In this document: piece after piece, positions 1 to 64,000 of the stretch
How the letters are laid out: the number at the start of each line of letters is the position of its first letter
Numbering within the stretch: position 1 is the stretch's first letter
IMG/VR virus record: IMGVR_UViG_3300048623_000062
Location: 1 to 64,000 of that record
Direction: 5' to 3' (one strand)
Source: a virus
Taxonomy: Duplodnaviria > Caudoviricetes
Length of the DNA: 64,000 nucleotides
The notes under the pieces: generated by a model
The model's input: the letters and a program-made list of their open reading frames with translations, nothing else
Told to the model about the DNA's origin: nothing
The model's database searches: none
Made by a program: the position numbers and the translations under genes

Positions 1-126
1 CTTGCAAGCGCGCTCGTACTCGGCATCGTCTTCTTCGGTGACGCCTTGGTGCCAAGGATGGTCGTGCCCCATGCCGCACATGCAGCCGTTGCCGGCTGAT
101 CGAAAGTAGTGGCGAATGATCCGCAT
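1..126 (-). CDS. Partial hypothetical protein (runs off left edge), MRIIRHYFRSAGNGCMCG...
   Basis: ATG at 126 directly after stop of upstream gene; open to position 1. Confidence 0.4.
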   Translation of the reverse strand, partial: MRIIRHYFRSAGNGCMCGMGHDHPWHQGVTEEDDAEYERACK

Positions 127-127
127 G

Positions 128-325
128 TCACCAGTCTCCATAGAAGCGCACCGTGCGGGTTCCGCCCGGCGCTCGAACGCACTCGCCGGGCGAGGTGCGC
201 TGCTCGAGAATGAGGTTGGGGACGTTGGGTGACGTCCCGGTGGACTTCGTGAGCGTGGAGGTCGCGACGACCACCAGCGCGCTCACCAGCATTCCGAAGA
301 GGAACGCGACGACGGGGTCTTTCAC
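128..325 (-). CDS. Small membrane protein
   Basis: GTG start overlapping upstream TGA; hydrophobic stretch VVAFLFGMLVSALVVVA. Confidence 0.55.
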   Translation of the reverse strand: MKDPVVAFLFGMLVSALVVVATSTLTKSTGTSPNVPNLILEQRTSPGECVRAPGGTRTVRFYGDW

Positions 326-582
326 GTCCACCCCCTGCGCTGCTTGGCGGCCCGGCGTCGCGAGCGAATGGTCTGGCGACGCGTTGGCTCGCCTGCGTTC
401 CATGGCCTATCGAGCAGGTAGATCAACTGACCATGGCTATCGCCGTACAGTCTCGCGACTACATCTCGACCGCAGTTGCCGCAGCGGAATTCGGTTCCGT
501 CGAAGCACTCACCTGCGTCGGATGGCCCACGACAGTACGGGCATCGCGAATCGAAGGGCACGAGTTCGTCATCATCGCTCAT
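322..582 (-). CDS. Zn-ribbon hypothetical protein
   Basis: CPYC...CGNC motifs; start overlaps upstream stop. Confidence 0.6.
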   Translation of the reverse strand: MSDDDELVPFDSRCPYCRGPSDAGECFDGTEFRCGNCGRDVVARLYGDSHGQLIYLLDRPWNAGEPTRRQTIRSRRRAAKQRRGWT

Positions 583-947
583 CGGGTCACCTTGGCGAGC
601 GCGGCAAGGAGATCTCGCTCGGCGTTAACCACGCGAACCGCTGACGCGCTTGAGGAGGATGACGTCCACTCGTCGGCCGCCTTCAAGCACTCGTTGCATG
701 CAGCCTCCCATGCCTTCCCAGCTTCAAGGATCGCGAGTAGCACCGGCGCGGCGTTGACCAAGGCGACGATGACAGCCGCGTCGGAGGGGTAGAGGTCGTC
801 GGCCACGTCAAACACGATGTCATCGTCAAATACATTGACAATGCCGGTGCCGTCCTCCGACTCTCGGGTCTTCCATGTGCCCAGCACTATCTCCGCGAGG
901 AGTCGCTTGAGGTCGGTGATGTTGATGGGTTCGCTTGCCACTGTCAT
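579..947 (-). CDS. Ead/Ea22-like phage protein
   Basis: W...DAAVIVALVNAAPVLL motif resembles this phage family (recognition only). Confidence 0.5.
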   Translation of the reverse strand: MTVASEPINITDLKRLLAEIVLGTWKTRESEDGTGIVNVFDDDIVFDVADDLYPSDAAVIVALVNAAPVLLAILEAGKAWEAACNECLKAADEWTSSSSSASAVRVVNAERDLLAALAKVTR

Positions 948-1168
948 GCTCCTTGGGATGGTGCCTTCCTATGCCATCCACCGCCGGGACCCTTGGCGAA
1001 GAACGCTTTCCCAGCCTTGCGCAGCCGCTGCAGTGACCGGTCGATCTTCCTTCGGTCCGGCGTGAGGTGGCCGAGTCTGTGTCGCAGCCCGATGTAGACG
1101 TCGTTGAACCGCAGCGGCTGCTCGTACGACTGGGATAGGACGAAGGCATCGATCTCGGCGGACGTCAC
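944..1168 (-). CDS. Small winged-helix-like hypothetical protein
   Basis: GTG start at 1168; IDRSLQRLRKAGKAFF...GGW wing-like end. Confidence 0.5.
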   Translation of the reverse strand: MTSAEIDAFVLSQSYEQPLRFNDVYIGLRHRLGHLTPDRRKIDRSLQRLRKAGKAFFAKGPGGGWHRKAPSQGA

Positions 1169-1410
1169 TCGAGCGCCTCCTGGGCCGCGGTGCGCACGGC
1201 CGGGTGTTCGTCGCCGTAGGCGATCCGCTTGATGACCTCGCGGACCATGAAGTGGTCGAGGTGCGGCGCCAAGCCATACACCACGCCCTCGCGGACCACC
1301 GGCGCGGGATGGTTGGCGAGCACGCGGAGCCAGCGCAACGGCGGCGGCTTGCGCTTGCCGAGCCGCTCCGCGATGAAAGTGAGGACCTCGGGCGGAAGTT
1401 TGCGGTTCAT
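1165..1410 (-). CDS. Small helical (HEAT-like) hypothetical protein
   Basis: HPAPVVREGVV...HPAVRTAAQEAL repeats. Confidence 0.5.
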   Translation of the reverse strand: MNRKLPPEVLTFIAERLGKRKPPPLRWLRVLANHPAPVVREGVVYGLAPHLDHFMVREVIKRIAYGDEHPAVRTAAQEALE

Positions 1411-1820
1411 GGCTTGAGCGGCTCCGGTTCCGCGAGGACAGCATCGACTAGAGCCTCTTCCAGTCGGGCGACTTTCACGATGGCATCGCAGTAACTTCTG
1501 CGGTCGTGCTGCGTCGCCCAGTTCAGGTCGGCTAGCGCCGCGCGCGCCGCAATCACATCGCGCTTTAGCTGCTTGATCTCGGTCATGGTGCCTCCCTGAA
1601 CGCGTTGTCGACCAGCGAGCCGCGCTTCGGCGATCTCGTCGCGAGCTCGACTCTCATCGGCGGATGCGCGATGGAGGTGCGCCTGGGCCTGGTCCCATGC
1701 CTGCGAGGCAACAGCTCTGCGCGTCGTGGTGCTGGCGAGGTCGGCATGGGCCGCATCGAGCCGCTTGATGGCTTGCTTGACCTCGTCGAGTGCCACGTCC
1801 TCTGCGTTGTCCCTGTTCAT
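1407..1820 (-). CDS. Coiled-coil hypothetical protein (possible internal start at 1586)
   Basis: ORF track; GGAGG RBS before internal ATG. Confidence 0.55.
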   Translation of the reverse strand: MNRDNAEDVALDEVKQAIKRLDAAHADLASTTTRRAVASQAWDQAQAHLHRASADESRARDEIAEARLAGRQRVQGGTMTEIKQLKRDVIAARAALADLNWATQHDRRSYCDAIVKVARLEEALVDAVLAEPEPLKP

Positions 1821-1878
1821 GTCTCGTAACTCCTTGAAATCACATGGGTTCCATAGAACGAAGATACTAAATAACTAT

Positions 1879-2400
1879 TTAGTATACGCGCGGCGCGAGG
1901 CTGAGCAAGGTCTGCGCGCCGATGGGCTGCACCGACGGCGGAATGCCATCGGGGGCAATGTGGAGCGCGACGGGCTTCGATGCGCAGCACGCCGCCGATC
2001 CGCTGCGATGGAAGCCGGCCCTGAGGAAGCAGCGCCCTGGATCGCGCTTGCGCTTCGTCTTGTCGCGATCGACGAAGGTGATCATGCCCTCGGGCGGCGG
2101 TTCCCAGTAGAACCGCGTCGCCGCGAGCGCCTCGATGATGAGCGCGGATGACAGGTGGAGGTCGGGGCGCTCGTTTCTGAACGCCGAGCACACCCACGCG
2201 CCGCGCCACGCGTGCTTGACGTACTCGGCGAACGGCCACGACGTGATCCACAGAGCTGCTGCATCGATGACGAGCACGACGCATCGACCAGGCGGCACGA
2301 ACTGGTCGGCGCCGACCTTCTGCCTGTTGTAGTGGTTATCGGCGATCCGCCGAGCTACGGGGTCAGCCCGCCAGGATTCGCGCCAATGCATAGCCGTCAT
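1879..2400 (-). CDS. Putative Mom-like/GNAT-fold DNA-modification protein
   Basis: HYNR, FRNE..LSSALIIEA, ITFVD..K..PG.CFLRAG pattern recalled from Mom-like phage proteins; not searched. Confidence 0.45.
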   Translation of the reverse strand: MTAMHWRESWRADPVARRIADNHYNRQKVGADQFVPPGRCVVLVIDAAALWITSWPFAEYVKHAWRGAWVCSAFRNERPDLHLSSALIIEALAATRFYWEPPPEGMITFVDRDKTKRKRDPGRCFLRAGFHRSGSAACCASKPVALHIAPDGIPPSVQPIGAQTLLSLAPRVY

Positions 2401-2665
2401 GTCTCGATGCCGAAGCTATCGAGCAAGCTCGCCGGTGCGGAAGTAGTGCGCCTCCAGGAGGCTGATGTCGGCGTACTTCACCTCGCACCACGTCGTCGAT
2501 GATTCGAAGACGCGGACCGCGAACGACAAAATGCGCGGCCCAGCCGATGCGAGATAGGATCCAGCCAGCGAGGTTCTCGGTCGTGGGAACATCGAGCCCG
2601 GGTGCTTCATGGCGAGAAGCCCGACCTCGATGCCGGTCTGGTTTGACACCATCACGATCACGAGG

Positions 2666-3271
2666 TCAGCATGAACACGCGAAGTACGATGGATGATTCG
2701 AGAGTTTGATGCCGAGGACGATCTCCGCATGCATCCAGAAATCATCCGGCGGGTAAAAGCTGTGGCTTGACCCCGACGATAGACCCCAGCAGCCCAAATC
2801 GTGCACGCCGCCCACGTCGAGCTCGCCGATCACCTGCTTGATCTCCCCCATGATGTAGTCGTAGTCGAACCCAGCGACCTCGATGTGCTCACGAAGCCAC
2901 CGCTCGGACTCCGCCTTGCGTTCGCCGGCTACCTTGTCGAGCGCGACCTGAACCTCATCGGGGAACGCTGGGTGTGTCCACACGTGACGGAGGCTGTGCA
3001 CCATCCGGGGGTACATCACGAACCAGAACCGCTCGCCTTTCTTGATCGGTACGGTGAGGAACGGGTCGACGATGCCGAGCGCCTCCGGATCACCAGGTCG
3101 GCAATAGAATGCCGCTCCATCGCGCACAGTGATGTGGTTGCCACCGAGGAGTCCATCCTCTCCTGCGACGACAGGCTCCACGGCAAGGTGGATGGCGTCG
3201 CGCTTCTGCTTGTCGTCGATCAGCGTGCCCAGGGTGTCGAGTGCGTCAGTGGAAACGGATCTCTTCGTCAT
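2666..3271 (-). CDS. Conserved phage hypothetical protein
   Basis: RDAIHLAVEPV...GIVDPFL...SLRHVWTHP motifs typical of a widespread phage family. Confidence 0.7.
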   Translation of the reverse strand: MTKRSVSTDALDTLGTLIDDKQKRDAIHLAVEPVVAGEDGLLGGNHITVRDGAAFYCRPGDPEALGIVDPFLTVPIKKGERFWFVMYPRMVHSLRHVWTHPAFPDEVQVALDKVAGERKAESERWLREHIEVAGFDYDYIMGEIKQVIGELDVGGVHDLGCWGLSSGSSHSFYPPDDFWMHAEIVLGIKLSNHPSYFACSC

Positions 3272-3456
3272 TGGATTAGTACCGCCTTCGGTGTGTCGTT
3301 ATCGCGGAGCCAGATCAATCTCGGATAGCACTTCGTGCATGCGCCGTGCGCGGCCATCCCGCCGCTCCAGATGACCAACTGGTCATGCACGCACTCCGGG
3401 TGCATGCGGCGTCGGTACCACCACTTCCGAATGCTGTTGAACCAGGGGTTGGTCAT
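3268..3456 (-). CDS. Small Cys/His hypothetical protein
   Basis: ORF coupled to neighbours; C..H...C..C. Confidence 0.5.
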   Translation of the reverse strand: MTNPWFNSIRKWWYRRRMHPECVHDQLVIWSGGMAAHGACTKCYPRLIWLRDNDTPKAVLIQ

Positions 3457-3755
3457 GGCTCCGTGCCGAAGTCGGTGAGGTCATCGCTGGGAACCACGTG
3501 CACCTCGTCGTGAGTCACGTCGGCGACGAATAGCCGCGTCGGACCCCGCTCGGATCCCTTGGTGTTAGATACCGTCTCGATGAGCAGGTGGAACGACATT
3601 GGGCCACGGCCCACGTATTCGCCTTCGCCTTGAGCGATGGAGACTGCGCGCACGATGCCGCTGCAGTCCTCCCAGGAGCCGTCGAGCGGCGCCGTGCCCC
3701 GGGTGTACTTGCGTACCGTGACGCGCTTGCCGAGCAGGTCTGTGGTGACGCTCAT
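3453..3755 (-). CDS. Hypothetical protein (SH3-like beta barrel?)
   Basis: LLGKRVTV...GIVRAV pattern; coupled start/stop. Confidence 0.55.
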   Translation of the reverse strand: MSVTTDLLGKRVTVRKYTRGTAPLDGSWEDCSGIVRAVSIAQGEGEYVGRGPMSFHLLIETVSNTKGSERGPTRLFVADVTHDEVHVVPSDDLTDFGTEP

Positions 3756-3759
3756 GAGT

Positions 3760-4119
3760 TCACTTTCTCGGGGTGATGTCGTGGTCGCCTTCGTGGTCTG
3801 GTTGCTTCGTGCATCGGCTCGACGAGCCGCACGTGCAACTGACGTACTCGTGGCACTGATCCATGAAGTTGCCGTATTCGGAGTACGGGACGATCCGATG
3901 ACCGGCGTGTTTTGCGAACCAGTCGATGCTGATCCCGCCGTAGCAGCCAGAGAGGTGGAAGTTCAGCGTGGTGCCAAGATCGTCAGATAGTGGTTTCAGC
4001 GCGACGATCTGAGCAGCGTGCTTGCATAGGATGGCCATCTCCCTGGACATGTGGTTGGCATCGCTGAATCCGTGTGTCTCACTGCAGTCCATACAGCGGA
4101 TACTCCAGTCCTCGCTCAT
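3760..4119 (-). CDS. Cys/His-rich hypothetical protein
   Basis: ATG at 4119 overlaps upstream TGA; CMDC and C-terminal CTC...C..HEGDH. Confidence 0.6.
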   Translation of the reverse strand: MSEDWSIRCMDCSETHGFSDANHMSREMAILCKHAAQIVALKPLSDDLGTTLNFHLSGCYGGISIDWFAKHAGHRIVPYSEYGNFMDQCHEYVSCTCGSSSRCTKQPDHEGDHDITPRK

Positions 4120-4277
4120 GACTCGCCTCCGATGTCGACCCATTGCGGAACGCGGTCTCGCTCCCATTCGTAGTGGTTGCTCCACATGGCCGCTCTGGCC
4201 AACGGGCACTCTGTATCCGGGATCGATCCCGTGATGGCCCAGTACAACAGCACGATCGCGGTGTCGGCGTCGCTCAC
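4116..4277 (-). CDS. Small hypothetical protein
   Basis: GTG start overlapping upstream stop. Confidence 0.4.
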   Translation of the reverse strand: MSDADTAIVLLYWAITGSIPDTECPLARAAMWSNHYEWERDRVPQWVDIGGES

Positions 4278-4801
4278 CACATCCTCCAGTGCAGCAGAAT
4301 CCACGCCAGCCACTCGAGGCCACCGGATGCAACGAACGACCCCGCGGCCACGGCGGCGACCACCGTGTTGCAGGCGACGCGGAACCGCTGGCTCTCCGGT
4401 GGGATGACCGAGCAGGTGAGCGCTGGGCGGCGGTTGTCGCTGGCCCAGAACACCTCGAGCGCCCAACTCGAGGCTTGCTCCATCGCCATCCCGGCGTTCA
4501 GGCCGACGCTCACGTACCGGCTGAGCTCGGCATGCTCCGAGGTGTCGTTCACCTTGTACGCGGCGAGCGCGCGCGTCGCGGTGACAAGCGGTGACGAGCA
4601 AACGGCGAGGGTGACCTCCGACTGCCTGTCAGCGTCGCGAACGCGGTCCTCGTCGTTCCAGTCGAACTCCATCCCGTCGTCGCCATCCGCGAGGCGATAT
4701 CTTGCCAGTGGCAAGTCCTCGCAATACGCCTCCTCCAGTGTGATCTTGCCGTCGAGGTAGGCGTCCCAGCGCTCCAAGCGTTCTCCGAGGATGTCGCGCA
4801 T
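4274..4801 (-). CDS. Hypothetical protein with C-terminal hydrophobic segment
   Basis: ATG overlaps TGA of DUF1643 gene; the longer 446-aa call is an off-frame extension. Confidence 0.55.
   Translation of the reverse strand: MRDILGERLERWDAYLDGKITLEEAYCEDLPLARYRLADGDDGMEFDWNDEDRVRDADRQSEVTLAVCSSPLVTATRALAAYKVNDTSEHAELSRYVSVGLNAGMAMEQASSWALEVFWASDNRRPALTCSVIPPESQRFRVACNTVVAAVAAGSFVASGGLEWLAWILLHWRMW
4702..4714. repeat. Dispersed palindrome TTGCCASTGGCAA copy
   Basis: cTTGCCAGTGGCAAg read directly; inside CDS (LPLA frame). Confidence 0.9.
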
Positions 4802-5382
4802 CAGATCCTCCATTCGGTGGGTTCGGTGTCCGCCTTCAGGTATAGCGGGTGTTTGGGGTGCCCGTCCTTGGTCAACCCCAGATGATGGAGCCTGATGCCG
4901 TGGTCGGCCAGGAACGTGCGGACCTGGCGCCCGCGACCGCGGTAATCGCCGTGGGTGCCCCAGCCGGCAACAACGATGGTGGCGTGACGGCACGCCGACA
5001 GGATGTGCTGGAGGTTCTCCTCGTGGTTCCGATCGCTGTCGGTCCAGGAGTAGAGCGCCTTCGGATCGGTGGAGCGGAGCGGCTCGATGTTGACCGCCTC
5101 GTACAACTGGCAATTCCACCGGCGGGCGAACGCCATGCCTCGCGTGACGGTCGGGTCCGGGCGGAACGCGTCGGCCTTGCTCGGGTTGAGCATGCAGAAC
5201 ACGGCGCTCCTGAACCCGACCCCCTGGAACCTGCCTCCCATCGTGTAGTCGTGCACAACCACAGACCCGTCGGCTACAAGCAGGCTCGACGGCGTCAGCG
5301 AGCGCGCGAGCCGGAACCGCATGGTGCGGCAGTCGCTGAAGCGCGCCCATCCAGTGAGGTCGGAGTTGAACTCGTCGATCAT
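4801..5382 (-). CDS. DUF1643-family protein
   Basis: MLNPSKAD...DPT, NIEPLRSTDP, VAGWG, LTKDGHPKHPLY signature motifs. Confidence 0.85.
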   Translation of the reverse strand: MIDEFNSDLTGWARFSDCRTMRFRLARSLTPSSLLVADGSVVVHDYTMGGRFQGVGFRSAVFCMLNPSKADAFRPDPTVTRGMAFARRWNCQLYEAVNIEPLRSTDPKALYSWTDSDRNHEENLQHILSACRHATIVVAGWGTHGDYRGRGRQVRTFLADHGIRLHHLGLTKDGHPKHPLYLKADTEPTEWRI

Positions 5383-5399
5383 CGTGTGCTCCGTGGGGT

Positions 5400-5585
5400 T
5401 CAGTTGCCGGATCCGGCAGCCGCGTACGCCTCGGAGAACGCCTTACGAATGGCGTCCTCGGCGTGCTGCCGACGCTTATGGAACGCCGCGTAGAAGCGCA
5501 TCCCGCCGACCTCGCCGATGAGAATGCATCGGCCCGGGAACCTGACGTCGTCGACGGTCGTGAAGGTGATCGTGTAGTCGGCCAT
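5400..5585 (-). CDS. Small hypothetical protein
   Basis: ORF track, operon context. Confidence 0.5.
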   Translation of the reverse strand: MADYTITFTTVDDVRFPGRCILIGEVGGMRFYAAFHKRRQHAEDAIRKAFSEAYAAAGSGN

Positions 5586-5588
5586 GGA

Positions 5589-5945
5589 TCAATTCCCCAC
5601 GACGTCGAGACCACCGGCGGGTAGATCCTTGCAACCGCGCCGGTGGTAGTGCGCGATCGCCACCGCGACGGTGACGCACTGCTTGGTGCGGCGAGCCATG
5701 CGGGTGGCCGCCTCGTCGATCTCGGTTTCCGTCCCGCTCACCCACTGGCGCTCCTCGCCGCAGAGCAGGATGCGGTTGTGCTTGATGTTGTCGACGGAAT
5801 CCAGCAGCGGTTTCCTGTCGGCCACTCGAATCGCAACGTCAACTGAACGGCCGATCGCATCGACGACATCAGACAGAACCTTCAGCGCCACAGCGCCAAG
5901 CAACCATGCTCGCAGCGTCAACATCACAGACTCCTTTCGAAACAC
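5589..5945 (-). CDS. Hypothetical protein, possible N-terminal membrane anchor
   Basis: AAAGGAG RBS upstream; AWLLGAVALKVL. Confidence 0.55.
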   Translation of the reverse strand: MFRKESVMLTLRAWLLGAVALKVLSDVVDAIGRSVDVAIRVADRKPLLDSVDNIKHNRILLCGEERQWVSGTETEIDEAATRMARRTKQCVTVAVAIAHYHRRGCKDLPAGGLDVVGN

Positions 5946-6186
5946 CCGCCTTGTCCCGTCTCGGGGTCGGGCTCGTATCGTTTACCACCCACGTCTCGGC
6001 AAGCAAACTAACCCCACGTCTCGGATAAGAACGCTCGAGACTCGTCGTCGGAAACAGGGCTCCGAGCCACCCTTGAGTTGCCGGTCTTTCCCGGCTGTCA
6101 GCACGCGCTACGTGGCGTTTGCAAACTCACGATGGTTACCTCTGCATTATTAGGCCGCTACAGCAACCAAAAAGCCGCCCAGCCTG

Positions 6187-6278
6187 TGCCGCGTGGTGGA
6201 ATCGAACCACCTCCTCCGAGTCCTCGCGCAGTGATGCTGACGTTGCCGTCGGACTAACAAACTGCAGGCGGGACCGGC
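6187..6278 (-). ncRNA. tRNA-like structured RNA candidate (non-canonical)
   Basis: Perfect T-arm GGTGG-TTCGATT-CCACC (6195-6211) and GACG-GCAA-CGTC hairpin; acceptor and anticodon arms do not fold canonically. Confidence 0.35.
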
Positions 6279-6292
6279 GAGCTTCCGTTGTT

Positions 6293-7057
6293 CTATCGCG
6301 GCGGAGAGTTCCAGGTCATGCCGTTCCTGATGTCGTCCTCCCTGGCCAGGACGCTGGACTCTGCGAGTTTGGGGATGTGGACGGCAAGGTCCACGTCCAT
6401 CGTGTAGTCGTCGATATCGAAGTAGAGCCCGCTCCGGCGCAGGCGATCCACGCGCTCGGCCAGCGACCCCTTGCGCCAGCCGAGAATCCACCGACGCATC
6501 TGCCCCGGCTGGTACTCATCTTCGAACGGCGGGTGACGCAGGAGTGCGTCGCCCAGGTCGCGGAGCATCTGGTCCTCGAATTTGCGCTTCCAGGCCACGC
6601 CCCAGAGTTCGCCGCCGCTCTCGGAGAGGTTGGAGGTCCCGACGAACCCGTGCTCTCTGGAGGCCAGCAGGAGCGCGTTCAGGGCCGCCCAGGAGTAGCA
6701 GACGTCCCCCAGGAGCACGATGGTCCGGTCCTCGGGGTTCTGAGGTTCAGTGCTGTCCCGCTGCGCGAGATAGCGGGCGATCCCCTTCAGGGAGGAGTTG
6801 CCGGGATCGGCGAGCTCGACGTGATTCGCGCTGTCCTGCGCGTCCGCGAACCGCATCACCAGTTGGACCCATACATCCTTCCAGGTGACCACGGTGATGT
6901 CGATGTCGTGACTGGCAGCCAGGGTTCCGAGTTGCCGCAGCGTGCGTACGAGGATAGGGGCGCCGACGCACGCGGCCAGCGACAGCAGTTGCTTGGGGCC
7001 ACACGCGTTCCCGAGTCGCTTCTGTGTGCCCTGGGCGAGGATGACGATGTTGATCAT
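6293..7057 (-). CDS. Sugar/phosphate nucleotidyltransferase-like (GT-A fold)
   Basis: VILAQG.QKRL...PKQLL N-terminal signature, LLGDV, C-terminal DIDD..DVD. Confidence 0.75.
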   Translation of the reverse strand: MINIVILAQGTQKRLGNACGPKQLLSLAACVGAPILVRTLRQLGTLAASHDIDITVVTWKDVWVQLVMRFADAQDSANHVELADPGNSSLKGIARYLAQRDSTEPQNPEDRTIVLLGDVCYSWAALNALLLASREHGFVGTSNLSESGGELWGVAWKRKFEDQMLRDLGDALLRHPPFEDEYQPGQMRRWILGWRKGSLAERVDRLRRSGLYFDIDDYTMDVDLAVHIPKLAESSVLAREDDIRNGMTWNSPPR

Positions 7058-7302
7058 TTGCCCACCGTGAACGCCTGGGCGATGCGCCCGGCGATGTTGT
7101 CGTACGGCACCGAGATCGTGCCAGTGAACCGAACGGTCTTGGCATGGAGGTACAGCGTGTGCGGGTGAAGGGATTGCTCGGTCCCGGTGTGCTCACCGAG
7201 CGTCGCATCGATCGCGTACACCATGGTGCTCACGCCGCTCAGTTTCACCCGAACTGGGTACTTGAACGTGACGTGATACTGCGTCTTGTCCTCGGTCACC
7301 AC
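7054..7302 (-). CDS. Hypothetical protein
   Basis: ORF track, coupled to neighbours. Confidence 0.5.
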   Translation of the reverse strand: MVTEDKTQYHVTFKYPVRVKLSGVSTMVYAIDATLGEHTGTEQSLHPHTLYLHAKTVRFTGTISVPYDNIAGRIAQAFTVGK

Positions 7303-7595
7303 GACAACTCCTTGCTGATGCCGATCACGCCGCCGTTGTTCATGAAGCTGCGAATGCGCAGCATCTCCTCGGTGCCGTCGTAGAATCCGGGGCCTCCGAA
7401 GATAGCGACGATCTTCGTGTCGACGATGAGGCTGCCCGACAATATCTGGCGCCTGATCACGAGAATGTCTTCGCCGCCTTTTGCCTTGAACTCCACTCCT
7501 CGGATGCGGAGGTCGAGCGGCCCGCTTGCCAGGTCGACCGTGTAGTGAATCTCGGCCTCGACGGACCGTCCGGTGTTCGCCGCCACGCTACTCAT
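7296..7595 (-). CDS. Hypothetical beta-rich protein
   Basis: GGGAGG RBS before ATG at 7595. Confidence 0.55.
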   Translation of the reverse strand: MSSVAANTGRSVEAEIHYTVDLASGPLDLRIRGVEFKAKGGEDILVIRRQILSGSLIVDTKIVAIFGGPGFYDGTEEMLRIRSFMNNGGVIGISKELSW

Positions 7596-7899
7596 CCTCC
7601 CACGGCTCGCCCTCGGCCGGGTCGATGTCGACGATGCTCTTTTCCGCGTCCTCGAGTGCGCGCGTGGCGCCGCCGAACGACTCGAGCGCCTCCTGGAGAA
7701 GTTCGGCGCGCTTCTCCCCGTCCCGGTCCTCGTCCGGCGACAGGAACAACCCCATGAGGTCGTGGAGCGCGGCCTCGGCGTCCTTGGCGAGCGTCTGCGC
7801 CGCCGCGACACGTGCCATCACGTAGTCGCGCACAGTGGCATCCTCGTTGGGCGGTTGTTGGATGACCGGCTGGCGTTCCGGTCGGCGTCTCGGGGGCAT
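7588..7899 (-). CDS. Acidic helical hypothetical protein
   Basis: ORF track, plausible composition. Confidence 0.55.
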   Translation of the reverse strand: MPPRRRPERQPVIQQPPNEDATVRDYVMARVAAAQTLAKDAEAALHDLMGLFLSPDEDRDGEKRAELLQEALESFGGATRALEDAEKSIVDIDPAEGEPWEDE

Positions 7900-7986
7900 C
7901 TCAGACCTCAGATAGTGGTGGTTCGCAATCGTGACGTCGCCGGGGTCAACGCGACGGTCGGGGCTGTCAGGTCGCCGCGATGACCT

Positions 7987-8355
7987 CTAGCCGTCGCCGT
8001 AGCCGTCGCCGTCGCCGTCGCCGGAGCCGGAGCCGTCGCCGTAGCCGTAGCCGGAGCCGGAGCCGTAGCCGGAGCCGTCGCCGTAGCCGTAGCCGGAGCC
8101 GTAGCCGGAGCCGTCGCCGTCGCCGTAGCCGGAGCCGGAGCCGTAGCCGTCGCCGTCGCCGGAGCCGGAGCCGTAGCCGGAGCCGGAGCCGGAGCCGTAG
8201 CCGGAGCCGTAGCCGTAGCCGGAGCCGTCGCCGTAGCCGTAGCCGGAGCCGTAGCCGGAGCCGTCGCCGTAGCCGGAGCCGTCGCCGTCGCCGTAGCCGG
8301 AGCCGTAGCCGTCGCCGTCGCCGGAGCCGGAGCCGTAGCCGGACTCAGCCTTCAC
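7987..8355 (-). CDS. Gly-Tyr-Ser-Asp low-complexity repeat protein (GYGSGSGDG)
   Basis: GTG at 8355 overlapping upstream gene end; hexanucleotide-type repeats 7990-8340. Confidence 0.65.
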   Translation of the reverse strand: MKAESGYGSGSGDGDGYGSGYGDGDGSGYGDGSGYGSGYGYGDGSGYGYGSGYGSGSGSGYGSGSGDGDGYGSGSGYGDGDGSGYGSGYGYGDGSGYGSGSGYGYGDGSGSGDGDGDGYGDG

Positions 8356-8653
8356 TGGTCTCGATCTTCGAGAAGTTCGAGATCGCCTCTGGGGTGCAGT
8401 CCAGAACGTTGACAATGCCGGTGAGTAGTACGCTCGGCGCCGCAGCTCCGACACGAGAATTCTTCGCATTCGGACCACATGGACCATACGCGGCCAACGA
8501 CGTGATGCCGCCAGTACGTCCGTACCATTTTGCGATGTGCTGGCAGTTCAGCATCCGAACGCTCTTGGTTGCGACGATCTCATTGTCGTCAGCTTCGATC
8601 TGGCCGAAGTAGAGGCCGTAATTCTGGTTACCAACAATCACATACCGCTTCAT
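8345..8653 (-). CDS. Phage hypothetical protein usually found next to GDGYG-repeat ORFs (in-frame extension to 8818 possible)
   Basis: MKRYVIV...GLYFG...VNVLDCTPEAI; AAGGA RBS before ATG at 8653. Confidence 0.6.
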   Translation of the reverse strand: MKRYVIVGNQNYGLYFGQIEADDNEIVATKSVRMLNCQHIAKWYGRTGGITSLAAYGPCGPNAKNSRVGAAAPSVLLTGIVNVLDCTPEAISNFSKIETSEG

Positions 8654-8825
8654 TGGATTCCTTCCGCCACCTGTGGTGGCCACTCTATTCCGGATCGCTT
8701 CCCGATGAGCGTCGAGTTCATCACGGAGCGCATCGCGGTCCGCCTTGATGCGCTCGAGTTCGTCGCGATGGCGCTCCTCGAGCACATCGATGGTTGCGCG
8801 TCTCAAGATCTCAGACATCGGTGAA

Positions 8826-9152
8826 TCACCTCAGCAGGCGTCGTGCCTGCGATGGGGACAACGTGAACGCCTGTCTCGCAGGCTGGTTGTGTGGGTTCTG
8901 GCTCTCGACGCCATCGGCCGCGCGCACGCCGATCACCTTCACGATGGCGATCTGGCAGACCTCCATCATGCGGTGGCACTTGTCGCAGGCGACCTTGTGG
9001 CCGGTGTCCAGCAGCTGCTGGGAGTCGAGCTCGGTGAAGTTGTTCTTATTGCCGCAGTGCGGACAGGGCACCTCGCCCACCGTGCCGCGGATCCATGGGC
9101 GCTGCTGTGGAGGCGGAGGCTGGCGTGGACCACCGAGTAGCTTCCGGATCAT
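8826..9152 (-). CDS. Zn-ribbon protein
   Basis: CPHCG...CDKC. Confidence 0.6.
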   Translation of the reverse strand: MIRKLLGGPRQPPPPQQRPWIRGTVGEVPCPHCGNKNNFTELDSQQLLDTGHKVACDKCHRMMEVCQIAIVKVIGVRAADGVESQNPHNQPARQAFTLSPSQARRLLR

Positions 9153-9337
9153 GACTTCTTCCCCTTGGCCGGCCCCGGGGAGAAGCCGATCGCCTTGTAC
9201 AGCAGCACGCGTGCCATCGAGCTCGGCTTCAGCCCGGCTTTCTTGCCGAGCTCGCGAATGACATCCTTCGCGGCCTTGCTGACGCGCACCTGGAGCAGGT
9301 CCTCCAGGTCTAGGCTGTCATCGTTCGCGTCGGCCAT
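9149..9337 (-). CDS. Ribbon-helix-helix DNA-binding protein
   Basis: LQVRVSKAAKDVIRELGKKAGLKPSSMARVLLYKAI matches RHH pattern. Confidence 0.75.
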   Translation of the reverse strand: MADANDDSLDLEDLLQVRVSKAAKDVIRELGKKAGLKPSSMARVLLYKAIGFSPGPAKGKKS

Positions 9338-9347
9338 GTGTTACAAA

Positions 9348-9383
9348 CCTATACTGACGTGATGGCGTCGAGTCAAGTATGAT
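9348..9383. promoter_or_regulatory. Overlapping divergent sigma70-like promoters
   Basis: Minus: TTGACT-17-TATAGG; plus: CTGACG-18-TATGAT; lies between divergent genes. Confidence 0.5.
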
Positions 9384-9389
9384 CGCCGC

Positions 9390-9782
9390 ATGCCACGAAT
9401 CAAAGACGGGTACTGGGACTTCTACCTGATGGGGCGCGAGGAGCGCGTCGCCAAATACAAGCGGGACATCGACCTCGACGCGTTGGAGCGTCAGGTCAAG
9501 GCGTCCGACGCCTCCATGCACCAGGTCATCCTGGCAGAGTGTGAGCAGGTGTGCGCGCCGCTGAGGACCGCGCGCGAACAGCGGAAGTGGGTCGCGGTCC
9601 CGGGCATCGCATCCGACATCAAAGAGGCCGGCGGCGATGAGTCGGCCGCATACACCGCGTGGTGCCACGGCCGGATCGACGAGCTCGCGCTGGTGATCGA
9701 GCGAGATCTCCTCGATGCCATGTCGCCCGATGATGGCGACGACGAGGACGAAGATGAAGAGGACGACGAGGACGAGGACTAG
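9390..9782 (+). CDS. Acidic-tailed hypothetical protein
   Basis: Only plus-strand gene in left arm; fills gap; poly-D/E tail. Confidence 0.6.
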   Translation: MPRIKDGYWDFYLMGREERVAKYKRDIDLDALERQVKASDASMHQVILAECEQVCAPLRTAREQRKWVAVPGIASDIKEAGGDESAAYTAWCHGRIDELALVIERDLLDAMSPDDGDDEDEDEEDDEDED

Positions 9783-10105
9783 ACCGCCAGGATCGATGAG
9801 CGCAGGACAGGAAGGTCGCCCTTCACCGTAACGTCGCGCACGACCCCAATCAGCACGACGTCCTCCCACTCGAAGAACTGCTCGATGAAGTGGTCGACGC
9901 GGTCGATGCCGTTCTTGCTCTCTCCGAGCTTGCTAAGCATCTTCAGGATGCCATCTGGCTGCCTCGACAAGACGCCCTGCATGGCCTGCGAGCCGCCTCG
10001 TATCAGCACGACGCACTCGAGCAGGACCTGACCGTCCGCGTCTTCGGTGCCGTTGGTATAGAACAGTTTATCGATGGTATTCTGCATCCGGGGGTTGTCG
10101 CTCAT
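9779..10105 (-). CDS. Hypothetical protein (Sm/SH3-like?)
   Basis: ORF track, coupled to GT gene. Confidence 0.55.
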   Translation of the reverse strand: MSDNPRMQNTIDKLFYTNGTEDADGQVLLECVVLIRGGSQAMQGVLSRQPDGILKMLSKLGESKNGIDRVDHFIEQFFEWEDVVLIGVVRDVTVKGDLPVLRSSILAV

Positions 10106-11277
10106 GGGGTCTTCCGTTTCATGCTCGCGATTGCGTTGTAGATGTTCGCCCCGACGACCTTGCGCGAGAACCGGTCGGAGGGGTCGTAGTCGAGTCTGAG
10201 GCTGGTGATGCGCTCGAGATACGCGCGGCGCATCGCGATCGCGAGTTGCGATGGGTCCGGGTCGTGCCAGTCATCGTGCACGGACATCCCTTGCGCGCCG
10301 ATGTACTGCATCCGGCCGGTGCCGGTGGCGGGGTCCATCGACACCGTGCGGATCTCGCCGCCGGCCGGCCGAAGCTCGCACCGGTAGCGGTCCGCCGAGG
10401 TGTTCGCGAGGAAGTCGTCGCTCCCCTGCCCCTTGGGCGCGATGATGTGCCGCCTGGCCAGCATCGCCTCGAAGGCGGGGAGGTTCCACGCCTCGCCCCG
10501 GGTCGCGGTGACGAAACAGTGGCTGCCCTGATGAAGCGCGTCGAGCTCGTCATCCGCGAGATGGTGGGTGGAGAATGACATGGGCGGCCATTGCTCCTGG
10601 GGTACGCCTGTCGTGATCGCCGCAAACCGCCCCGCCGTTTGCGGCGCCCCCACCGAATGGACGTGCAGGTGGACGTCGTGGTGCCCACCGAACGCGCGGA
10701 TATACGCCTGGATGAGGCCCTCGACGTTCTTGCGGCGATTCCAGGCTCCGATGTAGTAGAAGTTGTATGCGCTGGCCGGTGGAAGGCCGCTATCCGGCCG
10801 CCATCCGCGATGGCGCGCGCTGGTCGCCGGGTCGTAGGCGTGCGGAATGATCTCGACGCGCTTGGCGAGGTCGAAGTCACCCGGCCCAAACCTCATCGCA
10901 TGGCAGGTCTGCTTGCTCGGCACCCAGATCGCGTCGAACGGACCAAGCGCCTCGGCGACCGCATGCGAGATCGGTGAGAACCCCTCCCAGGTCGTGTACG
11001 CGATCCGCGGCGCACCCTTGCACAGATGACCGACGGCGCCCAGGACGTCGCCACAACTCACCGGCAGCGTGTGGATGATGACCGCGTCCACGTCCGCGCT
11101 GTCCTCGTTCACGTCCCGGATGAAAGGTGCCAGTGGCAAGAACCGGCTCGGGCACTGCTTGGCGTCGGTGGAGATCTCGAGGTCGATCCCAGCCTCGAGC
11201 ATGCTCATACAGAACTCGCCGGCGGCGTCGCCGTAGCCGGTGGGCTTGCCGAGGTGGCCGTAGTAGCGGACCTTCAT
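10102..11277 (-). CDS. Glycosyltransferase family 4 (GT-B)
   Basis: TGYG, YTTWE, IWVPS, YIGAWNRRKNVEGLIQAY, ATRGEAWNLPAFEAM (EX7E). Confidence 0.9.
   Translation of the reverse strand: MKVRYYGHLGKPTGYGDAAGEFCMSMLEAGIDLEISTDAKQCPSRFLPLAPFIRDVNEDSADVDAVIIHTLPVSCGDVLGAVGHLCKGAPRIAYTTWEGFSPISHAVAEALGPFDAIWVPSKQTCHAMRFGPGDFDLAKRVEIIPHAYDPATSARHRGWRPDSGLPPASAYNFYYIGAWNRRKNVEGLIQAYIRAFGGHHDVHLHVHSVGAPQTAGRFAAITTGVPQEQWPPMSFSTHHLADDELDALHQGSHCFVTATRGEAWNLPAFEAMLARRHIIAPKGQGSDDFLANTSADRYRCELRPAGGEIRTVSMDPATGTGRMQYIGAQGMSVHDDWHDPDPSQLAIAMRRAYLERITSLRLDYDPSDRFSRKVVGANIYNAIASMKRKTP
11128..11139. repeat. Near-perfect palindrome copy TGCCAGTGGCAA
   Basis: 12/13 match inside GT4 CDS. Confidence 0.75.
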
Positions 11278-11531
11278 AGATCCTCCGGCCGGAACGTCCA
11301 CGTGCGATTGAACGGTATCCCGTCGGGCGCGATGATGACATCGACGACCAGTGGTCTGAGCGCACGGTCCGTACGCGCGTCGAGATACTCCGCCATGCCC
11401 CAGAAAACGTTCAGGTCACAGTGGCCAGTTTCTTCGGCGGCGATGACGCATGCCGGCCTCGTGAACAAGCGCTGCGATCTGCCCAGGCGGAAGTGAAACA
11501 GCACGATCTGCCCCATCGTTGGAATCTTCAT
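11274..11531 (-). CDS. Phage hypothetical protein, tandem paralog 2
   Basis: MKIPTMGQIVLFHF...RPA...WTFRPEDL. Confidence 0.7.
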   Translation of the reverse strand: MKIPTMGQIVLFHFRLGRSQRLFTRPACVIAAEETGHCDLNVFWGMAEYLDARTDRALRPLVVDVIIAPDGIPFNRTWTFRPEDL

Positions 11532-11812
11532 AGATCCTCCGGCCTGAACGTCCACGTGTAATCAGCCGGGATTCTGCCGGCCGCAGTAGTCGCGGCCACG
11601 GCTGGCAAATAAAAGTCGACAAACATGGTGCCGATGTCTCGGTGTCCCCGCTGCGGGCTGTCGGTCGGCCACCACATTACATACAGGCCACAACTCACAC
11701 CGCTGTCATCGGGAGGGACGACAACGACCGCAGGACGAGTGATAAGCGCCTTGCGTTCGCGATCGTGGAAGTGGAACAGCACGATCTGTCCCATCGTCGG
11801 AGTCTTCATCAT
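11528..11812 (-). CDS. Phage hypothetical protein, tandem paralog 1
   Basis: MKTPTMGQIVLFHF...RPA...WTFRPEDL. Confidence 0.7.
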   Translation of the reverse strand: MMKTPTMGQIVLFHFHDRERKALITRPAVVVVPPDDSGVSCGLYVMWWPTDSPQRGHRDIGTMFVDFYLPAVAATTAAGRIPADYTWTFRPEDL

Positions 11813-11834
11813 CTCAGAGTCTCCTTGGAGTTGT

Positions 11835-12341
11835 TCAGGCAGGCGTGACCGCGCTCCGCAGGCGGGCGTGGTCGATATCGTTCGAGATCGGGATTGGGAT
11901 CACGGTCGTGTCGATCGCGTGCTTGTGCCACATGGGCATGTACCGGTCGGTCGGCGTCACCACGGCTTCGTACCGCGCGGCGGTGGCGATCGCGTAGGGG
12001 TCCACCGGGAACGAGGGTGTCAGGAGCACGTTGTGAACACCGGCCGTGTAGAGTTCCTGGCGCCCGCTGGCTACGCCGTCGCGCTGGCCCTTGGAGTTCG
12101 TCATGGGCACGTTCTGCACCCAGGACCAGCGGCTCGAGGCGCAGCACACGATGTTGACGTAGCGCGCGTGGAGCGGCGTGGCGAGCAACTGAGCGTAGGG
12201 TTCCCAGGCGCCCGACAACATGCCGGTCATCGATCCCACGCGCACCGGTGCGATGCGCAGGAGCGATTTCAGGTACTCGAGGGAGACCTTGCCGGTCGGC
12301 GAGTCGTCTGTGGTTGCGAAGTAGCGGATAAGCAGGCGCAT
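11835..12341 (-). CDS. Possible stand-alone GT-B N-terminal-like domain
   Basis: SPTGKVSLEY, VVTPT, IPIPI resemble N-terminal half of the adjacent GT4. Confidence 0.4.
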   Translation of the reverse strand: MRLLIRYFATTDDSPTGKVSLEYLKSLLRIAPVRVGSMTGMLSGAWEPYAQLLATPLHARYVNIVCCASSRWSWVQNVPMTNSKGQRDGVASGRQELYTAGVHNVLLTPSFPVDPYAIATAARYEAVVTPTDRYMPMWHKHAIDTTVIPIPISNDIDHARLRSAVTPA

Positions 12342-12445
12342 GGGCTACCTGTCGGTCGCTCTAACCTGCGAGGTCCGGCGCTCAGGAAGGCGGCCGGATG
12401 CCAGCCAAGATTTGCCCGAAGTCCGGCGCTGAGGATTGCCGCCGG

Positions 12446-12622
12446 CTACCATGACCTGTACAGCCTCGGCTTCTCGGTGACGAGGAGCCACAATACGAAC
12501 GCGGCCAATCCGAGGCCGATCACCTTCTTCTCGATGAGCGCCTTGTCGACAGCCTCGCTGTCGCCGACGTACATCAACTGCGAGACCCCGCGGGCATATG
12601 GCTTGTGGTGGACGATCTTCAT
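12446..12622 (-). CDS. Small membrane protein (58 aa, not in ORF track) with YVGD motif
   Basis: Manual translation MKIVHHKPYARGVSQLMYVGDSEAVDKALIEKKVIGLGLAAFVLWLLVTEKPRLYRSW. Confidence 0.55.
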   Translation of the reverse strand: MKIVHHKPYARGVSQLMYVGDSEAVDKALIEKKVIGLGLAAFVLWLLVTEKPRLYRSW

Positions 12623-12705
12623 TGTCGCTCAGTCCTGACGTGTGGCTCATTCCGACTGGGCCTAACTTCGAGGATGCCAGGCTATCCTTCCCGTGTCGCC
12701 AGAAA

Positions 12706-13515
12706 TCAGGTCTTCGGCGGCAACCGCGGCAACTTCTGGAGTTTCGCCACCCAATCGACGGTGGTGTTCCAGTAGTTGTTGATCTGCTTGTTCGCCACCT
12801 CCGGATTGCGGAGAGCAAGTTCTTCGGAGATCGTGGGGTTGCACGTCACGGCGAAGTTGCAGTCGACCGCGTAGTGGTCGAGTTTCGCGTCGCGCCGCCA
12901 CTGCTCGGCCATGTAGATCATGGTCTGTGCGGGAATGAAGCGCCGGTGCGTCGGGTCTTGAAACGCGCGGTCCGAGCGATGCGAGGGCCAGGTGACGTGC
13001 ATCCATCCGCCGGGGACGAGGATGCGATAGCACTCGTCGAAGAACGCAAACAACGCGTCCTTGCGATCGTAGAGATCGCGATCCACGTCGTGGAACTTCG
13101 GCCAGTGGTCGACGTACTCCATCGGGATGTGCTCGATGTAGTGCGAGCAGTGGATCTCGAGGACCGACTCGTTCTCGAACGGCCATGGGTACGCCTGGAG
13201 GTTGACGACGTGCTGGGCGCCGGGCCAGATGTCGACGCCCTCGTAGCCGTCCTTGGGCGACTGGCCACTGGCAAGATCCAGCTTGCGGGTGACCGGCGGC
13301 TTGGAGACCCCGACTAGTCCCGGCTCTTGGAGCGCCGGGATGCTCTGGGTCTCCCCCTGGAAGGGGGTTGGGTATGGAGCCGTGTATCGCCCTGGCAGAG
13401 GCGTTCCGTTGCCGCTGGTGGCGATCGGCACGGCCTGGTGGCAGTCCTTGTAGGGCTTCCCGCTGCCGCACGTACATGGGGCGGAGAGCACGTTCTCGCG
13501 GTCGCTCGGCATCAA
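12706..13515 (-). CDS. SEC-C motif plus class I SAM-dependent methyltransferase
   Basis: CTCGSGKPYKDCH; KLDLASG, WPFENESV, SHYIEH, ECYRILVPGG, DPTH. Confidence 0.85.
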   Translation of the reverse strand: MMPSDRENVLSAPCTCGSGKPYKDCHQAVPIATSGNGTPLPGRYTAPYPTPFQGETQSIPALQEPGLVGVSKPPVTRKLDLASGQSPKDGYEGVDIWPGAQHVVNLQAYPWPFENESVLEIHCSHYIEHIPMEYVDHWPKFHDVDRDLYDRKDALFAFFDECYRILVPGGWMHVTWPSHRSDRAFQDPTHRRFIPAQTMIYMAEQWRRDAKLDHYAVDCNFAVTCNPTISEELALRNPEVANKQINNYWNTTVDWVAKLQKLPRLPPKT

Positions 13516-13829
13516 TCCTCCACGCGCTCGTAGGTGGCATCGAAGATGTCTGGCTTGCAGGGGTACAATTCGCCCTTGACGCCCTGGATGATGTAGTCGC
13601 CGTGGTTCACGGCGTGCACGCCTTCAAGCGTAGAGATCACGAGGCGGTCTCCGTGACCGGGAACTCCACACGGCGGAACGCGCTCCATCGGCGCGATGGC
13701 CCCAGGTTCCGGCCAGCGCTTATTCCACGCCTCGTGAATCCACCGCGGCCACTCCGTCATGGCCCATCGGCTTGCCTCGGTCATCTGGAACGCCTCGACC
13801 ACCACAGGCTTCTTGCGGAACTTCGGCAT
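13512..13829 (-). CDS. Conserved phage protein (PGDYG-like)
   Basis: FRKKPVVVEAFQ...TLEG...GDYIIQGVKGELYPCKPDIFDATYE. Confidence 0.8.
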   Translation of the reverse strand: MPKFRKKPVVVEAFQMTEASRWAMTEWPRWIHEAWNKRWPEPGAIAPMERVPPCGVPGHGDRLVISTLEGVHAVNHGDYIIQGVKGELYPCKPDIFDATYERVED

Positions 13830-13874
13830 GCACTACTCCTTTGGTTGCTGGTTATCGAGCTTGCGGTCGGTCGG

Positions 13875-15140
13875 CTACAGCCCCAGCCACTGGGGATTGG
13901 AGAGGTACCACCGCACGGTCTTCTCGAGCGACTGCTCGAGGCCCATCGGGCGCTGCCACCCCATGCGGCGGATGGCGCTGTCGTCCATCGCATAGCGCAG
14001 GTCGTGCCCTGGGCGCGACGAGTGGAAGTCGACGAGCTCGTACTTAAGCTCGTAGTCTTGGCATGCGCGCGTGCGTGCGTCCCGCTCGACGACTCCGTGG
14101 ATGATCTGGGCGAGCTCAAGGTTGGAGAGCTCGCGCTCTCCGCACACGTGAAGTTTGAGCGGAAGCGGGTCGAATGGAGCGTCGACCTCGTCGTATGACT
14201 CGAGGTGCTTGCGGTTCTCGTCATCTCCTACGATCAGCCACGCCAGCGCGTTCGCGAACGTGCGGCAGTGCAGGTAGAACCGCGTGCCCGCGCGCGTCCG
14301 CGTCGGGTCGGCGTGGATGTGGATGGTCTCGCCGGTGAGGATCTTGCGGATCACGAGCGGCACGAACTTCTCGGGGTGCTGGCGCTCGCCGATGAGGTTC
14401 ATGGTGTTCACGATGGTGATGGGCAGGCGGTACGTGTTGGCGTACGCCATGGCAACCATCTCGCCGCCGGCCTTCGCAGCTGCGTAGGGGTTCGCCGGGC
14501 GGAACGTGGCCGCCTCGTCGAAGCCGACGTGCATGGCGGAACGTCTCGCGTCCAAGACGTCCTTGACGATTCCCTGGTAGACCTCGTAATCGAGTCCAAT
14601 TCGCTCACGTTGGGCTTTGGCACCGCCATGCTTGGACAGGATTTCAATCAGGTCCATTGCAAGGTTCACGAACTTGTTAATCGCCGGAGACGCGAAGTTG
14701 CCGCTCCCCTGCATCGGCGCCGGCCCGTACACCTCATCCGTCGACACCACGAATACCCGCCGCACGCTGGGCATCTGCCGCACGGCCCACAGGAGATTGT
14801 GGGTGCCGATCACGTTGCTCTGCAGGAACGGCAACGGGTCGATGATGCTGTTGTCGACGTGGCTCTCCGCCGCGGCGTGGATGATGTAGTCGACCTCGCC
14901 GATCTCGCGCACCACCCCCTCTGCCAGTGGCAAGGTCAGGTCCGGGTTGAGCATCCGCACGCGGTCGGTGAACTCGCTGGGGTCCGACATGCCCTCGCGC
15001 ACAAGGCGGAGCCGGTCGAACCCCATGGAGGCGTACGACAGCTTGTCGAGCACAACGAGCTCGGCCGTAGTGGTCTTCAGGAAGTGCTCGACGAGGTGGC
15101 TGCCGAGGAACCCGCAGCCGCCGGTGATCAGGATGCGCAT
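13875..15140 (-). CDS. rmlB: dTDP-glucose 4,6-dehydratase-like extended SDR with internal insertion
   Basis: ITGGCGFLGS, HAAAESHVDNSI, STDEVYG, YAAAK, HPEKFVP, RPGHDLRYA. Confidence 0.9.
   Translation of the reverse strand: MRILITGGCGFLGSHLVEHFLKTTTAELVVLDKLSYASMGFDRLRLVREGMSDPSEFTDRVRMLNPDLTLPLAEGVVREIGEVDYIIHAAAESHVDNSIIDPLPFLQSNVIGTHNLLWAVRQMPSVRRVFVVSTDEVYGPAPMQGSGNFASPAINKFVNLAMDLIEILSKHGGAKAQRERIGLDYEVYQGIVKDVLDARRSAMHVGFDEAATFRPANPYAAAKAGGEMVAMAYANTYRLPITIVNTMNLIGERQHPEKFVPLVIRKILTGETIHIHADPTRTRAGTRFYLHCRTFANALAWLIVGDDENRKHLESYDEVDAPFDPLPLKLHVCGERELSNLELAQIIHGVVERDARTRACQDYELKYELVDFHSSRPGHDLRYAMDDSAIRRMGWQRPMGLEQSLEKTVRWYLSNPQWLGL
14922..14933. repeat. Near-perfect palindrome copy TGCCAGTGGCAA
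   Basis: 12/13 match inside rmlB-like CDS. Confidence 0.75.
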
Positions 15141-15515
15141 TTACGTTCGCTTTCTCGTGTATCGCTTGGCGTCTCGCAGCTTGACGCCGTTGACCGTTTC
15201 GCTGTTCAGTCGGTTCTTGGTGTCGATGAGGCGGTTGACCTCGTCGGCGTGGTGCTTCAGTTGAGCGTTCAGCGTGGCGAGTTTTGCGTTGAAGTCCGCC
15301 TCTGCGGCGGCGTGCATCTTCTCGTATTGCTCGGCCCACATCTCGGCTTGCAAGCAGATCCCTCGGATCCAGACCCACGGGTCTATATCCCTTTCGCATT
15401 CATCACACGTCAGCTCTTGTCTCGTCATCGAGACGGATACCGAATCGTGTTTGCAGGTCTCGAGCATCTTGCGACGGATGCGCGGACCAATGTCTATGAC
15501 CATGCCCGTGGCCAT
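15141..15515 (-). CDS. Zn-finger plus coiled-coil hypothetical protein
   Basis: CKH...CDEC then coiled coil. Confidence 0.6.
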   Translation of the reverse strand: MATGMVIDIGPRIRRKMLETCKHDSVSVSMTRQELTCDECERDIDPWVWIRGICLQAEMWAEQYEKMHAAAEADFNAKLATLNAQLKHHADEVNRLIDTKNRLNSETVNGVKLRDAKRYTRKRT

Positions 15516-15528
15516 CAGAACTCCGTGC

Positions 15529-15735
15529 TCAGAAAACGCATAGCAGGATGCCTCCGATGAGCGATGCCGGGCACGCGACCACGCACAGCGACATGGTGAC
15601 GAGCAGTTCCCACTCGTGCGGGTGTGGCTCTCCGGGCCACTCCGCATCGAAGCCGACCTCGATCGTCCAGTAGCACACGCCCGCGATGAGCGCGCAGACG
15701 GCCGCTGCCGCGAATAGGACGATCGCCCAGGTCAT
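15529..15735 (-). CDS. Small membrane protein
   Basis: Two hydrophobic segments; ATG overlaps upstream stop. Confidence 0.55.
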   Translation of the reverse strand: MTWAIVLFAAAAVCALIAGVCYWTIEVGFDAEWPGEPHPHEWELLVTMSLCVVACPASLIGGILLCVF

Positions 15736-15929
15736 TGACCGGACTGCGAGATGATGGCCGCCACGACCGCCCGCGAGATGGCGACCGCGCCGAGGAAGAA
15801 CATGAGCACGACGATCGCCACCCAGGCGAGCTCGGCCCACTGCCCAACGCGCTCCACGGCTTTCTTCCGCGCGGCATCGCTGCCTGCAAACGAGCAGAGC
15901 GCCACGATGGACCAGATGATGATTGCCAT
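15732..15929 (-). CDS. Small membrane protein
   Basis: Two hydrophobic segments; ATG overlaps GT2 stop. Confidence 0.55.
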   Translation of the reverse strand: MAIIIWSIVALCSFAGSDAARKKAVERVGQWAELAWVAIVVLMFFLGAVAISRAVVAAIISQSGQ

Positions 15930-16732
15930 CAGTACACCTCGCCGGTGTTCAGGTCCATGTGCCCGACCTTCACCCTGCAGTCCACCGCGAACCGCCGCCC
16001 CTTCCGCCGCGCCTCCTTGCAGAACCACAGATCCTGCGTGAACCCCATGGGCTTGTTGTCGAGGATGTCGTCGACCGTCACGAACCACGGCTGCGGCATC
16101 TCGCGGAAGAGGTCCATACGCCACAGCGCGCAGCCCATGGCGATCCCGTTCACCGGCATCACCTGGCCGCACCGGAGCGCCTCGGTGACGTTGCGCGGGG
16201 TGAACTCGAGCTCGCCGGTGGTTTCGAACCGCTGGGGGTCGCCGTACGCCATGGGCATGTTGTAGTCGCCCTTGGTGAAGTACAGCCCCGACACGGCGTC
16301 GTAGGCGCCGGCCTCGATGGTCTCGAGGAGCCGCTTCTGCGCGTCGGCCGGGACGAGGTTGTCCGACTCGACGGTCATGATGTACTTCCACTTCCCGAGG
16401 TCCGGGTGGTCCAGGATCGACCTCACCATCTTGTCGTAGGCGATCCCAACCTCGTCGCCGTGGCAGATCATCAGGTGCCGCTTCTGGTTCATCGGCGCAA
16501 TCATCCCCCACAGCGCCGCCGCGACCCGGAAGTGGATCAGCGGCTCGCGCGTGGGCATGATGACGATGGTCGACTGGTCTCGGTAGGTGTTGCCTGCGAT
16601 GGTCGACACCCGCTCGAACCCCAGACCGGGCGCCTCGGCGTCCGGCGCCATGGCATGTTGGAGTTGGGCGAGCTCCAACATCACGTTCACATGGGTGGGC
16701 TTGTCATCAGATCCCGGCACGGACGCCACCAT
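15929..16732 (-). CDS. Glycosyltransferase family 2-like (GT-A)
   Basis: VIMPTR, YIMTVESD (DxD-like), AVSGLYF, GMGCALW, QDLWFC, VKVGH. Confidence 0.8.
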   Translation of the reverse strand: MVASVPGSDDKPTHVNVMLELAQLQHAMAPDAEAPGLGFERVSTIAGNTYRDQSTIVIMPTREPLIHFRVAAALWGMIAPMNQKRHLMICHGDEVGIAYDKMVRSILDHPDLGKWKYIMTVESDNLVPADAQKRLLETIEAGAYDAVSGLYFTKGDYNMPMAYGDPQRFETTGELEFTPRNVTEALRCGQVMPVNGIAMGCALWRMDLFREMPQPWFVTVDDILDNKPMGFTQDLWFCKEARRKGRRFAVDCRVKVGHMDLNTGEVY

Positions 16733-16800
16733 GCCATAGAAGGAGCGATCCCGGCGAGCGCCAACGGCGCACTCGGGATCTGCTCACCACCTTGCCAGAG

Positions 16801-19632
16801 TCACGCCACGCCGAAGTTGAACACCATCGCCTTGCCGTCGCCGCCAGCAACCCCGTTTGATCCTCCGCCGTTACCGGCTCCGGCCGCGCCGCCGGCCACG
16901 CTGGTCGTCGCCGCAGTACCACCGCCCACCGCGTGGCAGATGTACCCACCGCCGCCGCCACCACCACCGCCAGCGCCGACCCCAGCGTTGCCACCGGCGC
17001 CGCCCGCGGCGGTCAGGAGCACGTTGGAGGGGTTGGTGACCGTGCGGGCCATGACCACAAGGTATCCACCGCCACCACCGCCACCGCCGCCGTTTGAGAC
17101 TCCGGTCACGCCAGCGCCCGAGGCGCCGCCTGCGCCGCCGGAGATCGAGGCGGTATTGGATGTGCCGAGACGCGCGACCTGGGCTGCGGGGAGGTTGTTG
17201 ATGCCACCGACCGAGACGGGGATCAGGTTGGTGATGCCGCCGCCGGTCGCGCCGGTATTGCCGCTGCTCGAGGCGCCCGAGTTGCCGCCGGTACCAGGGC
17301 GGAACGCCGTGGGGGCATTGTTGGTGTCCCCGCCGTTCTGGCCGTTGTTCTGGAGGCCATCGGAGCCGCCACCGCTGAAGCTGTTCAGCGAACCTTCGGT
17401 GCCAAGAAAGCCGACGCCCCCGGTGCTGCCGGATGCGTCGTTGCCCTTGCGCGAGATCGTGAAGGTGCCGCTTCCGGGACCAACGAGCGCGGTCCGACAG
17501 AAGATCCGGAATCCCGCCGAATCGAGCGTCACGCTTGAAGATCCGGTGAGCGTGTCATAGAACATGTCGCGCGTGAGCGTGGAGGCGGCGGTGACGCTGA
17601 CGTTGCCGTCGGAGCCATCTCCGAAGTACCCGCCGACGAGAGTCGGCGTTGCAGGTACGGACGCGGTGACCGTCGATCCGCTCATGCCGAACGAGACGCC
17701 GTTGGCGTTCGAGAACACCACCGTGCCGGCGGACTGGCTCGACCCGGCGGCGCTGAGCGCCACGCCACCGCCACCGGCGGCGGTGGCGGAGAACGACGCG
17801 GTCACGATATTGTTGCTCATCCCGAACGTGATGTTGTTCGAGTTCGAGAACACGACCGTGCCGGCCGTCGCCATCGTCGATCCGGCCGAGATCGCATTCG
17901 GCCCCACGCCCACCGCCGATGCGGTGATGGTCGAGCCCGACAGGCCGAACGAGACGCCGTTCGAGTTCGAGAACACCACGGTGCCAGCGCCGACCGACGC
18001 CGCACCGGCGCTGATCGCCGCCGGTCCAGTCGACTGGCTGTAGCTCGCGGTGACGATGGACGAGCCGGACATGCCGAACGAGACGCCGTTCGAGTTCGAG
18101 AACACGACGGTTCCCGCCGTCGCGGTCTGCGTGCCGGCCGCGATCGCCGCGGCGCTGGCGCCGGCCGCGCTGGCCGTGACGATCGATCCGTTCATGCCGA
18201 ACGAGACGTTGTTCGAATTCGAGAACACCACCGTGCCGCTGGTGAGCGTCGAGGCGCCCGCCTGGACGCCGATCGACGGCCGCACGGATGCCGTCAAGGT
18301 GGAGTTGCTGAGGCCCCAGGTGACGCCGTTCGAGTTGGCGTACGACACGGTGCCTGCGGACTGCGTGGCCGTCCCGGCAATGACAGCGTCGAGGCCGAGC
18401 TTGGAGGCGGTCACCGTCGATCCGCTGAGGCCGAACGAGACCCCGTTCGAGTTCGAGAACACGACCGTGCCAGCGCCGACCGAGGCGGTGCCGGCGCTGA
18501 TCGCCGCCGGTCCAGTCGACTGGCTGTAGCTCGCGGTGACGATGGACGAGCCGGACATGCCGAACGAGACGCCGTTCGAGTTCGAGAACACGACGGTTCC
18601 CGCCGTCGCGGTCTGCGTGCCGGCCGCGATCGCAGTGGGGCCGAGCCGCGAGGCGGTGAGGACGCCGTTCGACAACCCGAACGTGATGTTGTTGCTGTTC
18701 GAGATCGTGATCACGCCGGTGGTGACCAGCGACGCGCTCGCGCTGATGCCGATGCCCGACGCGGTGCCGCCGGCGGTCTGCGCGGTCGCGGTGATCACCG
18801 AGCCGGACATACCGAACGAGACGTTGTTCGAGTTCGAAAACACGATGGTGCCCGACGTTCCGGTCGACCCGGCCGCCGCGATCCCCGATGGACCGTCGTG
18901 GCTCGCGGTGACGATGGACGACCCCGACATCCCGAACGTGACGCCGTTCGAGTTCGAGAACACCACCGTGCCGGTCGTCGCAAGTTGAGACCCCGCGGAG
19001 ATCGCCACCGCGCCCGAGGTGCCAGCGTCCTCGGATGTCGTCGTGAAGCCGACGTTGACCAGCGGGGTGCCCGGGTTGTTCACGGGGACGCCCGAGCGCC
19101 GCACGCGCATGAACTTCGCGACGATGACGCCGCTCGCGAGGCGGTTCGACCCCTGGAACTGGAACGGCTGCGCCCAGTCGGTCGTGCCGTCGACCGAGAT
19201 CTCGACGATCAGCACGCCGCCGAAGGCCCCACCGACCTGCACCGTCTTGAACAGCCCGATGTCCGCGCTGACGTCCACGGACGCGCCCACGCCGTTCCCC
19301 GCGGGGACGGTCAGCGACGCGAACGTGGTGCCGGAGGTCGTGCCGCCGACGTTCACCGTGCTCGTGCCGCCGACGTTCACGTTGTAGCCGGAGACGCGCA
19401 CGCGCAGGAACCGCGCCGCGACGTTGATGGTCGTCGAGCCGCTGTTCTGGATGCTGGCCACCGCCTGCCATCCACCACCCTGGGCGGCGTCGTTGTTGAG
19501 CTCGATGGTGATGGTGCACAGCGCGGTGCCTACGACCGTGATCGTCTTGGTGGCCCCGAACGTCGAGACATCCGTGGCGGCGCCGACGCCGTTGCCGAGC
19601 GGTACTGTGAGAGAAACGAATTGATTCGCCAT
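16801..19632 (-). CDS. Long fibre/spike protein with 11 GTVVFSNSNGVSFG repeats and Gly-rich C-terminal domain
   Basis: Repeats counted in translation; YFGDGSDG..LTRDMFY Gly-rich domain seen in virion fibres. Confidence 0.75.
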   Translation of the reverse strand: MANQFVSLTVPLGNGVGAATDVSTFGATKTITVVGTALCTITIELNNDAAQGGGWQAVASIQNSGSTTINVAARFLRVRVSGYNVNVGGTSTVNVGGTTSGTTFASLTVPAGNGVGASVDVSADIGLFKTVQVGGAFGGVLIVEISVDGTTDWAQPFQFQGSNRLASGVIVAKFMRVRRSGVPVNNPGTPLVNVGFTTTSEDAGTSGAVAISAGSQLATTGTVVFSNSNGVTFGMSGSSIVTASHDGPSGIAAAGSTGTSGTIVFSNSNNVSFGMSGSVITATAQTAGGTASGIGISASASLVTTGVITISNSNNITFGLSNGVLTASRLGPTAIAAGTQTATAGTVVFSNSNGVSFGMSGSSIVTASYSQSTGPAAISAGTASVGAGTVVFSNSNGVSFGLSGSTVTASKLGLDAVIAGTATQSAGTVSYANSNGVTWGLSNSTLTASVRPSIGVQAGASTLTSGTVVFSNSNNVSFGMNGSIVTASAAGASAAAIAAGTQTATAGTVVFSNSNGVSFGMSGSSIVTASYSQSTGPAAISAGAASVGAGTVVFSNSNGVSFGLSGSTITASAVGVGPNAISAGSTMATAGTVVFSNSNNITFGMSNNIVTASFSATAAGGGGVALSAAGSSQSAGTVVFSNANGVSFGMSGSTVTASVPATPTLVGGYFGDGSDGNVSVTAASTLTRDMFYDTLTGSSSVTLDSAGFRIFCRTALVGPGSGTFTISRKGNDASGSTGGVGFLGTEGSLNSFSGGGSDGLQNNGQNGGDTNNAPTAFRPGTGGNSGASSSGNTGATGGGITNLIPVSVGGINNLPAAQVARLGTSNTASISGGAGGASGAGVTGVSNGGGGGGGGGYLVVMARTVTNPSNVLLTAAGGAGGNAGVGAGGGGGGGGGYICHAVGGGTAATTSVAGGAAGAGNGGGSNGVAGGDGKAMVFNFGVA
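17962..18632. repeat. Near-identical ~180 bp internal duplication in fibre gene (offset 486 bp)
   Basis: Copies at about 17962-18145 and 18449-18632. Confidence 0.8.
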
Positions 19633-19646
19633 AGATGAACTCCCTG

Positions 19647-20393
19647 TTAGACGCCGCGAACGAACCAGAACCCGGGCGCTGTCGAGTCGAAGGTGATGAT
19701 CACGCCGCCGCCCGCGGGGATGACGTAGTCACCAGGCCCGAAGAACTTACCACCCGCCGTGCCGGCGTCGTTCTGATTGCGGAGGGTGAGCGTCTGGCCG
19801 CCCGCGGTGCCGATGTTCTGGATAGCGATCTGCCGCCCGTCGGGATTGGGCGACGCGATGATGATGGAGTCGATGGTCGTCCCGGCCGCGTTCGGAAAGA
19901 CATCGAGTCGGGATGCGAGATTCAGCCCGGTAGCCTGACTCGGGCCGAGCTCGGCGTAGTTGGCGTTCGACGGGTTGAGCGTGGCGCTGTTGCCCAGGGT
20001 GAGCATCGTCTGCAGTACCGTGGCCGTGCCATTGATGACCGCGATCTGCGCGGTCTCGACGATCTGCCCGGCCGTGGTCACCACGTTGCCGTTGGTGTTG
20101 GTGACGAGCAGGTTGCCCGTCGATGCGAGGTTCGAGGTGATCTGCGTGCCGGAATTCTCGAGCAGCAGGTCAGCGCCATCGGTGACGAGGTGCATCCCAG
20201 CTCCGTCGTCGCAGGTCAGCGCCATCGTGTTCCCGGCGCCGGACGCGACCAGCGTGGTGCTCGACGCCTGCAGGAGCGCCGTCGGGACCTCGTCCGGGCC
20301 GTCCTTGCTGAGGATCAGACGCGCGGTCGAGTCGAGCACGCGCACCGTCACGGACTCGCCGGCCACTACACGACATGCAAACGGCTTCGCCAT
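19647..20393 (-). CDS. Putative virion spike/fibre-associated beta-rich protein
   Basis: T/N/G-rich; C-terminal DGRQIAIQNIG...VIITFD..FW domain. Confidence 0.6.
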   Translation of the reverse strand: MAKPFACRVVAGESVTVRVLDSTARLILSKDGPDEVPTALLQASSTTLVASGAGNTMALTCDDGAGMHLVTDGADLLLENSGTQITSNLASTGNLLVTNTNGNVVTTAGQIVETAQIAVINGTATVLQTMLTLGNSATLNPSNANYAELGPSQATGLNLASRLDVFPNAAGTTIDSIIIASPNPDGRQIAIQNIGTAGGQTLTLRNQNDAGTAGGKFFGPGDYVIPAGGGVIITFDSTAPGFWFVRGV

Positions 20394-20399
20394 GGATCC

Positions 20400-21281
20400 T
20401 CAGGTGGGGCTCGAGGTGAGGGGGGAGACGAAGAACGTGATGCGATCGCCGGCCTGGAGCTCGGCGGTCGCGATGCACACGAACTCCGTCGTGGTCTGCT
20501 GGTCTCGCGGGATGTCGAAGGCGACGATCGCCCCGACACTCTGACAGGTGCACGTCACGCCGTAGACCGCGGTCTGCGCGGTCGGCAGCGGGATCGTGAG
20601 CTCGGACAGGTCCGGCTCCTCGCCGGTGACGATGTAGTCGAACACGACCAATGTCGATGTGGTACCGCCCCCGCCGCCCTCGCCGAGCGTGGTCGCGCCG
20701 ACGTTGACGACGGGCAGCCCGGGGTTGATGGGCGGCACGCCCGCGCGCTTGACGCGCATGAGGCGCGCCACGACCACCGTCGATTCGGCGTTCGGCCGGT
20801 AGAACGCGAATGGCTGCGCCCACTCGTCGCCGTCGACCGATACCTCGACGATCAGCGACCCGCGGAACGGGCCGCCGACCTGCACCGTTTTGAACAGGCC
20901 CAGCAGCGCCGAGCTCACGTCGACCGAGTCACCGACGCCGTTGCTGGCCGGCACCGGAAGTTCAACGAACGTCGCCCCGGCATCGGTCGCGCCGACGTGC
21001 ACCGAGCTCGTGCCGCCGACCCGGGTGTTGTACGCGGACACGCTCGCGCGCATCCACCGCGCGGCCACGGAGACCGTGATCGATCCGCTGTTGTGGATGG
21101 TGGTCAGCGACTGCCACGACCCGAGCGTCGGATCGTCGCTGTTGTTGAACTCGATGTTGATCGCCGAGCGCGCGGTCCCGACGACCACGACGGTCTTCGT
21201 GCCGCCGAACGTCGACACGTCGACCGCGGTTCCGTTGCCGTTTCCGAGCGGAACCGGAAGCTCGGTGAAGACATTGCTCAT
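20400..21281 (-). CDS. Putative virion protein, paralog of fibre N-terminal module
   Basis: VPLGNGNGTAVDVSTFGGTKT vs VPLGNGVGAATDVSTFGATKT; two tandem domains shared. Confidence 0.7.
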   Translation of the reverse strand: MSNVFTELPVPLGNGNGTAVDVSTFGGTKTVVVVGTARSAINIEFNNSDDPTLGSWQSLTTIHNSGSITVSVAARWMRASVSAYNTRVGGTSSVHVGATDAGATFVELPVPASNGVGDSVDVSSALLGLFKTVQVGGPFRGSLIVEVSVDGDEWAQPFAFYRPNAESTVVVARLMRVKRAGVPPINPGLPVVNVGATTLGEGGGGGTTSTLVVFDYIVTGEEPDLSELTIPLPTAQTAVYGVTCTCQSVGAIVAFDIPRDQQTTTEFVCIATAELQAGDRITFFVSPLTSSPT

Positions 21282-21892
21282 ACGTGTCGCCTCCGCTGAT
21301 AGAGGAGCCACAGGAACACCGCGGCCCCGCCGACGACCAACACCGCACCGACGCCGATTCCGGCCAGCGCCAGCCAGCCGAGCGGGTCGTCGTTGTTCGT
21401 GAAGTTGCTCTCACCGGCCGCGAAGTCCGGCACCATCTTCCGACGCACCTCCCAGTGCGTGTGGTTCGCCGAGCTCGTCACGCCGACCTGCTGGCCGGCG
21501 GCGACTCGAGCGCCCGCAGGTGCATAGGCGGCGGTCAGCGGCTCGAGGTGCGCCAGGAGGTGGAACTTGCCGCTGTCGCCCTGGATGATGATGAGCCAGG
21601 GGCCATAGCCAACGAACGGCGCGCTGTTGCCATCGGCCGTTGCGACCACCGTCCCGGATTCCGGCGCCACCACGGTCGTCCCCGCGAAGCCCGCGACGTC
21701 CACGCCAGGATGACGGCATGGGTACAGCCCGACGCCGCACGACCCGTCCGCAGGCGTCGACCTGACCTCGAGGTAGCCGCCATGCGCGCCGACCTGGAGC
21801 GGGTAGATCGGCGGCTGCGGCCTACCTGGCGCCGGCGCGGCTGTCTCAACGGGGGTCGCCCCCAGCGCCTGCGCGGCGCGGGCGTAGGTCAC
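21278..21892 (-). CDS. M23 (LytM-like) endopeptidase with C-terminal membrane anchor
   Basis: HPGVD (HxxxD), APESGTVV, GYG, AHL, HTHWE (HxH); C-terminal TM plus RRR. Confidence 0.85.
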   Translation of the reverse strand: MTYARAAQALGATPVETAAPAPGRPQPPIYPLQVGAHGGYLEVRSTPADGSCGVGLYPCRHPGVDVAGFAGTTVVAPESGTVVATADGNSAPFVGYGPWLIIIQGDSGKFHLLAHLEPLTAAYAPAGARVAAGQQVGVTSSANHTHWEVRRKMVPDFAAGESNFTNNDDPLGWLALAGIGVGAVLVVGGAAVFLWLLYQRRRHV

Positions 21893-21895
21893 GTC

Positions 21896-23962
21896 TCACC
21901 ACCCGTCCCTTTCGTTGAGTACGAAGTGGAAGGTGGCACCGCGATCGCTGATCTCGGACTCCGCGACCTCGTCGGGGTCGAGCGCGCCGATGAGGTCCGC
22001 GCGAGCGAGCACGAGCGCCCCGGTGCGGTTGAGCTCGACGAGTTTCTTCTTGAACTGGTCGTAGGTCATGCCGCCCAGCCGTGGATCGTCCTGGACGCGG
22101 CGCCAGATCGCCGAGACGAACACCTTGCTCCCGAAGCGGCCGTAGCCGCGTCCGTTGCGCTGGTCCTCGTCGGTCTTCTTGACCGCGTCGATGACCGCGT
22201 CGGCGACGCCGCCCACCGGCGCCACGACCGTCGCGGGCGCTGGACGCTGGACCACATGCCGAGTCACCGCCGGGGCCGGCCGCGCCGGGGAGCGCCGCGC
22301 AGCCTGATTGGGTTCGTTGACCACGAAGTGGTACGTCGCGCCGCGATCGTGAATCTCCGACCCGATCACCTCATTGTGGTCCATCGCGGCAACGAGGTCC
22401 GCGCGCGCCATCGTGAGCAAACGCTGGCGATGCGCCTCGAGCAGACGCCGCTTGAACTCCTCGGCGGACATCGAGGCGAACCGAGGGTAGTCCCGGAGGT
22501 CTCTCCAGATCGCCGCGATGAACACCTTCCGATCGCCGAATCGGCCGCGCGCCTCCCCCTCGACCTCGCTCTCGTCGCCGATCCCATCGGCCGCCACGTT
22601 GACCGCCTGGGCGAACTCCTCGATGGGCATCTCGCGCCGCGCAGACCGCGCAGGAGCCGCAGCCGGCGCATGCCCGAGACGCTGGCGATATGCCGCGTAC
22701 TGCAGCCGCGAGTCGCCCTCGAAGATACCGCCGGCGAGTTGCTCGTCGGTCAGCTTCACGTGCCGGCCATCCGCGCTGTCGAGGCTCAGCACTTTCTGCC
22801 GGCGCATGTCGTTCACGCCTGCGGTGAACTCCTCGTGCGAATACTGCGGCATCGCCTTGCGCAGGTCGTAGAGCAGTACGTAGTTGTGACCCTTGTCGAG
22901 CCGACGGAACGCCGTCTCGAAGTCGCGGGCGAAGTTCGCCGCGAACGCGCCGGGGTCCGGCAACGGGTCTGGCTTCACATGCGGCCCCGGCGCGGCGAGC
23001 AACCGGTCGTACTCGGCTGCCTCGCGCTCGTGGCGTCTCATGTCTCGCAAATCCGCGCGCGTCGCCCCGGTCTTGGTCGGCCGGGGGCGAGGCGGCGGGC
23101 TCAGCACTGCGTCGGGCGGTCGCGACAGCTTGACCGTCCGCGAGGCCACGGGCGACGGCGCACGCGCGGGCGAGCGAGGCGACTTCGGCTTCGACATCCG
23201 ATCCGTGTCGCGCGCGGGCCGCTTGGCGAAGATCACCTCCTTGAGGTCCTTGGCCAGCGCGCCGCCCTTGGCGAGGTATCGGTAGTGCTCGAACTCCGCC
23301 GCGGAGTTTCCGGTAAAGAACACAAACCGGTCGACGAGGTCCGGGCGATTCTCCTCCACCCAGTGAAACAGGTCGATGCCGCTCTTGTCGCCGAGCACAT
23401 CCACGTCGCTCACGATGAGGCCGACCATGTGGACCTTGATATTCGCGATCGCCGCGTCCACGTTGTCCGAGACGATGACCGGCGTGCCCTTGAAGATCCG
23501 CCCGAGCATCTTCGTGGTGCCGGCCTGCAGGACCGGATCGTCCTCGAGCAGGATGATGCGATCTTGGCTGTTCGCGGCGTGGACGTCTTGCTTGGCCGGG
23601 TTCTGCACCTCGGCGCCACCATCCCAGGTCAACTCGAGTTGGCCATCGCGGGACTCGAGCTCGGCCGTGAACGTCGGCACGCGGAGCCCGGCGCCATACA
23701 CCACCGAGTCCCACTCGCCACCGGCGCCCATCGCGTAGGACACCAGGATATCGCCGACGTCCGACGGACGGAGGTCCGACGCGGATCGGTGAAGTTGATC
23801 GGCGATGCCCACGAGGCCGGTGTGGTTCACCTCCTCGTAGAGGTGCGCGAGATCCTCGGCCGCCTTGCGCGCTGGCGCCGGCGCCTTGCCGCGGGTCTGC
23901 GATACGCTCTCCCAGAGCGCCTCGCTCATCTCATTGATCAGGCCGCCCCGAGACCACGTCAT
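21896..23962 (-). CDS. Multidomain protein: receiver-like domain plus repeated winged-helix-like domains
   Basis: IILLEDD...LIVSDV...FFTG...LAKG receiver motifs; two strong RFG.KVF..AIW...ARADL...SEI.DRGAT repeats and one weaker. Confidence 0.7.
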   Translation of the reverse strand: MTWSRGGLINEMSEALWESVSQTRGKAPAPARKAAEDLAHLYEEVNHTGLVGIADQLHRSASDLRPSDVGDILVSYAMGAGGEWDSVVYGAGLRVPTFTAELESRDGQLELTWDGGAEVQNPAKQDVHAANSQDRIILLEDDPVLQAGTTKMLGRIFKGTPVIVSDNVDAAIANIKVHMVGLIVSDVDVLGDKSGIDLFHWVEENRPDLVDRFVFFTGNSAAEFEHYRYLAKGGALAKDLKEVIFAKRPARDTDRMSKPKSPRSPARAPSPVASRTVKLSRPPDAVLSPPPRPRPTKTGATRADLRDMRRHEREAAEYDRLLAAPGPHVKPDPLPDPGAFAANFARDFETAFRRLDKGHNYVLLYDLRKAMPQYSHEEFTAGVNDMRRQKVLSLDSADGRHVKLTDEQLAGGIFEGDSRLQYAAYRQRLGHAPAAAPARSARREMPIEEFAQAVNVAADGIGDESEVEGEARGRFGDRKVFIAAIWRDLRDYPRFASMSAEEFKRRLLEAHRQRLLTMARADLVAAMDHNEVIGSEIHDRGATYHFVVNEPNQAARRSPARPAPAVTRHVVQRPAPATVVAPVGGVADAVIDAVKKTDEDQRNGRGYGRFGSKVFVSAIWRRVQDDPRLGGMTYDQFKKKLVELNRTGALVLARADLIGALDPDEVAESEISDRGATFHFVLNERDGW

Positions 23963-23974
23963 CGCTTTCGCCCT

Positions 23975-24499
23975 CTAGGCGTCCATCGCCCGGTTGTTGG
24001 TGATTCCGATGCGCAGCCGGCACAGCGACACGCCGCTGTGCAGCGCGCCCGCCACGTGCCTGTCGTCGCCCATCTCCCACGCGCATTCGAACGGCTCGAT
24101 CGAGAGACGCCCGATACCGCCGGCCGCCATCAAATCCGGTGACTGCGTCGCCAGGATCGTCGTGCGCATCGGATTGACCGCCGACGGGTCGAAGTCGATC
24201 GCCTTGCGATCCCCCGGAATCCGCGACTGCTTGCGACAGCGCGGACAGATGATGTGCGCGACCAGCGGCTCGCCGGGGATGGCGTAGACATCGACCGTCA
24301 AGAACTGGTCGCCGTACACCACCACCACCTCCTGCTTGCCTGCCGTCAGGCTGGTCGTCATCGAGATCCCGGTCTCCATGTCTCCGGCAATGCGCACGAC
24401 CTCGCGCTCCTTGCCACTGGCAAGCGAACCCGGCTTCACGCCCATCATGTCTTGCACGCGCGGGTCGCGGAGGTCGATGGAGAGCGAGTTCTTGGTCAT
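23975..24499 (-). CDS. Zn-binding hypothetical protein
   Basis: CPRC, distal C...C. Confidence 0.6.
   Translation of the reverse strand: MTKNSLSIDLRDPRVQDMMGVKPGSLASGKEREVVRIAGDMETGISMTTSLTAGKQEVVVVYGDQFLTVDVYAIPGEPLVAHIICPRCRKQSRIPGDRKAIDFDPSAVNPMRTTILATQSPDLMAAGGIGRLSIEPFECAWEMGDDRHVAGALHSGVSLCRLRIGITNNRAMDA
24411..24423. repeat. Dispersed palindrome copy
   Basis: cTTGCCACTGGCAAg; inside CDS (LASGK frame). Confidence 0.9.
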
Positions 24500-24509
24500 G
24501 GAGCCGAGT

Positions 24510-24773
24510 CTACTTCTTCAGGAGCAAGACGGCGCCGAGCCCGGCCACGCCGAGCAGGAGAAGCGTCGTGGTAGAGATCCCGCCCTGCTGGGCGGCCAGC
24601 GCCGCCGCGAGATCGCGGTTGGTCTGGGCAGCCGCGGCAGCCGCGCCCGCTGACTGCTGACTGCGGTTGTAGAAGTCGAGGACCGCCTTGGCGCCGCCGC
24701 CGATGTCGTCCCAGAAGTCACCGACCCCGGCGTACCCGGATCGGCTGATGAGGTTGTTTCGCGCGTACGCCAT
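24510..24773 (-). CDS. Small virion membrane protein, MAY...GVGD leader
   Basis: GGAG RBS; C-terminal TM LLLLGVAGLGAVLLLKK. Confidence 0.7.
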   Translation of the reverse strand: MAYARNNLISRSGYAGVGDFWDDIGGGAKAVLDFYNRSQQSAGAAAAAAQTNRDLAAALAAQQGGISTTTLLLLGVAGLGAVLLLKK

Positions 24774-24786
24774 GGTGGGTGTCTCC

Positions 24787-25188
24787 TTAGCCGCGCTTCT
24801 TGAGGACGAGCGCGAGCATGATGATACCGCCACCGATGGCGATCGCGGTAGTAGTAGACAGGCCGGTCTGGGGCTGCGGGGCGATGACGGTCGGCTGCTG
24901 GCCGGGGAGGAAGCGGAGGATGGAGTCCAGGATGCCGCCGCCCGCACTCATTCCCGCCGGGTGCGCCGGATCGGGATCCACGGCGCCCGGCGCGCGGTAC
25001 GTCGACCCGTCGGAGTTGAACGTCGTCATGCCGCCGTCCGGGGTCGCGCAGTAGTTGCCCGGCTTCCGGTAACCATCGCCGATGGGAATCGTCGAGCACT
25101 GGTCATCCGACGAGAACCCCCCGAACGCCCCGAGGACGCCCCCGAGCAGGGAGCGCTTGTTCTTGACGAGGACGCGCTTCATGTACAT
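24787..25188 (-). CDS. Virion membrane protein
   Basis: ATG overlaps upstream TGA; C-terminal TM plus KKR. Confidence 0.7.
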   Translation of the reverse strand: MYMKRVLVKNKRSLLGGVLGAFGGFSSDDQCSTIPIGDGYRKPGNYCATPDGGMTTFNSDGSTYRAPGAVDPDPAHPAGMSAGGGILDSILRFLPGQQPTVIAPQPQTGLSTTTAIAIGGGIIMLALVLKKRG

Positions 25189-25529
25189 CAGATCTTCCCC
25201 TTCTTCTTCGACAGGAGATAGTAAGCGAGGCCGCCGCCGGCCGCGAGGACGACGTAGGGCACGTAGTTGGTCTTTGGCTCGGGCTGCGCACCTTGCGCGC
25301 CGCCGCTCACGGCGCTCGAGAGCGCATCCTTGAGCCAGTCGAGCATGCTCGGGCCGCACGCGGCGCCAACGCGCTTGAACGGATGGTCGGCCGGAAACTG
25401 ATCGCACGGGATCCGCTTGGGGCCGGTGATGTCGATGGGCGGGTTGCTCGAGTTCGGGTCGAAGATCGTCGGATCGACCTCGTGAGGAGCGGTGACCGGA
25501 TCGCCCATGCCGCGTCGGTGGTAACTCAT
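25188..25529 (-). CDS. Virion membrane protein, MSY...GMGD leader
   Basis: C-terminal TM YVVLAAGGGLAYYLL-KKK. Confidence 0.7.
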   Translation of the reverse strand: MSYHRRGMGDPVTAPHEVDPTIFDPNSSNPPIDITGPKRIPCDQFPADHPFKRVGAACGPSMLDWLKDALSSAVSGGAQGAQPEPKTNYVPYVVLAAGGGLAYYLLSKKKGKI

Positions 25530-26275
25530 GAACTCTTCCGATCCTTGAGTAGGAGGTAGGCCCCCAGGACGGCGACACCGCCGACCAGGAGCACCGTGGT
25601 CATCGGGTATCCTGCGATCATGACGCCGTTCGCGTCTGGGATCTCCGGGCTGGGCGGAATGACGATCGGCCCATTGGGACCCATGACGACTCGGCCGCCG
25701 TCTGGAGTCGGGACCGCACCTCCTCCGCCACCACCACCGCTGCTTGGTACCGGGGGCTGCACGACAAGACCAGGACCAGGTGGTTGCGTCGGCGACGTGG
25801 GGGATGTTGGCGTCGTGGGTGACGTCGGGTTCTGGGTCGTCGCACCACGATGATCACGCACGATCGCGCCGGGGATCGGGGCCTTGGTTCCCGGCACGAA
25901 CCCGGGCGGGATCGCTGCGGGTGGCGGCGGCGGCGAATTCGGACTGTGATACGCGCCGGGCTGCAGCGTTCGCACGCCTCGCATGCCGGGGAGTGGAACC
26001 GGGTTTGCCGGAGGGGTTGGTGTTGGCGTACGGGTTGGAACCGGCGCTGGGCGACGGTCCGGAGCGCGGCTTCCGCCCGGCGATCGCCGATCTGGCGTGT
26101 CGCGATCGATGGCCCCGAGAGCCCCCGATGCGACCGCCGCCATGAGGCGATCTCGTGCGCGGGTCGCGCGCCCGACCTGAACCCGGCGGTAGCGGGTCGA
26201 CGATGACACCATGTCGGATGCGGCGATCGCCCCCACGCCGCGCGTCGCGCGGTCGCTATCTCTCGTGTACCCCAT
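25526..26275 (-). CDS. Pro-rich virion membrane protein, MGY...GVGA leader
   Basis: Pro/Thr-rich stalk; C-terminal TM. Confidence 0.7.
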   Translation of the reverse strand: MGYTRDSDRATRGVGAIAASDMVSSSTRYRRVQVGRATRARDRLMAAVASGALGAIDRDTPDRRSPGGSRAPDRRPAPVPTRTPTPTPPANPVPLPGMRGVRTLQPGAYHSPNSPPPPPAAIPPGFVPGTKAPIPGAIVRDHRGATTQNPTSPTTPTSPTSPTQPPGPGLVVQPPVPSSGGGGGGGAVPTPDGGRVVMGPNGPIVIPPSPEIPDANGVMIAGYPMTTVLLVGGVAVLGAYLLLKDRKSS

Positions 26276-26565
26276 TACCGTCGCCCTCGGCCGTGGTGCC
26301 CATGGCCGCCCCCATGGCCACCGCCCCGCCCTCTACCAGCACGATAGGACCCCCACGACGGCCCCCACGGCATGCCCCACCCAGCGGGCGGATCGTAGTC
26401 CATGTCCGCCGCCTCCACGTTCACCACGACCTGCGGGGCCGCAAACGGCGGCGACTGCGTGCCAGCCGACCCGGCCGTGAGCGCAGAGGTGGCCGCAGAC
26501 TTCTTGGACAGGTAGTAGAGCGCCACGGCGGCGCCACCCAGGATGAGCACGGTGGAAGTCTTCAT
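26275..26565 (-). CDS. Membrane protein with N-terminal TM and Gly/His/Arg tail
   Basis: MKTSTVLILGGAAVALYYLSKK. Confidence 0.65.
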   Translation of the reverse strand: MKTSTVLILGGAAVALYYLSKKSAATSALTAGSAGTQSPPFAAPQVVVNVEAADMDYDPPAGWGMPWGPSWGSYRAGRGRGGGHGGGHGHHGRGRR

Positions 26566-26879
26566 CGGTTCTTTCCGAGCTCGTACCCGATCAGCGCCGG
26601 CACACCGAACAGCGCGGCGAGCGCGAGTGGGTACACCCATTTGTTCTGCTGCGCGAACGCGTACCCGCGTAGCGCTGGCATCAGGCTTCGCAGTCCGGCG
26701 CCGCCTGCCAGGTTCGGCGGCGTCGTGCCGCACGAGATCACCGGCTCACCGCGCTCGACGCTACGCAGTTGCCCAGCGATGCACACCGCCTCATTGAAGT
26801 ACGGGTCGTTGACGACGTTCGCCGCCGCCGAGATGGTGTCGCCGATGCCGCCCAGAGATGTTCTGCGTTGATACGTCAT
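26562..26879 (-). CDS. Virion membrane protein, MTY...GIGD leader
   Basis: C-terminal TM. Confidence 0.7.
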   Translation of the reverse strand: MTYQRRTSLGGIGDTISAAANVVNDPYFNEAVCIAGQLRSVERGEPVISCGTTPPNLAGGAGLRSLMPALRGYAFAQQNKWVYPLALAALFGVPALIGYELGKNR

Positions 26880-26892
26880 TTGGTGCTGGTGT

Positions 26893-27012
26893 GAAGTCGG
26901 CTGAGGTCGCCCGCCCGCGCTATCGCATCCTTCCCGGGATTTTGGTGACGACGCGAAGACAGAAACGTCGCCCTCATTGCGCTCGCACCGGCGAGCGACC
27001 TCAGCCGACTTC
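26893..27012. repeat. 18-bp perfect inverted repeat enclosing further hairpins (intergenic)
   Basis: GAAGTCGGCTGAGGTCGC 26893-26910 and GCGACCTCAGCCGACTTC 26995-27012. Confidence 0.85.
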
Positions 27013-27014
27013 GA

Positions 27015-27464
27015 TCACCGGCCTCCTTTGCGCATGAGGAACACGACACCCACGACGCCAGCGATCAAAAGGAGCGTCGACCTCGACATCCCACCAATCT
27101 GGTCGTCGCCGGACGCGGCGGGCAGCCCCAGCGCGTCGGCCATGCCGGAGACGGCGTTCGTAATCTCGGCCATGCGAGACGACACGAACGAGACCGGGTT
27201 GGCGAATGCGGCGTTTGCCGCCTCGATCGCTAGGCGCGAACCCTCGTCGTGGAACTGCGTGAACGAGTCGGTCGCCTTCCGCTGATAGATCAGGACCGCG
27301 GCCATCGCGAGCTCGGGCGTAACCTGGTTGCCGACCGGCAGCGGCGCGGTGATGAACTGGTACGGCACCTTCGCGGCCATGAACCGATTGACCTGGCGCG
27401 CCAAAACAGCGGCCGGGCCGGTGGCCTGGACACTGTCATCTCCCATGGGGCGCAGGTAAGTCAT
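27015..27464 (-). CDS. Virion membrane protein, MTY...MGD leader
   Basis: C-terminal TM LLLIAGVVGVVFLM-RK. Confidence 0.7.
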   Translation of the reverse strand: MTYLRPMGDDSVQATGPAAVLARQVNRFMAAKVPYQFITAPLPVGNQVTPELAMAAVLIYQRKATDSFTQFHDEGSRLAIEAANAAFANPVSFVSSRMAEITNAVSGMADALGLPAASGDDQIGGMSRSTLLLIAGVVGVVFLMRKGGR

Positions 27465-27468
27465 GGGC

Positions 27469-28092
27469 TTAGAGGTTCGTGATGCGGTAGCCGATGAGGT
27501 CGACGTGCAGCGTGCCTTCGGTGGGAGGGACGGCGCTGTTCCAGGTGAAGGCGAGGTAGTTCGGGCGGAACACGATCGTCGCGTTCGGCGACCACATGGT
27601 CGGGACCGGACACGGCACGATGTTGTCGGGCCGAGAGAACAGCGGGCCGCGCGGCGCGTTCTGCATGTTGCGCTGCGCGCCGCCGTCCTGCATCTCGTAC
27701 ATGAGATCGATGATGTCGGTGCCGACCTGCTGCGTCGGTAGCGGGAAGGTGGACACCGGGCGCCACCGGCCGAGGTTCGTGGCGCCGCTCGGCCCGCTCG
27801 GCCGCCATAGCGCCATCGGATAGTGCGTCATGATAAACGGGCCATCCTGCGACACCGTGATGATGATCGGCGCGCCAGCCTGGCCCTCATCGGAGGCGGT
27901 GAAGGTGACCTCGCCAGCGAGCACGCTCTCGATGCGGCGCCCCGGGATCCGGTCGATCTCTTCCTGGACCGAGGCCGGGCGCTCGTTGAGTTGGTTGAAT
28001 GCCTGGGCCAGTTGACCGATCTGCGCCTGCAGAGTGGTCAGCGCGGTCTTGTGGCTGCGGAGGATCGCGGCTTCGGCTTGCGACAGTGCCAT
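27469..28092 (-). CDS. Putative single jelly-roll capsid protein 2
   Basis: 207 aa; N-terminal coiled coil then beta-rich body (VTF...QDGPF...LHVDLIGYRI); tandem with a second such gene. Confidence 0.55.
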   Translation of the reverse strand: MALSQAEAAILRSHKTALTTLQAQIGQLAQAFNQLNERPASVQEEIDRIPGRRIESVLAGEVTFTASDEGQAGAPIIITVSQDGPFIMTHYPMALWRPSGPSGATNLGRWRPVSTFPLPTQQVGTDIIDLMYEMQDGGAQRNMQNAPRGPLFSRPDNIVPCPVPTMWSPNATIVFRPNYLAFTWNSAVPPTEGTLHVDLIGYRITNL

Positions 28093-28228
28093 GTCAGGAC
28101 TCCCTTTAGGTGGGGTTCCCGGAGATTCCGGGCTCGCCGAGCGAACTCGGCGGTGGGACAGACGTCTCAGATGGCAACTTCAGTTGTGGTGCCCGGCGAC
28201 CTGTTCAGGAGCCGTCGGGCGGCGCGTC

Positions 28229-28804
28229 CTACTGGACGTCGCGGGTCTGGAGACCGTCGAGCATGAACATGATGTTCTTCACGTCGTCGGTCGCGCCGCT
28301 GTTGAGTTGGTCCAGCGCGCTCGTGGTGCCGATCGCGAAGAAGTCCGCCTGGGCGGCGAAGTTCTGGCGAACCGGCACGATGATCGGGCGGGCCAGCTTC
28401 AGGATCGACGCCTGCTCGGGCGTGCCGTTCGAGAACACCGACTGCGAGGAGTCGAAGCCCCACACGCCACCACCGGCCGGGAAGTACCAGCACGGCGCCT
28501 GGAACATCGGCTTGGTGCCGACGGTCAGGGTCCAGAACAACTGGCTGGTGACGTTCAGGTAGTTGTCGCGGCGGTTGGTGCCATCGAAGTACTCGAAGCA
28601 CCGGATCGCCAGGATCACGTACGTCTGATCCGACGCCAACTGGCCGGCGGTCTGGAGGTTGGTCAGCGCGAGGTTGCCGATGTTCGCGTTGCCGAACAGC
28701 TTCGTCGAGTTGACGATCGGCGTGGTGGGGTCACCCGTGGTGCGGATGAGGGTGTCCCAGAGGGGCTGGTGGAGCCGCTCGCGGTATCCATGGAGACGAG
28801 GCAT
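28229..28804 (-). CDS. Putative single jelly-roll major capsid protein 1
   Basis: 191 aa; HQPLWDT...LF..TNLQTAGQL...YVILAIR...MLDGLQTRDVQ pattern; strong AAGGA RBS, structured leader. Confidence 0.6.
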   Translation of the reverse strand: MPRLHGYRERLHQPLWDTLIRTTGDPTTPIVNSTKLFGNANIGNLALTNLQTAGQLASDQTYVILAIRCFEYFDGTNRRDNYLNVTSQLFWTLTVGTKPMFQAPCWYFPAGGGVWGFDSSQSVFSNGTPEQASILKLARPIIVPVRQNFAAQADFFAIGTTSALDQLNSGATDDVKNIMFMLDGLQTRDVQ

Positions 28805-28929
28805 CTGTTTGTCCTTGCTATGTACGTTTGGTTCGGTGAGGGGCTGGAAGAATCTCCGGCGGTCACCAGGCGGGGGTCGCCCGCCGCATCTCAGATGTCG
28901 TGTCCGCGGGTGAACCGCGGGTAAGGCGA

Positions 28930-30240
28930 TCAGCCGCCGAACTTGCCGGCGAAGATGCCGTTGTAGAGTTGGCCCGGGTTGTCGTAGCTCGTACCGGCGG
29001 CCGGGATCTGCTTGGTGAACGACCTCGCCGGCACGGGCGCGAGGAACGACTGCGTCGGCACCGGCGCGAGCAGGTTGCCACCGCCACCCATGAGGCCGCC
29101 CATCGTGCCGCCGAGCTCCTCTTCGACGCCGAGTTCCTCCTCGAGGCCGAGCTCTTCCTCGACGCCATCACCGACCGCGATGTAGTCGGACAGCGTCATG
29201 CTGTCATTGATGGGCGTCGCGCCGACCGCGATGTAGTCGCCCATCTGGACGTAGTCGGACAGGCCGATCATCGACTTGACGCTCGCCGGAGCGAACGATC
29301 GGATGATGGACTCGAGCGCGCCCAGGCCGGTGCCCAGCAGGATGGCGTTCTTGTGCTTCGCCAGGAACCCCACCTTGCCAGCGCCCCAGTTCGCGAGCGC
29401 CATCGCACCGACCGACAGCACCGGGCCGGCGGCCGTACCGAGGAACGTCGCGCGCGCCGCGACCGAGCTCACGACGAACTTGCTGCCGTACAGCGCGGCG
29501 AACACCGGGATGGCGCTCTTGGCGATGTCGATCAGCCCCCCGAACATGCCGGGGTTGCGACGGTAGCGGCGGTGGCCACCACGGCGCATGCGCCGCGCGC
29601 CACGGCGGCGGCGCCGCACGGACCCACGCCGACGACGCCGGCTGCGCCGCCGTCCCGGGTTCGAGGCGTACGCGCCGGGGTGCGGAACACGGAGGGTGCG
29701 GGCGCTATGCGCCGAGTGCGTGCGCGTACTGCGCCGCGTGCGCGAGCTCTTGCGGCGCCGACGACGGCGCTTCGGAGCGCTCGCCTTGCGTGCGCGGCGC
29801 CGACGACGGCGCTTCGGAGCGCTCGCCTTGCGTGCGCGGCGCCGACGGGTCCGGCCGATGCCGCCGACCTTGCCGGCCTTCCGACGAGCTGCCCAGCGCC
29901 GCTTCATGGCGCGAGACCGCTTCGATGATTTCTTCCGCTTCGCCATAGTAGCTTTGCTCCTGCGGGCTCGACGGCCACGCTTTGTGCTGGTCGACTTGTG
30001 CGCGCGCCTGCGCTTGCGAGTTGGACTCTTCTTGGATGCGCGGCGGGCCTTCCAATACCGCGCAAGCGCGGCGGGCTGCCGGCGCTTCCTGCGCGACCCG
30101 CCGGCTTTAAGATGCGCCAGGTAGCGCTTGGATAGCGCGCGCCGCTTTCGGCGGGCTGGGTTCTTGATCACCGCTCTGCCGCGGACCCGAAGCCCGCGAC
30201 GCTTACCGTTGACGAAGAGGATGCCCACCTGATCGGACAT
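28930..30240 (-). CDS. Arg/Lys-rich core/DNA-condensing-like protein with hydrophobic middle and acidic C-terminus
   Basis: N-terminal half dominated by R/K, three NP motifs, 42-bp tandem repeat at 29752-29847, DYIAVG repeats, EEELG repeats. Confidence 0.65.
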   Translation of the reverse strand: MSDQVGILFVNGKRRGLRVRGRAVIKNPARRKRRALSKRYLAHLKAGGSRRKRRQPAALARYWKARRASKKSPTRKRRRAHKSTSTKRGRRARRSKATMAKRKKSSKRSRAMKRRWAARRKAGKVGGIGRTRRRRARKASAPKRRRRRRARKASAPKRRRRRRKSSRTRRSTRTHSAHSARTLRVPHPGAYASNPGRRRSRRRRRGSVRRRRRGARRMRRGGHRRYRRNPGMFGGLIDIAKSAIPVFAALYGSKFVVSSVAARATFLGTAAGPVLSVGAMALANWGAGKVGFLAKHKNAILLGTGLGALESIIRSFAPASVKSMIGLSDYVQMGDYIAVGATPINDSMTLSDYIAVGDGVEEELGLEEELGVEEELGGTMGGLMGGGGNLLAPVPTQSFLAPVPARSFTKQIPAAGTSYDNPGQLYNGIFAGKFGG

Positions 30241-30260
30241 CGAGGGTGGACATACTTAAG

Positions 30261-30515
30261 TCAACCCCCTATTTCGTCTTTCTTGCCACTGTCGTGACCG
30301 TCATCGGTCGGCAAGAAATCGCGCAGGACGATCACGAGACTGTCCTCATCGTCCAGCTTTTGATAGCTGCCAGGCTGGGTTAGACCGTCCAGCGCTTTGG
30401 ATAGTTGGTCGGCGGCACGGCCGATGCTCAAGTACGCGTCGATGGCACGGACGCACGCGGGGGATGCGCTGAGTTCTTGGCCGCCGCTACCCTCGGCAAA
30501 TCTGACGAACGACAT
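30261..30515 (-). CDS. Hypothetical protein
   Basis: ORF track, operon context. Confidence 0.5.
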   Translation of the reverse strand: MSFVRFAEGSGGQELSASPACVRAIDAYLSIGRAADQLSKALDGLTQPGSYQKLDDEDSLVIVLRDFLPTDDGHDSGKKDEIGG

Positions 30516-31034
30516 CTAGATATCCTTCCGTCGCCCGGTTAGGCGATCGCTGATCTTGCGAAGTGCGTTGCCGAGTTTCTCGTCGGCATCTGCGGCGGTC
30601 TTCGCGACGGTCTCCATGTTCTGGATGTACTCGCGGCGCTGGATGTTCTCCGCCTCGCGGGCGTCCTCGTAGAGCTTGCGGAGGTTTTCCGCCTCGCGGT
30701 GCGCGTACTCGGCGCGGAGCCGGTCATGGATGCCGTCGAGTCGAACGCGCTCCGCGGCCCACACCTCGCGCTCCTTGGCGTGATCGATGATGGCCTGATG
30801 TCGCGCCCCCTCGACTTCGGATATCCGCTTGCTGTGGGCGGTGGAAAGCGTCTCGAGTTGCTTGGCGTGCTCGGCGTCGAGTTTCTCGCGCGACTCCTCA
30901 GACTTCGCCATGCGGCCCGCGTAGTGCTTGAACAAAAAACCGACTGTCAGGGCTAGCGCGGTGACGGCGACGATCAGCGCGGAGTCGAGCGTGGACAGGG
31001 TGGACGGGTCGATATTCGGTGTCAGCGGGGTCAT
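30516..31034 (-). CDS. N-terminal TM plus coiled-coil protein
   Basis: ATG at 31034 overlaps upstream TGA; LIVAVTALALTVGFLF. Confidence 0.65.
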   Translation of the reverse strand: MTPLTPNIDPSTLSTLDSALIVAVTALALTVGFLFKHYAGRMAKSEESREKLDAEHAKQLETLSTAHSKRISEVEGARHQAIIDHAKEREVWAAERVRLDGIHDRLRAEYAHREAENLRKLYEDAREAENIQRREYIQNMETVAKTAADADEKLGNALRKISDRLTGRRKDI

Positions 31035-31555
31035 CCGTCGATTCCTCTCGGGTAGACGCCAAGCCCGCCGCCCCACATCATCGCGATCACCTTCGTGCGC
31101 GCCTCGATCACGATCAGGCAGTTGCCATCCGGCGTGGCGTAGAGCTCGGGATAGCCGCCCTTGCGGGTGGCGCGCATCTCCTGCTTGAACCCATCGGGCA
31201 TCTCGTACGAGAAGCCCAGGTTGATACCCAGACGGGTGAGCGCCGTGGCGTCGCGGAACTTCGCGGGCACATCCACCGCCGGACCGCCATCGGCATCCGC
31301 CGACGTGGGCAGGTACGTGTTCACGCCCGCGTCGTGCTCGTGGATGTAGTTGACCGGAGACCTGGGCTTGCGCAGTGTCTCCGGGTCGACCTTGGGCGAG
31401 CGGTAGGTCACCCACAGCGCCTTGCCAGCTCGGTACATGGTGCGCGGCATCTCGAATCCGCGACCGACGATGATGCGTTTGTGCCCGTAGCGGTGGAACT
31501 CCTCGTACTTGAGGATCGCCGCGTCGAGATCTTCGTTGTCATCGTCGTCGTGCAT
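31031..31555 (-). CDS. Putative virion structural protein
   Basis: YEEFH...VTYRSPK...YIHEH...PELY...GG.LGV..RGIDG; lies in structural block. Confidence 0.6.
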   Translation of the reverse strand: MHDDDDNEDLDAAILKYEEFHRYGHKRIIVGRGFEMPRTMYRAGKALWVTYRSPKVDPETLRKPRSPVNYIHEHDAGVNTYLPTSADADGGPAVDVPAKFRDATALTRLGINLGFSYEMPDGFKQEMRATRKGGYPELYATPDGNCLIVIEARTKVIAMMWGGGLGVYPRGIDG

Positions 31556-31557
31556 GA

Positions 31558-32283
31558 TCAGTCCTTGGCGAGGTACCGCTCCCACAGCAAGTACCCGCCC
31601 ACGACAAGCGCGGTGTACTTCAGGACTCGGTATAGGTCTGGGAGGTCGTTGGCCACCAGGACCGCGGTCTCTCCGATCGCCAGCACCGCGCCAATCAGCA
31701 GTTTTGCCGTCGACCATGCCTTGTCGAACGCGCGCTGAAAGGTGGCCAGGCTCCCGATCCACCACGGCGCGATGCACCCAACGACCGCGGCGGTTACCAT
31801 GCTCGACGAGCACGTCGCGAGCGAATCGACCACCCAGCGCTTGAGGCCCTGGGCGTTGACGAGTCGGATGCCGTTCTGATCGGCGTTGTTAGCCGCAGCC
31901 AGATAGCCGAGCGACCGCTCGCCCACGCGCGCCAGGTCGTTGACCGCGCGCATGATGCTGTCCTGCGATGCATTCGGCTCCGCGCGCGCCTGGTCGATCG
32001 CCACCTGCACGGTCCTCACCGTATCCATGACGTTGGCGACCTGCGTCCGAATCTCGTCGGGCGTATAGAACCCTGTCGGATTCCAGTTCGCCGACAAGTC
32101 GTTCACCTTGGCATCCATCGGAGCAAAGGTGGCATTCGCAAGCGCGATGCATTGCGCCTCGTCGCTGGGCCGTGTCGTCGGCAAGCCGAGATCGGCGTTG
32201 AGGTTGTTCATGAAGTCACCCCACCAGTCGCCGAGACTGGTGGGCTTGCGTAGACGCGTGCGCACTCGTCTGGTGTACGTCAT
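31558..32283 (-). CDS. Helical virion membrane protein, MTY...SLGD leader
   Basis: C-terminal TM; GGAG RBS before ATG at 32283. Confidence 0.7.
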   Translation of the reverse strand: MTYTRRVRTRLRKPTSLGDWWGDFMNNLNADLGLPTTRPSDEAQCIALANATFAPMDAKVNDLSANWNPTGFYTPDEIRTQVANVMDTVRTVQVAIDQARAEPNASQDSIMRAVNDLARVGERSLGYLAAANNADQNGIRLVNAQGLKRWVVDSLATCSSSMVTAAVVGCIAPWWIGSLATFQRAFDKAWSTAKLLIGAVLAIGETAVLVANDLPDLYRVLKYTALVVGGYLLWERYLAKD

Positions 32284-32591
32284 CGGAGAATTCTCCATGC
32301 AAGATATCCGAGCGCCGCGTACATCAGTAGCGATCGCGACGACAGCGCTTCGTCAGACCCGTCGAGGCTCGCGACACGGCCTTGCGGCAGTTCGCCGCTG
32401 CCTACCTTCGTCGCTCCCACGGGGAGTTTCCACGACGCACGCGACGGGGACACGCCAAAGTCGCCCTCGAGCCCCGGCCCCACAGGCTCGGGCGTCGCCT
32501 TCGACGGCGACCCGGCGTGAGTGCCGCCGGGTCCGGGCGCCTCGTAGTAGTCGTAGGCGCGCCGCGTGTAGTCGTAGACCGAGTACCGCAT
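32280..32591 (-). CDS. Virion membrane protein
   Basis: MRYSVYDY...; C-terminal TM. Confidence 0.65.
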   Translation of the reverse strand: MRYSVYDYTRRAYDYYEAPGPGGTHAGSPSKATPEPVGPGLEGDFGVSPSRASWKLPVGATKVGSGELPQGRVASLDGSDEALSSRSLLMYAALGYLAWRILR

Positions 32592-32596
32592 GGGGC

Positions 32597-32944
32597 CTAC
32601 CGGCGCCGCTTCTTTCCGAACATCTTCCATGCGACGAAGAGGCCAACCACGGCCAGCGTGGCCATACCGCCGGGCACCGACTCGACGATGCCGGCCAAGG
32701 CGCCACCGCCGCAGCCGCACGACCCGTGACAACTGCAGTCGCCCATCGGCGCCTGCCGCGTCACGCCGATCGGCTCGGGCGCACCGGGCGCCGGCAAGAT
32801 CGTTGATCCGTCGAGCGACGTCCCCTCGAGCGAGCCGAGACCACAGCATCCGAGCGCGGTCGCGTCGGCCGCGCGCGTCTGCTGCGGGATGCCGGTCTTC
32901 CAGTTGATGATGGAGCCACCACCGCGTTGATACGCAAACTTCAT
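32597..32944 (-). CDS. Cys-containing virion membrane protein (GLGS and MGD motifs)
   Basis: C-terminal TM plus KKRRR. Confidence 0.65.
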   Translation of the reverse strand: MKFAYQRGGGSIINWKTGIPQQTRAADATALGCCGLGSLEGTSLDGSTILPAPGAPEPIGVTRQAPMGDCSCHGSCGCGGGALAGIVESVPGGMATLAVVGLFVAWKMFGKKRRR

Positions 32945-33228
32945 GGGCAACCCTTCTTCTGCCCGAAGCCCTGGGCGATGGAAATTGGGACTGCGGCCAC
33001 TGGCACGAGCCGACCAGCGAGCCCGTAGATGAGCGCCCAGATGATCGACCCCGTGCGACGGTACCCGTGGTAGGTGAGCGCGATCGCGGATGCCGTCTTG
33101 ACCGGCTCGCTGGTCACGGCGCGGCGCAGGCTGAACGGTTCTGGGGCGGCGTCGGCTCCGAGCCCGTTGATCCCGACCGGCGCGACCACGATGCCGCCCC
33201 CACGAGTCCTGTATCGCTGATAGCGCAT
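32941..33228 (-). CDS. Virion membrane protein, MRY...GLGA leader
   Basis: GGGAGG RBS; hydrophobic C-half. Confidence 0.65.
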   Translation of the reverse strand: MRYQRYRTRGGGIVVAPVGINGLGADAAPEPFSLRRAVTSEPVKTASAIALTYHGYRRTGSIIWALIYGLAGRLVPVAAVPISIAQGFGQKKGCP

Positions 33229-33860
33229 TACTTCCTCCCTCGCTTGCGCTTGTTCATGAGCAGGTAGCCGATGCCACCAGCCACGCCGAGCAGGGCGAGT
33301 TTTTCGATGCCGGAGAGCGCAGCCAGCGACGCCATGACGCCGGCGTCCGGTGCCACGATCGTCTTGCCGCTCTTGGTCTGGATGGTGGGCACCGAGACCG
33401 CGAGCGGCCCCGAGACCGTCGCCGGCACGCCCAGCGTATCGGCCATCGCCCGCACCTGGGCGGCCAGGACATCGACGTCGGGCGCGACGCCCATGCAGGT
33501 CGACGGGTCGCCCATCACCGAGCCGGCGGACGCCGCCTGCACGCGGCGAAACAGCGCCAGCGTCGCGGGGCCGACCGAGCCGTCCACGACGATCTTGCCG
33601 AACCCCTTGGCCTGGGCGACGCGGTTGAGTTGCCGCTGAAACTCCTGCACCACCTTGAGAGCGGGGAAGTTCATCGGCTTGCACACGCCGTTCACCGTCA
33701 CGAAGTCCGCGGACGACGTGGTCGATCCGCCGTTGGCGGTCTGGTTCACGTTGTCCGACGGATCCGGCTCGACGGCCGAGAACGGTCCCAGGGCCTTGAG
33801 CAGGTCCGCGAGGCCGCCGTTGTCGTCGCCGACCGCGGAGCGATGTGCGAGGTACGTCAT
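33228..33860 (-). CDS. Peptidoglycan-binding-like domain with C-terminal TM, MTY...AVGD leader
   Basis: VQEFQRQLN...VDGSVGPAT motif. Confidence 0.7.
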   Translation of the reverse strand: MTYLAHRSAVGDDNGGLADLLKALGPFSAVEPDPSDNVNQTANGGSTTSSADFVTVNGVCKPMNFPALKVVQEFQRQLNRVAQAKGFGKIVVDGSVGPATLALFRRVQAASAGSVMGDPSTCMGVAPDVDVLAAQVRAMADTLGVPATVSGPLAVSVPTIQTKSGKTIVAPDAGVMASLAALSGIEKLALLGVAGGIGYLLMNKRKRGRK

Positions 33861-34330
33861 CGAGACCTCCGCTTCGAGAGCATGCAGTAGAGGATGTAGG
33901 CCCCGATCCCGTAGGTGACGATGCCGCCCGGAACTTCCGGCAGAAAGTCGAGCGGACCATCGACCGCAACCGGGAACGTCATCGGCTGGTAGGCCATCGC
34001 GACGGTCGGCTGGATACGGAAGCCCTTGCGCTCCGCATCGATCAGCGCCTTCACGTTGGCACCCCAGGACATTCGCTCCCAGTTCGGGCCAGCAACCTGC
34101 TCTAGAGCACGCTCAGTCGCCTCATCGAGCCGCCCGCTCACGAGCACGTCCATCGCCCCCAGCTTCCAGAGCGCTCGCTGGATCTGCTGGACGAGGATGA
34201 TGATCTGGCTGGCCTTGGGGTCCGTGGTGGCCGGAGCGACCATCATGTACGGGATGATGCCCGTAGCGTTGAAGTTCCCGACGCCGATGGCGGTCAGGAG
34301 CTCGCGCGATTCCATCGATGTCTCGCTCAT
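33857..34330 (-). CDS. Peptidoglycan-binding-like domain with C-terminal TM
   Basis: VQQIQRALWKLG...VSGRLDEATERAL. Confidence 0.65.
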   Translation of the reverse strand: MSETSMESRELLTAIGVGNFNATGIIPYMMVAPATTDPKASQIIILVQQIQRALWKLGAMDVLVSGRLDEATERALEQVAGPNWERMSWGANVKALIDAERKGFRIQPTVAMAYQPMTFPVAVDGPLDFLPEVPGGIVTYGIGAYILYCMLSKRRSR

Positions 34331-36054
34331 GACTTCTTCTTTTTCTTGGTCAGGAGGGCCACTGCTAGCACGCCGCCGCCCGCAACCAGCACCAGCGGCA
34401 GCACTGATTTCTTAACCACGACCGGCGGCGGTGGTGGCGGCGGTGGGGCGCCGTTGCACGCGCGCGCCGCCGCGCCAGCACCGGCATTTCCGGCCGCTGC
34501 GCCCGCAGCCGGATTGCCAACATAGGCCCCGGCAACGGCCCCGGCTGCGGCGCCGACGCCTGGCGTCGAGACGAGGTCGCACGTGAGGTCGCCGACCTTG
34601 CGGACGCCATCGGCGATGGTCTTGCCAACGACATGCGAGATCGCCTGCCCGATGCCGAGCGGGTCCGCGATCTTGATGAGCGTCTGTGGAAGCTTGATGA
34701 CCGTGTTGATGATCGACCCCCACGTGCTCACGTCCGGCACCTTGGACAGCCACACCCGCAACGCCTGTGGGTTCTCCGGTGACCAGTCCTTATAGTCAGT
34801 CCCAGGCCAAAAAATCATGTGCAACTGCAGGTTGTTCCCGTTGTTGGGATCCTGGAGGTATGCGACCGCCGTCCCAGGGTTGAACATATTCCTGGCCGTC
34901 AGGAGGTTCACCTTGGTTTCTGGCCCGATCCCGACTCTCGCGAGCATAGCGAGTTCTTCGGGCCGGAACGGCCGACGATGCTCGAGGTCCTTCAGGGGGC
35001 CATCCGGCTTGGTCAGCAAAAGTTCCCCGATGGCCTTCACCTGCTCATTCGTGAGCGTGCGAAGGTCGCGGGCCGCAAAATCCGGCTTGCGGCCACCTCG
35101 GTCAAGGTGCAGCGGCTGTCCCGATCCGGCGGCCACCGTAGGGCTCTGAAAGTTCATTCCGCCGATCGAGAACGTTCCCGGCGGTGGCGGTGGCTCTGAG
35201 ATGCCGCCCGGCGCACCGGTGCTCTTGGTGACGGTCCACGGTGTCCCGTCCGCCTTGCATGGCATCGGATTCGGGGCCACGCCCACGCGCACACGCACGA
35301 GATACCCACCCTTCCCATCGTCGACCCAGTTGTATCCCTCGGGCGGCAGGCAGTTGAGGGCCGGCTTGGCCGGCGCTGCCGTGTCGCCCATCGCCCCTGG
35401 TGAACGCATGTAGCACCCCAGGCCCAGGGACGTACCAGCCTGGGGTGCGACGCGACGAGCGCCCTTGGTGACGAGCTCGGCCGTGACGCCAGCGGCCATC
35501 GCGCGCGCGATTGCCAGTGGCAAGGCGTCCGCGGGCGATACACCATGCGCGAGGTAGCGACGAAAGATGTCCTGCGTCCGGTCGTACAGCGACTTGTCGA
35601 TGCGGCCCATGATCCCGCGGAGCGCGGTCTCCTGCTGGGCGCGCGGCAGCGTCGAGATCTGCGACAGGATCGCCTGAGCCGCCTTGGCGCCGTAGGTCTC
35701 CACCGCGGGGGGCAGTGGCTCGTCGCCGCTCAGCGGCTGCACCGTGACTTGACGGCCGCCGCCCGGCAGCGGGCGAGCCGCGACGAGCTTCGGGCGCTGG
35801 TTCAGCCACGGCGGGATCTTGGGGCCGGAATACGACCCCGAGGGCTGCCACTTCGTGGTGAACGTGCCCTGCCCGTACCCTTCATCGTCGATGTACTGCG
35901 GCACGGCGAAGCCGCCGTTGCCGACGCGCGGGTCATCGTAGGTGCCGCGCGGCATCTGCTTGGTGATGAACGCGCGGCGCTCGAGGCCCTCGTCGTCCAC
36001 GTTGTCCGGGATCGCGTACCCCGAGGACCATGGTGGTGGTAGGTTGTATGCCAT
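34327..36054 (-). CDS. Large virion membrane protein
   Basis: 575 aa; internal GAMGD; poly-Pro then C-terminal TM plus KKKKK. Confidence 0.7.
   Translation of the reverse strand: MAYNLPPPWSSGYAIPDNVDDEGLERRAFITKQMPRGTYDDPRVGNGGFAVPQYIDDEGYGQGTFTTKWQPSGSYSGPKIPPWLNQRPKLVAARPLPGGGRQVTVQPLSGDEPLPPAVETYGAKAAQAILSQISTLPRAQQETALRGIMGRIDKSLYDRTQDIFRRYLAHGVSPADALPLAIARAMAAGVTAELVTKGARRVAPQAGTSLGLGCYMRSPGAMGDTAAPAKPALNCLPPEGYNWVDDGKGGYLVRVRVGVAPNPMPCKADGTPWTVTKSTGAPGGISEPPPPPGTFSIGGMNFQSPTVAAGSGQPLHLDRGGRKPDFAARDLRTLTNEQVKAIGELLLTKPDGPLKDLEHRRPFRPEELAMLARVGIGPETKVNLLTARNMFNPGTAVAYLQDPNNGNNLQLHMIFWPGTDYKDWSPENPQALRVWLSKVPDVSTWGSIINTVIKLPQTLIKIADPLGIGQAISHVVGKTIADGVRKVGDLTCDLVSTPGVGAAAGAVAGAYVGNPAAGAAAGNAGAGAAARACNGAPPPPPPPPVVVKKSVLPLVLVAGGGVLAVALLTKKKKKS
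35511..35523. repeat. Dispersed palindrome copy
   Basis: TTGCCAGTGGCAA inside CDS. Confidence 0.9.
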
Positions 36055-36065
36055 TTCGTTGTCCT

Positions 36066-36683
36066 TTAGGCCGCCACCGGCCAGGTCGCCCCGGCCTTGA
36101 CGCGAGAGAGCATCTGCGGGGTCTTCTCTGCCGCCACGGGGTCGAGCACGATGTGCGTGCCGGTTCGCGGCTCGAGGGCGCGCGTGAACACGTGGGAGTA
36201 TTGCGGTTGCCCCTGGAAGAACATCCGCTGAAACGCGACGGTGGCGAAGTCAGCTCGACCGCCAACCGCGATCACCGCAGCTGCCAGCCAGCACGCCATG
36301 TCGTCGCAGTCGAGCGACGGCCGGTGACCGGCCATGATCTGCTTGCTGATCAGGTGGGGGGCGCGCACGAGCTCGGTGCGGCGCGGGTCGCGCATGTACC
36401 GCGTGCGCTGCAGCAGGAACTGGTACAGCGCCAGATACTCGGACGTGTAGTCTTTGCTGTCGAGCCACTCGCAAACGATCTCGGCGAGTTGCCGCGTCTC
36501 GAAGTGGTCCGCGTCGCCCAGCACGGCGCGCCGCATGACGTCGATGGTCTGCGGCGCGCCTGCGTACCCGATGCGCGACGTCGGCGCCTGGTCCGGGAGC
36601 CAGAATAGACGCGCCCCCCCATAGCCCATCCCCGACTGGGGGACGAGCGGGGCGAGGCGGGCGCTATTCGGGTTGGTGGGCAA
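36066..36683 (-). CDS. Transglutaminase-like cysteine protease (putative maturation protease)
   Basis: LDCDDM (Cys), YSHVF (His), VLDP (Asp) triad; RYMRDP..TELV upstream motif. Confidence 0.8.
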   Translation of the reverse strand: MPTNPNSARLAPLVPQSGMGYGGARLFWLPDQAPTSRIGYAGAPQTIDVMRRAVLGDADHFETRQLAEIVCEWLDSKDYTSEYLALYQFLLQRTRYMRDPRRTELVRAPHLISKQIMAGHRPSLDCDDMACWLAAAVIAVGGRADFATVAFQRMFFQGQPQYSHVFTRALEPRTGTHIVLDPVAAEKTPQMLSRVKAGATWPVAA

Positions 36684-36759
36684 GCACAGCGTTCACCCGG
36701 GAAGATGAGGGCTGGCAGGAAGACGTCGTGGTCCCAGCGGCGAGTCGGCTGGGGTCGGG

Positions 36760-38430
36760 TTACTCGATGAGGGCGGCCCCGACCTTGCGCAGCCAGTTCT
36801 TGCCTGACTGCGATGAGAGGGGCGATTCACCCGGCAACTGTGCCACCTTCTGCATGAATAGGTCAATACCGGCCATCTCGGGCGAGTGATGCTTGCGCAG
36901 CCATGCCAGAATGTCGGCCGGGATGGCCGAGCGCCCGCTCTGCGCCACGATCTCCGGGTCCGCGCCGCCGCCGAATGCGTTCTCGAGGAACGTGATGAGC
37001 CGCTTGAGCTCGGCCGGGTCGACCACGGGGATCTCGATGGCCTCACCGTTCACGCCCGGCACGAGTTTGGGCTTCCGGGTGACCGGGCGGAGCGTGGTTC
37101 CATCCGTCGTCTTGTATCGCTGGCCAGTGGCCTCATTGACGATGATGCGCGGACGCGCGGGCGCCTGGGCCTGCTGCGGAGCCGCCGGCGCGGGCGCCGC
37201 CCCCTTGAACACCGAGGTCACTGCCCCGATATTCTCCGGGGTGAGCGCCCCGAAGATCTTGCCGATCGTCGAGGCATCCTCTTGATCATCGTCGCCTGCG
37301 ATGACCTCTTTGAGGTTCTTGATATCCTTCATCTGCTCGAGGAGCGGCTTTTCTTTCTTCTCGCGGAGTTCCTTCACCTCGATTCTAAGCTCGGCGTTGT
37401 CGCGCTCGAGGCGCCGCACGTCCGCGTTGAGCACGCTGACCTGGACGTCGTTGGTCGCCTTCATAGAGGCGATCGCCACCTCGTGCGACTGGCGTAGCGC
37501 GGTGATCTCGCGCTCGTAGCTCTGCTTGGTGTTCATCATCTCGCGCTCGTGCGCTCGCTCGGCCGCCTCCCTCGCGCGATCGTGGCGATCCTCGGCGCGC
37601 GCGATGTCCGCGTGCGCTGCCTCCTTGAGTTGGCGCACCTCTGATTCGTGCTGCGTGCGTAGCGCGAGCACCTGGCCGTTATTGCCGTCGATGGCGTTGG
37701 TGAGGATGCGGTCCAGCACCGGGTTCTCTGGTGGCTTCGTGTGGCGCATCTCCGATAGTTCGCGGCGCATGTCGGCGATCTCGCGCTCGCGCGAGCGCAC
37801 CGTCTCCTGCATCTGCTCGAACATCATCTGAACGCTTGGGTCGATGCCACGCGGCTCGTGGTCGTCCTTGCCGTCCTTGCGGTCGAGCAACTCCTTCATC
37901 GTATCCATCGCGATCTTCGCCATCTGCGGCGACTCGCTGTGAGAGGCGGTCCCCGGGGGTGCTATGCCCGTCTTGCCAGGGATCCGTGGCTCACCGGCGA
38001 TCTTCATCGTCCGATGGGCCTTGTACTCGAACGACCCCTTGGCGTTGGGCAGCATGATGCGGAGGTTGTACTTGCCACCGCCGTGCTCGTTGCGGAGGAA
38101 TTCCTCGTCGAAACGCTCCTCGTACGTGTGGAGGTATCCCTCGATGGACACCATCTGACCCGTCGCCGGGTCGCGTACTTCCCGGGGGCTCTCTCGGCGA
38201 ACGACGATGCGCATGGCGCCGCCCTTGCCGATCTCGCTGAGCCAGTCATGGAGTGACTTCTCGTCCTCGGTCTTGATGGCCTGCATGACCGGGGATAGCC
38301 GCTCGGGCGCAACCGCCGCCGGCACCGGCGCGGCCTTCCCCTTGGTGCGCTTCGCCTCCGGCGGCGACTCATCGACACCAGCTTTCAGATCATCCTCGGT
38401 CATGTCGAGCGCGGCGACTTCCTTCATCAC
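36760..38430 (-). CDS. Large coiled-coil protein of morphogenesis block
   Basis: EHGGGKYNLRI N-domain followed by long E/R-rich coiled coil. Confidence 0.7.
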   Translation of the reverse strand: MMKEVAALDMTEDDLKAGVDESPPEAKRTKGKAAPVPAAVAPERLSPVMQAIKTEDEKSLHDWLSEIGKGGAMRIVVRRESPREVRDPATGQMVSIEGYLHTYEERFDEEFLRNEHGGGKYNLRIMLPNAKGSFEYKAHRTMKIAGEPRIPGKTGIAPPGTASHSESPQMAKIAMDTMKELLDRKDGKDDHEPRGIDPSVQMMFEQMQETVRSREREIADMRRELSEMRHTKPPENPVLDRILTNAIDGNNGQVLALRTQHESEVRQLKEAAHADIARAEDRHDRAREAAERAHEREMMNTKQSYEREITALRQSHEVAIASMKATNDVQVSVLNADVRRLERDNAELRIEVKELREKKEKPLLEQMKDIKNLKEVIAGDDDQEDASTIGKIFGALTPENIGAVTSVFKGAAPAPAAPQQAQAPARPRIIVNEATGQRYKTTDGTTLRPVTRKPKLVPGVNGEAIEIPVVDPAELKRLITFLENAFGGGADPEIVAQSGRSAIPADILAWLRKHHSPEMAGIDLFMQKVAQLPGESPLSSQSGKNWLRKVGAALIE

Positions 38431-38849
38431 TTCGACTCCTTGTCGTCCTCGGACTCTTGGTCTTCGTCCTCGTCCTCATCGGGAACGGTGATCTCGCCGA
38501 GCACGTTGCTGCCGTCCTCGCACAACTCGCGGAACTTGGAGATCGCCTCGAGCACCTTCGGTTCGCCGGTCGCGCGCTTCTCGAGCTCGGTCGCCAGCAC
38601 GAGGCCAGTGGTGATGATGCTCGCGAACGTGTCAGCTGTGTCCTCGTGGAGCGTGTCCGGCGCGCCATCCATGAGGTCGGCCACGGCTTCGTCGACCTCG
38701 CCGAACTCCTCGACGAGCGACTCGAGCCACGGCAGCAGATCGCTCGAGAAGAACGACACGACGTCATTCGCCGTGGTCAACTTCCCGGCGAAGCCCTTGG
38801 CTTTGCCGACGATCTCCTTCAGGTCACTCTTCAGTTGTACGGTGCTCAT
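38427..38849 (-). CDS. Acidic helical hypothetical protein
   Basis: ORF track; GGGAG RBS. Confidence 0.65.
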   Translation of the reverse strand: MSTVQLKSDLKEIVGKAKGFAGKLTTANDVVSFFSSDLLPWLESLVEEFGEVDEAVADLMDGAPDTLHEDTADTFASIITTGLVLATELEKRATGEPKVLEAISKFRELCEDGSNVLGEITVPDEDEDEDQESEDDKESK

Positions 38850-39561
38850 TTGTCTCCCTGGTGCTCGGTAGCGGTTCGTTGTTGAGGATCATCTCGCGAA
38901 TGCGCGCTCGCGCGTGCGCGGCAGCTGCGGCGTGGGCGGCGTTGTGACTCGAGTTGTGAAATTTCCGGTCCGGGAACTGATCGCACCAGGCGCACCGCAT
39001 GGACGGCGCATCGTAGTCATCGTCTCGACCAGATATCGTCGACGAGAACGTGCAGAGCGCGAATTCCGCCTCGACCTGTGCGTCGAGAATCAGCCGCTCC
39101 GCTTCCTCGGCTTCACGCATGGCTTTGCGCCGGCGCCCCTCCCACCGCGCGACCTGGTACGCAAAGTCACCCCCATCCTTGGACTGCCGGTAGGCGCGTT
39201 CGCGCTTCCTGCGCCCCTCGTCCGGCGCCACCGGTTCCCACCGGTTGCACTCCGTTACCGGCATCACCCCCAGCGGCATCTCGATGCCAGTGTCCGGGTA
39301 GCAATAGCGGTGCGTCTCGGCGTGGAACGGCACTGGGGGCTGGTAGGTGCCCCCCCCAACCCCCGGAACGATCACAGGTAGGCGCCTCACTTTGGGGGGT
39401 TCGGCGTCGACCTGAATGCGGAACCGGTGGTAGTGGCGGCATGGCCCCGCCTCGCACAGGCTCGGGCGAGGGTCCGGGGGCGGACGCTGGGCCGTGAGCG
39501 ACGCAGGAGCGTCGAGGTCGACCCCGTGGGAGGGGTCCGTGGGGGCGGTAATTGTGCGCAT
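38824..39561 (-). CDS. Cys/His-rich hypothetical protein
   Basis: CEAGPCRHYH, CAWC motifs; first gene of left arm. Confidence 0.55.
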   Translation of the reverse strand: MRTITAPTDPSHGVDLDAPASLTAQRPPPDPRPSLCEAGPCRHYHRFRIQVDAEPPKVRRLPVIVPGVGGGTYQPPVPFHAETHRYCYPDTGIEMPLGVMPVTECNRWEPVAPDEGRRKRERAYRQSKDGGDFAYQVARWEGRRRKAMREAEEAERLILDAQVEAEFALCTFSSTISGRDDDYDAPSMRCAWCDQFPDRKFHNSSHNAAHAAAAAHARARIREMILNNEPLPSTRETNEHRTTEE

Positions 39562-39583
39562 GCCGCATCATGCCAGTCTCATG

Positions 39584-39784
39584 CGGGGTTTCCGTGGGAC
39601 GAGTGTGGGTTTTCCGTGGGTTTTCCAAGCCCCAGATCTGGGTACCTGGAGCCCCAGGGAGATCTCCGACCCCACCCTGTAGCGTAGGGACGCCTCACCC
39701 AAGCACTGAAAACCCTCTAGGAAACCCTCTGAGTGGTGAAATCCGCCCGGTCTGGTGTGTCCAAAAGTCGACAGTTCACCACTC
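39584..39784. promoter_or_regulatory. Repeat-rich control region at main strand-divergence point
   Basis: GGGTTT(T)CC x3 (39584-39626), inverted G(A)AAACCC x2 (39708-39728), 10-bp IR GAGTGGTGAA/TTCACCACTC (39731-39784). Confidence 0.6.
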
Positions 39785-39828
39785 CGGAGTGGCCGAGCGG
39801 CGCGTTAACCCCGGTCGTCTCGTCGATC

Positions 39829-39841
39829 TTGCCACTGGCAA
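39829..39841. repeat. Dispersed palindrome copy (intergenic)
   Basis: cTTGCCACTGGCAAg. Confidence 0.9.
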
Positions 39842-39890
39842 GGCGTTCGCATTACTTCTGGGAGTCGGGCGGTTGTCGCCTGGCCCTGAC

Positions 39891-39923
39891 ACCGCCCCTT
39901 GGGGGAAGGAGAGTTCTGAGATG
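39891..39923 (+). repeat. Early-region element family A, partial copy (3' part)
   Basis: ACCGCCCCTTGGGGGAAGGAG..TTCTGAGATG. Confidence 0.8.
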
Positions 39924-40088
39924 AGCCGAAAATTCTACAAGGACAATGGTCGCGCAGAGATGTCGGCGCGGATCGCCGGTGGGGGCGGCTGGTGGCTATC
40001 CGACTGCCCATATACCGGATGGCGCCGCGAAGCCTGGCAGGCTGGCGCATGGTCCGCCATGCAGTCGGCGCGAAAGGCTGGAAAGTAG
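39921..40088 (+). CDS. Small early protein (55 aa, not in ORF track)
   Basis: AAGGAG RBS; MSRKFYKDNGRAEM... Confidence 0.55.
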   Translation: MSRKFYKDNGRAEMSARIAGGGGWWLSDCPYTGWRREAWQAGAWSAMQSARKAGK

Positions 40089-40337
40089 ATGCGCGCCATC
40101 CTCCTAGGCGTTCTCCTGTCGGCATGCGCCGTAGAGGCGCCCGAACCCGCCCCGGCGCCCGAGGCCAGTGCGTTCCCGTTGCCGCGGTGCAAGACGACGC
40201 ACTGCACCACGGTGGAGTGCACGGACGACAGCGGCGTGTGCACATGCCACTGGCCACCGGCGTACGACATTCTCTGTGAGGGTGTCGAGGGTGACGCGAT
40301 GGGCGATGGCCACGACCACACTCACGGTGCGCCGTGA
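40089..40337 (+). CDS. Cys-rich lipoprotein-like protein
   Basis: Signal with LSAC lipobox; HCTTV.C...CTCHWPPA.DI.C. Confidence 0.65.
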   Translation: MRAILLGVLLSACAVEAPEPAPAPEASAFPLPRCKTTHCTTVECTDDSGVCTCHWPPAYDILCEGVEGDAMGDGHDHTHGAP

Positions 40338-40510
40338 ACGCGAAACAGGCGCGGTACGCCGCGCAACTACTCAGCACCACGCTCAAGACGCGGGCCGCAC
40401 TTGCGGCGAGGCCCTGGACGGTCAAGCTGGACGGGCGGTTCTACGGTCGCTACGCCTCCGAGGGAGAGGCACGCGCCAAGGCGGACGAGATTGGCGGAAC
40501 AACTCCGTAG
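40334..40510 (+). CDS. Small early protein
   Basis: GTG overlaps upstream TGA; manual translation 58 aa. Confidence 0.5.
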   Translation: MNAKQARYAAQLLSTTLKTRAALAARPWTVKLDGRFYGRYASEGEARAKADEIGGTTP

Positions 40511-40609
40511 GGGGTACAGATTCGCCAGGGTCGGCCGACCCACCCTGACGAGCCGATACTGCTACCGAGCCACACCGCACCGCCCCTTGGGGGAAGGAGT
40601 TCTGAGATG
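40501..40609 (+). repeat. Early-region element family A, full copy
   Basis: AACTCCGTAGGGGGTACAG-hairpin-GAGCCGATACTGCTACCGAGC...CCCCTTGGGGGAAGGAGTTCTGAGATG. Confidence 0.9.
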
Positions 40610-40825
40610 AGCAAGAAATTCGCACCAGGGATGAAGGTTCGCTTCACTGCGAAGTTCCTTCGAAACACCGGGTCGTACACTGGCAGTGCGGGGCTTGACC
40701 GGTGGGTCGTTCAGCCGTGCGACTGCAGCCTGTGCGGCACTGGCGACTTCGTCGCCACCGACGAGTCCAGCGACTACGGTGGACAGCGTCACATCAACGT
40801 TGACAACCTGCAGGCAGTACGCTGA
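40607..40825 (+). CDS. Small SH3-like early protein
   Basis: FAPGMKVRF...; RBS inside repeat. Confidence 0.65.
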   Translation: MSKKFAPGMKVRFTAKFLRNTGSYTGSAGLDRWVVQPCDCSLCGTGDFVATDESSDYGGQRHINVDNLQAVR

Positions 40826-41076
40826 TGTACGTCAGCGTCTACTGCAACGAAGGAATGGATAGCGGGTTGGTGTACCTTCTCAACGAGCGGACATTCGCCG
40901 ATCAGGTTGCGGATGAGAGGGAGGCCACGATCGCCGAGCCTGACGGATACATTCCCAACTGCTGCGGGGATCTCCGTGTGGAGTTCACCGACCGCGTTCC
41001 CCACGTCATCGGTGAACGATACCAGGGCAGCACGTGCATTTGGTCCGGGGCCTCGTTTTACTTCGAGGGCCGCTAA
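40825..41076 (+). CDS. Early hypothetical protein
   Basis: TGATG coupling. Confidence 0.55.
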   Translation: MYVSVYCNEGMDSGLVYLLNERTFADQVADEREATIAEPDGYIPNCCGDLRVEFTDRVPHVIGERYQGSTCIWSGASFYFEGR

Positions 41077-41080
41077 GAAA

Positions 41081-41344
41081 ATGCGTCGCGCCGTCATCCT
41101 GCAACTCGTCGAGGGAGTGCGCGTGCTGCCGTCGGTGGGGATCCGTAGGCACCGGATCACCCTGACGCACCGCCCGACCCTCCGTCGCCTTACCCTGCCT
41201 CGCCCCAGCGTGGTTGTTGGTCCGGCCATCTACGACTCTCGCGTAGACCCTCCGAGGTTTTCGCACTGGTCGGCCGTGGCCACCCTGCTTCTCCTGACGG
41301 TGCTTTGCGCATGCGTCGGGTTTGTTGAGTTACCCCACAGGTAA
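41081..41344 (+). CDS. Early protein with C-terminal TM
   Basis: ATG at 41081; AVATLLLLTVLCACVG. Confidence 0.5.
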   Translation: MRRAVILQLVEGVRVLPSVGIRRHRITLTHRPTLRRLTLPRPSVVVGPAIYDSRVDPPRFSHWSAVATLLLLTVLCACVGFVELPHR

Positions 41345-41505
41345 CTCTACGGCGATGCTCCCTGGCCGAACTAGAGAGCATGAGCCGCAAAGCACACCAG
41401 CCTACCCTCCCAATTCTGCCGTCAGACATTGGTCGCCGGACACCAGAGTTAGACCTCGCGGTCTGCTACTACCACCAAACCCGGACTTTCCACAGGACGC
41501 CAATC

Positions 41506-41766
41506 ATGACATCGAACGAATACCACGAAGCACGGATACGTGAGTTCGGCGCCGAATGGTTGGGCAGGTTGGCACGTGAGCAGCACACCCAGGACGCTAT
41601 TAAACCGTGGGTCGTACTTGCGTACAAGCGTAACGTGCGTAACGTGCGTGATTTCGCCATCGTGGCTGGCTACAACCGCTGGACTGGCGAGAGCATCCAC
41701 TGGATCGTGCCGTCAATCACCGATGACGAGCGCTACGACATTTCCGCAGCTGTCGAGGTGACCTGA
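41506..41766 (+). CDS. Early hypothetical protein
   Basis: CAGGA RBS before ATG at 41506. Confidence 0.55.
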   Translation: MTSNEYHEARIREFGAEWLGRLAREQHTQDAIKPWVVLAYKRNVRNVRDFAIVAGYNRWTGESIHWIVPSITDDERYDISAAVEVT

Positions 41767-41961
41767 ATGCAGACCTACAAGATCGTCCGCCTGTTTTTCA
41801 ACAGCAATGCAAGGCGCGTCATCCGCAGGCGTCTGACCCTGTCCGAGGCGCAACGGCATTGCCAGGACCCAGAAACATCGTCCAGCACGTGCACCAAGTC
41901 GGCTGGCAAGCGTCGCACGAAATTGCGCGGGCGGTGGTTTGACTCGTATACGAAGGAGTAA
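41767..41961 (+). CDS. Conserved small phage protein
   Basis: YKIVR...LTLSEAQRHCQDPETSS...WFDSY. Confidence 0.65.
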   Translation: MQTYKIVRLFFNSNARRVIRRRLTLSEAQRHCQDPETSSSTCTKSAGKRRTKLRGRWFDSYTKE

Positions 41962-42069
41962 CTCTGTAGGGGGTACAGATTCGCCAGGGTCGGCCGACCC
42001 ACTCTGACGAGCCGATACTGCTACCGAGCCAACACCGCACCGCCCCTTGGGGGAAGGAGTTCTGAAATG
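41960..42069 (+). repeat. Early-region element family A, full copy
   Basis: Near-identical to 40501-40609. Confidence 0.9.
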
Positions 42070-42375
42070 AGCGAGAAATCGACCGAGCAAGATCCGGCCA
42101 TCCTCGTGGCCGAGGGAACCATAGGCGCGAACCGCTGGCGCCAATACTTCGTGATCACGGATCGTCGCTGTGCGATCGTGGAGATGAGCGAAGCGCTCCT
42201 CTGTGGTTGGCGCTTCGCTCGGGTCACTGTCCAGGGTGAGGAAGACTGGCCGATGCCCAAGGCGAAGATTGTGCAGTGGAAATTCGCAAACGGCGACTAC
42301 GCCGTCGCGCCGGACCTAGGCGATTTCAGGAATGCGCTGCTCAAGGTCGCTAGCGCCGGAGCCATCGAGCGATGA
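42067..42375 (+). CDS. Early hypothetical protein
   Basis: RBS inside repeat A. Confidence 0.6.
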   Translation: MSEKSTEQDPAILVAEGTIGANRWRQYFVITDRRCAIVEMSEALLCGWRFARVTVQGEEDWPMPKAKIVQWKFANGDYAVAPDLGDFRNALLKVASAGAIER

Positions 42376-42458
42376 CGTGCTACGTCCATCAGGATCCCCG
42401 CTTGCTGCCACGCAGGCTCGGTCGGCGGTGCGGTGATACCATTCTCGGAGGCGAAGCG

Positions 42459-42692
42459 ATGACTGAGCAGTCACTCGAAGGCGCGCTAGCGGATCTCCAG
42501 TCGGAGCACGATGCCGACGTTGACGCACGGCTTCACGCGGTCGCGTGTGCAATCTCCGAGGAAACCGGATGCCAACCGCTCACGGCCATCCGGTCTATGC
42601 TGCAGAACGCCAAAGGCATCGGCGAGCGTCTGACTCTCTCGACGGAAACGGTCGAGACGTGGTGCCGAGAAGCAGACTTCGACGACGAGTAG
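42459..42692 (+). CDS. Early acidic hypothetical protein
   Basis: GGAGG RBS before ATG at 42459. Confidence 0.55.
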   Translation: MTEQSLEGALADLQSEHDADVDARLHAVACAISEETGCQPLTAIRSMLQNAKGIGERLTLSTETVETWCREADFDDE

Positions 42693-42694
42693 CA

Positions 42695-42790
42695 GGGGCA
42701 TGGCGCCCATCGGTGGCACCGGGGATTGTCTCGGTGCACTGACTGACGCCACGCACAGACACCCCGCTCATGGAGCGGAGGGAGATTGAG
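42695..42790 (+). repeat. Early-region element family B, copy 1
   Basis: GGGGCATGGCGCCCATCGGT-GCACCGGGG...TCTCGGTGC-ACTGACTGACGCCACG, then CCGCTC-ATG-GAGCGG hairpin. Confidence 0.85.
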
Positions 42791-43492
42791 ATGAAGAAAT
42801 TCGCGAACGTTTGCGCCACGCTTGCCACGCTCATGGTTCCCGGGGTCGCTTTGGCCGCCACTGGCGCCGCACCGGAGTCCGGAGTGGCAGGGATCGTCAC
42901 GGGGGTTGCCGGACTGGTAACTGCATGTGCTGGACTGGTGACCGCGATGCGTGGCATCCGGTTGGCACGGCGCGCGGATGCGCGCGCCAAGAGCGCCGTG
43001 AAATGGGCAGACCGACTCGCCAACGCACACGAGGACGGGGTAGTCCTCGTTCTCAGTTACCCTGCGGCACGCGTCTCGTGCCGAGGATTGCTTGAAGCAA
43101 ATGGGTGGCGAATCTGCCATTACCCAGTGACGCAAGCCGAGCTTGATCGCGGTGTATTTTTGCCTGGCCCGCACACGGTCGCTGACGTCTGCGTGGCAGA
43201 CGCGATAGTGGTGGAGGGGCTAAGCGACACCGACATGTCGAAGCTTGCGACCGTGCGGGAATTTCGCGACAATATCCGGCTGGGTGCTGGAGTCGTCATG
43301 TTTACCGCCGGGTCAAACACCCGGTACGACCTGACGGCGTGGGGAGAATGCGATCAGGGGGTGACGACCCCCGTGACCTGTGAGGCCGCTGTCCGCGCCT
43401 CCCTCGCACGCCGAGCGGCTACGGCGCGGCGTCAGGGGATCCGACCGGGGACGCTGTCACAAGCACGTGCATCGCTGCTGAACGCGGACTAG
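42791..43492 (+). CDS. Membrane-anchored protein with Rossmann/receiver-like C-domain
   Basis: Signal/TM segments then VVLVLSY, DAIVVEG, VVMFTAG strands. Confidence 0.6.
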   Translation: MKKFANVCATLATLMVPGVALAATGAAPESGVAGIVTGVAGLVTACAGLVTAMRGIRLARRADARAKSAVKWADRLANAHEDGVVLVLSYPAARVSCRGLLEANGWRICHYPVTQAELDRGVFLPGPHTVADVCVADAIVVEGLSDTDMSKLATVREFRDNIRLGAGVVMFTAGSNTRYDLTAWGECDQGVTTPVTCEAAVRASLARRAATARRQGIRPGTLSQARASLLNAD

Positions 43493-43496
43493 ACAC

Positions 43497-43563
43497 GGGG
43501 GCATGGCGCCCATCGGTAGCACCAAGGGCTGGTCTTTGGTGCGCTGACTGACGCCACGACACA
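43497..43563 (+). repeat. Early-region element family B, copy 2
   Basis: Same flanks; stem GCACCAAGG/CTTTGGTGC shows compensatory changes. Confidence 0.85.
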
Positions 43564-43575
43564 GGGGGTTCTGAG

Positions 43576-44286
43576 ATGACGCTCTACCGCAACGTGTACA
43601 AACTCGGCCGGAAGCTCGACGCAATCATTGCTATTGACGAGGATTCGCCGCTTTCGACTCCGGTCGGCGCCGAATGGGACGACACGATCGATCACGTCAG
43701 GGTCGCCGCTACGGTCATTCTACCGACCGACGTCGCAGGCAATATCCACGTCGACCTGCTAGGTAGCAACGTCGCTGTGGCAGGGGTTCATGTCGCCTAT
43801 ATCTGGGGCGAGCGCTGCCCTGTGGGGCGACAACGGGTAATCCGACTCGGCGCCGAGACGCTTGCCGACGCAGTAGCGGCCGTGCGACAGGGGCTCGAGT
43901 GTGACCTTTCCGAACTCCGTGCACATGTAGGGCGCCGAGACGCACGCATCCAGTTGCGCGAGGGTCGCCTCGCTCACGGGCGAAGCGTAATGCCACCAAG
44001 GCAGGAGTTGGTGGCGCGGTTCGATGTGACGGGCATGGCGCTGGGCGAGGTGTCCGCTCTCGCTGCCGAGGTTGTCGCCCAAGCGGAAGCGTGCGAGGAA
44101 CACCCGGACGTCACTGTCCGGGTTGAGATACCGGACGGAATCACCGATGACGGTGCGTTTCCCGCACACTGCGTCGACGCCACGGAGGCGCCCACCGCCC
44201 GGATCCGCGTTCCGATGGATGCGGTACCCGAGGAGTTGGACGACTGGGGCCAGCCGACCACGCCGCGCTCCGGGCCGTCGGACTGA
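43576..44286 (+). CDS. Early hypothetical protein
   Basis: ORF track; follows element B. Confidence 0.65.
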   Translation: MTLYRNVYKLGRKLDAIIAIDEDSPLSTPVGAEWDDTIDHVRVAATVILPTDVAGNIHVDLLGSNVAVAGVHVAYIWGERCPVGRQRVIRLGAETLADAVAAVRQGLECDLSELRAHVGRRDARIQLREGRLAHGRSVMPPRQELVARFDVTGMALGEVSALAAEVVAQAEACEEHPDVTVRVEIPDGITDDGAFPAHCVDATEAPTARIRVPMDAVPEELDDWGQPTTPRSGPSD

Positions 44287-44309
44287 GTCCAAACCACACA
44301 GGAGATAGC

Positions 44310-44459
44310 ATGCGCTGCGACAAAGAGATCGGCCGGATCGGCCACTGGCACCAATGCGACCGTACTGCTGTGGTCACGGTGGCATCGAAAACCATCCACA
44401 GCCCAACGCTGTTCATGAACTACTGCGACAAACACAAGCCGCTCAAGGATGGCAAGTAG
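44310..44459 (+). CDS. Small Zn-finger protein (49 aa)
   Basis: AGGAG RBS; C...C...YCDKH. Confidence 0.5.
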   Translation: MRCDKEIGRIGHWHQCDRTAVVTVASKTIHSPTLFMNYCDKHKPLKDGK

Positions 44460-44461
44460 CC

Positions 44462-44569
44462 ATGACCGTCCGCGCCGATCCAGCCTACCGCGGCGTCGCC
44501 CTACACCTTGGCCACACTGCCAGGTCGTGGATCGCCGAGCAACGCATTCTCGCTGCCGGCGGTCGGTAG
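44462..44569 (+). CDS. Very small early protein
   Basis: Stop coincides with start of element A copy. Confidence 0.35.
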   Translation: MTVRADPAYRGVALHLGHTARSWIAEQRILAAGGR

Positions 44570-44672
44570 GGGGTACAGGTTTCACCGCGGATGGTCGATT
44601 CATCCCGGTGAGCCGATACTGCTACCGAGCGACAACCGCAACCGCCCTCCTGGAGGGCAAGGAGCCACCATG
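44566..44672 (+). repeat. Early-region element family A, diverged copy
   Basis: Conserved GTAGGGGGTACAG and GAGCCGATACTGCTACCGAGC flanks; different but still paired stems. Confidence 0.85.
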
Positions 44673-45200
44673 GGTAAGAAGGAACTGGAAACCGCCTGCA
44701 TCGAGCTCGGACTCACGATCGAGGCGTTCTTCGTGCCGTACTCGCAGAGCGAGAACGCAAAGATGAGCGCTGGTAGCGATAGGCCGTGGCGCTCGCTAAA
44801 CTGGACGATCGTCTTGCGCTGCAAGGGCAGTGAAATCCTCCGCACCAACTTCGCCGCTGGAGTAGGTCACACGCCGACGTGGGCATCGGGGACGTGGGCA
44901 TCGGGGGCATCGAGTCGCGCCGATGTCGCAGCGGCGATCGCGCGAGAGATCGAGACTGGCCGCGCCAACGGCAAGCCAATCCTCCCAGACCGCATCGACT
45001 GCATCGCCAGCGTGGTCGCCGACGCGGACGTGCTCGACTTCCCCGACTTCGAGGCGTTCGCCGGCGAGCTTGGCTACAACCCCGACAGCCGTCACGCAGA
45101 GCGGATCTACAACGCCTGTGTGAAGACCGCCATAGCACTGCGCGCTGCCGTTGGCGAGGATGGCCTCGCTAAACTCCGCGCGGCCAGGGAGGACTACTAG
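44670..45200 (+). CDS. Conserved phage hypothetical protein
   Basis: AAGGAG RBS; FEAFAGELGYNPDSRHAERIYNAC. Confidence 0.7.
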   Translation: MGKKELETACIELGLTIEAFFVPYSQSENAKMSAGSDRPWRSLNWTIVLRCKGSEILRTNFAAGVGHTPTWASGTWASGASSRADVAAAIAREIETGRANGKPILPDRIDCIASVVADADVLDFPDFEAFAGELGYNPDSRHAERIYNACVKTAIALRAAVGEDGLAKLRAAREDY

Positions 45201-45204
45201 GCTC

Positions 45205-45405
45205 ATGGCGACGCCATACGAGATCGCGAGTGAAGCCCATCGGCAAGCCGCGTCGTTGTACGCTAAGGCGTCGAGCGCCTACCGCGCTCGCACGATCGGC
45301 GACGCCGAATTTCTCGCGGCTAGGGCTGCATTCGATGCGGCCACCGCGGCATTCGATGCGGCGTACGCCGCCGAGGAAGCGCGAGTGCTGGCGGGGGAGT
45401 CATGA
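45205..45405 (+). CDS. Ala-rich helical small protein
   Basis: ATG at 45205. Confidence 0.5.
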   Translation: MATPYEIASEAHRQAASLYAKASSAYRARTIGDAEFLAARAAFDAATAAFDAAYAAEEARVLAGES

Positions 45406-45893
45406 CCGACATTTGCCAGTGGCAAGAGTCGGAAGCGGTGCGCCTCGGCAGCACCGACCAGCAGTTGCTGTACGCCTCTGGGCAACTCCGCGAGGAGGAC
45501 CTCACCTCACTAGCTCGCAATGCGCTGTTCGCTCCGCTCTCTGTCCTGCGTCCTAGGCGCCAGATGTCACCCACCGTCATCCGTCATCCCGTGGACGCGT
45601 CCACCGGCCGGTGGACCTGCGCACCGGACGGCCGACGTTTACCAGTTCGGTGGTCAACTACACTTACGTCCGAGCTTACGGACATGGAGTTAGCCTCTCT
45701 CGCTGCGGTGGAGATCGCAGTCGAGCGCATGAACCTCAATGAGTGGTTGATCCGAGCGCGCGTTTACGCCACGATTCAACCACGGCTTCACCGGGGATAC
45801 TGCACGGCATGCCTGCAGTCCGCCGCTGAAGTATCCGCTCTCGTCTCGGTCTCTTGGGCCGGACGCACCCTTTCCCGGGAGTACGCACTATGA
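45402..45893 (+). CDS. Hypothetical protein
   Basis: GGGGGAG RBS; coupled. Confidence 0.55.
   Translation: MTDICQWQESEAVRLGSTDQQLLYASGQLREEDLTSLARNALFAPLSVLRPRRQMSPTVIRHPVDASTGRWTCAPDGRRLPVRWSTTLTSELTDMELASLAAVEIAVERMNLNEWLIRARVYATIQPRLHRGYCTACLQSAAEVSALVSVSWAGRTLSREYAL
45413..45425. repeat. Dispersed palindrome copy
   Basis: TTGCCAGTGGCAA; inside CDS (CQWQ frame). Confidence 0.9.
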
Positions 45894-46276
45894 GCCGCCA
45901 TACTCGCTCCTACGCGGAGCGCCCCGCATCGCGCGTCGTCGCAATCCCGTCCCTTCGTGCGACCACGGAGATCCCGACGCCACCGCCGCGCCATATTCCA
46001 TCGTCGCTGGACGACTTCGGAGACCAGACCGACCACGGTCACCACTCCATCACCGGGATCCCGGCGATGGAGTGCAACCGGCCCGCACTCGCGCCGTGGG
46101 CCGTCCAGAATGGCGTATTGGCGGTCCTCCAGGCGACCGGGGGGTACGTGTCCGCTCATGACGCCATGGCGGGCTCGGTCGATCACATCGACGAGCTCGA
46201 ACAACTCATCGTGCGCCTCACGGCGCGCGACGCACTTCACATCCCGTTCGTTCAACCGGAAAGGATCCCTTCATGA
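45890..46276 (+). CDS. Hypothetical protein
   Basis: ATG overlaps upstream TGA. Confidence 0.5.
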   Translation: MSRHTRSYAERPASRVVAIPSLRATTEIPTPPPRHIPSSLDDFGDQTDHGHHSITGIPAMECNRPALAPWAVQNGVLAVLQATGGYVSAHDAMAGSVDHIDELEQLIVRLTARDALHIPFVQPERIPS

Positions 46277-46470
46277 CCCTCAGCGCCCTCAAAACCCAGA
46301 AGACCGTGTACCAGTCCGGCCACACGCCGGAGGTCCGCCCCACGCATCGCTGCAAGCAGAGCATCACGCTCGACGGCGCCAAGTACCCATGCCTGCTGAA
46401 CATCGAGCACCACGGGATGCATGACGGGTTCGCCGTCCATCCCGTCGACGGCAACGTCGTCCTCTGGTAG
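46273..46470 (+). CDS. Small Cys/His protein
   Basis: AAGGA RBS; C...C...H.G.H. Confidence 0.55.
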   Translation: MTLSALKTQKTVYQSGHTPEVRPTHRCKQSITLDGAKYPCLLNIEHHGMHDGFAVHPVDGNVVLW

Positions 46471-46498
46471 TCCCTCCCCCTCCTACCAGAGGCGATAA

Positions 46499-46545
46499 CC
46501 CCGGCGCGAATCCCTCCCCCGTTCCCGCGCCGGGGTCTGCAGGAT
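46499..46545 (+). terminator. GC-rich intergenic hairpin (terminator or processing site)
   Basis: CCCCGGCGCG...CGCGCCGGGG inverted repeat; no clear U-tract. Confidence 0.4.
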
Positions 46546-46562
46546 CTGCCCTACCTGCACTG

Positions 46563-47186
46563 ATGAGCCAGGGCCACGGAGATTCTTATATGACCGAGCA
46601 CGCCAACACCGAATACCCCCGCCTCACGGACGATCGCCAGTGGCATCGCTATTCGTACAACATCGGTTCCCCGTACGACGACTGGGCGACCGCGCGCAAG
46701 GATGCACAGCGCGAGCTCGAGGCGTTGCCACTGGGTGCCGCAATCGTCGATGTCCACTGGGCGGGCGGCGACGGCTACCTGGTCGTGCGGCCGACTGTCG
46801 AGGACGCCGAGCGCTACCTCGACGAGTTGGTGGACCGGCACCGCGGAACCCGGCCGAGTCGACATTACGCCGACCTGACCTATCCGGGATGCAGCGAGAG
46901 CAGTGCGGTCGTCCTTGTGGTCAAGGCGGCTATCGACTCTGTACGACGAAACGCGGTCACCGATGACGACCTACGCAAGCTGCAGCAGGAGGCCGAGGCC
47001 GCTCACGATTTTGACACGGTCTATCTCGTCAACTGCGCGCTCGACCTGCCAGGTCCGGCGCCGAAGATGCCACCGGGCGACGCGCGGGCCAAGTTGGAGC
47101 AGCACATCATGGACGTGCGCAAGGCGCGCATGGATGAGGCCAGAAGCAAACTCTCGGACGTTGTCTGCGAGCTCTGGAATTCCTGA
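46563..47186 (+). CDS. Hypothetical protein
   Basis: ORF track; alternative start 46590. Confidence 0.6.
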   Translation: MSQGHGDSYMTEHANTEYPRLTDDRQWHRYSYNIGSPYDDWATARKDAQRELEALPLGAAIVDVHWAGGDGYLVVRPTVEDAERYLDELVDRHRGTRPSRHYADLTYPGCSESSAVVLVVKAAIDSVRRNAVTDDDLRKLQQEAEAAHDFDTVYLVNCALDLPGPAPKMPPGDARAKLEQHIMDVRKARMDEARSKLSDVVCELWNS

Positions 47187-47205
47187 ACTTCCCGTGCTCG
47201 AACTC

Positions 47206-47358
47206 ATGAACACGCAAGACGACGCCATCCTGTCTATCGCATGCCCCAAATGCGAAGCCTACCCGGGCGACCGCTGCCACTCGATGGCCAGCAGTGGGTG
47301 GAGGGTGGTCCGTGCGCATCGCGAGCGCGTACTCGCCGCCCACAGGAAGGCACCATGA
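47206..47358 (+). CDS. Small Zn-finger protein
   Basis: CPKCEAYPGDRC...HRER. Confidence 0.6.
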   Translation: MNTQDDAILSIACPKCEAYPGDRCHSMASSGWRVVRAHRERVLAAHRKAP

Positions 47359-47663
47359 TCACGTTCTGCGAATGCGGCCACGGACGTGAATCGCACGATC
47401 TCGATGACGCGTGCTCCGCGTGTCGCTGCCGCGCCATGAGCAACCCAGCCGACATGAACCTTCCCATGGTCAAGGTGGCGCGCGAGCGGCACGAACTTCG
47501 CCTGCATCGCAACCGGAAGGCATTGCGCGGCGCCACCGTCATCGCGATCACTGCCGCGTACTTCCTAACCTACAGCAGCGTAGTTCTCGCAGTTGTGATA
47601 GCGGCTGGCCTGGTCGGGGAGATCGCATCGGAACGGTGGCAGAAGCGCCAGGAGGTCCCATGA
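47355..47663 (+). CDS. Zn-finger plus TM protein
   Basis: CECGH..H...C..CRC; C-terminal TM. Confidence 0.55.
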   Translation: MITFCECGHGRESHDLDDACSACRCRAMSNPADMNLPMVKVARERHELRLHRNRKALRGATVIAITAAYFLTYSSVVLAVVIAAGLVGEIASERWQKRQEVP

Positions 47664-47968
47664 GCGAACTCACCAAGCTCGACGTTGCTGTACTCACCTG
47701 CTTCATCACGACGCTGTTCTGCGGGGTGATCGGCGTGTGGCGCGCCATCCTGGAGGCCAAGGCGAGCGACCGCAGGGAGTACGAGCAATACGAGCGAGGA
47801 CTCCGGCACGGACGAGAAGGGGAGGCGCGAGACCAGCGCCAGCGAGAGATCGACGCCGAACGCTCACGAATCGACCTCGAGCACGCGGCGCGGAATCTCG
47901 AGATCGTGGAGGAATACAGCCGTCGAGTCCGAGCGTACGTCGACGACGAAAACAGGACCTGGAACTGA
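47660..47968 (+). CDS. TM plus coiled-coil protein
   Basis: GGAGG RBS. Confidence 0.55.
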   Translation: MSELTKLDVAVLTCFITTLFCGVIGVWRAILEAKASDRREYEQYERGLRHGREGEARDQRQREIDAERSRIDLEHAARNLEIVEEYSRRVRAYVDDENRTWN

Positions 47969-48459
47969 TGCTTGACCCACGCACCATCGAGACGCTGCTC
48001 GCCGAGGCCGTTGCCCTGCAGGACTGGGATACGGTCGCGGTGTGCGAGCGTGCGTTGACCGGGATCATCTCGGTCGCCACCATGAAGCGCCTCAGCCCGC
48101 AAGCGTGCGTGGTCGTCCAGACCCTCGAGCTCAGACTCGCAGGCGTCCGGGCCGACAACCCGATGGTGCCCGAGAAGTACACCGAGATCGCCTTGCTCAC
48201 CCAGGACAAGGCCATCGAACGACTCGAGGCGAAGATAGGTCATCGCGTCGACCTTGATGAACGCGACCCCGCTTATTTGCCACCCGATGACGCGACTGCA
48301 GCCTGTGACGATGTCGATGTGGAGCTTGAGCTCGATGTCGACGTGTCCGATCTCGCCCCCACTCTTCCGCCCACGCCGCGGATGATCCGCGTATTCTCAG
48401 GGCTCGACCTCACTGAGCTCGATGACCCGGATGACGACAAGACGGTGATACCATCATGA
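47968..48459 (+). CDS. Acidic hypothetical protein
   Basis: TGATG coupling. Confidence 0.55.
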   Translation: MLDPRTIETLLAEAVALQDWDTVAVCERALTGIISVATMKRLSPQACVVVQTLELRLAGVRADNPMVPEKYTEIALLTQDKAIERLEAKIGHRVDLDERDPAYLPPDDATAACDDVDVELELDVDVSDLAPTLPPTPRMIRVFSGLDLTELDDPDDDKTVIPS

Positions 48460-48878
48460 GAATCATCCTGCTCCTTACCCTGCCTCTTCTCGTGACGTGC
48501 GCCGCGCTGTCGTCCGGCGGCCCCAGCGATCTGCCGGACTGCGCGGCCATCCACTGCACCACCGTGGACTGCGAAGGTGGTGACTACCAGATCGGGCGTT
48601 CCTGCACATGCCACTGGCCGCCCGCGAACGACATCCAGTGCTGGGATGACAGTGGCACGGTGGACCGGATGACCGGCTGCGCCGAGCAGGCTGATCTCTG
48701 GTGTACTCGAGCCGGGTTCCCCGGCGGCGGGTGTGTCGTGTGGTACGCCACGCGCTGCATGCCCACCGGACCTGACGCCACCATGTACTCTGACGAGCTC
48801 GCGGACTGTCTGGCTGCGATCGTGACCACCCCGCTACCGCGCACCGAGCCGCTCGAGTGCGTCGAGACCTGGCGATGA
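48456..48878 (+). CDS. Cys-rich secreted/lipoprotein-like protein, paralog of 40089-40337
   Basis: Signal peptide; HCTTVDC...CTCHWPPANDIQC. Confidence 0.65.
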   Translation: MRIILLLTLPLLVTCAALSSGGPSDLPDCAAIHCTTVDCEGGDYQIGRSCTCHWPPANDIQCWDDSGTVDRMTGCAEQADLWCTRAGFPGGGCVVWYATRCMPTGPDATMYSDELADCLAAIVTTPLPRTEPLECVETWR

Positions 48879-49081
48879 CGCCTGACCGGAAACGCGTCAT
48901 CGCGATTCACGTGTTGATGTACATCGCCGACCACATGGAAGCAGTGCTCGACGTGGACCCCGGACCCCATGACCTCGTCGAGACCGACGTCGAGGACGCA
49001 TTCCTCGTCAAAACGTTCAAGCGCGAAGCGGACAAGATACGCAAACGCGCCGACCGACTGCGCAAATCAAGGAGAATCTGA
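48875..49081 (+). CDS. Small hypothetical protein
   Basis: ATGA coupling. Confidence 0.5.
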   Translation: MTPDRKRVIAIHVLMYIADHMEAVLDVDPGPHDLVETDVEDAFLVKTFKREADKIRKRADRLRKSRRI

Positions 49082-49082
49082 G

Positions 49083-49256
49083 ATGCCTACCAAGATTGTC
49101 TCTAACCGCTCGATGACCCCGGCCCCGGACTTTCATATGGCCCTCCTATGGCTCCGTTCCATGGAGTCCATAATCGGCCACTCTGCGGTGGTCCTGCTGT
49201 CGGAGGTCGAGCAGTACGACCTGTTCGGGAACTACCGGCCGTTGGTTAAGGCGTGA
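49083..49256 (+). CDS. Small hypothetical protein
   Basis: AAGGAG RBS. Confidence 0.45.
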   Translation: MPTKIVSNRSMTPAPDFHMALLWLRSMESIIGHSAVVLLSEVEQYDLFGNYRPLVKA

Positions 49257-50288
49257 TCTCGACCACGCTCTACAACGAGAACGACGACTTCGCAGCCACC
49301 TGGCTGGAAAGCCTCATCGCCCATGGCCACATCGCGCAAGGAACCGTCGACCGACGCTCCATCGCCGACCTCACCCCAGCCGACGTTTCCGGGCCTGGAC
49401 AGCGCCACTTCTTCGCCGGGATTGGCGGATGGTCCCATGCCCTACGCCTCGCCGGAGTCAGCGACGATACCGACGTCTGGACAGGGAGTTGCCCCTGCCA
49501 GCCGTTCTCGGACGCGGGCAAGGGGGGGCGGAGTTCTCGACCCTCGACATCTTTGGCCGGCATGGTTCTCACTCATCCGCGAGTGCCGCCCTCCAATCAT
49601 CTTTGGAGAGCAGGTTGCGAGCCGCGATGGTCTCGAGTGGTTCGACGCTGTTTCGACTGACCTGGAACGATGCGATTACGCCGTCGGGGCGGCGGATCTA
49701 TGCGCTGCGGGCGTCGGTGCTCCGCACATCCGACAGCGGCTGTACTTCGTGGCCTACGCCATTGGCGACCGACGGCTCAAAGGCATCGGCGTACAGCAAC
49801 CGCAACGGCGACCCGAACCAGCCGTGCCTCAAGCTGACCGGAGCGGCGAAGATGGCGGCGTGGCCGACGCCGGTGGCACGGGACCACAAAACGGGCGGGA
49901 TGGACAGCCAGCTATCGACCGTGGCTCCGCTCGCAGCATGGGCAACCCCGGCCGCACACGAGGCGGGCGGAACGCCGGAGACGTTCATGGCGCGCAAGAC
50001 GAAGTGCGCGGAGCGAGCCGCGGACCGGGGCGTGAGCATGGGCGTCTCGTTGACGTCGCTGGCGATGCAGGTGCAACTCGCGGATTCTGGAACCCAGCCG
50101 ACTGGATCCTCTGCCGAGACCCAGCCGGGGGTCAGCCGGTCGCCCGGCCAGTTGAACCCGGAGCATTCCCGCTGGCTGCAGGGGTACCCGGCCGCGTGGG
50201 GCTCTTGCGGGGCTACGGCAACGCCATCGTCCCGCAAGTCGCCGCCCAGTTCATCCAAGCGGCGCTCCAAGCCATAGGAACGGCGTAG
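49253..50288 (+). pseudogene. C5 cytosine DNA methyltransferase alpha chain, frameshifted by one extra G in G7 run (49522-49528)
   Basis: HFFAGIGGW, GSCPCQPFS in frame 1; DPRHLWP, GEQV, APHIRQRLYFVA, GYGNAIVPQVA in next frame; removing one G gives GKGGGVLDPRHLWP. Confidence 0.85.
49323..50277 (+). CDS. Overlapping alternative-frame MTase beta chain (WPTP repeats, motif IX); start uncertain, also crosses G7 run
   Basis: SAALQSSLESRL, WPTP x2 plus WATP, GQLNPEHSRWLQGYP in ORF 49429-50277. Confidence 0.7.
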
Positions 50289-50309
50289 CAGATCCCGGAT
50301 GATTCCGAC

Positions 50310-50322
50310 TTGCCAGTGGCAA
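50310..50322. promoter_or_regulatory. Dispersed palindrome copy directly upstream of parB-like gene
   Basis: cTTGCCAGTGGCAAg, intergenic. Confidence 0.85.
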
Positions 50323-50493
50323 GCGTGGCGAGCATGATGCCACGCGACTCTGTGATTGACCCTGCGATCGAACGTTTTGGCAATGGCGGTAGCCCGCGAG
50401 GCGGCGTACCTCACCGCTGAACGCGAAAGCCTCGGACTGGTGAGTCCTGACGGCCCGCCACCCTTCCCTATCCCCATCCCCAAGGAGACTGTG

Positions 50494-51825
50494 ATGCGTT
50501 TCGATGACGATACTGACACCACCCCCGAAGAAGAGATCGATGAAATCGGCCCGGAAGTGACCGACGAGATCGAAGGCGACCCCGACGACAACGAGATCCC
50601 GGACCCGGAAGTCGTTCTAGTTCCAGACCCGGAGGCCGACTCGCCCGAGGAGCCGGTGCCGACCAAGGGGAATGGCCGCTCCAAGAAGCGGGCTTCGAAG
50701 CCGAAGCCGGGATCGGATGACCTCACGCTGGTGCCGACACGCTCGTTCGCCAAGCAGATTCCGGTCGCCGCCGAAGTCGTGGAGCCGCCGACTCCGGCCG
50801 AGGAGCGTGAGGTCCGGTACGAGCGCTTGAGTTCGATCCGGATCGAATACAAGCACTGGCAGAACCCGCGCCAGCGCACGGGGCTCGAGGACGCCAAGAT
50901 CAAGGCTCTTGCCGAGAGCATCTCGGCCCGCAGCACTACCGATGAGACCGGCGTTGTCACGGCCGGCCTCAAGACGCCGCTGGACGTCGTCGCCATCAAG
51001 TCCAACGGCGGCACCGTCCTCCTGGCGATCGACGGTCAGCGCCGGACGCGCGCGATGGAGTACCTGGGTCTACCGAGCGACACGCTCGTCCCGGTGTTCT
51101 ACTACAAGCCGGAACCCATCGACTGGACCCCAGCGGTTGCCGCCGAGCTCCTGCTCGAGGTCGTCGAGATGGCCTCCACGCGCGAGGGGCTGTCGAGCTT
51201 CGAGCTCGCGGACGTCGCCCAGCGACTCCGCTCGTCCAAGGACGAGGACACCGGCAAGGAATACACGATGGCGAAGATCGCCAAGGCGATCGACCGCTCC
51301 GAGTCGTGGTGCTCCAAGATCCTGGGCGCGATGAAGACCGCCACGCCTGCGCTCTTGCTGCGGTGGGAGAAAGGCGAGGTCACGGACGAGCAATTTAAGG
51401 ATTTGGCCGCGACCAAGGAGCCAAGCAAACAGAAGTCCGCCCTCAACGCCGTCATCGAGGCGCGGACGACCGGCGACACGCGCGGCGCGCGCACCCTCGC
51501 CAAAGAAGCGAAGGTCATCGCAAAGCGCGACGAGCCAAAGTCGAAGCCAAAGAAGCCGGCCAAGGGCGAGCAGACGTCGATCGATACGCCTCCTCCCATG
51601 AGGCCAACCCCGGGTGCGATCCTCGACGACCTGATCCGCGTGGCCGACGATCGCCCGCCGACCCACGACTACGTGCGCGGCATCATGGACGGCTTGCGAT
51701 ATGCGCGCGGCGGCATCGACCCGAGGAACTTCGGTAAGCCGTGGGGGGTATATCTGGGGCTCGTCATGGGCGAGTCGCCCACGAAGGCGAAGCCGGCCAA
51801 GGGCGCCAAGAAGCCCAAGAAGTAG
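50494..51825 (+). CDS. parB: ParB/Srx-family protein with HTH
   Basis: AAGGAG RBS; NPR, ALAESI, GLKTPL, IDGQRRTRA, REGLSSFE, MAKIAKAIDRSESWCSKIL. Confidence 0.85.
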   Translation: MRFDDDTDTTPEEEIDEIGPEVTDEIEGDPDDNEIPDPEVVLVPDPEADSPEEPVPTKGNGRSKKRASKPKPGSDDLTLVPTRSFAKQIPVAAEVVEPPTPAEEREVRYERLSSIRIEYKHWQNPRQRTGLEDAKIKALAESISARSTTDETGVVTAGLKTPLDVVAIKSNGGTVLLAIDGQRRTRAMEYLGLPSDTLVPVFYYKPEPIDWTPAVAAELLLEVVEMASTREGLSSFELADVAQRLRSSKDEDTGKEYTMAKIAKAIDRSESWCSKILGAMKTATPALLLRWEKGEVTDEQFKDLAATKEPSKQKSALNAVIEARTTGDTRGARTLAKEAKVIAKRDEPKSKPKKPAKGEQTSIDTPPPMRPTPGAILDDLIRVADDRPPTHDYVRGIMDGLRYARGGIDPRNFGKPWGVYLGLVMGESPTKAKPAKGAKKPKK

Positions 51826-52027
51826 ACGCTTCTCAGTGCGCTCGGACTGAGACTAGAACTGGCACTGACTCTTTGAGCGTAGCTCGGTACGATTTGAGCC
51901 CGAGACGGAAAATTCGCCAGTACTCCTCGGGCTCGCCGAGACGGGCAATGCAGATCCGAGACGGCCTTCTGCTGCCGTGACAGCCACTCCTGGTTGACCT
52001 GACCATTGTTCCGCGCGACCATGCAGC

Positions 52028-52246
52028 ATGGGAGCAATCATCGACCTGTGGAAAAGCGAGCGCGGCCTCATGGCCATGGTGCTCATCATCGCGAGCTTCG
52101 TGCTCACCATGACCGGCAAGGTGTCGGCCGACGTGTGGGTCGAATATACGAAGTGGATCTTCGTGACCTACGCGGCGGCCAAGATGGTCACGAGCGTGGC
52201 CGAGACGCGTGCCGGAGCGACCGCTGACCAGAAGCCGCAAGGGTAA
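52028..52246 (+). CDS. Holin-like two-TM membrane protein
   Basis: Small, two hydrophobic segments, charged C-terminus. Confidence 0.5.
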   Translation: MGAIIDLWKSERGLMAMVLIIASFVLTMTGKVSADVWVEYTKWIFVTYAAAKMVTSVAETRAGATADQKPQG

Positions 52247-52359
52247 CCCGCCGCCCTCCACCTGGCTGGGCACGCTGAGCGCGCCGACGCTCCCGATCAT
52301 TTAGAACACCCCAGCGTTCCAATGGCTGGGACTGCACCACCACTCTCACGGAGAAATCG

Positions 52360-52767
52360 ATGAACAACTACCGCTATCCACGATCGCCGATCACCGCCTA
52401 TTTCACGTCCGTCGTCTGCCTACTGCTGTTCGCCTGCACGCTCGGCGCGAGCTGCGACAAGAGCCAGCGGCAGGACACCCTCCGCGCCAGCCTCATCACC
52501 GTGAACGCGGCCCGCGACGGCTTCACCGTGTGGGACGTCGAGCACCAACAGCGCCTCGTCGAGGACGCCGTGGATCGCGAGACCGCCATCAAGGCGGTCA
52601 CCGAGTACCGCACCACCACGCAGAAGCCCATCGTCGATGGGTTCACCGTCGCCTATCGCGCGCTGGCCGTCGCGGCCACGCAGACCGACGAGCCGTCACT
52701 CAAGGCAGCGCTCATCGCCGCCACCGAGCTCGTGGACGCCGTCAAACGTCTCACCCAAGGGAAGTAG
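52360..52767 (+). CDS. Lipoprotein-like helical protein (possible lysis accessory)
   Basis: LLLFACTLGASC lipobox-like; GGAG RBS. Confidence 0.55.
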   Translation: MNNYRYPRSPITAYFTSVVCLLLFACTLGASCDKSQRQDTLRASLITVNAARDGFTVWDVEHQQRLVEDAVDRETAIKAVTEYRTTTQKPIVDGFTVAYRALAVAATQTDEPSLKAALIAATELVDAVKRLTQGK

Positions 52768-52770
52768 CCA

Positions 52771-53058
52771 ATGCCATCCACCGCCAGCAAGGTTCTCAAC
52801 ATCTCCGCCGTCGCCCTCGAGGCCGTCGGCGCCGTCGCAGCGCACGCCAAGACAGTGCTCGGCGGCAGCCACACCGTCGACCAGTTGTCGGACATCGCCA
52901 AGATGTTGGTGGCGGTTGTCGAGGCAGTCCGACATGGCCTCGAGACCACCGCGACCGCCGCCGATGTCGAGGCATCCCTGACCTCACTGCTCACCGGCAT
53001 CACGTCGAACAACTCGATCGTCGACGCGATGATTGACGAGAAGTTCAAGCAAGGGTAG
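52771..53058 (+). CDS. Small amphipathic helical protein
   Basis: ORF track, operon context. Confidence 0.55.
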   Translation: MPSTASKVLNISAVALEAVGAVAAHAKTVLGGSHTVDQLSDIAKMLVAVVEAVRHGLETTATAADVEASLTSLLTGITSNNSIVDAMIDEKFKQG

Positions 53059-53219
53059 CCAGCGACCCTGATCGCTGGACGCCATCCGAGTGAAGCCAGA
53101 GGTAGCCCGATGCCTTACCAAACCGGGAACTCCACCTGTCGAGGACCTGGATGTATCGGGACTAGGCGCGCCATGGGGAATCGGGACTTGAGCGGAGTGG
53201 TTGTCGTATACTAGGCGTC

Positions 53220-53855
53220 ATGCCTAGCCCCCAGCGAACCGCCCGCGCGCCGCGCTGCCAGGTGTACGAGAACAACCGGCGCTGCACGCGCGACGGCCAC
53301 GGCGAACCGGCCGTGTGCGCGCGCCACCGCGCCGCAATCGCCGGCGCCGCCAAGGCATCGCCATTCGCGACGATCGTCGCCGAGCAGGTCGAGAACTTCC
53401 TCGGCGGCAAGCCCATCAACCGCGAGGCGATCTTCGGCGGCATCGCCGAGACCCTGGCCCAGCAGTGGGCTCCGGCCATGGGCGGCGGGTACCACCCCGA
53501 GGTCGGACGACAGGAGAGCGAGAACTCAGCCCATCGGCGGGCTCAGTCAGGTCGCGCCGCCCAAGGCGTGAACTGGGGCGACATCTTCCGCGACGCCCAG
53601 GAGCGCGTACGGGATGCACAGCGCCAAACTCGGCAAACGCCTCCACCCCAGGCGGACGACAGCGAGCGCATCGCCCGCGACGTCGCGCTCGCTCGCCAGG
53701 TCATGGGGTTCGCGGCTTCCGAGCCGCTGACCGAGGAGGTGATCACCGCGAGGAAGCGCGCGCTCGCCAAGAAGCACCACCCGGATCGCGGCGGCAGCGT
53801 CGAAAAGATGGCGACCATCAACAACGCGGCTGACGTGTTGATGGCGTCGCTGTAG
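53220..53855 (+). CDS. Zn-finger plus C-terminal J-domain (DnaJ-like co-chaperone)
   Basis: LAKKHHPDRGGS...INNA (HPD motif); N-terminal C...C...CARH. Confidence 0.8.
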   Translation: MPSPQRTARAPRCQVYENNRRCTRDGHGEPAVCARHRAAIAGAAKASPFATIVAEQVENFLGGKPINREAIFGGIAETLAQQWAPAMGGGYHPEVGRQESENSAHRRAQSGRAAQGVNWGDIFRDAQERVRDAQRQTRQTPPPQADDSERIARDVALARQVMGFAASEPLTEEVITARKRALAKKHHPDRGGSVEKMATINNAADVLMASL

Positions 53856-53864
53856 CATCGGCGG

Positions 53865-54575
53865 ATGCCAAGACTCTACTCGTACCGAGAACGCCTCTAC
53901 TCCGACCTCTACGACGCCGTGTCGCCGCGCGCGTTCGACCGCAATACCGACGGCCGAGGCGTCGTCCTCAAGATGTTCAGCAACGAGAACATCGGGAACG
54001 TCGCGCTGACCAACCTCCAGACCGCCGGCCAACTCCCGGATATGGCCATGGCAGTCTACAGTTGGTACGCGCGCACCAACATCTCCGAGATCGGCGGTAC
54101 CGACGCGTTCAAGCGCGCGTGGCACGCATGGGTCAATGCAACGACTGTCGATTTCATCGTCGGAGCGAGGCCGTACGGCGTGCGGTCGCTGGCCAGCCTG
54201 CTCATGGGGCGCGTGCCCTTCGAGTCGACGCCCGACGCCGCCGCGACCGATCGCATCGCCAAGCACGCGTGGGCGGCGTTTAGCAGTGAAATCAGCGTTG
54301 CCACGAACGGTGATCGCGATGGAACCGCCGCCTGGGAAGAGGCGGCATGGCGCCTTCTCTCCCCTCAAGAGCGACACGCATGGTTCAAGGCAGCGACCGC
54401 CAAGGACCCCCGCAACGCGGTTATTCACATGCCGAGACGCACGAGCTTCGGTGTCACCGTGACCAGCGATCCAAGCGCGCTACGGGCGCTGCTCGAGGTG
54501 ATGCCGACCGACGCCGCCCCTCAGGCGCTGGTCTGGGTGCATCTCGAAGGCTGGACGACCCGCGATATCCAGTAG
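53865..54575 (+). CDS. Diverged paralog of putative capsid protein 1 with helical insertion
   Basis: MPRLYSYRERLYSDLYD/NIGNVALTNLQTAGQL/EGWTTRDIQ vs MPRLHGYRERLHQPLWD/NIGNLALTNLQTAGQL/DGLQTRDVQ. Confidence 0.75.
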   Translation: MPRLYSYRERLYSDLYDAVSPRAFDRNTDGRGVVLKMFSNENIGNVALTNLQTAGQLPDMAMAVYSWYARTNISEIGGTDAFKRAWHAWVNATTVDFIVGARPYGVRSLASLLMGRVPFESTPDAAATDRIAKHAWAAFSSEISVATNGDRDGTAAWEEAAWRLLSPQERHAWFKAATAKDPRNAVIHMPRRTSFGVTVTSDPSALRALLEVMPTDAAPQALVWVHLEGWTTRDIQ

Positions 54576-54592
54576 CCTGATATGATGCTGGC

Positions 54593-55321
54593 ATGGCGGA
54601 TGCCAGCTTCGACGCCGACGTAGCCCAAGCGCGAGGCGTCTACCAGACGCTCGGGCCGTGGATCGACCGCTACCACGGCGGGATCCCAGTCGGCTTCCTG
54701 GCCGCCGCCATCTCCCACGAGAGCGGCGGCAACTTCAACGCCCCGGGCGACATCCTGCTGGGCGAGGTCGGTTACCTCCAGGTCGCCGCCTACGTGCCGC
54801 CGCTGTTCGGATACGCGGCCGAGGCGCGGAACGACCCCGAGTCGAACATCGCGATCGGCGTGCTCGAGTACGAGCTCGAGGCCGCGCTGTGGGCGCTCTC
54901 GACGCCCCAGGTCTCACTCGGCTCGTCCGACAACTGGAAACTCGCCCGGCTGGCGTTCGCGGTCGGCCGCTCCGGGTCGCGTCAACTCGCCAACGCCGCC
55001 GCCTTGAGCGTCGGCCTCCCCCAGGGCGACGTGTTCGGCGCCATCCGGCGCTACGTGCAGGTCTCCGGCGGCATCCCGCTCGGCAGCCAGAGCGCGGACA
55101 AGGTCGCCGCGCGCGTGCTCAGCATCGATCGCCAGTGGGACATCGGCCAGGCCGTGGCCTTCGGGATCCCCGGCCCTCCGATGTACATCCCGGATCCGCC
55201 GGCCGGCCCGTACGTCATCCCGCCTGAAGTTGCCCCCTATTTCGTGAAGCCGATCTCAGGTATCCTCCTACTCGCAGCCGGTGGAGCTGTACTCACCTAC
55301 CTCCTACTGAGGCGAGCATGA
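54593..55321 (+). CDS. Lytic transglycosylase (SLT-like) with C-terminal membrane anchor
   Basis: ISHESGG (catalytic Glu), GYLQV, DPESNI; C-terminal TM. Confidence 0.75.
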   Translation: MADASFDADVAQARGVYQTLGPWIDRYHGGIPVGFLAAAISHESGGNFNAPGDILLGEVGYLQVAAYVPPLFGYAAEARNDPESNIAIGVLEYELEAALWALSTPQVSLGSSDNWKLARLAFAVGRSGSRQLANAAALSVGLPQGDVFGAIRRYVQVSGGIPLGSQSADKVAARVLSIDRQWDIGQAVAFGIPGPPMYIPDPPAGPYVIPPEVAPYFVKPISGILLLAAGGAVLTYLLLRRA

Positions 55322-55827
55322 AGCCCTTGATTCTCACGCCCCGAACGAGACCGCAGCCCGGCGGCGCGGGCAGCAAGATCGGCCCCATCTCCACGAATCG
55401 GACGGTGGCCACCGTCCAGACCCCAGCGGTCCAGAGCGGCCAGTCCGAGTACCGGTACCAGGCGAACACCTACATCACCAAGGTCCCGGTCACCGGCGAG
55501 CCGCCGCAGATCATCTACAACGGCGATCGGCTGTGGGCTCGCGTGACCCTGACGCTCGAGACCGCCGGCCCCGTCGCGGTCGGCGAGAACCAGCAGTTGA
55601 CCCCGGTGCTGTCGGGCAAGGGGCAGTTGCTGCAAACGGGCGTCGCGACCACGTTCAACATCGGCAAGGGCAACAAACTCTATGTCGCCGCCACGACGGT
55701 GAACAGGATCAAGGTCCTCGTCGAGGCGGTACCGTGGCTCGAGACCATCACCGGGCTCCTGACCTCGGTGCTCGGATCGATGGGCGGCAGCGTGCTGGAC
55801 CTCGTCCGGTCTCGCTCGAAGCTGTAG
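55318..55827 (+). CDS. Small beta-sandwich virion-like protein
   Basis: RVTL...VAVG...GKGQLL.TG...KLYV...KVLVE. Confidence 0.55.
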   Translation: MKPLILTPRTRPQPGGAGSKIGPISTNRTVATVQTPAVQSGQSEYRYQANTYITKVPVTGEPPQIIYNGDRLWARVTLTLETAGPVAVGENQQLTPVLSGKGQLLQTGVATTFNIGKGNKLYVAATTVNRIKVLVEAVPWLETITGLLTSVLGSMGGSVLDLVRSRSKL

Positions 55828-55830
55828 ACC

Positions 55831-55843
55831 TTGCCACTGGCAA
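55831..55843. repeat. Dispersed palindrome copy (intergenic)
   Basis: cTTGCCACTGGCAA. Confidence 0.9.
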
Positions 55844-55861
55844 CCAGAGGACCCTACCCCT

Positions 55862-56662
55862 ATGTCATACCCTCAGCCCTCAGCGAACGGCTACTGCGTC
55901 GGCGGATCCCAGTTCTTCCGTCTACGCACGCTGCTGTCGTCTCCCGGTGACATCTACGAGTCCGACCAGGGCTGTCTGGCCCTGTCGCTCGGTCCGGACT
56001 CGGACTTAGCGAACATCAACGTCAACTACTTCGATGACCAGGTCACGAACTTCGTGCAGCAGACGACGATCGGCCCGCAGCGGTCGTTCGTTGGTCGAGT
56101 CGACGCGAACCCCAGCGAGACCTACTCGCCATCGAAGGTCCCCGGTCGGATCTTCTTCTGGTCGGCCGATATCTACGATCCGAATTTCCGCCCCAGGACG
56201 TTCGATTTCACCAACGACACGATCAACTTTCAGACGCCGGTTCTCGACGTGGTCCAGTATTTCCAGGCGCCCCCTACGCTGGTTCCGCCGCGCATCGACA
56301 AGCAGTTCGTATATCAGAACTACAACGCGTTCGGCGGCGTGTGCTGGATCGTGGTCCCGTTCTACAGCCGGAAGTTCGCGTACATCCAGTTCACGAATCG
56401 CACCCCGGCGTCGGGAATGACGTTCCAGATCATCGGCGTGAATTTCGCGATTTCGCCGAACCCGAACCCGATGAACCCGCTTGCCGGTCCGCCGTATCAC
56501 CAAGAACGACAAATCTTGGCGCCAACGCTCATCCCGTTCACGACCTCGTCGAACACCATCGTCAACGCGACCACCGTTGGGATGTTCGACGCGCTCGTGA
56601 TCGGCATCCAGGGGGCGGTTGGGCCGGCCCCGCTCCGCATCGTCACCTCGGACACGCTGTGA
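55862..56662 (+). CDS. Beta-rich putative virion (vertex/spike) protein
   Basis: Aromatic/beta-rich composition; structural block context. Confidence 0.55.
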   Translation: MSYPQPSANGYCVGGSQFFRLRTLLSSPGDIYESDQGCLALSLGPDSDLANINVNYFDDQVTNFVQQTTIGPQRSFVGRVDANPSETYSPSKVPGRIFFWSADIYDPNFRPRTFDFTNDTINFQTPVLDVVQYFQAPPTLVPPRIDKQFVYQNYNAFGGVCWIVVPFYSRKFAYIQFTNRTPASGMTFQIIGVNFAISPNPNPMNPLAGPPYHQERQILAPTLIPFTTSSNTIVNATTVGMFDALVIGIQGAVGPAPLRIVTSDTL

Positions 56663-56669
56663 GGACCAC

Positions 56670-57023
56670 ATGCCAGCTGCACTGACCCTTCCGGAGGCCG
56701 CCGGGGCCGCGTTCGACAACCTTCAACTCAAGTGGGTATCGGACAATCTCAAGAGCAGCATGACGCTGTTTTCGAACGGCATCTCTGGTGTCGGGTCCGA
56801 TCAGCAGGCGGACTCTCACCCGATCCGGAACTGGTTCGCGCTGATCGCGAACCTCGCCAATCAGATGCCGTCGTTTGCGGTCGCCATCGGCGATCTGACG
56901 CTGTCGGCCGAGTACATCTACCGGATTTGCTGGGTCACCCAGCAGTTGCTCGACCAGTCCCTCATCACGTCCGGGCAAGCGGCGGCGATCCTCATCGAGT
57001 ACAACGCGGCGTTCACTATCTAG
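56670..57023 (+). CDS. Hypothetical helical protein
   Basis: GAGGA RBS before ATG at 56670. Confidence 0.6.
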   Translation: MPAALTLPEAAGAAFDNLQLKWVSDNLKSSMTLFSNGISGVGSDQQADSHPIRNWFALIANLANQMPSFAVAIGDLTLSAEYIYRICWVTQQLLDQSLITSGQAAAILIEYNAAFTI

Positions 57024-57033
57024 GCTTGCTCGG

Positions 57034-57078
57034 CAGCCTTTGGCCGAGACCCAACTCGCCAGCCTTGGCCGAGACCCA
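57034..57078. repeat. Short tandem direct repeat at convergent junction
   Basis: CAGCCT(T)TGGCCGAGACCCA x2. Confidence 0.7.
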
Positions 57079-57098
57079 CGCTGCGGCGAGATATGATG

Positions 57099-57683
57099 TC
57101 ATCTATACGGCTTACGTCCGTCGCCTGCCAGCTTTTGGATCACGTGCTGGAAGAACGCCGTGGTGAGTGCCTGCGGTCCGCGCTTCGCGCGCATCAGCGC
57201 GACGAGCTCAGCGGCCGACGCGCGCGTGAGGCGCGCCAGCGAGAGAGAGGCGACCAAGGAGGATCGGTTGGCGTCGGCGGCACAGGCGACCAGTACGCGC
57301 TTCCCAGCGCCCAGCGCCTGCGCCACCATGCGAGACGCCATGATCACGGCGGCAAGCTCCTGGTGAGACAGGATGTCGTTCACCACCGGGCAGCGCACCA
57401 ACTGGCCGCGAAACGCAACATGATCGGGCTGCGCCTCCGCTGCGCACAGCACCAACATGTCGAAGTCGGGCAGGTCCCGGTCGACCATCGGCGTGGCCCC
57501 CACCCAGAGCCGCGGCACGATGTTGCTGACATCGAGCGGCTCCGCGCCCGCAGCGAGCTTGCGGCGCCGTCGCTCCGCGGAGAGCCACCCGCCGCGCTGC
57601 GGCGCTGGCGCTTGCTCGTGCGCACGACAGAACAGGCTGCCGGGTTCCCGGCCGTCTGGGCACCGCGGCGCGATGCAGGACAT
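57099..57683 (-). CDS. Dual-specificity protein phosphatase-like with N-terminal Zn finger
   Basis: VSNIVPRLWVG, VLVACAADANRS (CX5R, atypical), MRAKRG. Confidence 0.75.
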   Translation of the reverse strand: MSCIAPRCPDGREPGSLFCRAHEQAPAPQRGGWLSAERRRRKLAAGAEPLDVSNIVPRLWVGATPMVDRDLPDFDMLVLCAAEAQPDHVAFRGQLVRCPVVNDILSHQELAAVIMASRMVAQALGAGKRVLVACAADANRSSLVASLSLARLTRASAAELVALMRAKRGPQALTTAFFQHVIQKLAGDGRKPYR

Positions 57684-58597
57684 CACACCGCCGGAGCGTC
57701 GACCCAGGACAGCGCAGCAAAGGTCTTCGGGCCGATGACGCCGTCCGCAGCGAGGACGTGGAGCGTCTGGAACGTCTTGACCGCAGCCAGGGTCGATGGG
57801 CCGAAGACTCCATCGATGTCGGACGGGTTGCCGGCCGCGCAGTAGTGATCGGTGCTGGCCCCGAATACTCGACGCTGCACCCACTTCACGCGATCACCGC
57901 GCTCGCCTTGCCGCATCACGTTGAAGCGGTTGAGGTCGACGGTGTTCGTGAACCCGTACATCGGGAACGCGTCGCCCTGGTACTGGTGAATCCACCAGTT
58001 GCCATTGTCGCCCCACGGCGGCGGCACCGCCGGGTCTAGATCGCCCTTGGCGAACGGGGTCGGGTCGAGCCGCGCCTTCGCGTGCGTCGGCCACGGCCAC
58101 GGTTTCGCCAGCCATAGCGGGGACGCGCGCATGGCGCCGGCCGGAAGGTTCTTGAGGTCCTCCCTCCAGACCCGCGCGGAGGTGTAGATCATCGGCGCAG
58201 CGCGGTAGACTGAGCTCATCGCCTCCCACGCGCGGCTCACCAGGTCAAGCTCAACCGCCGGCGACGCCGCCGTGTCTTCGACATCGATCGTCGGGATCAG
58301 GTCCTTGCCGGTCAGCGTGCCGACGTTGTCGGCGAACGCGTGGACTTGGTCCTCCGGCGACATCTTCGCGACGATGTCGGGCTTGAGCCGGAGGTAGAGG
58401 TACGCCCCACGGACGAGACCTGCCGCTCCGGCGTTGACCCAGTCGCGGCCGATGACCGGATCCGCGAAGGTGCCCCAGGCACCCCGGAACACCACGAACC
58501 CCAGCGACGATCCCTGGTCCGCACACCCCCGCTTCGCGTCGTTCCAGTTGGGCGGCCGATTGCCGTCCACCGACGCGTAATCGACGCCGACGATCAC
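57683..58597 (-). CDS. GH25 muramidase endolysin with peptidoglycan-binding domain
   Basis: GVDYA, RGAYLY, IDVED, WIHQY..D, DLN; VKWVQ...DGVFGPST...ADGVIGPKT. Confidence 0.9.
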   Translation of the reverse strand: MIVGVDYASVDGNRPPNWNDAKRGCADQGSSLGFVVFRGAWGTFADPVIGRDWVNAGAAGLVRGAYLYLRLKPDIVAKMSPEDQVHAFADNVGTLTGKDLIPTIDVEDTAASPAVELDLVSRAWEAMSSVYRAAPMIYTSARVWREDLKNLPAGAMRASPLWLAKPWPWPTHAKARLDPTPFAKGDLDPAVPPPWGDNGNWWIHQYQGDAFPMYGFTNTVDLNRFNVMRQGERGDRVKWVQRRVFGASTDHYCAAGNPSDIDGVFGPSTLAAVKTFQTLHVLAADGVIGPKTFAALSWVDAPAV

Positions 58598-58968
58598 CGA
58601 CGCCCCGCTGGCAGGGGGAACGGGAGCGCGACCGAGTTGGCGACGAGCTCGGCGATGCGGACGCCGATCATCTCGACCATCTTCATGTAGTCACTGATGA
58701 GGCCGGACGGACAGAATGACCCACGCATGCCCTTGGGTTCGCCGGTGATCGTGTCCACCGTCTCCCATTCGCGGACGATCGCGAAGGTGATGATCCCGTC
58801 GCGGCGACGCTGACTTATGATCCCGACCATCCCGTTGGCGCCCGTGAGCCGGTCGATGTCCACGAACGGTGCCGCCGACTGCGAGCGCAGCGGCTGATGC
58901 TCCGGATTGAGGTGCGGCGCCAGTCGGCTCCGCCGTGAATACGTCGCAGATTCCTTGTGGTTCGCCAT
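58594..58968 (-). CDS. Hypothetical protein
   Basis: ATG at 58968; coupled to endolysin. Confidence 0.55.
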   Translation of the reverse strand: MANHKESATYSRRSRLAPHLNPEHQPLRSQSAAPFVDIDRLTGANGMVGIISQRRRDGIITFAIVREWETVDTITGEPKGMRGSFCPSGLISDYMKMVEMIGVRIAELVANSVALPFPLPAGRR

Positions 58969-59213
58969 GTGAGACACACCGTACCATCTGCTGGTGTATC
59001 CGTGGTAAGAAGACACTACGGGTAGCGGCTCGAACCATAGCGCCTCGGGGAGACCCCAAGGACAGGGTGTATTTGGCTCGGTGTCTCAGTCCGCCGAGTA
59101 ACGTCGGATGGCAAGGGGATGCACCATCCGGGACCTACATTCAACAGACTCGAGCCGTTGCCCGGCTTTCATCGCTTCCGGCGCTGTTGGTCGCAGGCGT
59201 TGAGGTCGCTGAC

Positions 59214-59363
59214 CTATTTTGGGCAACTGGCGCTGTAGGTGTCGTTGCACCATGGCTGCTTGCTCGTCGCCACCGCCCCTGCGGCCACCTGCGTGAGGTG
59301 GGCTGTGGTGAGCGTGCGGATGGTCTCGAGCTTCAGGGCGACGCGCGGTCTGGTGTTCTTCAT
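59214..59363 (-). CDS. RiPP (lanthipeptide-like) precursor peptide, 49 aa, not in ORF track
   Basis: MKNTRPRVALKLETIRTLTTAHLTQVAAG-AVATSKQPWCNDTYSASCPK; GGGGG RBS. Confidence 0.65.
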   Translation of the reverse strand: MKNTRPRVALKLETIRTLTTAHLTQVAAGAVATSKQPWCNDTYSASCPK

Positions 59364-59381
59364 CCCCCAGACTAGCACGCC

Positions 59382-59732
59382 TCAGCGCGACGGCGGAGTC
59401 GCGTACTCGGGGCCGACCATCGACGTGTCGACGACGATCGCCGCGGGGAACTGCGACGGCTCGGCCGCGATCACCTCGACCTGGATGGTCGCCTGCTTTC
59501 CGAGGGCGTTGATATTCACGTTGATGGGGCCGGGCGACTCGGTCACCCCGTCGATATACACCGTCCGGCCGTCGGGGAGCACCCCAACGCGACAGCGCTC
59601 GCTCGGGCAACTCGCCACGATCGGCGAGGTCGTGTCGAGCACGTTGTTCGCCGATCCGATGGAATCGAACGCGGAGTACAGGAGGATGGGACCGAGGTTC
59701 CGAGACTTGCCAACATGAATTTGGAATTGCAC
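59382..59732 (-). CDS. Ig-like beta-sandwich hypothetical protein
   Basis: Probable GTG start at 59732; beta-rich. Confidence 0.5.
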   Translation of the reverse strand: MQFQIHVGKSRNLGPILLYSAFDSIGSANNVLDTTSPIVASCPSERCRVGVLPDGRTVYIDGVTESPGPINVNINALGKQATIQVEVIAAEPSQFPAAIVVDTSMVGPEYATPPSR

Positions 59733-59857
59733 TGGCCGTGGTGTACCATGGCGCTGCCCAAGCCGACCGCAGTAGGTCTCAGGTAAGAGCCGGGTCCTGA
59801 GGCCCACGTACCCACCGTGGAATCGTCCCTGTCAGCTACGGTCGGCCCGGCTTGGGT

Positions 59858-60742
59858 CTATCGTCGCCTGCGCTTCGCGCGTTCAACCACGGGCGGCGCC
59901 TTGAGCAGCCCGCTCACGAGGCCAGCGCCGATGTTGTCGAGCTCGTCCTGCGACACCGCGCTCACGTAGCGCGCTGCGGTCTCCATGCTCTCCCACCCCA
60001 TGTACCGCTGTAGCTTCACGATCGCGTTCGGGTCGCCGGCCAACTGGTTCAGGTAGTTCGTCGCGAACGTGTGCCGGTAGCGGTGCGGAGACATGTTCGC
60101 GATGTCGACCTTCGCTGCGGTCCGCTTCGCCGCGCGATACACCATCACCCGAGCCACCTCCGGGTTATCTGATGCGCTGATGAGATCGCGGACGCGCTCC
60201 CAGTCGGAGAAATCGGCGAGCTCGCGCAATTGCGCCCGGATCGGCTCGGCAGAGATCTCCATGCGCTTGCGACCCTTACCTTCGTACACAAGCTTGCCAG
60301 TGGCAAGCGCGCGCTGCACATCGGCGTTCTGCATGCGCAGGACGTCACTGCAGCGAAGCCCACGGATGGCCATAATGAGCAGCACCTGGCGCATCGCCTC
60401 GTTGCGCATTGAGCACGTCTGCATGTGCTGGATGACCTCGCGCCACTGCTCGAGGTCGAGCGGTTGCTTGGTGGTCAGGCGTCTGGCCGGAGGGAGTCGG
60501 ATGTCCTTGAGTACCTCGGCCATCTCCGGGTTCTTGGAGAACTTCGCCCACGCGCGCAGCGCAGCCATGTTGGTGCGCAGCGAGTTCGGGGCCAGGCGGC
60601 CGGCCACGAGGCGCCGGGTGAGTTGGCGATCCTTGGCGCATGACTTCAGGTTCGACACGTAGAGCGCCGCCGTGCCGATTGACCGACCGCGGTCGAGAAC
60701 CCAAGAGCGGAACTTCGCGAGGTTATGCTCGGTGATTTCCAT
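59858..60742 (-). CDS. Tyrosine recombinase (integrase/resolvase)
   Basis: RGLRCSD (R), GKG (K), PHRYRHTFA (HxxR), YMGW, ARY (Y); likely start 60742 or 60766. Confidence 0.9.
   Translation of the reverse strand: MEITEHNLAKFRSWVLDRGRSIGTAALYVSNLKSCAKDRQLTRRLVAGRLAPNSLRTNMAALRAWAKFSKNPEMAEVLKDIRLPPARRLTTKQPLDLEQWREVIQHMQTCSMRNEAMRQVLLIMAIRGLRCSDVLRMQNADVQRALATGKLVYEGKGRKRMEISAEPIRAQLRELADFSDWERVRDLISASDNPEVARVMVYRAAKRTAAKVDIANMSPHRYRHTFATNYLNQLAGDPNAIVKLQRYMGWESMETAARYVSAVSQDELDNIGAGLVSGLLKAPPVVERAKRRRR
60294..60306. repeat. Dispersed palindrome copy
   Basis: gcTTGCCAGTGGCAAgc (17 bp); inside recombinase CDS (LATGK frame). Confidence 0.9.
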
Positions 60743-60764
60743 CGGCAGCGGTAGGATACCATTC

Positions 60765-61517
60765 ATGGTGAGCGCGCGAACGTTTGTCGATAATCCGCCA
60801 TGGGCAACCCAACTACTGGCCAATGCATACGAGTCTCTCGAGGCTCGTGTTCGGCCGGACTGGTTGCCCAAGCTATCTCGGGTCACTGCCGGCAAGGCAA
60901 CGCAGCGATCCGCGAAGGTCGTGATGAAGGCCGAGATGCGGGAGTACGGCTGCGGCGCCTTCGGATGCGTCATGCCGACGCTTGATGAAACCGTTGTTCT
61001 GAAGCTCACCTCCGACGACACCGAGGCCGAGTTCGCGAGGGGGATCGCCGCCACGCTCGTCGCGCCGATCTGCGTCCGCTACTACGACATCCTCGAGACG
61101 GATCAAACCTTCAAGGGGGAGAGGGTCTGGCTCCTCTGGCGCGACAGCGCCAACTACGTGGGCGACGTCTACGCCGCCTTCGGTGACATGAAGGGCGACG
61201 TGGCGTCGCATCTCATCAATGAGCAGCACCGGTCAGCAGCGTTCGTGCTCGTCAAGGTGTGGAAGATGAGCAAGCAAGGCACCAAGGGCGACCTGTCGGC
61301 GGTCGCCCCGGAGATCAAGATCTGGCGCGCCAGCGTGCAGGACATCATCGCGTCGGCCGTCAAACCGATCGCTGACCTGTTCTCTGGCGTCCTCCGGGTG
61401 TTTGACGAACAGAGGATCTTCATCGGCGACGTGCACGAGGGAAACGTTGGACAGGTGACCCAGGACGGCGTGGAGCGGTGGGTAATCACTGACCCAGGTC
61501 ACGTGGTGGTGTTCTAG
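60765..61517 (+). CDS. Atypical protein kinase-like enzyme
   Basis: YGCGAFGCV Gly loop, VVLKLT, DVHEGNV catalytic loop, ITDPG. Confidence 0.8.
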   Translation: MVSARTFVDNPPWATQLLANAYESLEARVRPDWLPKLSRVTAGKATQRSAKVVMKAEMREYGCGAFGCVMPTLDETVVLKLTSDDTEAEFARGIAATLVAPICVRYYDILETDQTFKGERVWLLWRDSANYVGDVYAAFGDMKGDVASHLINEQHRSAAFVLVKVWKMSKQGTKGDLSAVAPEIKIWRASVQDIIASAVKPIADLFSGVLRVFDEQRIFIGDVHEGNVGQVTQDGVERWVITDPGHVVVF

Positions 61518-61966
61518 AGGACCAGAGACACTACCGGTAGACCTGCACCTCCGTGCAGTGTGCGGGGAGATCTGCCGCTCTATGTCATCAGCGCGCGATC
61601 AGAGTATCGTTTGCCACATGTGGCGCCTTCACGTGCTTGCCCGGTTCCTCAGTTGGTATGACCTCTTGGGTGTCGGGTTGGCGATGTTAGATGGGTCATA
61701 CTGGAAAACGCCGATCTACGACGATCGGAACTTCCTGCCGCCGTCCGAGGCGGGTGCGGCGTTCGAAGGAGGGGATTGATGCCTCGCCTGATCGGGTGTC
61801 GCAAGCCACCGATCTGCATCACGGTGGCATCCGAAACGGTGTGCGTAAGCAACCGATTCACACTTCTCGTTCTCGAGACCGAGGTCGTCCGTCTGCCGCC
61901 ACTCACCGAGGACCAGCCGACGCCGCGTGACTGGCCCGCCGCGTGGCTGGTGAAGTGGAGAGATCG

Positions 61967-62170
61967 ATGAAACGCATCGTCGACATCGCGCTCACACCAC
62001 TCGGTGATGGGCGCGTCCACGTCTACGCCATCCACAAGACCGCAGATGTCACGACGGTTCTATTCGACTGCTCGGTCGAATCTGGACGGGTCACGAGAAC
62101 GATGGACGAGGTCGCACACCCAGAATCCAACGTGCGCAATATCTCGATCTGCGGTCGGGAGCGGTCATGA
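61967..62170 (+). CDS. Small hypothetical protein
   Basis: GGAGAG RBS; coupled to Rep. Confidence 0.55.
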   Translation: MKRIVDIALTPLGDGRVHVYAIHKTADVTTVLFDCSVESGRVTRTMDEVAHPESNVRNISICGRERS

Positions 62171-63285
62171 GCGCCTTCACTCGTCTTGGATGCTCCATCT
62201 GGGACTGGGAGGTGTTCACCGAACTCACGATGCTGGGGCGCAACTTGTGGCTCGGGCTCTACACGTCGTCGGAGGCCAAGCGCCACGTCCCCGGACTGTG
62301 GCAAGGCGGCATTGCGACGATGGCGGACGCCGCGCGGATGCGCCCTGATGAAGCACGCGACGCGCTCGAGGAACTCTTGACTCGCGAGGTCGTCGAGTAC
62401 GACCCCAAGACGCGTGTCCTCCGGCTCTGCGAGCTTCCGGATGCCGGTGAGTACCCGAGCAACGGCAAGGTGATCCTGAACTGGTGGACGAAGTTCAGAA
62501 CGGTGCCCGACTGCCCGGTGCGGAACGCGCACGTGCGAACGATCGCGTGGCTCCTGACCGAAGGAGCGAAGAGGTCAGGCAAGGAAGCCGCCTCACCTCA
62601 CCATGCTGAGGCGTGGTCAACCACGTTCGGGCTGATCAAGGTTCCGGCGAATCGGCGTCGTGGTCTGCGAAGTCTGTCGGATAACTCCGACACCGGAACA
62701 CCTTCGCAGCCGTCTCTGTTCGGGATCCTCGCTGCCCCTTCCGGAGCCTCCGGGTCCGATTCAGAGTCTGAGTCGAGTTATCCACAGGATGTGAACAGTT
62801 CTGTGGATAACTCTGCCGTTCTGCGTCAATCGAATAAAATCAGGGGTCCGGAAACGGTATCCGATACGGTATCCGATACCGTATCCGATACCAACAGGAT
62901 CCCGGATCCCGGATCCCGGATCCCGGATCTTCTTTCTTTCTCTGGAGAACGGACTAGCAAGCGATCGGTCCTGACGCTGGTCCCAACCACGCTGCCGTAC
63001 AGCGCAAGCGACGTGCTCCGCGAAGTCGCCAAGGCTGGAGCATGGGACCCATCGCTCGATTTGGCCTATCAGGCTGCCCTGGGAGCGATGATTCAGACCT
63101 GGTCGGCGGCAGGGATACCCCTGGACGATTTTCGCGTCCTGGGCGAGTACAGCGCGCATTCCAGGGTCACCCGAGATGCGAGGTGGCTGGTGGGTTGCGA
63201 TCTACCCAAGGAAATCTCGCAAGCGCGCCGCACGCTGGAATGGCGTGACGCGCAGGTGGCGATGATGCGAGAGTCCAGTTCATGA
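62167..63285 (+). CDS. Phage replication initiator-like protein (N-terminal wHTH, low-complexity linker containing origin)
   Basis: RLGCSIW...NLWLGLYT...PGLW...ALEELL.REVVEYD; internal iterons and DnaA boxes. Confidence 0.75.
   Translation: MSAFTRLGCSIWDWEVFTELTMLGRNLWLGLYTSSEAKRHVPGLWQGGIATMADAARMRPDEARDALEELLTREVVEYDPKTRVLRLCELPDAGEYPSNGKVILNWWTKFRTVPDCPVRNAHVRTIAWLLTEGAKRSGKEAASPHHAEAWSTTFGLIKVPANRRRGLRSLSDNSDTGTPSQPSLFGILAAPSGASGSDSESESSYPQDVNSSVDNSAVLRQSNKIRGPETVSDTVSDTVSDTNRIPDPGSRIPDLLSFSGERTSKRSVLTLVPTTLPYSASDVLREVAKAGAWDPSLDLAYQAALGAMIQTWSAAGIPLDDFRVLGEYSAHSRVTRDARWLVGCDLPKEISQARRTLEWRDAQVAMMRESSS
62775..62929. promoter_or_regulatory. Putative replication origin within rep gene
   Basis: TTATCCACA 62778-62786 and inverted 62802-62810; AT-rich 62828-62840; 12-bp (G/C)GTATCCGATAC x3 62856-62891; GGATCCC x4-5 62897-62929. 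Confidence 0.75.
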
Positions 63286-63300
63286 ATTTGAGACGCGAGG

Positions 63301-63414
63301 TTGAGTGCCAAGGAGTTGGGACGATGCCGCGATGCTATCGCGGCGCAGGAGGACCGCATCGCCCGTCAGGACGGCGACATCCGCGAACTTCGTCGACTGC
63401 GAGGACTCGCATGA
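63301..63414 (+). CDS. Small coiled-coil protein
   Basis: TTG start after GAGG; SAKELGRCRDAIAAQEDRIARQDGDIRELRRL. Confidence 0.4.
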   Translation: MSAKELGRCRDAIAAQEDRIARQDGDIRELRRLRGLA

Positions 63415-63593
63415 CTCGTCGTTCCATCAACGCCCATCGGATCGTGATCTATCAGGCCGGTGGCCAGTGGTCGGCAGCCTGCAGGTGCGCGCTGATGCTT
63501 GTCGTCGTCGGAAACAAGCGCGCCGACGTCGAGCGCGAGTACAAACAGCACGTCAAGCGCTCGGAACGAGCGTCCAATAGGAGCAAGCAGTGA
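63411..63593 (+). CDS. Small Zn-binding hypothetical protein
   Basis: GAGGA RBS; H...CRC...HV. Confidence 0.5.
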   Translation: MTRRSINAHRIVIYQAGGQWSAACRCALMLVVVGNKRADVEREYKQHVKRSERASNRSKQ

Positions 63594-63880
63594 GTCTCGA
63601 GTACGCCATCCGCGAACTCGCCAAGCGCCACAACCGCGACGTCGCGGTGCTACTCGAGGTCTGGAACGAGCGTGCCGCGATCCGCGAGTACCTCTCGCGG
63701 ACGGGCCGGCCTATGGCCGAGCTTGAGGCGCTCCACGAGGTGGAGGCGATGTACAAGATCGGCCAGCACGCGCCGAGACCACAGCAGCCAGCGGCTCCTG
63801 ATGCTGGACTAGGGCCCTCCTCGACACCGCGGCGCCGCGCGGTCCGCAAGCCGCACCCGGGTGACAGCCGTGCTGGATGA
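63590..63880 (+). CDS. Hypothetical protein
   Basis: GTGA coupling; WNERAAIREY...AELEA. Confidence 0.55.
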   Translation: MSLEYAIRELAKRHNRDVAVLLEVWNERAAIREYLSRTGRPMAELEALHEVEAMYKIGQHAPRPQQPAAPDAGLGPSSTPRRRAVRKPHPGDSRAG

Positions 63881-64000
63881 CCTGATCGCCATGTTCGTGT
63901 CGGCGTGGATCCTCGTGTGGACCGCGCTCTACGAGCCGAACCGCGGAGGGTGCCCCGCTGGCTGGCATCACGAGGGGATTCGCGAGACCGGCCGCTACGA
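63870..64000 (+). CDS. Partial membrane/secreted protein running off right edge
   Basis: GTG start; hydrophobic N-terminus. Confidence 0.35.
   Translation, partial: MLDDLIAMFVSAWILVWTALYEPNRGGCPAGWHHEGIRETGRY

Follow-up and report, generated by a model that had tools for sequence, protein, structure and literature searches.

A repeated element of about 105 nt (family A) that separates small genes in the early region of an uncultivated soil virus is on comparative sequence evidence a real and conserved folded element that resembles known intergenic cassettes of phages and matches no described family. We favor the reading that family A forms a two-part cis-acting RNA leader cassette in a long early transcript and, secondarily, a joint for homologous recombination, and we would put the probability of this reading at about 0.5. 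The virus is known from an IMG/VR record of 81 kb with 64% G+C, the first 64,000 nucleotides of which make up the stretch analysed here (the window).

Family A is present as three full copies on the + strand (E1 to E3), each with a stop codon before and a start codon after it, and as a partial copy within the first early gene's leader (Table 1); a search of the whole 81-kb record revealed no others. Exactly three sites, all on the + strand, carry the invariant 20-mer GAGCCGATACTGCTACCGAG (40550, 42009, and 44610; 0 expected), and the 3' motif CCGCCCCTTGGGGGAAGGAG is found at 39892, 40580, and 42040 (0.02 expected). Together with the whole-record search, these counts confirm the full copies at 40501, 41960, and 44566 and the partial copy at 39891 that a first-pass annotation of this DNA had described. 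The annotation bounded each copy by the upstream stop codon and by the next ribosome-binding site and ATG; these landmarks hold, but the repeat itself extends from around 10 nt before the stop codon to 4-5 codons inside the next gene (ATGAGC(A/G)AGAAAT). In each of E1 to E3, the last part before the downstream codons consists of AAGGAG, 5-7 nt, and ATG. E1 starts at the TAG stop codon (40508-40510) of a 58-aa gene, which is held within helix P0 (see below), and E3 at the TAG (44567-44569) of a small ORF, and E2 starts 6 nt past a TAA (41959-41961). Read-through of the stop codon was considered and rejected, because in-frame reading closes 13 codons past the UAG of E1. Only a subset of early genes carries family A elements, and the genes adjoining them belong to no Pfam family.

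Table 1. Family A and family B copies in the window (bounds of the full family A copies are approximate).
Feature	Position	Strand	Parts	Remarks
Partial family A copy	39890..39923	+	C/A-rich stretch; small hairpin CCCC-TT-GGGG 39895-39904; AAGGAG; ATG 39921	3' module only, leader of first early gene; 94% identical to E1 positions 71-102
E1	40498..40609	+	Long interrupted hairpin 40503-40569 (P0, P1, CA/GA loop, upper stem); C/A-rich linker 40570-40582; small hairpin 40583-40592; SD 40594-40599; ATG 40607	
E2	41957..42069	+	Hairpin 41962-42028; small hairpin 42043-42052; ATG 42067	95% identical to E1
E3 (type II)	44555..44672	+	Hairpin 44560-44632, longer P0; upper stem UCACCG-C-GGAUG / CAUCC-CGGUGA; small hairpin GCCCUC-cug-GAGGGC 44644-44658; SD 44659-44664; ATG 44670	Upper stem differs from E1/E2; z -4.4
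Family B copy 1	42694..42770	+		Architecture as family A, sequence differs; outside family A
Family B copy 2	43497..43575	+		With copy 1 flanks gene 42791-43492

The group to which the virus belongs counts eight genomes or more, about 72-89 kb in size, five of which are complete with direct terminal repeats according to IMG/VR, and no large ORF tested in this group matched a capsid, portal, or terminase family. INPHARED gave no match for the region (near mode) or for one element (distant mode), and a tRNA/tmRNA search found none. The Rfam search proposed in the first-pass annotation yielded no family matching the element: there was no match in the whole window at gathering score, and the only two weak matches at E<=5 over 39500-45000 do not overlap an element. 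Pattern scans with the conserved flanks covered viral, metagenome, and genome collections, but true matches came only from one relative, G001, and from fragments identical to it; pattern matches in L006, L015, and L020-L026 lie in unrelated DNA and obtained 7-14 bits or no score with the covariance model, so that they were discarded as chance matches. L018 was rejected as a third mosaic genotype, being 100% identical to G001, and the contig of P0005, a relative at 84% identity, was left out of the comparison. In L027, a contig of lower G+C, the 72-aa downstream gene has a homologue that is without the element. The 5' hairpin of family A is now represented by 12 copies across six related viruses with a marker protein at just 40-92% identity, and in 12/12 it is oriented with the genes and sits between stop and start codon.

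Folded with its flanks, this long 5' hairpin (module 1) forms the nested helices P0 (CUCnGUAG/CUACnGAG) and P1 (GGUA/UACU), which take the place of the outer stem GGTACAG/CTGCTACC of the first-pass annotation: the register of that stem is unsupported, and distant homologues co-vary in P1. The invariant core 5'-CAG/CGA-3' comprises a 2x2 internal loop (5'-CA/GA-3') and its closing G-C pair, is kept in all 12 copies, and lies between a lower stem with compensatory changes and an upper stem of five different types, all of them paired and, when folded singly, of one common topology. E3 had been noted to keep its flanks around different stems, and both its upper stem and its small hairpin indeed are fully paired. 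Helix lengths amount to 7 bp (P0), 4 bp (P1), 1 bp, and 10-13 bp (upper stem) in the copies of the window and G001 and to 17-18 bp in total in distant copies, with a 2x2 or 3x3 loop in all copies folded.

The evidence for this structure is comparative, not energetic. Single-fold z-scores range from -2.5 to -5.2 for type II and distant copies and from -1.3 (E1) to -7.0 (G1_27776) for type I; E2 and G1_26573, folded only with flanks, reach -1.0 and -1.9, a later-found G001 copy and the L042 copy with flanks only -1.7 and -0.3, and the values for whole copies are unremarkable (E1 +0.55, E2 +1.22). Folding energy does not favor the + strand over the - strand, as both fold about equally well, and therefore does not discriminate between action as RNA and as DNA.

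Over the 12 copies from six viruses, 86% of cells in the P1 lower stem pair as compared to 77% in shuffles, and two pairs have changed on both sides (G.U to U-A and U-A to C-G). The covariation score was reached by none of 500 shuffles and slid controls remained far lower, on a base of six genomes and five stem types of which some share a CACCG/CGGUG base and which thus stand for few independent lineages. At the last T of GATACT, four distant copies have A and L042 has G, with pairing to the partner base kept every time. The 5' ends of distant copies are misaligned by MAFFT, and the bulge register differs between subgroups, so that no single column-wise structure exists for the upper stems; these were therefore judged by single folds, and only P1 and the closing pair were counted per column. 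Covariance models from one subgroup recover the other (R1 and R2), and R2, built from distant copies only, recovers E3. R1 produced no convincing match in L036, L037, L039, L042, and L043 or beyond the early arm of four complete relatives. Selection on structure, which the first-pass annotation had deduced from one variant copy, is thus supported on a wider basis, and covariance models, which it had proposed as a check, recover homologues in related viruses.

Downstream of the long hairpin follows module 2, a C/A-rich stretch that would be single-stranded and then a G+C hairpin of 4-8 bp that abuts a strong AAGGAG. More than eight different sequences of this small hairpin were found, all paired, and the first early-gene leaders of G001, L037, L038, L039, L040, and L041 (every relative whose first early leader could be checked) show the same layout with different but paired hairpins. 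Family B shares the architecture but not the sequence of family A; the gene between its two copies in the window is missing from G001, where a single B copy is left. Two gaps of L037 (6529-6604 and 3851-3956) appear family-B-like by eye, without alignment, and have different apical stems.

As the comparison of cassettes suggested by the first-pass annotation bears out, the genes around conserved elements differ between relatives. E3 is kept in the window and G001 (90.5% identity by blastn over a shared 148-nt block, 86% over a longer stretch) while the genes on both sides differ, and G001 has neither E2 nor the 64-aa gene at 41767-41961. In the distant relative L038, a homologue of the 102-aa gene after E2 (47.5% aa identity) is found behind an A-type element, and module 1 may be present or absent at one and the same orthologous junction. 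E1 and E2, which are paralogues, share 95% identity, against only 86% with the orthologue. Indel or replacement junctions were located at E2, at E3, at the first-gene leader, and between L040 and L041, where homology stops 9 nt past the ATG; they lie at or just past the ATG, ~45 nt downstream, and not in the hairpin ends. A count by eye places breakpoints at 3 of the 4 A-type starts and at roughly 5 of the 13 others, and since many element-free gene starts have them as well, no enrichment at elements is demonstrated. The breakpoints at the 3' edge and the closer likeness of paralogues than of orthologues make homologous exchange at the element plausible, and to this extent the recombination site proposed in the first-pass annotation persists; its dedicated, site-specific version is not supported, given that the only tyrosine recombinase is a generic one (see below).

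In the interval 39000-47000, we found no promoter-like site with a sigma-70-like consensus (the host's promoters may be of another type), no + strand terminator by scan, and no U-tract after the family A hairpin. Absence of promoter and terminator is what would be expected of a long polycistronic transcript that needs processing. A recurrent CTGAC was rejected as a -35 element, as no spacing fits. The window contains no ORF above about 950 aa and hence none for a giant virion RNA polymerase; a PF00940 search gave no match for RNA polymerase, but neither did its controls. The last T of GATACT changes together with its pairing partner, and GATACT thus behaves as a base-paired strand rather than a -10 hexamer, which, with the missing promoter-like site and giant-polymerase ORF, leaves the hairpin DNA promoter that the first-pass annotation had considered unsupported.

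The element most likely acts in messenger RNA, an interpretation favored by its orientation, its position, and its coupling to the ribosome-binding site. Among the three options of the first-pass annotation, a cis-acting RNA is therefore the best supported, though without specific support for put-like antitermination. In the leader cassette that we envisage, the helices of module 1 (a hairpin of ~50-75 nt at or just after the upstream stop) would stack to about two helical turns and may be recognised by a double-strand-specific endoribonuclease of the host's RNase III type or by another RNA-binding factor. Module 1 would in this way cut or mark the transcript between cistrons, and a protective 3' hairpin would stay on the upstream message. 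Module 2 would hold the ribosome-binding site open and insulated from upstream sequence and may also form a cap at the 5' end that processing gives the downstream message. With the cassette conserved and the surrounding genes not, homology would be on offer for swapping, inserting, and deleting early ORFan genes.

Related irregular hairpins between the early cistrons of one long transcript are known from the RNase III sites of the T7 early region (R0.3 to R1.3; R1.1 RNA). According to PMC1540722 (and Dunn and Studier 1983 as cited there), they span about two helical turns with an internal loop, and once such a site is cut, the upstream message is protected by the hairpin left at its 3' end; RNase III substrates typically comprise two helical turns, and internal loops limit cleavage to one strand and leave the protective 3' hairpin (PMC1540722). 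Family A copies likewise extend over about two helical turns, with an internal loop or bulge breaking the stack, but they differ from the T7 sites in sequence, in their small (2x2 or 3x3) sequence-invariant loop, and in the second hairpin abutting the SD. RNase III has weak sequence preferences, and an internal loop that never varies would more typically belong to a site bound in a sequence-specific manner; the invariant loop sequence counts against the RNase III version of the leader cassette. The virus itself encodes no RNase III gene.

Invariance exactly in the loop while the helices vary is the usual signature of protein recognition and would suit an operator of a virus-encoded RNA-binding regulator (a repressor, a partner of a nut/boxB-like antiterminator, or a put-like RNA) that co-regulates the carrier genes without cleavage. 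The restriction to a subset of early genes agrees with such an operator, and the small hairpin by the SD could join in repression. We still consider it rather unlikely, as no candidate binding protein was found and the neighboring genes have no Pfam assignment. HK022 put and lambda nut are likewise structured cis-acting RNAs of early transcripts with two hairpins and a short spacer, but they occur once or twice per early operon just downstream of a promoter, whereas family A is found in three to four copies at internal junctions with no sequence or Rfam match to them. There is also a slim chance that family A is a terminator/promoter cassette like the PeSLs (promoter-early stem-loops) of T4-type phages, in which the long hairpin would attenuate upstream transcription and an inner promoter restart it. 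PeSLs are short repeated intergenic motifs by ORFans in plastic early regions, and recombination between copies makes close relatives differ by indels and replacements (PMC2839356, PMC4122927); family A matches them in position, size, repetition, and association with indels, its copies flank ORFans and mark junctions (with no demonstrated enrichment over plain gene starts), and GATACT is similar to a -10 hexamer. However, what defines a PeSL is the combination of a strong sigma-70-like promoter with a terminator stem-loop, and of these family A has a stable stem-loop with no U-tract behind it and no promoter in the interval searched, while GATACT tolerates a changed last base as long as it still pairs. 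Family A furthermore includes a hairpin close to the SD as well as the opening codons of the gene that follows.

Very improbable in our view is an action as DNA, in which a recombinase, a nuclease, or a replication protein would move cassettes of one gene each at a folded single-strand or cruciform site, be it attC-like or a miniature mobile element. Integron attC sites also come as one structured site per cassette with conserved ends and a variable, paired centre, both strands of family A can fold, and the variable presence of module 1 and the different cassettes of relatives would agree with mobility. Yet the only tyrosine recombinase (59858-61054) scores 23 bits on TIGR02249, the integron-integrase model with a cut-off of 265, and the models that fit it best are generic Xer-like ones, with scores far under their cut-offs in every case. 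No copy, as read from the sequence, contains attC core sites (RYYYAAC...GTTRRRY), and no target-site duplications are seen at the elements. Unlike attC, family A has its junctions outside the hairpin and always lies at the 5' side of a gene, joined to SD and start codon.

The SAS/ESAS of Cluster K mycobacteriophages resemble the proposed leader cassette in layout alone. As described in PMC3203893, they are a conserved motif with no known function that sits where translation of some of the genes begins, in one orientation; an imperfect inverted repeat with a variable spacer often lies ahead of the motif, which is conserved with the gene family. Against that description, family A shows no sequence match: the conserved 13-mer of SAS contains the SD, whereas the conserved part of family A is the internal loop ~50 nt upstream and its helices vary with compensation. 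The SD region of family A (GGGGGAAGGAG or GGGCAAGGAG) has no match to the SAS 13-mer. The consensus of that 13-mer is GGGATAGGAGCCC.

With the element, a large, uncultivated, and almost entirely unannotated group of soil viruses gains an RNA motif that is concrete and can be aligned. If the cassette reading fails, it would be one more intergenic repeat of unknown function. A more far-reaching proposal, which we regard as doubtful, is that the CAG/CGA-loop hairpin and the pre-SD hairpin make up an undescribed class of viral RNA element that creates portable expression units and is read by an RNA-binding or RNA-cleaving factor. Homologous exchange would join ORFans to it, processing would release them from the early transcript, and their translation would run at a fixed level, which would amount to an integron-like cassette economy without an integrase in a whole group of soil viruses of about 75-90 kb. 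The insulating pre-SD hairpin could interest designers of context-independent expression parts. If the cassette reading is true, family A would show by what means these viruses bring early ORFan genes of fast turnover to expression and exchange them, and it would be a third independent case, after the PeSLs of T4 and the SAS/ESAS of Cluster K, of phages putting standard regulatory leaders on shuffled genes.

The record from which the window is taken (G000; 81,143 bp, linear, ~94% complete and 64% G+C according to IMG/VR, with the window as its first 64 kb) contains exactly 3 full copies of family A, a repeat of ~105 nt between early genes, and 1 copy of its 3′ part only, according to BLAST and covariance-model searches of its entire length. 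The claim of the first-pass annotation that an element recurs at gene junctions is thus borne out. The 20-mer GAGCCGATACTGCTACCGAG occurs 3 times, always on the plus strand, versus 0 expected, and the 3′ motif CCGCCCCTTGGGGGAAGGAG also 3 times versus 0.02 expected, one of these occurrences being the partial copy (39892). Each copy does span the interval from a stop codon to the following ATG, which had been taken as its limits, but the repeat starts ~10 nt upstream of the stop and ends 4 to 5 codons inside the next gene (reaching in with ATGAGCAAGAAAT for E1, ATGAGCGAGAAAT for E2, and ATGAGCCGAAAAT for the copy of the 3′ part). Because codon-position G+C indicates minus-strand genes at 1-39561 and small plus-strand genes from 39921 onward, family A is located at the start of a rightward arm that we call early.

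None of 10 tested small genes of this arm matched a Pfam family, and most large ORFs tested were without a match in either PHROG or Pfam. Within the minus-strand late region, 26 copies of 12/18-nt tandem units (GCCGNNGCCGNN...) probably encode a low-complexity repeat protein. A minus-strand ORF of 943 aa with 8 to 13 internal repeats of 117 to 135 nt looks, from its sequence, like a repetitive, fibre-like structural protein.

Coordinates of family A and of other features in the window and in related viral genomes (positions without prefix refer to the window unless stated)
Feature	Coordinates	Strand	Remark
E1, full family A copy	40498-40609	plus	
E2, full family A copy	41957-42069	plus	
E3, full family A copy	44555-44672	plus	
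Partial family A copy	39890-39923	plus	in first early-gene leader
Linker and SD shared with G001	44287-44309		junction compared with L013:9838-9935
Diverged A-type hairpin	L013:9838-9935 (G001 23837-23934)	minus	between two genes
Leader with family A layout	L038:4381-4480	minus	unrelated long hairpin
Family B hairpins	42694-42770, 43497-43575		
Family B homologues, by eye	L037:6529-6604 and L037:3851-3956 (minus)		
Marker protein, 556 aa	36760-38430	minus	adjoins early arm; no Pfam or PHROG match
Tandem units, 12/18 nt	7906-8403		
Repeats of 117-135 nt	17635-19013		
ORF, 943 aa	16801-19632	minus	
ORF	10102-11301		weak match, group-1 glycosyltransferase
ORF	13875-15140		NAD-dependent sugar epimerase/dehydratase
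ORF	49323-50288		DNA methyltransferase (PHROG 363)
ORF	59858-61054		generic tyrosine recombinase
TTGCCA(G/C)TGGCAA, window	4702, 11127, 13262, 14921, 24411, 35511, 39829, 45413, 50310, 55831, 60294		
TTGCCA(G/C)TGGCAA, rest of G000	65810, 69053, 74855		
G001 (IMGVR_UViG_3300023270_000001)			86,414 bp, direct terminal repeats

Patterns built on the conserved flanks matched only one other virus, G001, which carries 3 full and 1 partial copies in the same arm, besides several short metagenome contigs that are all identical to G001. The 556-aa marker protein has 40 relatives at identities down to 30% and gave us the early arms of L036-L039 and of 4 complete IMG/VR genomes (L040-L043; 75-83 kb). 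Weak matches of a first covariance model, R1, led to long-hairpin homologues in L038 (2 copies), L040, and L041, and a second model built solely from these 4 copies, R2, recovered E3 of the window and 2 copies of G001 while newly matching one copy in L042 and, in G001, a diverged one (L013:9878-9917). The long hairpin is thus present in 12 copies from 6 viruses, and the model of each subgroup detects the other. The marker protein (loci L014 and L036-L043) and the gene order around it are common to a group of at least 8 large viral contigs (~72-89 kb) from soil and litter metagenomes, 5 of which (~75-86 kb) have direct terminal repeats and are rated complete; families for terminase, portal, or capsid proteins gave no match with any of the large ORFs tested.

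When folded singly, all copies of the long hairpin share one topology with a lower stem (P1), an internal loop, a closing G-C pair, and an upper stem of 10 to 13 bp. The loop is 2x2 (5′-CA/GA-3′) or, in 4 copies, 3x3 (CCA/GAU), and the copies of the window and G001 have an extra outer helix (P0; CUCnGUAG/CUACnGAG) that takes in the upstream UAG codon; CTACCGAG is conserved because it is part of P0. In an alignment of the 12 copies, CAG, CGA, and the closing pair are invariant (12/12), while P1 is paired in 86% of cells versus 77% in shuffles and shows two-sided changes (G.U to U-A in 4 copies, U-A to C-G in 1), with a covariation score reached by no shuffle. Slid registers fall to 26-57% paired, except for one +3 register that still pairs because GUAC is palindromic; the register proposed in the first-pass annotation, GGTACAG/CTGCTACC, is without counterpart in distant copies. 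The upper stem comes in 5 sequences (CCAGGGU/ACCCUG(A); CGGAUG/CAUCC; CCACCGAG/CUCGGUGG; CCGAUC/GAUCGG; CUGAGCC/GGCUUG), and single changes within a stem type (C.A to U-A, G-C to G.U, U.G to C-G) keep the pairing. Covariation in P1 together with 5 differently paired upper stems across 12 copies from 6 viruses supports the earlier suggestion that selection acts on the structure of family A, which is a genuine element.

The 3′ module of family A contains a perfect G+C hairpin of 4 to 8 bp with a loop of 2 to 5 nt that ends 0 to 3 nt upstream of the SD and exists in more than 8 different sequences (e.g., CCCC/GGGG, CCGCCCC/GGGGCGG, GCCCUC/GAGGGC, GCCCC/GGGGC, CCCUCC/GGAGGG, and CCUCC/GGAGG). Since such a hairpin is found in the first early leader of all 7 genomes G000, G001, and L037-L041, the partial copy at 39891 represents the ancestral leader form, and family A is this form with the long hairpin placed in front. 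The two-part layout is not confined to family A. One other intergenic leader, in L038, has a long perfect hairpin of unrelated sequence directly after the stop codon (z -3.3), a C/A-rich linker, a small GC hairpin, and an SD. Judging from sequence, family B (GCGCCCAUCGGU-stem-CACUGACUGACGCC) is apparently another conserved structured leader with this architecture; its putative homologues in L037 (marker protein 44% identical) have apical stems of different sequence that are still paired by eye. In the window, the two family B copies lie on either side of a 233-aa gene missing from G001, where a single B copy is left. Directly upstream of the first early leader, the divergent control region contains one copy of a 13-bp palindrome, TTGCCA(G/C)TGGCAA, which is kept at this place in G001 and L037-L039. 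With 11 occurrences in coding and intergenic DNA of the window versus 0.05 expected, it resembles dispersed operator or partition-type sites.

The long hairpin is always (100%) co-oriented with the genes and lies at cistron boundaries. It extends over about two helical turns, interrupted by an internal loop, and a single-stranded spacer and the SD-proximal hairpin come next. These features fit those that PMC1540722 describes for the T7 early region, and family A would most likely act in mRNA, where it would combine an element for RNA processing and stability between cistrons with an insulated translation-initiation region. The virus itself encodes no RNase III gene. We keep a site for a specific binding factor as the main rival because the invariant loop fits it equally well. 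Folding energies of the two strands do not separate an RNA from a DNA role. The earlier proposal of a hairpin DNA promoter is not supported: a scan of 39000-47000 gave no sigma-70-like site, GATACT resembles a -10 box but its T covaries with the base it pairs with, and the window has no giant polymerase ORF such as that of an N4-type system. An intrinsic terminator is also unlikely, given no U-tract and no plus-strand match in the scanned interval.

Of the previously suggested recombination role, homologous exchange is plausible, with mosaic junctions at or near the copies, whereas a site-specific system is not supported. G001 has a different first gene after the leader, an additional gene and an additional element, and one more gene in front of E1, and it lacks the 64-aa gene and E2 of G000. 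The genes on both sides of E3 are non-homologous between the two viruses, with E3 itself 90.5% identical (blastn, shared 148-nt block; 86% over a longer stretch), and homology between L040 and L041 ends 9 nt past an ATG. The junction that follows gene 43576-44286 holds a diverged long hairpin (GGCA-CAG...CGA-UGCU) in G001 and the shared linker and SD alone in the window, so gain or loss can affect the hairpin module by itself. E1 and E2 agree with each other at 95% but with the positional orthologue at only 86%, which suggests gene conversion or recent copying. For the gene behind E2, L038 has a homologue (47.5% aa identity) that likewise follows an A-type element, so this association of gene and element is old. 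An integron-like site does not fit, since the sole tyrosine recombinase is generic, core sites are missing, and the junctions lie outside the hairpin. Breakpoints are also frequent at gene starts that carry no element, and two genome pairs are too few to demonstrate enrichment at the copies. We therefore regard recombination as a side effect of leader conservation, a view already put forward for PeSLs (PMC2839356, PMC4122927).

The Rfam search called for in the first-pass annotation gave no relevant match to family A, and a phage database search gave none either. In general kind, family A resembles T7 processing sites, T4 PeSLs, and the SAS/ESAS of Cluster K (PMC3203893), but it belongs to none of these.

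Follow-up and report, generated by a model that had tools for sequence, protein, structure and literature searches.

We describe here a folded RNA element, which we call B, that is absent from the databases searched and is previously unrecorded, and that lies among the early genes of six viruses. In the explanation that we favor, and to which we attach roughly even confidence on the strength of the sequences, B would be an RNA signal that divides the early mRNA, with its internal loop read by a nuclease or a binding protein, and recombination between its copies would shuffle the genes that lie beside it.

The virus, the window and the relatives

The virus record from IMG/VR that was examined (G000) has 81,143 bp, is 94% complete and has a G+C content of 65%; the window, by which we mean the whole 64,000-nucleotide stretch that was analyzed, is its first 64 kb. 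Leftward transcription dominates the left 39 kb, and from about 39.9 kb there is a compact rightward array of small genes, the proteins of which have almost no matches in Pfam or PHROGs, with exceptions that include an endolysin, a tyrosine recombinase and a glycosyltransferase. Of the ten early proteins encoded around B, one, from 44508-45197, belongs to a PHROG family of unknown function, and the others have no significant Pfam or PHROG match. In the GenBank phage collection the region 39500-45500 has no DNA match, and a 556-aa protein that adjoins the early region has no protein match. Homologues of this conserved protein, at only 40-44% identity, led to four complete genomes of 75-83 kb (G002 to G005), and the motif of a second repeat family, A, led to G001, a genome of 86,414 bp that ends in terminal repeats and shares about 90% identity with G000. 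A third relative, P0028, is 84% identical. Protein-guided scans of genome contigs found no prophage relative. The virus is present in three public DNA runs, from soil, root and rhizosphere, and none of the sequencing runs listed is an RNA run that contains it. The window also holds two in-gene tandem repeats, one at 7906-8403 with a 12/18-nt period (GCCGTC/GCCGTA/GCCGGA units) and one at 17635-19013 with units of 117-135 nt, within a 943-aa ORF on the - strand.

Two copies of B around one gene

B folds into a 5-bp stem (P1), a 4x4 internal loop, a second stem of 5 bp (P2), a one-base bulge and a distal stem of 8-10 bp (P3) that is closed by a terminal loop of 4-8 variable bases. Two copies, B1 and B2, are the only ones in the 81-kb G000, and their locus is arranged as follows.

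42372..42692 (+): upstream early gene, 106 aa, with TAG at 42690-42692, from the list of open reading frames
42693..42758 (+), or 42690-42758 with the TAG: B1, covariance model, 83.4 bits
42764..42793 (+): small hairpin CCGCTC-ATG-GAGCGG, then the RBS GGGAG and the ATG of the flanked gene, read from the sequence
42791..43492 (+): flanked gene, 233 aa, with hydrophobic N-terminal segments, absent from G001
43493..43563 (+): B2, covariance model, 71.8 bits, directly after TAG 43490-43492
43576..44286 (+): downstream gene, 236 aa, preceded by GGGGGTTCTGAGATG

Much of this arrangement had been described in the original prediction, according to which two copies stand right after stop codons and flank the ORF 42791-43492, share the stems TGGCG/CGCCA and TCGGT/(A or G)CTGA and the loops CCCA and CTGA, and have terminal stems that differ yet pair (GCACCGGGG/CTCGGTGC versus GCACCAAGG/CTTTGGTGC); all of these points were confirmed by reading the sequence. 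In B1 the strands of P1 are 42701-42705 and 42747-42751, 8 nt downstream of the TAG of the 106-aa gene, and within P1 come the loops CCCA and CUGA, P2 (UCGGU/ACUGA), a bulged G and a P3 of 9 bp with a 4-nt loop. In B2, P1 pairs 43504-43508 with 43552-43556 and P3 is altered yet paired (GCACCAAGG/CUUUGGUGC); the terminal stems of the two copies are separated by one fully compensatory change and three wobble changes. An 18-mer shared by B1 and B2 occurs twice in the window as against 0.15 times expected, and the two copies score about 1e-19 and 1e-16 as E values (83 and 72 bits), with noise at most 18 bits.

The 106-aa upstream gene has a 95% identical homologue in G001 and no family match in Pfam or PHROG, and the homologue of the 236-aa downstream gene comes directly after the single B of G001. 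For the flanked 233-aa protein no significant family match was found in Pfam or PHROG, a weak sub-threshold SLATT match (E 0.0097) being the sole family hint; its C-terminal domain is conserved.

A Logan contig from another study (run X2) covers 42336-43515, that is, B1, the gene and the start of B2, and the succession of B, gene and B is consequently not the artefact of a single assembly. Contigs from the three public DNA runs contain no alternative joint at this locus. In the same runs short-read contigs break exactly at the A and B repeats (40536/40576, 41995/42036 and 43515/43547), so that assembled genomes of such viruses may be collapsed or broken at these points.

Fold, covariation and strand

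A covariance model that was first built on three close copies and then iterated (models R1 to R3) yields a family of eight copies in six complete or near-complete genomes, with two copies in G000, one in each of G001, G002, G003 and G004, and two in G005. The three-copy model already matched G004 at 45 bits, and the copies of G005, G002 and G003 were recovered by the iterated models. Seven copies score between 62 and 83 bits and the G003 copy 30 bits, with noise at or below 18 bits in the 505 kb searched. Weak model matches at G003 81465, G005 56849 and G004 38355 were rejected as apparently coding sequence with no B fold. A strict pattern of the B core found no match in IMG/VR. A relaxed core gave 14 matches in JGI metagenomes, among which one is real, a twin record of G001; the others do not fold, and their number fits the chance expectation.

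In the model-fitted alignment of all eight copies, pairing is kept in 90.8% of cells and both sides have changed at 11 of the 19 pairs; the covariation score is 0.620 versus 0.306 +/- 0.036 for shuffles, none of which (0 of 500) attains it, and versus 0.17 or less with slid partners, and an independent plain MAFFT alignment of seven copies gives 0.591 versus 0.286, these scores being drawn from eight sequences of about four lineages and from two alignments, one of them fitted to the model. The expectation of a structured element with real covariation has thus held, homologues having been recovered outside G000 by covariance-model search. The opposite possibility, of a recent duplication that lacks further homologues or covariation, fails because there are eight copies in six genomes and because they covary; B is not merely a recent duplication.

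On its 5' side the internal loop reads CCCA in six copies and CCCG and UCCG in one each (those of G002 and G003), and on its 3' side it reads C(U/C/A)GA. The pairs that adjoin the loop are invariant or nearly so, with conserved closing pairs G-C, U-A and C-G, and the conserved unpaired nucleotides of B number only about seven, all of them in this one loop. The one-base bulge is paired in G002 and G003.

Wobble cells comprise 18 G.U versus 3 A.C, and pairing stands at 90.8% in the sense direction versus 80.9% in the antisense direction. Since G.U so outnumbers A.C, the fold belongs to the transcribed strand, most simply as RNA. This favors B as a sense-strand RNA rather than a DNA hairpin; of the two forms proposed at the outset, structured RNA or hairpin DNA, the first is supported and the second disfavored. 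None of the 4227 Rfam models matches B up to E = 5 (searched at 39500-46000), although hammerheads of G005 are recovered by such searches, and Rfam matches were also absent from the early regions of G001 (gathering score only) and of G002 to G004. Readings of the loop as a K-turn, a loop E or a twister motif were dropped because the required GA/AG or loop-loop features are absent.

Position and genomic context

Each of the six genomes has B at one locus only, with every copy on the strand of the early genes and about 3.3-6.6 kb away from where the divergent 556-aa gene starts. B starts 5-11 nt past a TAG stop in seven of the eight copies, which are related and not independent observations, and TAG accounts for 31% of stops in G000; the next start codon comes 13-39 nt beyond B. 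The genes downstream of B, and indeed on either side, are non-homologous between clades, so that B is not tied to a particular gene. The RBS of the gene after B is not sequestered by the fold, and no promoter-like site or U-tract terminator was found on the + strand of 39000-46000. A start motif, GGAG(N)TTCTGAGATG, with a TGA immediately ahead of the ATG, is found in front of six genes, among them the gene that follows B2.

39908-39923: start motif
40596-40609: start motif
42056-42069: start motif
43565-43578: start motif
49071-49085: start motif
42780-42793: variant start motif GGGAGATTGAGATG, after B1 and ahead of the flanked gene

In G004 a look-alike of the start motif, GGAGATCTGAGATG, lies just upstream of B (L037 3400-3425, - strand) and opens a mini-ORF of four codons, ATG ACG GCT TCG TGA, which may be the stump of a lost gene.

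Gene gain and loss at B

Exactly 42754-43497, comprising the 233-aa gene and one B, is missing from G001, which has a single, hybrid B; this copy agrees with B1 in its 5' part and P3 and with B2 in its 3' flank. The gene 42791-43492 is accordingly present in one relative and absent from the other. The word cassette, used in the original prediction because both copies flank one gene, is not supported in the integron sense, there being no GTTRRRY core and the recombinase not being an integron integrase. In the comparison of G002 with G003 the segment made up of B and the leader is the best conserved (89.9% identity, with 71-84% in the flanks), and indels of 248 and 296 nt lie one on each side of it. 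Gene turnover therefore falls exactly at B in both of the close-pair comparisons (G000/G001 and G002/G003). In G005 two near-identical copies of B enclose two small genes, the repeat extending over the TAG and the final 12 bases of coding sequence ahead of it.

Homologues of the flanked 233-aa gene number 25 in metagenomes, at 53-73% identity, and some lie on long Logan and ENA contigs. One homologue that was inspected lies in a 156-kb virus with no B beside it, which indicates that the gene travels without B, and it behaves as a mobile accessory gene. To judge from the sequences, such turnover would need no special enzyme, as homologous recombination in an identical 15-nt 3' segment can explain the G001 junction. 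By analogy, integration and excision of a circle made up of the gene and one B, as in the PeSL cassettes of T4-type phages (PMC2839356), would give both of the observed states.

Other folded elements in the same slot

Family A, of which B was first proposed to be the functional equivalent, occupies a slot like that of B (stop codon, element, RBS), but its loop layout is different and it occurs in G000 and G001 only.

40505..40600 (+): family A copy 1
41964..42060 (+): family A copy 2
44565..44670 (+): family A copy 3, inner stem changed, pairing kept

Copy 3 has a small hairpin ahead of the RBS, analogous to the one at 42764..42793, and, in a turnover like that at B, the segment 41782-42079, with a 64-aa gene and copy 2 after it, is missing from G001. 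The family shares the 12-mer CCCTGACGAGCC with one of the hammerhead matches of G005 (the copy at L058 3297: CTGACGAGCC) and is without GAAA and helix III; going by these sequences, it may be a rearranged descendant of a hammerhead, or the likeness may be a coincidence. Hammerhead readings by eye of family A and of the stretch upstream of the L033 homologue were rejected, as the cores are imperfect and Rfam is unsupportive.

The early operon of the 79-kb G005 has five matches to the Rfam type II hammerhead model RF02276, of which two (44.8 and 40.5 bits) exceed the gathering score of 37 and the other three score 30-32 bits.

L058 3297-3359 (+): hammerhead match
L058 3727-3796 (+): hammerhead match
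L058 4156-4228 (+): hammerhead match
L058 6119-6187 (+): hammerhead match
L058 7494-7565 (+): hammerhead match

In four of these five the TAG of the gene before is the visible start of the hammerhead, in the form TAGGCGAAAC (four were read), and the two copies of B in this genome sit between the third and fourth matches. A partial hammerhead duplicate lies at L058 3685-3724. A type II hammerhead-like sequence is also seen in the early operon at 46491-46572 (+) of the window and around 21911 (-) of G001. The window sequence has a helix II GGC/GCC, CUGAUGA, a GUC triplet and helices I and III, with GAUAA in place of GAAA; the extra U is conserved in G000 and G001. Rfam leaves this stretch of the window unscored (E > 1), and by its sequence it may be a variant or a dead ribozyme.

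Scattered between genes there are, in addition, hairpins of the form GUAG-CCAGCGA-loop-UCGCUGG-AC that resemble Cas12m handles, with the UAG being the upstream stop codon in at least one.

Window 53057-53080 (+): handle-like hairpin
Window 63786-63809 (+): handle-like hairpin
G000 71198-71223 (+): handle-like hairpin
G000 74406-74382 (-): handle-like hairpin

With B, hammerheads and Cas12m-type hairpins all so placed, a slot consisting of a stop codon, a folded RNA and an RBS is filled by several different elements within this group of viruses. B is the only one of them common to all six genomes.

Comparison with known systems

[quoted passage not shown] 2011, PMC3088659), and arrays of them around variable prophage genes have been read as a means of processing long transcripts to gene-sized messages (PMC3088659). 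Like these arrays (RF02276), B is a structured RNA of the sense strand between small early genes; both flank inconstant genes, start at the upstream stop and co-occur in the G005 operon. In contrast to a hammerhead, B has no CUGANGA / GAAA core, no three-helix junction and no Rfam score, and self-cleavage is not predicted for it from any known class.

The promoter-early stem-loop (PeSL) cassettes of T4-type phages (Arbiol et al. 2010, PMC2839356; PMC4122927) are, like B, conserved repeats between genes, found on either side of orphan genes where the genome is variable, and in both cases the repeats bound indels between close relatives (here G000/G001 and G002/G003). B differs from the PeSLs in having neither a sigma-70-type promoter nor a U-tract terminator (39000-46000, +), in its covariation across distant relatives, and in occupying one locus per genome versus dozens.

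Cluster K mycobacteriophages carry start-associated sequences (SAS) and extended SAS (ESAS), of unknown function (Pope et al. 2011, PMC3203893), which share with B a location among early or right-arm genes of a high-GC phage, an imperfect inverted repeat with a variable spacer, and a conserved translation-start motif immediately downstream. The ESAS has 17-bp half-sites that lie 4-13 bp apart and the SAS is the 13-bp GGGATAGGAGCCC, where the present viruses have GGAG..TTCTGAGATG. B is a longer hairpin with three helix segments and a conserved internal loop, and has no sequence similarity to the SAS or ESAS.

Like B, the RNase III sites of phage T7 are irregular hairpins between cistrons, some two helical turns long and interrupted by an internal bubble, and the shape of B, with 5 bp, a loop and then 14 bp, is compatible with an irregular RNase III-type hairpin of about 20 bp. 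The early and late mRNAs of T7 reportedly carry such processing signals, and the cut hairpin stays on the 3' end of the upstream message. What sets B apart is that its loop sequence is kept more strictly than expected of these sites.

How B may act

The fold, the strand, the position and the company of B favor a role at the RNA level in the early message, and we infer from them RNA processing, a reader of the loop and a route of recombination. B would be a structured RNA that acts in cis within the polycistronic early message of a group of uncultured soil viruses of about 80 kb. The sense strand folds into a hairpin some 50 nt long, in which the conserved part is the 4x4 loop (5' CCC-A/G, 3' C-N-G-A) with the adjoining pairs, the outer and distal stems needing only to pair, and this loop would be read by a trans-acting factor available to all six viruses, such as a host ribonuclease, double-strand-specific or other, or an RNA-binding protein. 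By cutting the message, or by capping the 3' end of its upstream part, B would split a long early transcript into units of one or two genes, a job like the one that hammerheads are thought to do in the G005 operon. Since B is a conserved island among fast-changing genes, homologous recombination between copies, either between co-infecting relatives or through excision and integration of circles made up of a gene and one B, could add or remove the adjacent genes and would produce the cassette-like look. Against a processing signal it can be said that B has one locus per genome, where a mark of general punctuation should recur at many junctions; this suits a specific site such as a terminator, an antiterminator or a protein operator about as well. 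A further point against it is that RNase III-type substrates do not usually need a conserved loop sequence.

That single locus makes a regulatory RNA that is bound but left uncut the main rival, though in our estimate a rather unlikely one; B would then be a terminator that lacks a U-tract, or the target of an antiterminator, and would separate immediate-early from later early genes, or it would be an operator of translation or stability. In keeping with such a site are the similar distances between B and the 556-aa gene across the six genomes (about 3.3-6.6 kb), a conserved loop among variable stems, which is typical of protein-binding RNA sites, and a region without a canonical terminator or promoter. 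There is, however, no U-tract and no alternative fold that overlaps a terminator, the RBS of the next gene is free, and tandem copies around a gene (in G000 and G005) would be odd for a single boundary.

Unlikely, in our view, is the broader proposal, suggested by the sequences, that B might be a new autonomous module for cleaving or processing RNA, as a new small ribozyme or the target of an unknown nuclease, that would be interchangeable with hammerheads and Cas12m handles in cutting early messages and would serve as a portable gene-shuffling joint as well. Its narrower form, in which B would be a self-cleaving ribozyme of a new class that takes the place of hammerheads at some junctions, we consider very doubtful. 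B does occupy the same slot as the hammerhead matches of the G005 operon (TAG, element, next gene), it has conserved unpaired nucleotides and no Rfam match, and the twister-sister, pistol and hatchet ribozymes were discovered through their proximity to known ribozymes (PMC6154101). With about seven conserved unpaired nucleotides in one internal loop, B is nevertheless a simple hairpin that shows no conserved pseudoknot, second loop or evident tertiary contact, and its terminal loops and flanks vary. To our knowledge, the natural self-cleavers have cores more elaborate than this.

A further reading takes B to be a derived guide-RNA handle that would be bound or cut by the virus's own Cas12m. 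G000 does have a gene for a Cas12m homologue, on the - strand at 75069-77030 (E 7e-55 to PDB 23vw), hairpins like the canonical handle (GUAG-stem-loop-stem-AC) do lie between genes, and the A-U ... A-C frame of the inner hairpin of B resembles the A-G ... A-C of the Cas12m2 handle (PMC10442227). Yet the inner hairpin of B has 14 bp and a bulge, where the handle has 6-8 bp and a loop of about 8 nt, the sequence of B differs from that of the canonical GUAGCCAGCGA-type handles of G000, and the complete genomes G002, G003 and G004 carry B without a Cas12m homologue; no significant TNB zinc-ribbon domain was found in these three, with a 13-bit sub-threshold match in a 100-aa ORF of G004. Because three complete genomes have B and lack Cas12m, B is unlikely to depend on a virus-encoded Cas12m, and we rate this reading as highly improbable.

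The least probable of the readings is an attC-like site of single-stranded DNA at which a viral tyrosine recombinase, encoded in all six genomes, would move cassettes of a gene and one B: the two short paired boxes around an unpaired central bubble, the extrahelical base, the variable terminal stem, a structure more conserved than the sequence, a start at the stop codon of an ORF as in many attC sites, and indels of exactly one gene and one B are all shared features, but the GTTRRRY / RYYYAAC core and R-box consensus are absent (P1 being TGGCG/CGCCA or covarying variants), the recombinase reaches 23 bits against a cut-off of 265 for the integron integrase TIGR02249 and has only generic Xer-like matches, the wobbles point to RNA and the 18 G.U would be G.T mismatches as DNA, there are one or two copies per genome and no array with an attI site, another virus has homologues of the flanked gene and no B beside them, and homologous recombination in the 15-nt segment explains the G001 junction equally well.

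Significance

Structured RNAs between phage genes are already known in the form of hammerhead arrays, PeSLs, ESAS and RNase III sites. B is kept by covariation across viruses whose core proteins are about 40% identical, in slots like those of known ribozymes, and it is a cheap and direct test case in a little-known group of viruses. It also illustrates concretely how viral accessory genes can be swapped at a joint provided by a conserved RNA element.
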